Below are positions 1-27,004 of a stretch of DNA of 27,004 bases, one piece after another; the first letter of the stretch is position 1, and each line of letters starts with the position of its first letter. Where the stretch lies: positions 1-27,004 of the IMG/VR virus record IMGVR_UViG_3300044701_002737; one strand, written 5' to 3'. Made by a program: the position numbers and the translations under genes. This stretch comes from a virus (Duplodnaviria > Caudoviricetes). The notes beneath the pieces are model-generated. The model had not been told where the DNA came from. It was given only the letters and a program-made list of their open reading frames with translations, and ran no database searches.

Positions 1-1
1 T

Positions 2-2215
2 GTTTTGGATGAACATCCAAAATTTATTAGTTTTTTAGAGGCTTACTATGATTTTTTAGATTCAACATCGAATATTACAGGTAAAAAATTAGTTAATATT
101 TCAGATGTTGATGATTCTTTAGAAGATTTTGAAGAACAGTTTTTCAATAGTTTTTTACCTCTAATACCAAAAAACACTCAGATAAACAAAGAACTCATAA
201 TCAAAAACATTTTACCTTTGTTTTTGTCAAAAGGATCTGAAAAGTCTTATAGATTATTGTTTAGACTTTTATTTGATGAAAGTATAGATGTTGAATACCC
301 TGGAAGAAATGTTTTAAGAGCTTCAGATGGTCGTTGGCAAAAAGAAAATATCTTAAGAGTAGAAAAAACAATTTTTAGTGAGTATGTTTCTGATGGTGAA
401 ACTTTAGAATACTATTTACCTTATGTTATAAATTCTAGTGATGTTTCTGTTTTTATTGATGATGTTTTAGTGACTAATTATACATTTAGAAGAGAATACA
501 CAAAAATTATTTTCTCAGAGGCACCAGTAGAAAATGCAGTAATAAAAATATTTTATGATAATTTTAATCCTGAATTTTTTGTGAATCGTAAAATAATAGG
601 ACAAATTTCAGGTGCAGAAACTATAGTCGAAAAGGCTTCATCTAAAATTATAGGAGATTTTGGGTACTTTGAACTTTTTATTAATGATAAAAATACAAAA
701 GGAAATTTTAAAGTTGCAGAAGTTATAACAACTAGTGTATTTAATGGTGACATATTAATACCTTTGACCCTTAGAAATTATTCAGAAATAAACACAATAA
801 CAATAACAAATAGTGGGGCAAAATATAATATAGGTGATCCATTAATTTTTAAAGGCCCTTCTGTTGTTCCTGCTGTAGCAATTGTGAGTGACATTAATTC
901 TGGGTTAATAGAAAATTTAAATGTTATTGAGGGTGGAAGTGGTTTTCGTGCTAACAATAGAATACTTGCAGATACTTTTTCAAACACATTCTTTGAAGGA
1001 TTTGTTTTAACTGTTGATACATCAGGTCTCTATTCTGCAAATTCACTCACTTACAATTCAGATAAAATATCGGATTATGCATCAATAACTCTATCTGATT
1101 TAGATTTTGGCTTTCCAGCAAATACAGATGCTAATTTAGAAGCAGTTATATCTTCAGCCTTAAGTTTAACGACAATAAACAATTTAGGTCCTATAACTTC
1201 TGTAAATGTCGCTTGCACTCAAATATCTTACTCAGTAAGTCCAAGTTTCACGACACTATCTACCATTTTATATGATGACATGAGAATTTCTGATTTAGGT
1301 GTTATAGGAACAATTTCAATAATTGATGCTGGAGAAGATTATCAAATAGGTGAAAAATTAATTTTTAGTAATTTAAATGAATTTTCTGGTCAAGGCGCAA
1401 ATGCAGAAATAGCTAATGTAAATTCAAATGGAGCAATTACACAAATAAAAATTAATGATGGAGGTTTATCTTATAGTTTAGAAAATCCTCCTGTTATAAC
1501 AATTGATACATCTAATGGTTTTGGAGCAAACTTATCAGTAACTTCAATAATGGGATTTAATGAATCTTATGAACCTGTAATAGAAGATGGACAAGTTGGT
1601 GAAATCAAATCTATTCGCATATTGACAAGAGGTAGTGGATATACAGAAGCTCCTGCTATAGATTTAACCAGATTTGGTGATGGAAATGCTAAAGCTGTAG
1701 CGACAATTACAGATTCTTTTATACAAAGGTCTGGAAAATGGGTCACATCTGATAGTCTGTTATCTAAAGAAGAGATAAGACTTCAAGGTAGAGATTACTT
1801 TATAGATTATTCTTATGTGATTAATTCAAGAATACAATTTCAATTATATAAGTCCATCTTAAAAGATTTGTTGCATCCAGCAGGTTTTGTAAATTATTCA
1901 AAATATAAGATAGAAGATTCTGTAGTATATACTGATACAGAAGGAATTACAATACCCCTAAATCAAAAAGTTTTATCTACAGAAAGAGTTAAAACCATAT
2001 CTGGAAAAGTAAATGTTGTTGCAAATTCTATAACAGTTGTTGGAACAAACACTTACTTCAATGTCGCTAGAGACTTACAAATAATAAATGTTGGATCTAC
2101 AATTGTTATAAATGATGAAATTCGTGAAATTAATGCAATTATAAGCAATACGCAAATAACAGTTTCTAATGTCTTTATAAGTAGTATAAATAATCAATCA
2201 ATAAAAATACTGTAG
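2..2215 (+). CDS. gp7: T4-like baseplate wedge initiator gp7 (5'-truncated by window edge)
   Basis: The frame is open from base 2; the TTG at 5 is probably not the real start. N-terminal HPKFISFLEAYYDFL...LIIKNI...SKGSEKSYRLLFRLLF...LRASDGRW and C-terminal LQGRDYFIDYSYVI...LKDLLHPAG match the gp7 pattern of cyanophage-type T4-like phages. Internal 'I.I...G.GY...P' repeats. Directly upstream of gp8. Confidence 0.8.
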   Translation, partial: VLDEHPKFISFLEAYYDFLDSTSNITGKKLVNISDVDDSLEDFEEQFFNSFLPLIPKNTQINKELIIKNILPLFLSKGSEKSYRLLFRLLFDESIDVEYPGRNVLRASDGRWQKENILRVEKTIFSEYVSDGETLEYYLPYVINSSDVSVFIDDVLVTNYTFRREYTKIIFSEAPVENAVIKIFYDNFNPEFFVNRKIIGQISGAETIVEKASSKIIGDFGYFELFINDKNTKGNFKVAEVITTSVFNGDILIPLTLRNYSEINTITITNSGAKYNIGDPLIFKGPSVVPAVAIVSDINSGLIENLNVIEGGSGFRANNRILADTFSNTFFEGFVLTVDTSGLYSANSLTYNSDKISDYASITLSDLDFGFPANTDANLEAVISSALSLTTINNLGPITSVNVACTQISYSVSPSFTTLSTILYDDMRISDLGVIGTISIIDAGEDYQIGEKLIFSNLNEFSGQGANAEIANVNSNGAITQIKINDGGLSYSLENPPVITIDTSNGFGANLSVTSIMGFNESYEPVIEDGQVGEIKSIRILTRGSGYTEAPAIDLTRFGDGNAKAVATITDSFIQRSGKWVTSDSLLSKEEIRLQGRDYFIDYSYVINSRIQFQLYKSILKDLLHPAGFVNYSKYKIEDSVVYTDTEGITIPLNQKVLSTERVKTISGKVNVVANSITVVGTNTYFNVARDLQIINVGSTIVINDEIREINAIISNTQITVSNVFISSINNQSIKIL
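2185..2192 (+). promoter_or_regulatory. Candidate T4-type late promoter (TATAAATA)
   Basis: Exact T4 gp55-dependent late promoter consensus, about 30 nt upstream of the gp8 ATG at 2222. Chance matches are likely in AT-rich DNA. Confidence 0.5.
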
Positions 2216-2221
2216 AAAAAT

Positions 2222-3805
2222 ATGGCAAGCAATTTATCTAAAAAAATAGGTTTAAGAACTGCAAAAAACTTTAAAGATTCTTTCTCTAGAGTTTACGATC
2301 CTATTGTTGGATATGTTTTTATAGGAAAATCAACTCCTTATTTAAATGAACCAACACCGGATACTATTTTTGATTCTGATGAATATGAAAAATTGACATG
2401 GGATAATTTCATTGCAGGTAAAAAAGTAACTGAAAGTGATATGGAACTAGTAATTCCTAGAATAGATTGGACTGCAAATACAGTATATAAACAGTATGAT
2501 GACACAAAAACTTTAAATTATTTACTTTCTGAAACAGAAGAGAGTGGTAATACAATACATTATCCAATGTATGTCATAACTTCAGAGAGAAATGTTTATA
2601 AGTGCATATGTAATGACGTTGCAACACCTTCACTAATAGAGCCTACTGGAAACTATTCAGAAAATGACGGTTTTATTAGTACAGCAGATGGTTATTTGTG
2701 GAAATACATGTATAATATAAAACCATCTAATAAATTTTTATCTGATGATTGGATGCCAGCTCCATTTGTTTTAGTATCAAAAGTTACAACAAATGATTAT
2801 GACCTTTCGGCAAATAATTTAGTAGAAGGTTCTTTAAATAAAATTATAGTTGGTAATAGAGGTAATGGTTATTATGATACAGTTATAAATGTTGAACCTT
2901 TTGTGACAAATTCAAATACTTTAGTCTTGAGCAATTCTTCTTTCGATCTATCATCTTCAAACATAAAAATTAATATGTTGGTAACAGGTAACGGTATTTT
3001 ATCTGGAACATATATTACAAATATTTCTAATGCAACTTCAACTTTAACACTATCTGAAAATACAATTGGATCTGGCGGAGGACCAAACACCACAATATTA
3101 ATTTCTACAAGAATCGAAATAGAAGGTGATGGTACAGAAACATCTACAATTGTAAGTTTAGCAAATGGACAAATAAGGAAAATAACTGTAGACAGTGCAG
3201 GAACAGGTTATACTAGAGCTAATGTTTTTATATATGGTTCTGGTTCAGATGCTAATGCTAGAGTTGTTCTTCCTCCAAAATTAGGTCATGGATATAACCC
3301 AGCTATTGAACTAGTGGCCAACAATATAATGATAGTTAAATTAATTGGTGAAGTAGATTCTACAGAAAATGATCTCATACCAGTAGGTATTGATTTTAGA
3401 CAATATGGTTTGTTGATAAATCCATATAAATACTCTGAAACTGAACCTGTTTCTTATGCTAATGCAAATACTGTAGTATCTTTAACAACAGATGTCTCTT
3501 TGTTGAGTGGTTCTCCATATGAAGAAAACGAATTTGTATATCAAGGAAATTTTTCAAACCCAAGTTTTAGTGGTTATGTAACATACCAAAGTTTGACTGT
3601 AGCAAAACTAACACAAGTTTCAGGTAATTTAGTTCTAGGTTCTATACTTACTGGTTCAAATTCTTCTATATCAAGACCTGTGGTTTCTGTTGAATATCCA
3701 GATTTAGAATTTTATACTGGAGATATTTTATACACTTCAGCAATAGAAAAAACCGAAAGATCATTAGGACAAGCAGAACAAATTAGACTAGTATTTCAAT
3801 TTTAA
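2222..3805 (+). CDS. gp8: T4-like baseplate wedge subunit gp8
   Basis: Motifs GKKV...LVIPRIDW...YKQYDD, YVITSERNVYKCICN, EPTG, TADGYLWKYMYNI, DWMP, DFRQYGLLINP and the C-terminal GDILY...R...QAEQIRLVFQF are characteristic of gp8. Lies between gp7 and the VrlC-like gene. Confidence 0.88.
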   Translation: MASNLSKKIGLRTAKNFKDSFSRVYDPIVGYVFIGKSTPYLNEPTPDTIFDSDEYEKLTWDNFIAGKKVTESDMELVIPRIDWTANTVYKQYDDTKTLNYLLSETEESGNTIHYPMYVITSERNVYKCICNDVATPSLIEPTGNYSENDGFISTADGYLWKYMYNIKPSNKFLSDDWMPAPFVLVSKVTTNDYDLSANNLVEGSLNKIIVGNRGNGYYDTVINVEPFVTNSNTLVLSNSSFDLSSSNIKINMLVTGNGILSGTYITNISNATSTLTLSENTIGSGGGPNTTILISTRIEIEGDGTETSTIVSLANGQIRKITVDSAGTGYTRANVFIYGSGSDANARVVLPPKLGHGYNPAIELVANNIMIVKLIGEVDSTENDLIPVGIDFRQYGLLINPYKYSETEPVSYANANTVVSLTTDVSLLSGSPYEENEFVYQGNFSNPSFSGYVTYQSLTVAKLTQVSGNLVLGSILTGSNSSISRPVVSVEYPDLEFYTGDILYTSAIEKTERSLGQAEQIRLVFQF

Positions 3806-3813
3806 GGTTAAAT

Positions 3814-6800
3814 ATGAGCACAAATTATAATTTAAATCCGTACTATGATGATTTTGATGAGACTAAAAATTATCAGAGAATTCTTTTCAAACCTGGTTTT
3901 GCAGTTCAAGCTCGTGAATTAACACAAACACAAACTATATTGCAAAATCAAGTTACTCAATTTGCAAATCATATTTTCAAAGATGGAACTATAGTCAATG
4001 GCGGTCTTTTTGATGTTTTTACATATGCTGATTATGTTAAAATTTCAGAAGATATACTCTCCTTAAATTTACCTTTTAGTGATATTGTTGGTAAAGTTTT
4101 GATTGGACAAACTACAGGTATTAAAGCTTTTGTTGACGCTGTTGCTTACAAAAATATTTGGGAAACAGAAACAGATATTTTGATGATAAGTTATAGTTCA
4201 TCGAGTGAAGATGGTAATGTAATTACTTTTCAACCAGATGAAGAAATATTGATTGAGGGCACAGAAGTAATATTAAATGTAGTGTCAAGTTCTCCAACAG
4301 GTAAAGGGTCAATTTTTGCGATTGAATCAGGTACAGTATACTCAAAAGGATATTTTTTAAATTTTCCAGCGCAAAAAATTATTTTAGATCCAACAAATCA
4401 AACGCCTAATGTGAAAGTTGGTTTTGATAGTACCGAATCTATTGTTGATTTCACTCAAGATACTACACTATTAGATCCAGCATTAGGATCATATAATTAT
4501 TCCGCTCCTGGTGCTGATAGAATTCAGTTAGAACCAAGATTAATAAAACTACCAATTGATGACGAATCTACTCCTAATTTTCTTTCGCTCATAACAATTC
4601 AAGAAGGTATTGTTGTACAAGTACAGAAAAATACTGCTTATGCTGAATTATATGAAGAGTTTGCCAGAAGAACAAGAGATGAATCTGGAAACTATGTAGT
4701 TTTTGGTTTTGATGTAAAGACGAGAGAACACTTAGACACTGGAACAAACGAAGGTTATTTAACACTTGAAAGAGGTGGTGACGCAAGTCTTTTAACTATA
4801 GAAGTTCAACCTGGAACTGCTTATATTGAAGGTTATGAAGTTGTCAAACCAGCATCGTCATATGTAGCTACTAGTAAAAGTACAGCTAATGTTAGTGTAA
4901 ATGCTGAAGAAATATCAGCTAGAACAGGTAATTACCTTAGAGTAAAAGAAGTTGTTGGTGTTCCTATAGTTGATGTTGCGAACACAGTAAATTTGTATAA
5001 CACAGCAGGTGAAAGAGTTACCAATCATATTCCTGTTACAACAGCTCCTAGTGGAACTTTAATTGGAACTGCAAAAATTAAAGCTTTCACATACGATGAG
5101 AATGATGAATATTTTATATATTTGTTTGACATTAAAATGTCAAGTTCTAATACTTTCTCGCAAGTAAAAGCTATTCAAAATTCAAGTTTTTTTGCAGATG
5201 TTATATTAAATGCTGCAAATAATGCTGTCTTAGAAACAACAACAGAAAATAATTTATTGTTTAAAGTAGGATCAGATTTTACACAATCAATAAGAGGTGT
5301 TGGAGGAACAGTAGATACATCTTTCACATTCGCAAGAACATTCGATAATATAACTATAGATTCTGATGGAACTTTTAGTGTTAGTGTGTCTTCTTCATCA
5401 GAAAGACATGATTATGGAGTTTCTGGTAGTTTAAACAATACTGAAAAAAGAACCATTGTATTATCTTTTAAAGAAAATGCAAACATTAATTTACCTGGTA
5501 CTGTTAGTGTAACAGGAAATACAGTTACAGGTTCAAGTACTTATTTCACAAGATTAAATGAAGGTGATAGAGTATTAATTACCGATGTTGTTGGTTACAG
5601 ATATATTAAACAAATCATTTCAGATACTTCTATGGTTTTAACTACAAGTTTAGGAAGTCCTGTATCTGGAAAAACATACAAAAAGACTTATTTGAATGGT
5701 GATATAATTGATTTGACAGAAAAAGGTTCTGTTGCTGGAACATTAAGAACTGTTAGTGTTACCTCTAATACTATTCTTTCTTTCGATCTGAAAGAAAATT
5801 ATACTGAAACTATTGACGCTTCTGTTTCTTTTAAAGTCACAAGAACAACTGCACAAGAAGTTGCCAAAATATTAAGACCAAATAGATATGTTCAAATAAA
5901 TTGTGCGGCTTTAACTTCCAATACTAATCCTATAAATTTAGGGTTTTCTGATGTATACAAATTAAGACAAATAAGAAGAAAAAATTCTGTTTTTACTTCT
6001 GTTTCAGAAGGAGTAATTGCAACAACCGATTTTATTTTTGATAATGGTCAAAGAGATGATTTTTATGATCATGCTACAATAGTACCAAAAACTCCTGTTA
6101 GTAATACAGATTTTCTTTTGATTGAATTGGATTACTTTTATCCAGATTTCACTCAAGGTGCAGGATATTTTTCAGTTGATTCTTATCCAGTAAATGATAG
6201 TGTAACTTCAAACACTTCAATATTTACATATGAAATTCCTTTTTATAAATCTCCAGACACCGGATCTGTTTTTGATTTGAGAAACCATTTAGATTTTAGA
6301 CCAGTCAAACAATCTACAGCTTCTGATGCAACAACAGTTGGTGCGGCTACAGAAAATCCAACAACAACAAATTCATTTTACACTAAAGATGTTAATGGTT
6401 TAAGAATTCCTTATCCTTCAAGTGATATTTCATATGATTATTCTTATTACTTAGCTAGAAGAGATGCTCTTGTCTGTGATAGGTATGGTAATTTTAATAT
6501 TGTTCAAGGCAATTCTTCTCAATATCCAGTTTCACCGTCAATTCAAGATGGTGTGATGATGGTTGCTAGTTTGTATATTCCACCATATCCTTCTTTGTCA
6601 TACACTTTAGCTAGAATTTTAAACAAAGAAAAACTTTCTGTAGTGACTAATAAAATGACTTATGGTCGTTTTACTATGAGAGATTTAAATATATTAAAAC
6701 AAAGAGTTGATAATTTAGAATATTACAATGCAATTAATCTTTTAGAAAAGAGTGCTTCCGATCTACTCATAGTAGATGAAAATGGTTTAGATAGATTTAA

Positions 6801-9786
6801 AAATGGTTTCTTTGTTGATGGTTTTTTAGATCACTCTTTAGGTGCAACATATAACTTAGATTATAATATTTGTGTTGACAAAAAATTTGGTATCATTAGA
6901 CCAGTTTTTAAAGTAGATTCTTTCTACTATAGTAATAATTCTCTTTCTCTAACAAATGCAATTAAAACTGGTAATTTAATTACTTTACCATACACAGAAA
7001 AATTATTACTTGAACAAAGTAGAGTTACAACAATAAAAAATATTGAACAAAGTTCGTATCGTTTTATTGGTACAATGTCTGTCACTCCAGACACCGATGT
7101 TTGGGTTGATGAAACCACAGTTGATAGAAAAATAGAATTTGGTAATGATATTCCAATCGAAAATACATTATCTACTGAATGGGGTTCTTGGCAAACTAGA
7201 GTAACAGGTGTATCAACATCAACATCTGTTATATCTTCTACAGATACTTCTGAATTTACAACTTCTATAAAACAAGGTGCTGATAGTACATATAATGTTT
7301 ATGCTAGAGGTGGTGGTGATAGAAGTTCTAGTGTTACAGGTTTAAGATTAATAGGAACATATACATCTTATGCAGAAGCTGTAAAAGCAGCACAATCACA
7401 AACAAGAACAAAACTAGAAACTGTTTCTGGAACAACTACAACAACTAAGATAAGAGCAACAACTACTACAGATACTACAATAGAAGATACTACTACTGAG
7501 TACACAACAGGTAGAAGTGGTATTCAGACAACCGTTAAAGTAGATAGGGAAACTAAAGAAATTGGCAGTTTTATTACTGATGTTTCTGTAGTTCCTTATA
7601 TAAGACCTCAAGTCATAAGATTGAATTCATTAGGATTAAAAGGTAATACAAGATATTATGTCTACTTTGATAATCAACCAATGAATGATTATGCAGCACC
7701 AGTCGTAAATAATACAATAGGTTCTGAAGGAGCACCTTTAATATCCAATCCAAATGGTGAGTTGATTATAATATTGAGACTGCCTAATGAAGGTAAGAGA
7801 TTTACCATAGGCACAAAAGAGATTTTAATTTCTGACAATCCAATCAACACTATAGATGCTACTTCATATGCAAAAGGTTATTTTGTTGCAAGTGGTTTAA
7901 ATGCTCAAAAACAAAATACAATATTATCAACAAAAGTTGTAAATAAACAAGAAGTACAAGTTTCAGAATCTTATTTGACATATGGTTCAACATCAAGAGT
8001 AATTGGACAAACATCAAATACCGTTTTTGAAGAGTTGTCAAGTGTAACTTCTACAACACCAGGTTCTGTAACAATTTATGGACCTTCTTGTGCGGCTTAT
8101 TCTTTCTTAGTTACTTTACCAGAAGGCGAAACAGGAACATTCTTAACATCAGTAGATGTGTTCATTCAATCAAAAGATCCTACATTAGGAGTTTGGTTTG
8201 AAATAAGAGAGATGGACAATGCTGGTGGAATAACAAGAAATCAAGTGCCTTATAGTGAAAGATGGTACAAATCAAGTGAAGTAACAACGACCAGTGATGC
8301 TACTGTTCCACACAAAGTTACTTTCCCAAATCCAGTTTATCTATTGAACAATACACAATACGCTTTCGTTATTCACACAGAAGGCATTAACCCTAATTAC
8401 TATTTCTGGATTTCTAGATTAGGTGAAACAGACATTCTCACAAACAATCCTGTAAATGGTAGACAATTAACAGGAACTTATTATACTACCAACAATAATT
8501 TAAATTGGAGTATTGTTCCTGATGTTGACTTAAAAATAAGATTCAATAGAGCAAGTTTCTCAACGGGTGTTACAGGATCAGCTATTGTTGGAAATGATAG
8601 ATATGAGTTCTTTAATTTGACTGATGTTACTGTTCCGTTTAACATATTTGGTGAATCTATCAAATCTAGTGATATAATTACATTGAAAAATGTCAATAAC
8701 ACAGGTTCTAATACTATAATTTCTGGTGACAAAATACAAATTGGTTCTAACACTTACAATATTGTAAATGTGGCAAGTACAATCTATTATACCGATGGTT
8801 TTGAATTTGCTGCAAATAGTGGTGTTACAATTTTAGATTCGAATTCAGTACCAAAATTAATTACAGCAAATGTTGCAACAAGAATAAATGCTACAGCTGT
8901 TTTAAGAAAATTTGAAGAAGATGATGGTTACATGATACTTGAAAATTCATCTGGCAACTTTTTTGCTAATGGTAAGATACAAGGAGTGACATCAAATTAT
9001 ACTGCGAAAATTTCTAGTTTTGGTGATTGGAAATATAATACAGTAAACTTAAAACCACATCATTTAAAATTTAAAAACACATTATTAAACTTTGGTATTA
9101 AAGGAGTAAAAACATCAGATAACTTATTAGAATCTGAGTTTAAAACATTCCCAGAAGATACATCTGTTGAGTATGATGAAGAATACACAATTAAATCACG
9201 TTCTGTTGAAGTTTCAAGTTATTCAAGTTCAAATTCATCTCAAATGATTGCAACATTTTCTTCTATTAGTGATTATGTTTCTCCTGTTATAGATTTGAGT
9301 ATAGCAAATGCCGTCTATGTTAGAAACTTAATTAACAACGATTCTACAGGTGAAAACAATAAAAGTGGTGGTAATTTAGTAAATAAATATATTTCAAAGA
9401 CTGTAACATTGGCTGAAGGTCAAGATGCAGAAGATTTGATTGTTTATCTCACTGTTTATAAACCTGCGACGACTGATGTAAAAGTTTGGATGAAAATTAA
9501 AAATATAGAAGATGTATCTGAAACCTTCCAAAATAAACCATATTATGAATTAGAAAAAGTTGCAGATATAATTTCTAGTTCTGTAGAGAAAAATGATTAT
9601 ATTACAATAGTTTATAAAATACCGGACTCAATGCTTACAGGACCTTTTGGTGCGGTTCAATACACAAGTGGTTTAAATACATTTACAGGATTTAAACAAT
9701 TTGCTGTTAAAATTGGTTTACTTGCTCAAAATAGTGCAATAGTACCTAAAGTGACAGACCTTAGAGTTATAGCATTACAGAGATAA
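3814..9786 (+). CDS. vrlC: Large virion structural protein, VrlC / DUF4815-like (baseplate-associated)
   Basis: N-terminal NLNPYYDDFD...RILFKPGFAVQARELTQ.Q.ILQNQ, APGADR, ARRTRDESGNY, FTMRDL..LKQRVDNLEYY...LLE, DRFKNGFFVD and C-terminal FAVKI...P.VTDLRVIAL match the VrlC-like protein that follows gp8 in cyanophage-type T4-like genomes. Confidence 0.82.
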   Translation: MSTNYNLNPYYDDFDETKNYQRILFKPGFAVQARELTQTQTILQNQVTQFANHIFKDGTIVNGGLFDVFTYADYVKISEDILSLNLPFSDIVGKVLIGQTTGIKAFVDAVAYKNIWETETDILMISYSSSSEDGNVITFQPDEEILIEGTEVILNVVSSSPTGKGSIFAIESGTVYSKGYFLNFPAQKIILDPTNQTPNVKVGFDSTESIVDFTQDTTLLDPALGSYNYSAPGADRIQLEPRLIKLPIDDESTPNFLSLITIQEGIVVQVQKNTAYAELYEEFARRTRDESGNYVVFGFDVKTREHLDTGTNEGYLTLERGGDASLLTIEVQPGTAYIEGYEVVKPASSYVATSKSTANVSVNAEEISARTGNYLRVKEVVGVPIVDVANTVNLYNTAGERVTNHIPVTTAPSGTLIGTAKIKAFTYDENDEYFIYLFDIKMSSSNTFSQVKAIQNSSFFADVILNAANNAVLETTTENNLLFKVGSDFTQSIRGVGGTVDTSFTFARTFDNITIDSDGTFSVSVSSSSERHDYGVSGSLNNTEKRTIVLSFKENANINLPGTVSVTGNTVTGSSTYFTRLNEGDRVLITDVVGYRYIKQIISDTSMVLTTSLGSPVSGKTYKKTYLNGDIIDLTEKGSVAGTLRTVSVTSNTILSFDLKENYTETIDASVSFKVTRTTAQEVAKILRPNRYVQINCAALTSNTNPINLGFSDVYKLRQIRRKNSVFTSVSEGVIATTDFIFDNGQRDDFYDHATIVPKTPVSNTDFLLIELDYFYPDFTQGAGYFSVDSYPVNDSVTSNTSIFTYEIPFYKSPDTGSVFDLRNHLDFRPVKQSTASDATTVGAATENPTTTNSFYTKDVNGLRIPYPSSDISYDYSYYLARRDALVCDRYGNFNIVQGNSSQYPVSPSIQDGVMMVASLYIPPYPSLSYTLARILNKEKLSVVTNKMTYGRFTMRDLNILKQRVDNLEYYNAINLLEKSASDLLIVDENGLDRFKNGFFVDGFLDHSLGATYNLDYNICVDKKFGIIRPVFKVDSFYYSNNSLSLTNAIKTGNLITLPYTEKLLLEQSRVTTIKNIEQSSYRFIGTMSVTPDTDVWVDETTVDRKIEFGNDIPIENTLSTEWGSWQTRVTGVSTSTSVISSTDTSEFTTSIKQGADSTYNVYARGGGDRSSSVTGLRLIGTYTSYAEAVKAAQSQTRTKLETVSGTTTTTKIRATTTTDTTIEDTTTEYTTGRSGIQTTVKVDRETKEIGSFITDVSVVPYIRPQVIRLNSLGLKGNTRYYVYFDNQPMNDYAAPVVNNTIGSEGAPLISNPNGELIIILRLPNEGKRFTIGTKEILISDNPINTIDATSYAKGYFVASGLNAQKQNTILSTKVVNKQEVQVSESYLTYGSTSRVIGQTSNTVFEELSSVTSTTPGSVTIYGPSCAAYSFLVTLPEGETGTFLTSVDVFIQSKDPTLGVWFEIREMDNAGGITRNQVPYSERWYKSSEVTTTSDATVPHKVTFPNPVYLLNNTQYAFVIHTEGINPNYYFWISRLGETDILTNNPVNGRQLTGTYYTTNNNLNWSIVPDVDLKIRFNRASFSTGVTGSAIVGNDRYEFFNLTDVTVPFNIFGESIKSSDIITLKNVNNTGSNTIISGDKIQIGSNTYNIVNVASTIYYTDGFEFAANSGVTILDSNSVPKLITANVATRINATAVLRKFEEDDGYMILENSSGNFFANGKIQGVTSNYTAKISSFGDWKYNTVNLKPHHLKFKNTLLNFGIKGVKTSDNLLESEFKTFPEDTSVEYDEEYTIKSRSVEVSSYSSSNSSQMIATFSSISDYVSPVIDLSIANAVYVRNLINNDSTGENNKSGGNLVNKYISKTVTLAEGQDAEDLIVYLTVYKPATTDVKVWMKIKNIEDVSETFQNKPYYELEKVADIISSSVEKNDYITIVYKIPDSMLTGPFGAVQYTSGLNTFTGFKQFAVKIGLLAQNSAIVPKVTDLRVIALQR

Positions 9787-9789
9787 GTT

Positions 9790-9999
9790 ATGGAACTAAA
9801 AACTGATCTTCCTGGAATTTATAGACAAGAATCCGGGGCACTGATAAATAAAAATAATTCAGCTTTAATGGACTATAAAAGAAAAAGACAAGAAAGTAAT
9901 AAGTTGAACAACATAGAAATTAAACTGAATTCTCTAACTGAAGAAGTCAACAAATTGAAAAAAATTATAGAAAATATGTCAATTAATAGTAAGGTATAA
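9790..9999 (+). CDS. Small coiled-coil hypothetical protein typically found after the VrlC-like gene
   Basis: 69 aa, packed 3 nt and 2 nt from its neighbours. 'R..SGALIN.N...Y...R' followed by a heptad helix resembles the small ORF downstream of VrlC-like genes in T4-like phages. Confidence 0.7.
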   Translation: MELKTDLPGIYRQESGALINKNNSALMDYKRKRQESNKLNNIEIKLNSLTEEVNKLKKIIENMSINSKV

Positions 10000-10001
10000 T
10001 A

Positions 10002-11300
10002 ATGCCTATTAACCAATTATCTCAAAGTAATACCTTCGCTCAATGGTTAGTTGCAACACAAGCTCTCATTGAAAAATGGAACTTTTATGAAGATACCTCT
10101 AATTTAGTATTGGATACAGCAAATACTGTATATGAAAGAGGTAATGTAATTGCAAATTCTGAAGCATTAGTTTTAAATACAGCAAATGCTGTATTTGCAG
10201 AAGCAAATATAATTTACAATACTGCAAATACCGTATTCAATACTAATAGTGCAATAACAAATACTGCAACAATTATTTTTGATTTTGTTGATAACGCTTA
10301 TGATGTAGCAAATGCTGTATTTTTATATGCCAATTTATCTTATGCACACGCAAATGGTTCTTATAGTCATTCAAATGGGGCTTTTGATCGTGCAAATATA
10401 GTATTTACACATGCTAATGGTGCCTATGATTTTGCAAATTCAGCTTATAATTTTGCAAATGTTTCTTATGAGTTTGCTAATAATATTTATGAGGCAGCAA
10501 ATACAGCAAATACACTATCTATCGAATCATTTATTTTAGCAAATTCAACATATGGATTAGCAAATGGCGCCTATGAATTTGCTAATGCGGCTTATAATTT
10601 TGCTAATGTTTCTTATTCTCATGCAAATTCTTCATATGAACATTCAAATGCAGCATATACTTTAGCTAATGGTGCTTATGAATTTGCAAACTCAGGTTAT
10701 AGTTATGCTAACACAATTTATGAATTTTCTAATAACGCAAACATAATTTCTATTAGTTCTTATGCACACGCTAACGGTGCTTTTGATCATGCCAATGGAG
10801 CAAATATAACAGCTCAAAATGCATTTGATTTGGCAAATTTAGCTATACAAAATGTTTTCCAAACTATAGATGATACAGTTTCTTCTAATACAATATACCC
10901 AGCAATGTTGTTGGCCACATCTGGTGTTCCAAATAGAGCATATGTCTCATCAACAAAACTATATTATAATGTAGAAACTGGACAATTAAGTGCAACAAAT
11001 TTTAATTCTCTTTCCGATCTAAATAAAAAGAATAACATCATAACTCTTGAAAATGCTTTAAATTCTGTTATGAATTTAAGAGGTGTTTCTTTTACTTGGA
11101 AAGACACACAACAAAAGGCAATTGGTGTTATAGCTCAAGAAATAGAACAAGTAATCCCAGAAGTAGTTTCGACTAACAACGAGGGTGAAAAATCTGTTTC
11201 TTATGGCAACATAGTAGGTCTTCTAATTCAAGCCATAAAAGAATTGAAAAAAGAAGTAAATGATCTACGAGAAATTATAAATAAACTAAACACCAAATAA
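10002..11300 (+). CDS. Heptad-repeat fibre protein with C-terminal intramolecular chaperone / peptidase S74 autocleavage domain
   Basis: About 30 heptads of A-N-x-[AS]-[YF]-x-x, then SDLNKKNNI...LRGVSFTWK...IGVIAQEIEQVIPEVV...VSYGNIVGLLIQAIKEL plus a terminal coiled coil, the signature of the endosialidase-type chaperone. Ser338 (nt 11013) has a Lys at +5. Confidence 0.82.
   Translation: MPINQLSQSNTFAQWLVATQALIEKWNFYEDTSNLVLDTANTVYERGNVIANSEALVLNTANAVFAEANIIYNTANTVFNTNSAITNTATIIFDFVDNAYDVANAVFLYANLSYAHANGSYSHSNGAFDRANIVFTHANGAYDFANSAYNFANVSYEFANNIYEAANTANTLSIESFILANSTYGLANGAYEFANAAYNFANVSYSHANSSYEHSNAAYTLANGAYEFANSGYSYANTIYEFSNNANIISISSYAHANGAFDHANGANITAQNAFDLANLAIQNVFQTIDDTVSSNTIYPAMLLATSGVPNRAYVSSTKLYYNVETGQLSATNFNSLSDLNKKNNIITLENALNSVMNLRGVSFTWKDTQQKAIGVIAQEIEQVIPEVVSTNNEGEKSVSYGNIVGLLIQAIKELKKEVNDLREIINKLNTK
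10119..10853 (+). repeat. Degenerate 21-nt / 7-aa coding repeat (ANGAYEF-type heptads)
   Basis: In-register heptads such as ANLSYAH ANGSYSH SNGAFDR ANIVFTH ANGAYDF ANSAYNF ANVSYEF. DNA shows recurring gc(a/t)aat every 21 nt. Confidence 0.85.
11276..11283 (+). promoter_or_regulatory. Candidate T4-type late promoter (TATAAATA)
   Basis: Exact consensus about 40 nt upstream of the ATG at 11323, followed by a Shine-Dalgarno sequence. Confidence 0.5.
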
Positions 11301-11312
11301 AGCCTAGTTCAC

Positions 11313-11317
11313 AGGAG
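11313..11317 (+). promoter_or_regulatory. Shine-Dalgarno sequence (AGGAG)
   Basis: acAGGAGcgaagATG, with 5 nt between AGGAG and the ATG at 11323. Confidence 0.7.
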
Positions 11318-11322
11318 CGAAG

Positions 11323-11814
11323 ATGGCAATAAAGATTCAAGGCACGACAGTCATTGATGACAGTCGTAACATCACTAATGCTAATACCGCAGAATTTACC
11401 GGTAATACGCATATCAAACTACCAGCAGGTACAACTATACAGAGACCAGGTGTTCCTGTTCAAGGTATGTTCCGTTACAACACAACGGAAGAAAAATTTG
11501 AAGGATATACAGCAAAAGGTTGGGGCTCAGTTGGTGGTGGAGGTTTTGAAGAAGTAGAAATTGTTTCTTCTAACCAAGTCGCTAATGTTGGTTCTCTACA
11601 TGTGATTATAAATACTTTAACATTGACACTACCAACAAATCCTTCTTCAGGAGATTTAGTTGGTGTGTCTAATAGAAGTGGTAATACAGATGTGATTATT
11701 TCTAGAAATGCAAAAAACATCATGGGTATTGCAGAAAATATGACCATTGATGTTCCTGACGCAGGTTTTACATTAATTTATACTGACGAAACGAGAGGAT
11801 GGGTGATTATATAA
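11323..11814 (+). CDS. Small tail-fibre-associated / connector-like protein
   Basis: Contains LPAGTTIQRP....GMFRYNT....FEGY, a motif recurrent in T4-like fibre proteins, and a C-terminal TLTLP.NPS.GD.V...RN..NIMG...LIY....GW module resembling the small beta domain of gp9/gp10/gp34-type proteins. Good SD. Confidence 0.6.
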   Translation: MAIKIQGTTVIDDSRNITNANTAEFTGNTHIKLPAGTTIQRPGVPVQGMFRYNTTEEKFEGYTAKGWGSVGGGGFEEVEIVSSNQVANVGSLHVIINTLTLTLPTNPSSGDLVGVSNRSGNTDVIISRNAKNIMGIAENMTIDVPDAGFTLIYTDETRGWVII

Positions 11815-12576
11815 ATGAGTGAACATGATATTATTGATGGTGACAAAAAAGTTCCAATAGTTTTAACAAATGCAGGTAAAGGTAAGAAGATTTTTATTGG
11901 AACTCCTGCATATGAAGGAAAAGTTCATGTGCCTTATGCTATGTCTTTGCTTGATACTAATGAGATACTCCGTATGCAAGGTTATGAGGTTTTAGTTCGT
12001 TTACCTGTAGGTGGTTCTTTATTAGTGGCTGATAGAAATCGAATACTTCAAATGTTTTGGGAAACTGAAGCTGATTACTTATTGTGTGTTGATAGTGATT
12101 TAGGTTGGGATCCAAGAGTTGTATTGAAACTTTTGAATGATATACAAAGTAATAAAAAAGAATTTGTAGCTGGTGTTTATCCATCGAGAGATGGTAAAGG
12201 GTTTAACTTTAGGCCAGAACAAGAACCTGACGGTAGAATCGTCATGTGTCCTGATAGTAAACTTTTGAAGATGCAATATATACCAGCTGGTTTTATGTTG
12301 TTTACAAGAGATGTTGTACGAAAGTTAAGAGAGAACAACCCTCAAAGATTTTACACACCAAAAGATCCAAGAAGCAAAACAGAAAGCGCATACTGTTTGT
12401 TTGATACTGAGGTGTGGGAGGGTGAGTTTTGGGGTGAAGATTATGTTTTTTGTCGTAGGGTTCGTGAATGTGGTGTAGATATATGGGTTGATCCATTAAT
12501 TGAATTTAATCATGCAGGTGTGGTGGGTTCTCTTATCGAAGCGCTAACTACTGATCCTAATAAAGCACAGAAATGA
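11815..12576 (+). CDS. GT-A fold (family 2-like) glycosyltransferase
   Basis: IFIGTPAY first strand, 'S.L...RN', YLLCVDSD (DxD), GFML..R, GEDYVFCRR and WVDP.I...H.G are the typical motifs of phage GT2-like enzymes. Abuts the upstream gene (TAAATG) and overlaps the downstream gene (ATGA). Confidence 0.8.
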   Translation: MSEHDIIDGDKKVPIVLTNAGKGKKIFIGTPAYEGKVHVPYAMSLLDTNEILRMQGYEVLVRLPVGGSLLVADRNRILQMFWETEADYLLCVDSDLGWDPRVVLKLLNDIQSNKKEFVAGVYPSRDGKGFNFRPEQEPDGRIVMCPDSKLLKMQYIPAGFMLFTRDVVRKLRENNPQRFYTPKDPRSKTESAYCLFDTEVWEGEFWGEDYVFCRRVRECGVDIWVDPLIEFNHAGVVGSLIEALTTDPNKAQK

Positions 12577-15500
12577 GTTTTCTAAGTAACACACAATATC
12601 TAATACAAACATCAGTTTTTAACAGAAGTAAAGTAGGAGAACCTATACCAGTTATTACTGGTACACATAAAGATCCTCCTAACACTTTAGCCAATGGTAT
12701 TTTTGTTAAAACTGATGCTGTATATTCAAGACAAGATTATCCAGAATTAGCTAATGCAGTAGGTACAATTTTTCTAACACAGAAACCTTTAATAGCTAAT
12801 TTAAGAGGAGGATTTTCTGGTGTTACTTCAAACTTAAATTCAGTATTATATGTAACTCCAACATCAACATATATTGCTGTTGGAGATAACGGTACAGTTT
12901 TAACATCAGCTAATGCAATTATCTGGACCACAAGAACATCTGGAACAACTAATAAATTATTTTCTGTCACACATGGTAATGGTCTGTACCTTGCTGGTGG
13001 ACTAGACGGCACTTTAAGATCATCGACGAATGGTATCACATGGACAACAAGAACAGCTCCAACAAGTAGTACAATATTTACAGTTGGTTATGGCAACGGA
13101 AACTTTTTTATAGGTGGTTATCCTTTTGTTCATTCTTCAACAGACGCAGTAACTTGGAGTACGAATCTATATAACACGACGACTGGTTATGGAAACAGAA
13201 CATTTACTTCTTTCTTTTATGGAAACGGAATTTATCTTTGGGGTACAGACAACGGAAATATATTTTCTGGAAATACTCCTTCAGAATTAGTGACATATAA
13301 AGGAGGTGTTCCTGGTTGGGCAAGTCAGATTGCTTATGGTAATAGTAAATATGTCGTTTCATCATATTCTGGTGATGTCGGTTACATTTATACATCAGCA
13401 AATACTTTAAACGGAAGTTGGTCATCGACATATGGTACAGGTGGTGCTCCTAGATATTCTTTAGCATATACTAATTCTCAATTCTTTTCTTCTGGTCAAT
13501 CTACTTCTTGTACGCAGATATCATTATCTTCAACAGATGCAGTAACATGGTTTACAAGAACACCTTTAACTGAAACTGTCACTTCAATTGGTTCTCTAAC
13601 TTCTCCATCTATAGTTTCTATGACTGTAAATGGTAATACGGTTGTAGAAGTTGGAAGTACAGGTTACGTTGGTGTTTTTGATTCTGTTCGAGCATCCGAC
13701 TCTTATCCATTATATTATAACCCTACTACTCATTTTTATGTTCCTCCTTTCACTACAATACCTGCTCCTTTTGATCTTGCTGATGGTTCAACTGCAAAAA
13801 TAACTTATTATGTTAGAGCAAAAAACACAGGAACAACAGGTCTTCAAGCACCAGGATTTATTTTTTCACCTTATATAACAAACTATGGTTATAATGAACC
13901 TTCAGAATTATTAAATGGTAAAATTGTAAAGTCAAATAGTGTATTTTTAAAGACACAATATCCAGATTTATACGACCAAATAGGATCAGTTAGAGCTTCA
14001 CCTTGGACTCCAGCAAACACATTAAATGTTGCTGTAGCTAATACACTTACAAAAGTTTTATATTCTTTAGGAAATTATATTGTTGTTGGAGCCAATTCTA
14101 CAATATTGACCTCAGCTGATGGTGCAAACTGGTCAGTTCAAGGTACATCTAGAGATACAGATGCATATTCAGATATTGCTTACGGAAAAGGTGTTTATTT
14201 AATATCTGGTAGAAACGGAATAATTGGATCTACAGACCCATTAAACTGGGGTGGTGGATCAGCATTTAATTCTACTATTTTAGTACAAGAAGGTGTAAGT
14301 CAATTAGCACAAACACAATATGGAAATGGAACATATGTTGTTTTTGGTTACAATAGTAGTTTCGGTGTCTATGTTCATAACTATTCTACAGACGGTGGTA
14401 GAACATGGCAAAGAGGCAGCACATCTCAGACACAAACTACCCCTGTAAATTGTTCAGTTTATGGTAATGGAGTTTTCGTTTTTGTCGGCCGAGCAGATAA
14501 TGTTTATTATGGACCTTCAACAAGTATAAGTCGAGCATCAATTGGTGGCACAGCAGGCACTTCAGCCATTTCTGGTGCGTGTTATGGTGGCGGTCAGTTT
14601 GTGTTGGTGGGACAAAGTGGTGTTATAGCAACTTCACCAAACGGTTCTAGTTGGACACAAAGAACATCTAACACAACATCATATTTGTATGGCACAACAT
14701 ATGGTAATGATTTTTACTTAGCTGGCGGTGATAATGGAGTTCTACTTTCTTCTGAAATTGGTACAACCTGGGACACAAGAACATCTGGAACGACAAGCAC
14801 AATACTTTCTATGGCATATGGTAAAGGCACATATGTCTATGCAACAACAGGTGGTGGACTAGCAACATCGACCAACGGTATAACATGGGTACAAAGAACT
14901 TCAGGTCTTTCTTCAAACATCAATAAATTAATTTATATAAATTCTGGTTATTTCTTGTTAGGTGATAATTTAGGAAATTTAAGAAGTTCAACAGATGCTA
15001 TTACTTGGTCTTCAGTACCTAATAATTCAGGTTCATCAGAAATCTATAATCTTGGTACAGATGATGTTGGTTATTTTTATATTGTAAATGGTACTAGAAA
15101 TTGGTATTACTCTAGTTCTTTTGGTTCTGGTGGTAATTTTGGCCTTTCCACAACATCATCTATACAATCAATGATTTATGCTAATGGTTCTTTTTGGTAT
15201 GCTGGTGTAAATGGAATTTTAGGAACATCTACTGATGCTGTTAGTTGGGATGTTTATCCTGCTACAGCAAGTCCTTCTGGATCAACAACAACAATTTATA
15301 CAGTTGCTTATGGTAATGGACTATTTTTCTATGGTGATTATAATGGAAGAATTGCTACATCTCCAAACGGAATAACTTGGACAGCCCCTGCTTCTGGCAC
15401 AAATCAACAATTATATTCATCTGCATATGGAAGAACACTATACTTGGTTGGAGGTAGTAGTGGTAATTTAAGATCGTCTACAGACGGCACCACATGGCTC

Positions 15501-18500
15501 ACAAGAACTTCTGATACAACAAGTTGGATTTATACTATAAATTATAGTAATGGCCTACACTACCTTGGAGGTTCTGGAGGTTTACTATCAACATCAACGG
15601 ATGGTATTACATGGGACACTTATCCTAAGTTTTCAACAACAGGTACAACTTCGCAAATAAACAGTATCATTTATAATAGTGGTGTTTATCTACTTGGTGG
15701 TACAGGAGGTATGTTAAGAATATCAGCCAATGGTATAGTTTGGGATACTGTTACTTCTGGAACCGCAAGCACAATTAATAACGTATATTATGTCAATGGA
15801 GTTTATCATTATGTTGGTGACACAGGTGCTATAGGATCTTCAACAAATAGAATAACTTGGGTTTCTAGAGTTTCAAATACCTCAAGTAACATAAGAAATA
15901 TAATGTATGCTAATGGTGTTTTCGTTTATGTTGGTTCTGGAGGAACTTTAGGTACTTCTACAGATTACTTGACTTGGGATGTTTTCCCAAGAGTTGTTAG
16001 TTCTGGAACAACAAGTTTAATTAGAACATTCACATACGGTACAGGTCTTTATCTTTACGGAACAGATGGTGGTGGAATTTCAACATCAACAGATTCTTTT
16101 AACTGGAATGCTAGAACATCTGGAACTACAAGTGCAATTATAACATCTGTATACAATGCAGGCCTATTTTTAGTTGCTGGTGCCGGTGGTATGTTAAGAA
16201 GTTCTACTGATGCAGTTACATGGGACACAAGAACATCTTTAACCACAAGTCAAATAAACAAAATACTTTTCAACAACGGTGTTTATGTTTATTCTGGTGT
16301 TGGAGGGGTTGTGGCCAACTCTACTGATGGAGTTGATTGGTCAGTATTTCCAAGATTTTCTACATCAGGCACCGCAAGTTTAATAAACACAATAGTATAT
16401 AATAATGGTCTATTTGTTTACGGCACAAACGGAACAACCTCAGATGGTGTTATAAGAACATCAACTGACGCAATCACATGGGCAACAAGAACATTTGGTG
16501 TTACAGGTACAGTTAGTGTAATAAGATATGGACAAGGACTTTATACTGCTGGTGGAACAACAGGTATACTTAGAACATCAACTGACGCAATTACATGGGA
16601 TGCCAGAACATCTTTAACAACGAGTCAAATATTTTCAATGGCTTATGGTAATGGATTATTTGCTTTTTCTGGCGCCGGCGGTGTTTTAGGAACTTCTACT
16701 AATGCAGTAACATGGTCTGTATTTCCAAGATTTTCTACATCAGGTACTACAAGTCAAATCAATGCATTAATTTATAACAACGGACTTTTCATGTATGGTA
16801 CAACTGGTGCTACAGCTGCTACCGTACTGAGAACTTCTACTGATGCAATCACATGGGATGTAGTTAATAACTTTGGAATAGCAACAACAGTTTTCGCTTT
16901 AAGTTATGGAACTTCTAGATATGTTGCAGCTGGTGCTTCAGGCAATTTAAGAACTTCTTCAGATACAATAACTTGGGATGCTAGAACATCTTTAACAACG
17001 AGTCAAATTAATGCATTAACATATGGTAATGGTAAACATGTTTATGCTGGTGCCGGTGGTGTTGTTGCTAACTCTTTAGATGCTATAAATTGGGATGTAT
17101 TTCCTCGTTTTGTTACAACAGGAACATCTTCTGATATCTACGGTATGACATATGGTAATGGCGTTTTCTTTTATGCTGGTTTAAATAATGCAGCAGGTTC
17201 TTCTACAGACGGTATTACATGGACAACCAGAACTCCTGGAGCAGTAGCTGGTTTAGAACATAGAGCAGTCACTTATGGAACAAGATTTGTTTTAGCATCT
17301 GATGCTGGTGATTTAAGAACATCTTCTGATACAGTAACATGGGAATCTCGTTCATCATTTACTACGAGTAATCTTCGTGCAATAGAATATGGAAATGGAA
17401 AATATTTGTTTGTTGGAGATGGAGGTATAGTATCTAACTCTACTGATGGTGTTCAGTGGGAAACTTTCCCAAGATATTATACACATGGAACATCTTCTGA
17501 CATTTACTCAATGGTTTACGGTAATGGAATATTTGTCTTAGGTGGTGCTACAACTAATATTAAAACCTCTACAGATGGTATTACTTGGGACACTAGAACA
17601 TCTAGTGCTGCTGTAACACACAGATCATTAAGATATCAAAATGGTTTTTATATTTTAGGATCAGACAGTGGTAACTTACAAACTTCTACTGATGCGATCA
17701 CATGGGTTTCTAGAGTATCAGGAACAACTAGTGCAATTTATGGACTAACAAGCAATGCAACAAATACATTATATGTTAAGTGTGGTATAGGTGGTTTTAT
17801 AGGAACTTCAACTGATGCTATTCTTTGGGATGTTTATCCAAGATTTCCTACTACAGGCACATCAAGTCAAATTGCAGCAACTTTAATTGCAAATAACTTA
17901 TATCTATATTCAACTCTTACTGGAGGTTTAGGAACATCTACTGATGGTGTCACATGGACAGCACAAACTTCTGGTACAACAAGTAACATAAATGCATTGG
18001 CTTTTGGTGCAAATTTATACACCTATGCTGGAGCAGGTGGTGTATTATCAACTTCTACTAACGGTGTTACATGGACAGCACAAACTTCTGGAACATCATC
18101 TCAAATTAACGCATTAATATATGCAAACTCAAGGTATGTTTTTGGTGGTGCTGCTGGTCTAATAGGTTATTCTACAAATGGTACTTCATGGACAATAGCT
18201 GCTTCTGGAACAACTAGTGCAATAAATGCTTTAACATATGGAAGAAATTTATATCTTGCAGCTGGTGATGGTGGTAATATAAGGAGTTCAACAAACGGTA
18301 TTACATGGGACACAAGAACATCTCTAACCACAAGTCAGATATTAGCTTTAACATATAGTAACGGTTTATTTTTAATGACCGGTGGCGGCGGTATGTTGCG
18401 ATCTTCAACAGATGGTATTACATGGGATACAAGAACATCTGGAACAACAACAGTACTTCGTGCATTAACTGCTTATAGAAATAGATTTGTTTTAGCAGGT

Positions 18501-21500
18501 AACGGTGGATTAATTAGAACATCTACTGACGGAATTACTTGGACTACAGAAGTAACTGGAACAACAGGAATAATTTATTCGTTGTCCCCATCATCTACAG
18601 ACTTAATATATGGTGCTGCATCAGGACAAATAGGTACTTCAAAGAAGACTTTTTTTGGATCAAGAACGACAAGTAATTTATTGAGTATGTCTTTTGGTGC
18701 AGGACTTTATGTTGCAGTTGGTGCTAGTGGTGTTGTACTAACATCAACCGATGCGGTATTTTGGGAATCAAGAACTTCAACTACTGCAAGTCAATTAAAT
18801 GAAATTAAGTTTTTTGGTAATCAATTTATTGCAGCTGGAGTTGGAAGTGCATTAATAACTTCTCCTGATGGTATTACATGGACAGCCAGAACTTATGGTA
18901 CATCTACTACACTAAACTCTATTTCTTATTATAAGAATCAATATTTTGTTCTTGGAAATGGTGGAAATATAAGAAGCTCTACTGATGCAATCACATGGGA
19001 AGTTAGAACCGGAAAACTTAATACAATATGGTATACGAGTACATTTGGTAAAGGAACTTTCTTATACGCTGGCCAAGCTGGTAATATAGGCATTTCAAGA
19101 AATAATTTCTTTGGCATTGAAACTACTAGTATAATGTATGGTCTGACATATGGCAACAGTCGTTATGTTGCTGGTGGTGCTGGTGGTGCAATATTTACTT
19201 CTACTGATTCAGAACATTGGGTAAGTAGAACATCTGGAACAACAAGTCAAATAAATGCATTATTGTTCCAAAATAATACTTTTGTCGCAGCAGGAGCTGG
19301 TGGAAATATAAGAAATTCTACAGATGGCATCACTTGGGTCACAAGAACATCTGGAACAACAACATCTTTAAATGCATTAAGTTATTACAAAGGCAGATTT
19401 TTTGTTAAGGGTGCTTCTGGTTTTATTTCTAGTTCTACAGACGGCATCACATGGGAAACAAGAAGTTCAAAAACTGGTAATATACTTTATGCTGGTATAT
19501 ACGGTAATGGTGTTTACTTATATGCTGGTCAGTCTGGTTTAATGGGAATTTCTAAAAATAATTTCTTTGGTATTGAAACTACTAGTATAATTTATGGTTT
19601 AACATATGGCAATGGTCAATATGTTGCTGGTGGTGCTGGTGGTGCAATATTTACTTCGACAGATTCACAAACTTGGATTCAAAGAACTTCAAATACTTCA
19701 AGTCAAATCAATGCAGTATTCTACCAAAACGGCCTTTATGTAGTTGCTGGTGCAGGTGGATTAATATCAACTTCACCAGATGCAATTAACTGGACAACAA
19801 GAACCTCTGGAACTGCCACCGCATTTAACTCTTTAGGTTTTTATAGAAACAGATATTTTGCACAAGGAACTTCTGGTGTCATGAGAAGTTCTACAGACGG
19901 TATTACATGGGAAACAAGAAGTTCAAAAACAGCATCATTAATCACATCTGTTGCTTATGGCAATAATACTTATCTTTATGCTGGTGCTGGTGGTCTTGTA
20001 GGCATATCCAATGATAACAATTTCTTTGGTATTGAAACTGATCAAGTGATTTATGGTATGTCTTTTGGTAATGGTGTTTATGTTGCAGGTGGCGGAGCTG
20101 GTGTAATATTTACTTCTACTGATACTAAAACTTGGATTCAAAGAACATCAGGCACATCATCTCAAATTAATGCTGTAGATTTCCAAAATAATTTACATAT
20201 AGCCGCAGGTTCAAATGGTTTAATTTTAACATCACCTGATGCTATCAATTGGACAACAAGACCTTCAGGAACAACTCAAGTATTAAGTTCTTTAGGTTAC
20301 TACAGAAATAGATATTTTGCAGGTGGAGCTTCAGGAACTTTAATTAGTTCTACAGATGGTGTTACATGGGAAACAAGAAGTTCAAAAACAGCATCGTCAA
20401 TAAATGCTATGACATACGGTAATGATACATTTGTCTATGCAGGTGCTGGAGGTTTAGCTGGTATTTCTAAAAATAATTTCTTTGGTATAGAAACATCTCA
20501 AAACATAAATGATGTTACATTTGGATTAGGTTCTTATGTTGCTGTTGGTACAGCAGGAGTAATTTTTACTTCTACAGATGCAAGAACATGGGTTTCTAGA
20601 ACGTCTGGTACTTCAACACAATTAAATAGTGTTTTCTTCTTAAATGATAGATTTGTTACAGCTGGTGTTTCTGGTGTATTAAGAACATCAACAGATGGTG
20701 TTACATGGGACGCAAGAAATTCTGGAACCATCAGTACAATAAACAAAGTAGATTATTTCAGAAATAATTATGTTTATGTTGGTGATGGTGGTGTTGCAGG
20801 TAGTTCTACTGATGCTGTTACTTGGAATTCAGTTTTTTCTGGAACAACATCACAATTAATAACATCAATTTATTCAAATGGAGTTTATGTGAGTGGTGGT
20901 GCTGGTGGCACAATCAGACCATCAAAAAATACATTCTTTGGTGCAAACACATCTTTACAATTAAATTCTACTTCTTACGGAAGAAATGTGTATGTTACAG
21001 TTGGATCTACTGGCACTTTAAGATCATCTACAGATGCAATTACTTGGGAAGTTAGAACCGCAAGTACCACTTCAGATTTTAATGATGTTGTTTACTATAA
21101 TATTGCAGTAAGTCCAACAGAAACAACTAATATTAATAATATTTCTACAAGAGCTTATCAGTATTATAGATTTACGATCAATGCTTGGAATACAAGGTCA
21201 TCTTATGATTATGTTGGTGTAGCAGAAATAAGATTATATGATTTTGGAGGAAATTTAGTCACAATTTCTTCCGCTAATGCCACATCTAGTTATGATACAG
21301 TAAACTATGTTGCTTCAAGAGTCATAGATAATTTAGATTCTACTAACAATAATGGATGGTATTCTGGTACTGGAGGTAATGCAGAAACTAATCCAAAAAT
21401 AACATTGAATCTTCCAGTCGCAACACCAATTAGAAGATATAGAATTTATGGTAATAATGATAGTAGTATAGATATTTCGGCTAATAGTTGGGTGTTAGAA

Positions 21501-23855
21501 GCCTCTAACGATAATTTAAATTGGACAACTTTAGACACACAAACAGATAGAAACACATATAATACATTTGCTGGTGCTTTCTATGAGAGTTCAGTTAATA
21601 ACGATTTGTCTGATTATGTTGCAAGATTTATTGCTGTTGGTAATGGTGGATTAATTAGAACATCACATGATGGCATCACATGGTCGACTAGAACTTCAAA
21701 TACAACAAGTAATATTTTCTCTGTTGCTTCTTATAAAGGACAATATGTAGCTACAGGAGCTGGTGGTCCTTTAACAACATCTACAGATGGTATAACTTGG
21801 ATAATGAGAACATCAAAAACAGCTAGTATAATGTATTCGTCTGCTTTTGGAAATGAAAGACATTATTCTGCTGGTGCCGGTGGAACAATCATTTATGCCA
21901 ATAATACATTCTTCGGTTCGAACACTTCAAGTGACATACAAGATAGTACATACGGAAATGGAAGATGGGTCTTTGTTGGAAATGAAGGTACTTTACAAAC
22001 TTCAACAAATGGAGTTACCTTCGTAAGTGCTAACTCACAAACAACTTCTGCTATACTTTCAGTCGTATATGGAAATGGAATATATGTATTAGCTGGTGTA
22101 AATGGTATGATTCGTACATCTACAGATTTTATAACTTGGGATGCAAGAACTTCTGGTACAAGCAGTCATATCAGAAAAATGACTTTCAACAATCAGAGAT
22201 ATTATGCTGTTGGTGATAATGGTTTATTAATCACATCAACTGATGCAATCACATGGGAATCTAGAGCATCTCAAACAACAACAACAATTTATGATATAGT
22301 ATTTGGTAACAACAGACATGTTTATGTTGGTAATAGTGGTGTTGTTTATTCAATCAATAGAGGTTTCTTTGGATTCACAAGTAGTACATTAAATAAAATA
22401 ACTTATGCAAATGGTATATACCTCGCTGGAGGTATTAATGGTACATTAGCCACTTCTACTGATGGTATAAGTTGGAACTCAAGAATTTCAAAAACATCAA
22501 GTAATATTAGATCGATAGCTTATGGTAATGGACTTTACTTAATTGGTTTAGAAAAAGGTGGTCTAAGAACTTCCATAGACTTTATCAATTGGTCTAATAT
22601 ATTAAGTCCAACACCATCAAATACCATACTCGACATAACTTATGCTAATAATAAATTTGTAGTCGTTGGTGCTAATAATATGATTAGAACTTCTACTGAT
22701 TTAGTAACTTGGAATGTAAGTGTTCCAAATTTCTTAACAGTAAATGCAAATACAGAAAATGTTTCAAATGTTACAAGTGTAATTTATACTGGAAGTAAAT
22801 TTATTGTTACGACAGCAAATGGAAATGTTTACACTTCAAATGATGCAACAACATATGAATATTCCCCACTATATAATCCTTTAACACATTATTATGTACC
22901 TAAAGTAAATACTTTTGTAGATATTTCTAGAAGTACTTATGGAACTCCAACAACATCTAATGTAGAAGTTTTTGTTGGAGTAGGAGAAACTACTATAGTA
23001 GATGAAGCAGTAGGTCAAGTTTTATATAGTACCGCAGGAACATTCTCTTGGGTAGCACCAGCTGGAGTAACTTCAGTAAGTGTTGTTACTATAGGTGGTG
23101 GTGGAGGTCCTGCAGCAAGCGCATCAGGAGCTTCAGGTGCCGGCGGCGGTGGTCTTGGATGGAAGAATAACATACCTGTAGTTCCTGGCCAATCTTATAC
23201 TGTTGTTGTTGGTAATGGAGGAACAAGAGTTACATCAGGAACGGCTCCTTCTGGAGGAAACAGTTACTTCATCAATATTTCTACAGTTGCAGGTTTAGGA
23301 GGTCAAGGTGGTCAAGCAGCGCTAGACGCAAACCGGTTAGGTGGAGGATTTGTTGGTGATGGCGGTGGATTTGGTGGTCAAGGAGGAAGCAGATTAGGTA
23401 CTTTAGCCGGTTCAGGTGGTGGCGGTGGTGCTGGAGGTTATTCTGGTAATGGTGGTGCCGGTGGTAATTTTGGATTTAGTGGTGAAGCCGGTTTAGGTGG
23501 CGGTGCTGGTGGCGGTGGTTCTGGTGGTGATGGTGATTCTTCTGGTTCAGGTGGTGGCGTAGGTGTATTCGGTGAAGGTGATAGTGGATTAGGAGGCGCA
23601 GGTTCTACAAATGATGGAGCTGGAGGTTTTGGTGGATCTGGTGGAGGAAATGCCAGAGGTGCCAGCAATACTGCACCAGGAAATATATACAGCACGACCA
23701 CTACATCTCTTGCGGGTTTATATGGTGGTGGTGGTTGCGGTGCCGACACTACTTCAAGTGAACAATCAGCAGGTGCAAGAGGAGCTGTTCGTATAATTTG
23801 GGGTCCTGGTAGACAGTTTCCTAAAACTGGTACAATAGATATAACACCAACATAA
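12573..23855 (+). CDS. Giant (3760 aa) Asp-box/BNR beta-propeller repeat virion protein with split collar-like motifs, an inserted discoidin-like domain and a Gly-rich C-terminal domain; probable fibre/adhesin
   Basis: About 77 blades of ~38 aa (consensus I..I.YGNG.YV..G..G.I.TSTDGITW..RTS.T; manual count). Collar-like YPELANAVG and YPDLYDQIG motifs. C-terminal GQVLYSTAGTFSWVAPAGVTSVSVVTIGGGGG...GARGAVRIIWG Gly-rich domain typical of phage tail proteins. Structural-gene context, no signal peptide seen. Confidence 0.8.
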   Translation: MSFLSNTQYLIQTSVFNRSKVGEPIPVITGTHKDPPNTLANGIFVKTDAVYSRQDYPELANAVGTIFLTQKPLIANLRGGFSGVTSNLNSVLYVTPTSTYIAVGDNGTVLTSANAIIWTTRTSGTTNKLFSVTHGNGLYLAGGLDGTLRSSTNGITWTTRTAPTSSTIFTVGYGNGNFFIGGYPFVHSSTDAVTWSTNLYNTTTGYGNRTFTSFFYGNGIYLWGTDNGNIFSGNTPSELVTYKGGVPGWASQIAYGNSKYVVSSYSGDVGYIYTSANTLNGSWSSTYGTGGAPRYSLAYTNSQFFSSGQSTSCTQISLSSTDAVTWFTRTPLTETVTSIGSLTSPSIVSMTVNGNTVVEVGSTGYVGVFDSVRASDSYPLYYNPTTHFYVPPFTTIPAPFDLADGSTAKITYYVRAKNTGTTGLQAPGFIFSPYITNYGYNEPSELLNGKIVKSNSVFLKTQYPDLYDQIGSVRASPWTPANTLNVAVANTLTKVLYSLGNYIVVGANSTILTSADGANWSVQGTSRDTDAYSDIAYGKGVYLISGRNGIIGSTDPLNWGGGSAFNSTILVQEGVSQLAQTQYGNGTYVVFGYNSSFGVYVHNYSTDGGRTWQRGSTSQTQTTPVNCSVYGNGVFVFVGRADNVYYGPSTSISRASIGGTAGTSAISGACYGGGQFVLVGQSGVIATSPNGSSWTQRTSNTTSYLYGTTYGNDFYLAGGDNGVLLSSEIGTTWDTRTSGTTSTILSMAYGKGTYVYATTGGGLATSTNGITWVQRTSGLSSNINKLIYINSGYFLLGDNLGNLRSSTDAITWSSVPNNSGSSEIYNLGTDDVGYFYIVNGTRNWYYSSSFGSGGNFGLSTTSSIQSMIYANGSFWYAGVNGILGTSTDAVSWDVYPATASPSGSTTTIYTVAYGNGLFFYGDYNGRIATSPNGITWTAPASGTNQQLYSSAYGRTLYLVGGSSGNLRSSTDGTTWLTRTSDTTSWIYTINYSNGLHYLGGSGGLLSTSTDGITWDTYPKFSTTGTTSQINSIIYNSGVYLLGGTGGMLRISANGIVWDTVTSGTASTINNVYYVNGVYHYVGDTGAIGSSTNRITWVSRVSNTSSNIRNIMYANGVFVYVGSGGTLGTSTDYLTWDVFPRVVSSGTTSLIRTFTYGTGLYLYGTDGGGISTSTDSFNWNARTSGTTSAIITSVYNAGLFLVAGAGGMLRSSTDAVTWDTRTSLTTSQINKILFNNGVYVYSGVGGVVANSTDGVDWSVFPRFSTSGTASLINTIVYNNGLFVYGTNGTTSDGVIRTSTDAITWATRTFGVTGTVSVIRYGQGLYTAGGTTGILRTSTDAITWDARTSLTTSQIFSMAYGNGLFAFSGAGGVLGTSTNAVTWSVFPRFSTSGTTSQINALIYNNGLFMYGTTGATAATVLRTSTDAITWDVVNNFGIATTVFALSYGTSRYVAAGASGNLRTSSDTITWDARTSLTTSQINALTYGNGKHVYAGAGGVVANSLDAINWDVFPRFVTTGTSSDIYGMTYGNGVFFYAGLNNAAGSSTDGITWTTRTPGAVAGLEHRAVTYGTRFVLASDAGDLRTSSDTVTWESRSSFTTSNLRAIEYGNGKYLFVGDGGIVSNSTDGVQWETFPRYYTHGTSSDIYSMVYGNGIFVLGGATTNIKTSTDGITWDTRTSSAAVTHRSLRYQNGFYILGSDSGNLQTSTDAITWVSRVSGTTSAIYGLTSNATNTLYVKCGIGGFIGTSTDAILWDVYPRFPTTGTSSQIAATLIANNLYLYSTLTGGLGTSTDGVTWTAQTSGTTSNINALAFGANLYTYAGAGGVLSTSTNGVTWTAQTSGTSSQINALIYANSRYVFGGAAGLIGYSTNGTSWTIAASGTTSAINALTYGRNLYLAAGDGGNIRSSTNGITWDTRTSLTTSQILALTYSNGLFLMTGGGGMLRSSTDGITWDTRTSGTTTVLRALTAYRNRFVLAGNGGLIRTSTDGITWTTEVTGTTGIIYSLSPSSTDLIYGAASGQIGTSKKTFFGSRTTSNLLSMSFGAGLYVAVGASGVVLTSTDAVFWESRTSTTASQLNEIKFFGNQFIAAGVGSALITSPDGITWTARTYGTSTTLNSISYYKNQYFVLGNGGNIRSSTDAITWEVRTGKLNTIWYTSTFGKGTFLYAGQAGNIGISRNNFFGIETTSIMYGLTYGNSRYVAGGAGGAIFTSTDSEHWVSRTSGTTSQINALLFQNNTFVAAGAGGNIRNSTDGITWVTRTSGTTTSLNALSYYKGRFFVKGASGFISSSTDGITWETRSSKTGNILYAGIYGNGVYLYAGQSGLMGISKNNFFGIETTSIIYGLTYGNGQYVAGGAGGAIFTSTDSQTWIQRTSNTSSQINAVFYQNGLYVVAGAGGLISTSPDAINWTTRTSGTATAFNSLGFYRNRYFAQGTSGVMRSSTDGITWETRSSKTASLITSVAYGNNTYLYAGAGGLVGISNDNNFFGIETDQVIYGMSFGNGVYVAGGGAGVIFTSTDTKTWIQRTSGTSSQINAVDFQNNLHIAAGSNGLILTSPDAINWTTRPSGTTQVLSSLGYYRNRYFAGGASGTLISSTDGVTWETRSSKTASSINAMTYGNDTFVYAGAGGLAGISKNNFFGIETSQNINDVTFGLGSYVAVGTAGVIFTSTDARTWVSRTSGTSTQLNSVFFLNDRFVTAGVSGVLRTSTDGVTWDARNSGTISTINKVDYFRNNYVYVGDGGVAGSSTDAVTWNSVFSGTTSQLITSIYSNGVYVSGGAGGTIRPSKNTFFGANTSLQLNSTSYGRNVYVTVGSTGTLRSSTDAITWEVRTASTTSDFNDVVYYNIAVSPTETTNINNISTRAYQYYRFTINAWNTRSSYDYVGVAEIRLYDFGGNLVTISSANATSSYDTVNYVASRVIDNLDSTNNNGWYSGTGGNAETNPKITLNLPVATPIRRYRIYGNNDSSIDISANSWVLEASNDNLNWTTLDTQTDRNTYNTFAGAFYESSVNNDLSDYVARFIAVGNGGLIRTSHDGITWSTRTSNTTSNIFSVASYKGQYVATGAGGPLTTSTDGITWIMRTSKTASIMYSSAFGNERHYSAGAGGTIIYANNTFFGSNTSSDIQDSTYGNGRWVFVGNEGTLQTSTNGVTFVSANSQTTSAILSVVYGNGIYVLAGVNGMIRTSTDFITWDARTSGTSSHIRKMTFNNQRYYAVGDNGLLITSTDAITWESRASQTTTTIYDIVFGNNRHVYVGNSGVVYSINRGFFGFTSSTLNKITYANGIYLAGGINGTLATSTDGISWNSRISKTSSNIRSIAYGNGLYLIGLEKGGLRTSIDFINWSNILSPTPSNTILDITYANNKFVVVGANNMIRTSTDLVTWNVSVPNFLTVNANTENVSNVTSVIYTGSKFIVTTANGNVYTSNDATTYEYSPLYNPLTHYYVPKVNTFVDISRSTYGTPTTSNVEVFVGVGETTIVDEAVGQVLYSTAGTFSWVAPAGVTSVSVVTIGGGGGPAASASGASGAGGGGLGWKNNIPVVPGQSYTVVVGNGGTRVTSGTAPSGGNSYFINISTVAGLGGQGGQAALDANRLGGGFVGDGGGFGGQGGSRLGTLAGSGGGGGAGGYSGNGGAGGNFGFSGEAGLGGGAGGGGSGGDGDSSGSGGGVGVFGEGDSGLGGAGSTNDGAGGFGGSGGGNARGASNTAPGNIYSTTTTSLAGLYGGGGCGADTTSSEQSAGARGAVRIIWGPGRQFPKTGTIDITPT
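15246..17840 (+). repeat. Seven 3-blade super-repeats (363-378 nt) delimited by eight W-x-x-[YF]P linkers
   Basis: Linker Trp codons at 15246, 15612, 15975, 16338, 16713, 17091, 17457 and 17826. An identical 26-mer gtatttccaagattttctacatcagg occurs at 16344 and 16719. Confidence 0.85.
18651..22373 (+). repeat. Seven 4-blade super-repeats (456 nt period) delimited by eight FFG linkers
   Basis: FFG codons start at 18651, 19107, 19563, 20022, 20478, 20934, 21909 and 22365 (spacings 456, 456, 459, 456, 456, 975 = 456+519, 456). An identical 26-mer acatgggaaacaagaagttcaaaaac occurs at 19449, 19905 and 20364. Confidence 0.88.
21102..21620 (+). other. Inserted discoidin / F5-8 type C-like (CBM32-like) domain within a propeller blade
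   Basis: 519-nt in-frame excess over the 456-nt period. Motifs YQYYRFTI, VAEIRLY, ATSSY...ASRVID, GW and WVLEASNDNLNWTTLD. Confidence 0.65.
23013..23855 (+). other. Glycine-rich C-terminal domain of phage tail proteins
   Basis: Begins GQVLYSTAGTFSWVAPAGVTSVSVVTIGGGGG, contains V.PGQSYTVVVG.GG, and ends G.RGAVRIIWG. The DNA is G-rich (GGT/GGA/GGC codons). Confidence 0.75.
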
Positions 23856-23871
23856 ACGAGAAAGAAATTTA

Positions 23872-26739
23872 ATGAGTAATTTTTCAGATTTTTTCATTAA
23901 AAAAAATTATAGAAGAGAAATACAAATTGGTGAACCTTTTTGGAGTTTAGGTCAAAGTAGTTTGCCTGCTAATACAGTGCAACCGGGATCAACGTTAACC
24001 ATAACTACTTGGCCAGAATTGTATGCTAAAATAGGTCAAGTTTACAATCAATATTGGACAAAACAACCATCAAATACCTCATCACAAATATTTGCTTCAT
24101 CTTATAATAACGGTCTCTATGTTGTTGGTGGAAGTTCTGGTGCAATTGTAACATCTACAGATTCTAATCATTGGTTGGTTAGAACATCAAACACATCAAG
24201 TACTATTAGAACCATAACATCTTCAAGTAATTTATTTTTAGGAGCAGGTGATAATTCAGCTTTAATTACTTCGACAAATGGTATCACTTGGTTTACTAGA
24301 GATATAGGAGCTCCTACAAATATATCACTTTATGGTTCAACATATGGCAATTCAACATTTGTTGTTGTTGGAACTTCATCAAATGTAAGAACTTCTACTA
24401 ACGGAACAACATGGGTTTCTAGAGTAGCAGGATTAAATCCAGTAACTAGTTACAATATAAATTCAGTAACTTACGGTCAGGGAAAGTTTGTTTATGTTGG
24501 TTCTTCTGGTGCTGTAGGAACTTCTACAAATGCAATTACATGGGATTATTATCCTAGAGTAAATACCGTTTCTTCAATTCAAGCATATGCTGGAACATAT
24601 GGTAAAAACTTGTGGATTATAGGTGGGCAAAGTGGTCAACTTCGTTCATCAACAGATGGTGTTACATGGGACACAAGAACATCTAATACAACAAGTCAAA
24701 TATGGTCTTTCTCGTATACAAATAATCAATTCTTAATGGTTGGTTCAGGTGGTTTATTAAATTATTCAACAGACGGTATAACTTGGGTTACAAGATCATC
24801 ACTTGTTGGAAATTATATTTACGATATAACATATGGAAACGGTAAATATGTTTATTGTGCTGATGGTGGTATCATAGGAACATCAACTGATTCTGTTACA
24901 TGGGATTTTTATCCAAGATATCTAGGACAATTTGGAAATACAGCAAGATCATCTGTTTATGGTAATGGAATTTATATAATTGGTGGAGATAATGGATCTA
25001 TTATAACATCTACAAACGGTATTAACTGGGTAAGTAGAACATCAAACGCATCGAGTAATCAAATAAGAGGTTTAGCTTATTCTGGTAACTTATATGTTTA
25101 TGGCGCATTTGGTGGTTTAATAGGTTCTTCAACAGATAGTATAACTTGGACCACTAGAACATCTGGAACTACAAGTCAAATTTGGTCTATGACTTACGGA
25201 CAAGGAAAATTTGTATATGTAGGAGCTTCTGGAATTGTAGGCACTTCTACGAATGGCATCACATGGGTTTCAGGCACTTCAGGTGTCGTTACAACACTTA
25301 AAAATGTTAGATTTAAAAATAATTTATTCTTATCTTCAGGTGATAGTGGTACAATTTTAACGTCTACTGATGCTGTTTTTTGGCAAAAGAAAACTATAAG
25401 CACTACAAGTACAATTGATTCTATAAACTATGCGAATGGTCTTTACTTAGCAGGTGTATATGGTGGTGCCATTTATACATCGACTGATGCAGAAACTTGG
25501 TCTTTAAGGAGAACACCATTGTTCAACCAAGGTTATTCTTTTTATGATTTAGATTATTTTTATGGACATCACATTTATGTTACAGATAATGGATATATTG
25601 GCACCTCAACTGATGCAATTACATGGCAAACTAGAACCAATTTTACTGATACAACATTAACTAAACTTTTAGTAAATCAAAATAATAATGAAGCTCTTGT
25701 TTCTGGGGTAAATGGTGTAACATGGATATCTAGAAACTCTCTTTTTGGAGCAACAACTAGAACAAATCAATCTTTCACATCAATTACTTATGGAAATGGA
25801 AAATTCATAGCTGTTGGTTATGATAGTGGTGTAACGCAAGGTTCTATACATACTTCAACAGATGCTATCAAATGGGAAAGAACAGATTTAATTGGAACAT
25901 TTTATTTTGCAGCTGGTTATTCTAATGGTTTGTATATTGCTGGTGGAAATAGTGGTTTACTTAAAACATCTACTGATGGTTATGTTTGGACAACCAGAAC
26001 TTCTAACGCAACACAAACAATCAGAAACATAACATATTACAGAAACAATTATGTATATCTTGGTTATACCAACTTAGGAACTTCTACAGATGGTATAACA
26101 TGGGAAGTTAAAAATGGACAATGGCAAAGTTATGACAACTATGATTCAATTGTCAATAATAATGACTATATGCACATATCAAGTAGTCAAATCGTTGGTT
26201 TAATGAGAAATACATTTTTTGGTTCAAACACACAACAAGAAATAAATACAGTAACCTATTCAAATGGTTTATTTTTGATGGGTGGTCATGTTGTTTCTGG
26301 ATACAATCGTGGTTTTATATCAACATCTACTGATGCTGTCACATGGGTCACAAGAAATTCAAATACAACTTCAACAATTTATACAATAACTTATGGTAAT
26401 GGATTGTATTTAGCCGCAGGTCAGAGTAGAACTTTAGTATCTTCTACTGATAGTATAACATGGACAACAGCAACATATAATACAACTATTTCCAGTTCTG
26501 CTGATATAAGAACATTAAGTTATGCAAACTCAATTTATATATCAGGTGGTCTTTTTCCAAATGTTCATACATCAACAAGCATTTCAATTTTACAAGATAC
26601 GAGTTTAGTTTCAAATAAAAATACACAGTTTTTTGTACCAAACCTAAATATTAGTGGTTCAGCAAATGTGGCTAATATATACTATCAATATCAAAATTCT
26701 TCTCAAACCAATTTTAGATTGTTAATTAGAGCAAAGTAA
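23872..26739 (+). CDS. 955-aa paralogous collar-like / Asp-box beta-propeller repeat virion protein (21 blades)
   Basis: IGEP...TWPELYAKIG at the N-terminus, 21 blades by manual count with two YPR and two (L/F)FG linkers, then TQFFVPNL...LLIRAK at the C-terminus. Same repeat consensus as the upstream giant ORF. Confidence 0.8.
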   Translation: MSNFSDFFIKKNYRREIQIGEPFWSLGQSSLPANTVQPGSTLTITTWPELYAKIGQVYNQYWTKQPSNTSSQIFASSYNNGLYVVGGSSGAIVTSTDSNHWLVRTSNTSSTIRTITSSSNLFLGAGDNSALITSTNGITWFTRDIGAPTNISLYGSTYGNSTFVVVGTSSNVRTSTNGTTWVSRVAGLNPVTSYNINSVTYGQGKFVYVGSSGAVGTSTNAITWDYYPRVNTVSSIQAYAGTYGKNLWIIGGQSGQLRSSTDGVTWDTRTSNTTSQIWSFSYTNNQFLMVGSGGLLNYSTDGITWVTRSSLVGNYIYDITYGNGKYVYCADGGIIGTSTDSVTWDFYPRYLGQFGNTARSSVYGNGIYIIGGDNGSIITSTNGINWVSRTSNASSNQIRGLAYSGNLYVYGAFGGLIGSSTDSITWTTRTSGTTSQIWSMTYGQGKFVYVGASGIVGTSTNGITWVSGTSGVVTTLKNVRFKNNLFLSSGDSGTILTSTDAVFWQKKTISTTSTIDSINYANGLYLAGVYGGAIYTSTDAETWSLRRTPLFNQGYSFYDLDYFYGHHIYVTDNGYIGTSTDAITWQTRTNFTDTTLTKLLVNQNNNEALVSGVNGVTWISRNSLFGATTRTNQSFTSITYGNGKFIAVGYDSGVTQGSIHTSTDAIKWERTDLIGTFYFAAGYSNGLYIAGGNSGLLKTSTDGYVWTTRTSNATQTIRNITYYRNNYVYLGYTNLGTSTDGITWEVKNGQWQSYDNYDSIVNNNDYMHISSSQIVGLMRNTFFGSNTQQEINTVTYSNGLFLMGGHVVSGYNRGFISTSTDAVTWVTRNSNTTSTIYTITYGNGLYLAAGQSRTLVSSTDSITWTTATYNTTISSSADIRTLSYANSIYISGGLFPNVHTSTSISILQDTSLVSNKNTQFFVPNLNISGSANVANIYYQYQNSSQTNFRLLIRAK

Positions 26740-26743
26740 ATAA

Positions 26744-27004
26744 ATGAGTACACTATCACAATTTTTATCAATGAATCCTTTTGAAGATACGCCTTCAATT
26801 GGTGAAATAAAAGTTTTTCCTAGTATTAATATAGGAAGTACAATCATTGATTCTAATAATTATATTAAAGTAGGTTCTATAGTAAGTAAAAATGATTTTC
26901 CTTCTTTGTTTAATGTTATAGGTTATGTAGAAGGATCAAACTATACTCGAAAAAATCCAGGATTTATTGCTACAGTTTTAGCAAATAATAGATGGTATGG
27001 ACTT
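26744..27004 (+). CDS. Partial CDS (3'-truncated), another collar-like paralogue
   Basis: Not in the supplied ORF track. ATG 4 nt after the previous stop; open for 87 codons to the window end: MSTLSQFLSMNPFEDTPSIGEIKVFPS...GSIVSKNDFPSLFNVIG..., sharing the IGE and [YWF]P.L...IG motifs with the two upstream genes. Confidence 0.75.
   Translation, partial: MSTLSQFLSMNPFEDTPSIGEIKVFPSINIGSTIIDSNNYIKVGSIVSKNDFPSLFNVIGYVEGSNYTRKNPGFIATVLANNRWYGL

Follow-up and report, generated by a model that had tools for sequence, protein, structure and literature searches.

Paired linkers in a giant phage fibre-region protein suggest recursively nested seven-bladed beta-propellers

P0001, a giant tail-fibre-region protein of 3760 aa with 77 Asp-box blades (12573..23855, + strand), is most economically read as a series of seven-bladed rings, each interrupting the previous one between its blades 3 and 4, a reading to which we give slightly better than even chances. 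Its gene lies in a 27,004-nt window (the whole stretch of DNA analysed, positions 1 to 27,004 of IMG/VR record IMGVR_UViG_3300044701_002737) from a virus (Duplodnaviria; Caudoviricetes); the features described below are all on the + strand. Recursive nesting, put forward in a preliminary description of this DNA, is favoured by the bracket-like grammar of two kinds of linker, by residue bookkeeping and by the relatives, and disfavoured by both AlphaFold2 models, which close consecutive blades. It is the sole reading that gives every special linker one common role. Its most elaborate version, a doubly tethered string of nine propellers in which self-insertion recurs eight times, always at one site (four residues past the W of blade 3), with a tenth ring branching from it and a lectin domain inside a blade, may be right or wrong with about equal probability.

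Gene context and domain content

The P0001 gene belongs to a cluster of baseplate and fibre genes: those upstream include matches to baseplate wedge families (phrog_438, 1.1e-74; phrog_17744, 6.8e-40) and a fibre gene with an S74 chaperone domain. The protein has the hallmark of Asp-box (BNR-type) repeats, one S-x-D-x-G-x-T-W motif for every blade of about 40 aa; the strict pattern S-x-[DN]-x-x-x-[WF] matches 65 times, mostly at a spacing of 39 aa. P0001 scored 109.3 bits against Pfam DUF6242 (PF19755, cutoff 29) and, in the one stretch tested, 14.3 bits against the short BNR model PF02012 (cutoff 27).

A separate N-terminal propeller (aa 81-368; 12813..13676; seven blade-HMM matches) was missed in the preliminary description, as was a discoidin-like F5/8 type C domain (aa about 2845-3012; 21105..21608) within the second blade of Q6, the sixth four-blade unit. 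The insert splits that blade into HMM matches at 2826-2844 and 3013-3037, and PF00754 matches aa 2902-3021 with 33.1 bits (cutoff 28.2). Around the N-terminal propeller, collar-like motifs can be read by eye (YPEL..VG near aa 55 and FYVPP near aa 390); the Collar profile PF07484 scores 18.4 bits on aa 49-67, under its cutoff of 24, and precomputed PF07484 annotation is present on several relatives. Another collar-like motif, YNPLTHYYVP, closes the region after the last four blades. The glycine-rich C-terminal domain (23031..23801; Gly_rich_2, PF21722, 35.6 bits, cutoff 24.3) falls in bin 23001-24000, where the GC content is 0.464. P0001 is predicted from its gene context to act as a multivalent glycan-binding adhesion fibre, a role suggested by the fibre and baseplate cluster together with the sialidase-like blades, the lectin-like F5/8 type C insert and the glycine-rich end.

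Opening and closing linkers

A blade HMM trained on 33 clean 39-aa blades gave 78 matches in P0001, read as 76 blades, to which one closing blade without an HMM match is added by inference (aa 813-856), for a total of 77 = 11x7. The motif W-x-x-[YF]-P occurs eight times and has no other match in the protein (W at aa 892, 1014, 1135, 1256, 1381, 1507, 1629 and 1752; codons at nt 15246, 15612, 15975, 16338, 16713, 17091, 17457 and 17826). These openers, 121-126 aa apart, delimit seven units, T1-T7 (15249..17828; 121-126 aa each), with three blades in each of the seven intervals, and each unit begins with the four extra residues x-x-[YF]-P following a W. Motif scan and blade HMM thus bear out the earlier statement that eight such linkers (15246-17826) bound seven three-blade blocks. 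The seven-blade block that had been placed at about 17840-18650 is likewise present, as a central unit of 277 aa (aa 1753-2029; 17829..18659) that AlphaFold2 models as a seven-bladed ring.

The closing linkers are marked by FFG at aa 2027, 2179, 2331, 2484, 2636, 2788, 3113 and 3265 (nt 18651, 19107, 19563, 20022, 20478, 20934, 21909 and 22365). Successive closers are 152-153 aa apart, with one exception of 325 aa that contains a 173-aa insert, and enclose seven units of four blades, Q1-Q7 (18660..22373; 152-153 aa each, Q6 325 aa). The eight FFG linkers of the preliminary description and the seven four-blade blocks between them therefore stand, with the qualification that P0001 contains nine FFG in all, of which the ninth (aa 2080, nt 18810) lies within a blade and is not a linker. 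Every Q unit closes with a blade that lacks the Asp-box and ends in FFG: as had been noted, the D-G-x-T-W strand is missing ahead of each closer, where ...S-K-N-N-F-F-G takes the place of S-x-D-G-x-T-W. All eight openers are N-terminal and all eight linker FFGs C-terminal to the central unit, so that the linkers balance like brackets and the shells sum to seven (3+4 blades), as originally described.

Outside the outermost linkers, the expected counts of three and four blades hold. Ahead of the first opener are two blades, then seven, then one: blades 1-2 of the outermost three-blade half (aa 481-559; 14013..14249), a seven-blade side unit (aa 560-856; 14250..15140; six HMM matches and one blade by eye), and blade 3 of the outermost half (aa 857-892; 15141..15248), which runs up to the first opener, the three-blade half being assigned by HMM and sequence reading. 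What had been set aside as a side insert is itself a seven-blade unit, whose last blade is without an Asp-box and ends in ..SSFG; from its sequence we infer that it is a side insertion. After the last closer, HMM and sequence reading give four blades (aa 3268-3428; 22374..22856).

Residue bookkeeping and the proposed chain path

An ordinary blade of P0001 is 39 aa long, with nine residues separating its W from the strand that begins the following blade. The blade directly after an opener has 43 aa (4+9 connecting residues), and the blade directly after a closer has 35 aa (five connecting residues from FFG to the next inner strand). Unit lengths follow simple formulas: 3x39+4 aa for T, 4x39-4 aa for Q and 4+7x39 aa for the centre. 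Mirror pairs of T and Q sum to 273-279 aa (about 7x39) when the 173-aa insert of Q6 is left out. The offsets of +4 in T and -4 in Q (4+5 = 9) imply that one normal connection is split into four and five residues around a 7x39-aa cassette, and the bookkeeping fits a ring cassette apparently inserted four residues past the W of blade 3. By sequence, the inserted child is contiguous and complete, and the parts that flank it make up seven blades (3+4) and nine residues (4+5).

P0001 is ordered as eight three-blade units, one seven-blade unit and eight four-blade units, with eight opening and eight closing linkers. If nesting holds, four residues (x-x-[YF]-P) would follow the W of blade 3 of a parent before the chain exits that ring. 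The nine residues after these (R-F-x-T-x-G-T-x-S) would form the outer strand that the last blade of the child lacks, and would run on into child blade 1. After child blade 7, which has no Asp-box and ends in N-N-F-F-G, the chain would return through I-E-T-T-S into blade 4 of the parent. Eight repeats of this step would yield nine rings on a chain that runs out and returns, with two strands per joint and both termini at the base. A tenth ring would branch from the outermost ring, an eleventh would lie ahead of the module, and the whole module would be set between two collar-like motifs.

Blade-type HMMs assign the first blade of the central ring to type a, ahead of the runner-up type by +24.3 bits, and its last two blades to types f (+12.5) and g (+13.0), which places a and g side by side at ring closure; blades 2-5 of the centre are ambiguous, the assignments c, c, b, c leading by 2.2-4.6 bits. 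Similarity matrices of the T and Q units correlate as well when the units are paired in mirror order (r 0.66, a value reached by 206 of 40320 permutations) as when they are paired in order (r 0.68). This correlation shows that the two sets share a history and is silent on the direction of pairing. A MAFFT alignment of P0001's own units to the central construct placed them badly and was set aside.

Relatives sharing the linkers

The next gene (23872..26739; 955 aa) encodes a small relative of P0001 with blade units in the order 4-3-7-4-3, two openers (W224 and W344) and two closers (SLFG near aa 622-625 and FFG at aa 782). The metagenomic relative P0122 has units 4-3-3-7-4-4-3, with three openers and three FFG, and its centre is flanked by a lone three-blade unit and a lone four-blade unit. 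Another metagenomic relative, P0242, has units 3-4-3-3-3-7-4-4-4-3-4 and about five openers matched by closers; one of these openers, the fifth, and two closers are read by eye. Equal tallies of openers and closers had been anticipated in homologues; they are found in the next gene and in P0122, whereas the strict motif gives four openers and three FFG closers in P0242. A seven-blade unit between opener and closer, flanked by three- and four-blade units, is present in all four proteins, and all blade totals are multiples of seven (63 in P0001, or 70 with the side unit; 21 in the next gene; 28 in P0122; 42 in P0242).

Among 334 other relatives fetched, repeated linkers of this kind were found only in P0122 and P0242, and their absence from the remaining 332 indicates that they are conserved and group-specific. 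In named phage records, megablast with the P0001 gene gave no match; tblastn gave matches in 16 records to aa 1382-2485 and in nine to P0242, all below 60% identity and none covering 80% of the query. Scans of IMG/VR returned eight loci with W-x-x-[YF]-P in none of their blade-bearing frames and with few FFG-type matches, scattered singly.

In the relatives, mirror pairs of units sum to seven in all ten cases and in-order pairs in four of ten. The mirror-sum argument ('1 in 30') does not discriminate full nesting from a mixed alternative, in which the outer 4+3 units form rings with the units adjacent to them in sequence, as in the AlphaFold2 model of the next gene; adjacent closure of this kind is also open to the exceptional four- and three-blade units of the relatives. 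Comparison of the next gene with P0122 unit by unit (T scoring 0.38 against T1 and 0.36 against T2, Q scoring 0.35 against Q1 and 0.32 against Q2) did not settle which units are extra.

Structure predictions and alternative ring closures

Two AlphaFold2 models were obtained, of the next gene and of P0001 aa 1382-2486, from input alignments of 28 distant relatives (23-38% identity) that do not match the architecture. The model of the next gene (mean pLDDT 77.5, pTM 0.42) has three tandem seven-bladed rings: 7bie_A matches residues 69..349 (Z 30.6, rmsd 2.4, 272 aligned), seven-bladed propeller chains also match 350..622, and two-propeller chains match 69..620 and 352..902. In the P0001 model (mean pLDDT 74.7, pTM 0.40), whose blades are four-stranded according to DSSP, the centre is a ring matching 7big_A (Z 32.0, rmsd 2.2, 269 aligned, model residues 377..645). 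Residues 1-92 (two blades) are unfolded, and 536 residues of 2ymu_A align to model residues 93..643, a span that makes the last T5 blade, T6 and T7 a consecutive seven-blade ring. Both models thus have seven-bladed rings closed locally, out of register with the linkers, and packing of the flanking three- and four-blade parts on each other is absent from both. The mirror pairing that had been expected of a centred construct was not reproduced, P0001 aa 1382-2486 having closed consecutive blades.

The consecutive-blade rings of both models argue for plain tandem propellers, in which any seven consecutive blades would form a ring, the periodicities of three and four would have been left behind by a pair of local tandem amplifications, and each special linker would be an ordinary loop within a ring. 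Anchored on the centre, such rings would number three in T1-T7 and four in Q1-Q7, and only the outermost 3+4 would pair across the chain. The arithmetic allows it, since all blade totals are multiples of seven; in P0001, moreover, 7x3 = 21 and 7x4 = 28 blades close exactly on each side of the centre and end exactly at the outermost linkers, an outcome that counts against nesting, which does not predict it. The chain 2ymu_A, judging by its entry title, forms two consecutive rings from highly repetitive blades without special linkers. However, tandem rings have linkers on their borders in only 2 of 16 cases in P0001, 2 of 4 in the next gene, 2 of 6 in P0122 and 2 of 10 in P0242, so that conserved linkers would be left without a common role, and the complementary offsets of +4 and -4 residues would be coincidence. 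From FFG to the next inner strand there are only five residues, against nine ordinarily. Gaining one three-blade unit would change the register of all rings that follow it, and centre-anchored frames cross unit borders in P0122 and P0242. Asp-box-less blades have pLDDT 75-84 where they close the central ring beside a type-a blade, as against 32-58 where they are modelled within a consecutive run (Q1, Q2), with the same trend in the next gene; these low values and the two unfolded blades also speak against tandem closure, to which we assign roughly one chance in a few.

Prediction of a two-chain complex of T4 and Q4, which are about 1100 aa apart, scored 0.54 versus 0.08 for the best control; among solved complexes 116 of 157 attain the mark for this score, and among mismatched pairs 2 of 215 do, but those attaining it with no more than 0.60 comprise just 18 of the 157 solved complexes and both of the passing mismatches. 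Partner pLDDT is at least 79, and the runs share at least 95% of contacts. This prediction weakly favours 3+4 pairing. Two separate chains were used in it, and it may also be taken to favour pairing between chains, in which extended antiparallel copies would form a domain-swapped dimer or higher oligomer and the fibre would be roughly double the length. Such an arrangement would satisfy mirror rule and linker bookkeeping just as well, and phage fibres are usually oligomers. A single-chain hairpin, however, needs no partner and leaves the collar-like motifs at the two ends of its module next to each other, and the present data contain no sign of oligomerisation; pairing between chains is considered improbable.

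Local closure, with paired three-blade units forming six-bladed rings and paired four-blade units eight-bladed ones, had been named beforehand as the result that would speak against nesting. Consecutive blades do close locally in the models, but in rings of seven, not six or eight. Propellers with six and eight blades exist, sialidases being six-bladed, and the best PDB sequence match is the designed protein Ika8 (E 2.5e-8), which we take to be eight-bladed. Against closure in these sizes, there is no alternation in linkers or unit lengths; the three-blade units next to the centre number one in P0122 and three in P0242, odd numbers that leave them unpairable; and among the model matches listed, those with a blade number in the title are seven-bladed propellers. 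Rings of six and eight are thus very improbable, and nesting in rings of seven remains the preferred reading.

Significance

If nesting is correct, insertion of one propeller into another, at depth one, would have been extended to a regular eight-level building rule with a grammar readable in sequence (an opener, a closer and a split of one loop into four and five residues). Phages could lengthen a fibre by whole-ring steps while both chain ends are kept at the base, obtaining a long, jointed, multivalent fibre from a single chain, and no known protein would have a domain recursion as deep as that of P0001. It would offer protein designers a natural template of jointed bead chains, and structure predictors, which here favoured local closure, a hard test case. 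If tandem closure is right instead, P0001 would consist of two linked repeat arrays, with periods of three and four blades, held to a joint multiple of seven.

Comparison with known systems

A full-text literature search for nested or inserted propellers found no paper beyond one level of nesting and none on nested propellers of phage fibres. Trm734 resembles DDB1-type triple WD40 propeller clusters. In Trm734 as described, propeller BPB interrupts BPA between its strands c7 and d7, so that, as proposed for P0001, a seven-bladed propeller lies within a blade of another and the parent is completed by a strand after the child (PMC6847430). Unlike P0001, Trm734 as described has WD40 blades and no repeated opener or closer motifs, and it is a protein from outside the virion; its insertion has a depth of one, as opposed to the eight proposed here, and lies at c7/d7 instead of after blade 3. 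In Si3 of the cyanobacterial RNA polymerase beta' subunit, four of the eight SBHM domains combine segments that lie far apart in the chain (PMC10895346). As in the nested reading of P0001, repeated domain copies are not arranged in simple tandem and the chain folds back into an elongated arm (PMC10895346); its units, however, are small sandwich-barrel domains in place of 273-aa propellers, its recursion is shallower and less regular, and it is part of an enzyme, not a fibre.

The PDB entry 2ymu, by its title, resembles P0001 in having many blades in one chain and has the most residues aligned (536) on both AlphaFold2 models. To our knowledge, it has neither super-periods of three or four blades nor opener and closer linkers. 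Asp-box (BNR) beta-propellers include sialidases, GH74 enzymes and Ycf48-like factors. P0001 shares with them one S-x-D-x-G-x-T-W in each blade, which has four strands and about 39 aa, its rings being predicted to be seven-bladed, and differs from them in having tens of blades per chain and special linkers.

Genome setting of the giant fibre gene

The window comprises the entire viral record of 27 kb, with a rated completeness of about 16%, and contains a baseplate and fibre cluster of T4-like type. Two genes resemble those of the baseplate wedge (phrog_17744, 6.8e-40; phrog_438, 1.1e-74), and between them and the fibre genes lies the gene for a DUF4815 protein of 1990 aa (3814-9786, + strand; DUF4815, 200.8 bits; phrog_358, 1049 bits). 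A 432-aa protein that ends in an S74 'chaperone of endosialidase' domain (10002-11300, + strand; PF13884, 51.3 bits) looks like a second, conventional fibre of the same cluster. The family-2 glycosyltransferase gene (11815-12576, + strand; PF00535, 31 bits, cutoff 23.3; phrog_1574), whose last 4 bases overlap the beginning of the giant fibre gene, might function in fibre glycosylation or in changing host sugars. The giant fibre gene (12573..23855, encoding the 3760-aa protein P0001) is followed by an adjoining ORF of 955 aa (23872..26739), here called the next gene. The GC content is 0.464 in the bin 23001-24000, against about 0.27-0.38 elsewhere in the window; this bin spans most of the C-terminal glycine-rich domain of P0001 (Gly_rich_2), and the rise is attributed to glycine codons (GGN).

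Blades and linkers of P0001 and its relatives

The strict Asp-box pattern matches P0001 65 times, mostly at a spacing of 39 aa, and a blade HMM gives 78 hits, interpreted as 76 blades; one Asp-box-less blade identified by eye at aa 813-856 brings the total to 77, or 11 x 7. Openers (W-x-x-[YF]-P linkers) occupy eight sites, 121-126 aa apart and nowhere else in the protein, exactly where the preliminary description had placed them. The eight closers that it had counted (FFG linkers ending a blade) are also present, at a spacing of 152-153 aa except for a single 325-aa gap, which accommodates an insert, but FFG occurs nine times in all, the ninth (aa 2080) being internal to a blade and no linker. 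From the N-terminus, the blades form a separate seven-blade propeller (aa 81-368); two blades, a seven-blade side unit and one blade; seven three-blade units (T1-T7); a seven-blade centre; seven four-blade units (Q1-Q7); and four final blades. Blade HMM and linker positions agree with the succession described earlier of three-blade blocks, seven-blade centre and four-blade blocks, with three blades (two plus one around the side unit) and four blades outside the outermost linkers, and the final blade ahead of every FFG indeed lacks an Asp-box; the side insert reported on the N-terminal side exists, but is itself a seven-blade unit. An F5/8 type C domain sits within one blade of a four-blade unit. 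The most similar three-blade units are T4 and T5 (61% identity; 16341-17093), and the most similar four-blade units, all within 19116-20486, are Q3/Q4 (70%) and Q2/Q3 (66%), which points to recent copying in the middle of both arrays and not at the tip, and speaks against growth solely through insertion into the centre.

The same linkers occur in the next gene (4-3-7-4-3 blades; two openers and, as closers, one SLFG and one FFG) and in two metagenomic relatives, P0122 (1254 aa, sharing 42% identity with the next gene; 4-3-3-7-4-4-3, with three openers and three FFG) and P0242 (1832 aa; 3-4-3-3-3-7-4-4-4-3-4, from 40 HMM blades and two identified by eye). Openers and closers balance, as had been anticipated for homologues, in the next gene and P0122, but the strict motifs of P0242 number four openers to three FFG, its fifth opener and two closers being atypical and assigned by eye. 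Across the three proteins, mirror pairs of units sum to seven in 10 of 10 cases, against 4 of 10 for pairs taken in order. Periodic linkers were found in none of the 120 matches listed in the same length class (192 with E <= 0.001), the best of those listed having 40% identity across 20% of the query, and repeated linkers in none of the other proteins (335 compared), the eight IMG/VR loci or the named phage records searched.

Nested or tandem propellers

The preliminary description proposed recursive nesting, each seven-bladed ring being inserted between blades 3 and 4 of the preceding ring. Linker grammar, lengths, blade types and linker balance fit this proposal, but the predicted models close rings locally, and nesting of the P0001 blades within one chain is favoured only somewhat. 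One nesting rule would account for the restriction of openers to the left and closers to the right, the counts of 3, 7 and 4 blades with complementary +4/-4 offsets, the blade types at ring closures, the matching of linker numbers at four different depths, and the conservation of linkers between proteins just ~30-40% identical. Ordinary blades repeat every 39 aa, and nine residues lead from the W to the next inner strand; the blade after an opener has 43 aa (4+9 residues at the connection) and that after a closer 35 aa (5 residues), so that a three-blade unit measures 3x39+4, a four-blade unit 4x39-4 and the centre 4+7x39. These are the lengths expected from a 7x39-aa ring cassette inserted four residues past the W of blade 3, the step being repeated within the cassette. 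The nine-residue connection of the parent ring would be split 4|5 around the inserted child, which would supply a nine-residue lead of its own, and this lead may provide the outer strand that the last blade of the child lacks. The centre is the sole ring undisputed under all readings; in blade-type scoring its first blade comes out as post-opener, by a margin of 24.3 bits to the next type, and its last two come out as the two pre-closer types, by margins of 12.5 and 13.0 bits; the middle four score ambiguously.

Every blade total is a multiple of seven, so plain tandem rings formed by consecutive blades are arithmetically possible: in P0001 the seven three-blade units (21 blades) and the seven four-blade units (28 blades) close exactly on each side of the centre, which nesting does not predict, and the exceptional four- and three-blade units of the relatives could close with their sequence neighbours. 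Such tandem closure is nevertheless judged rather unlikely, as it places just 2 of the 16 P0001 linkers at ring borders, and the five-residue link after FFG seems too short for an ordinary outer-to-inner-strand connection.

Tandem closure is also what the predictors return. In the model of the next gene (input alignment of 28 distant relatives; mean pLDDT 77.5, pTM 0.42), the contiguous stretches 69..349 (Z 30.6, rmsd 2.4, 272 aligned) and 350..622 are matched by seven-bladed propeller chains, and two-propeller chains match 69..620 and 352..902; read from these alignments, the model consists of three tandem rings, with which the blade counts are compatible too. A P0001 construct of three three-blade units, the centre and three four-blade units (aa 1382-2486; mean pLDDT 74.7, pTM 0.40) was modelled with the centre as a ring (Z 32.0, rmsd 2.2), and residues 93..643 of the model were matched by a two-propeller chain over 536 aligned residues; from this match the seven consecutive blades ahead of the centre appear to close as a ring. 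Blades 1 and 2 of the construct (model residues 1-92) are unfolded, and the Asp-box-less blades of the four-blade units are poor (pLDDT 32-58); the same blade type at the closure of the centre is good (pLDDT 75-84). Modelling around the centre, which had been suggested as a check, therefore closed rings from consecutive blades, and nesting is not confirmed by structure prediction. Among the listed matches to these models, the propeller chains whose titles give a blade number are seven-bladed. Local closure as six- and eight-bladed rings is very improbable.

When T4 and Q4 were predicted as two chains, the pair scored 0.54 against 0.08 for the best control, with partner pLDDT of at least 79 and at least 95% of contacts shared between runs. 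Of 157 solved complexes, 116 attain this score, as do 2 of 215 mismatched pairs, yet passing scores of 0.60 or less include just 18 of the 157 solved complexes and both passing mismatches; the prediction lends weak support to nesting. The same 3+4 pairing could be made between separate chains, an arrangement considered improbable.

Possible function and comparison with known systems

Each propeller module is bounded by the motifs 'Y-P-x-L..[IV]G', which gives a tail-collar match below threshold, and 'Y-x-P-x-T-x-[FY]-Y-V-P' (collar-like regions at 12573-14012, aa 1-480, and near 22869-22898), so that the outermost ring, too, looks inserted into a split collar-like domain. One motif pair also encloses 19-21 blades in five metagenomic phage-like proteins of ~950-985 aa (P0149, P0140, P0237, P0148, P0150) and 44-54 blades in three of ~2470 aa (P0003, P0011, P0014), all without opener or closer motifs. 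Judged by its context, namely the virion fibre region, sialidase-like blades, a lectin-like insert and the tail-collar domains carried by relatives, P0001 is likely to be a multivalent glycan-binding adhesion fibre.

Among the papers listed by full-text literature searches, none dealt with propeller nesting deeper than a single level or with nested propellers in phage fibres. In cyanobacterial RNA polymerase, the Si3 insertion includes domains assembled from distant parts of the chain (PMC10895346), and in Trm734 one WD40 propeller is inserted within a blade of another (PMC6847430). Trm734 has a single propeller-in-propeller insertion, whereas the stack proposed for P0001 would be eight levels deep.
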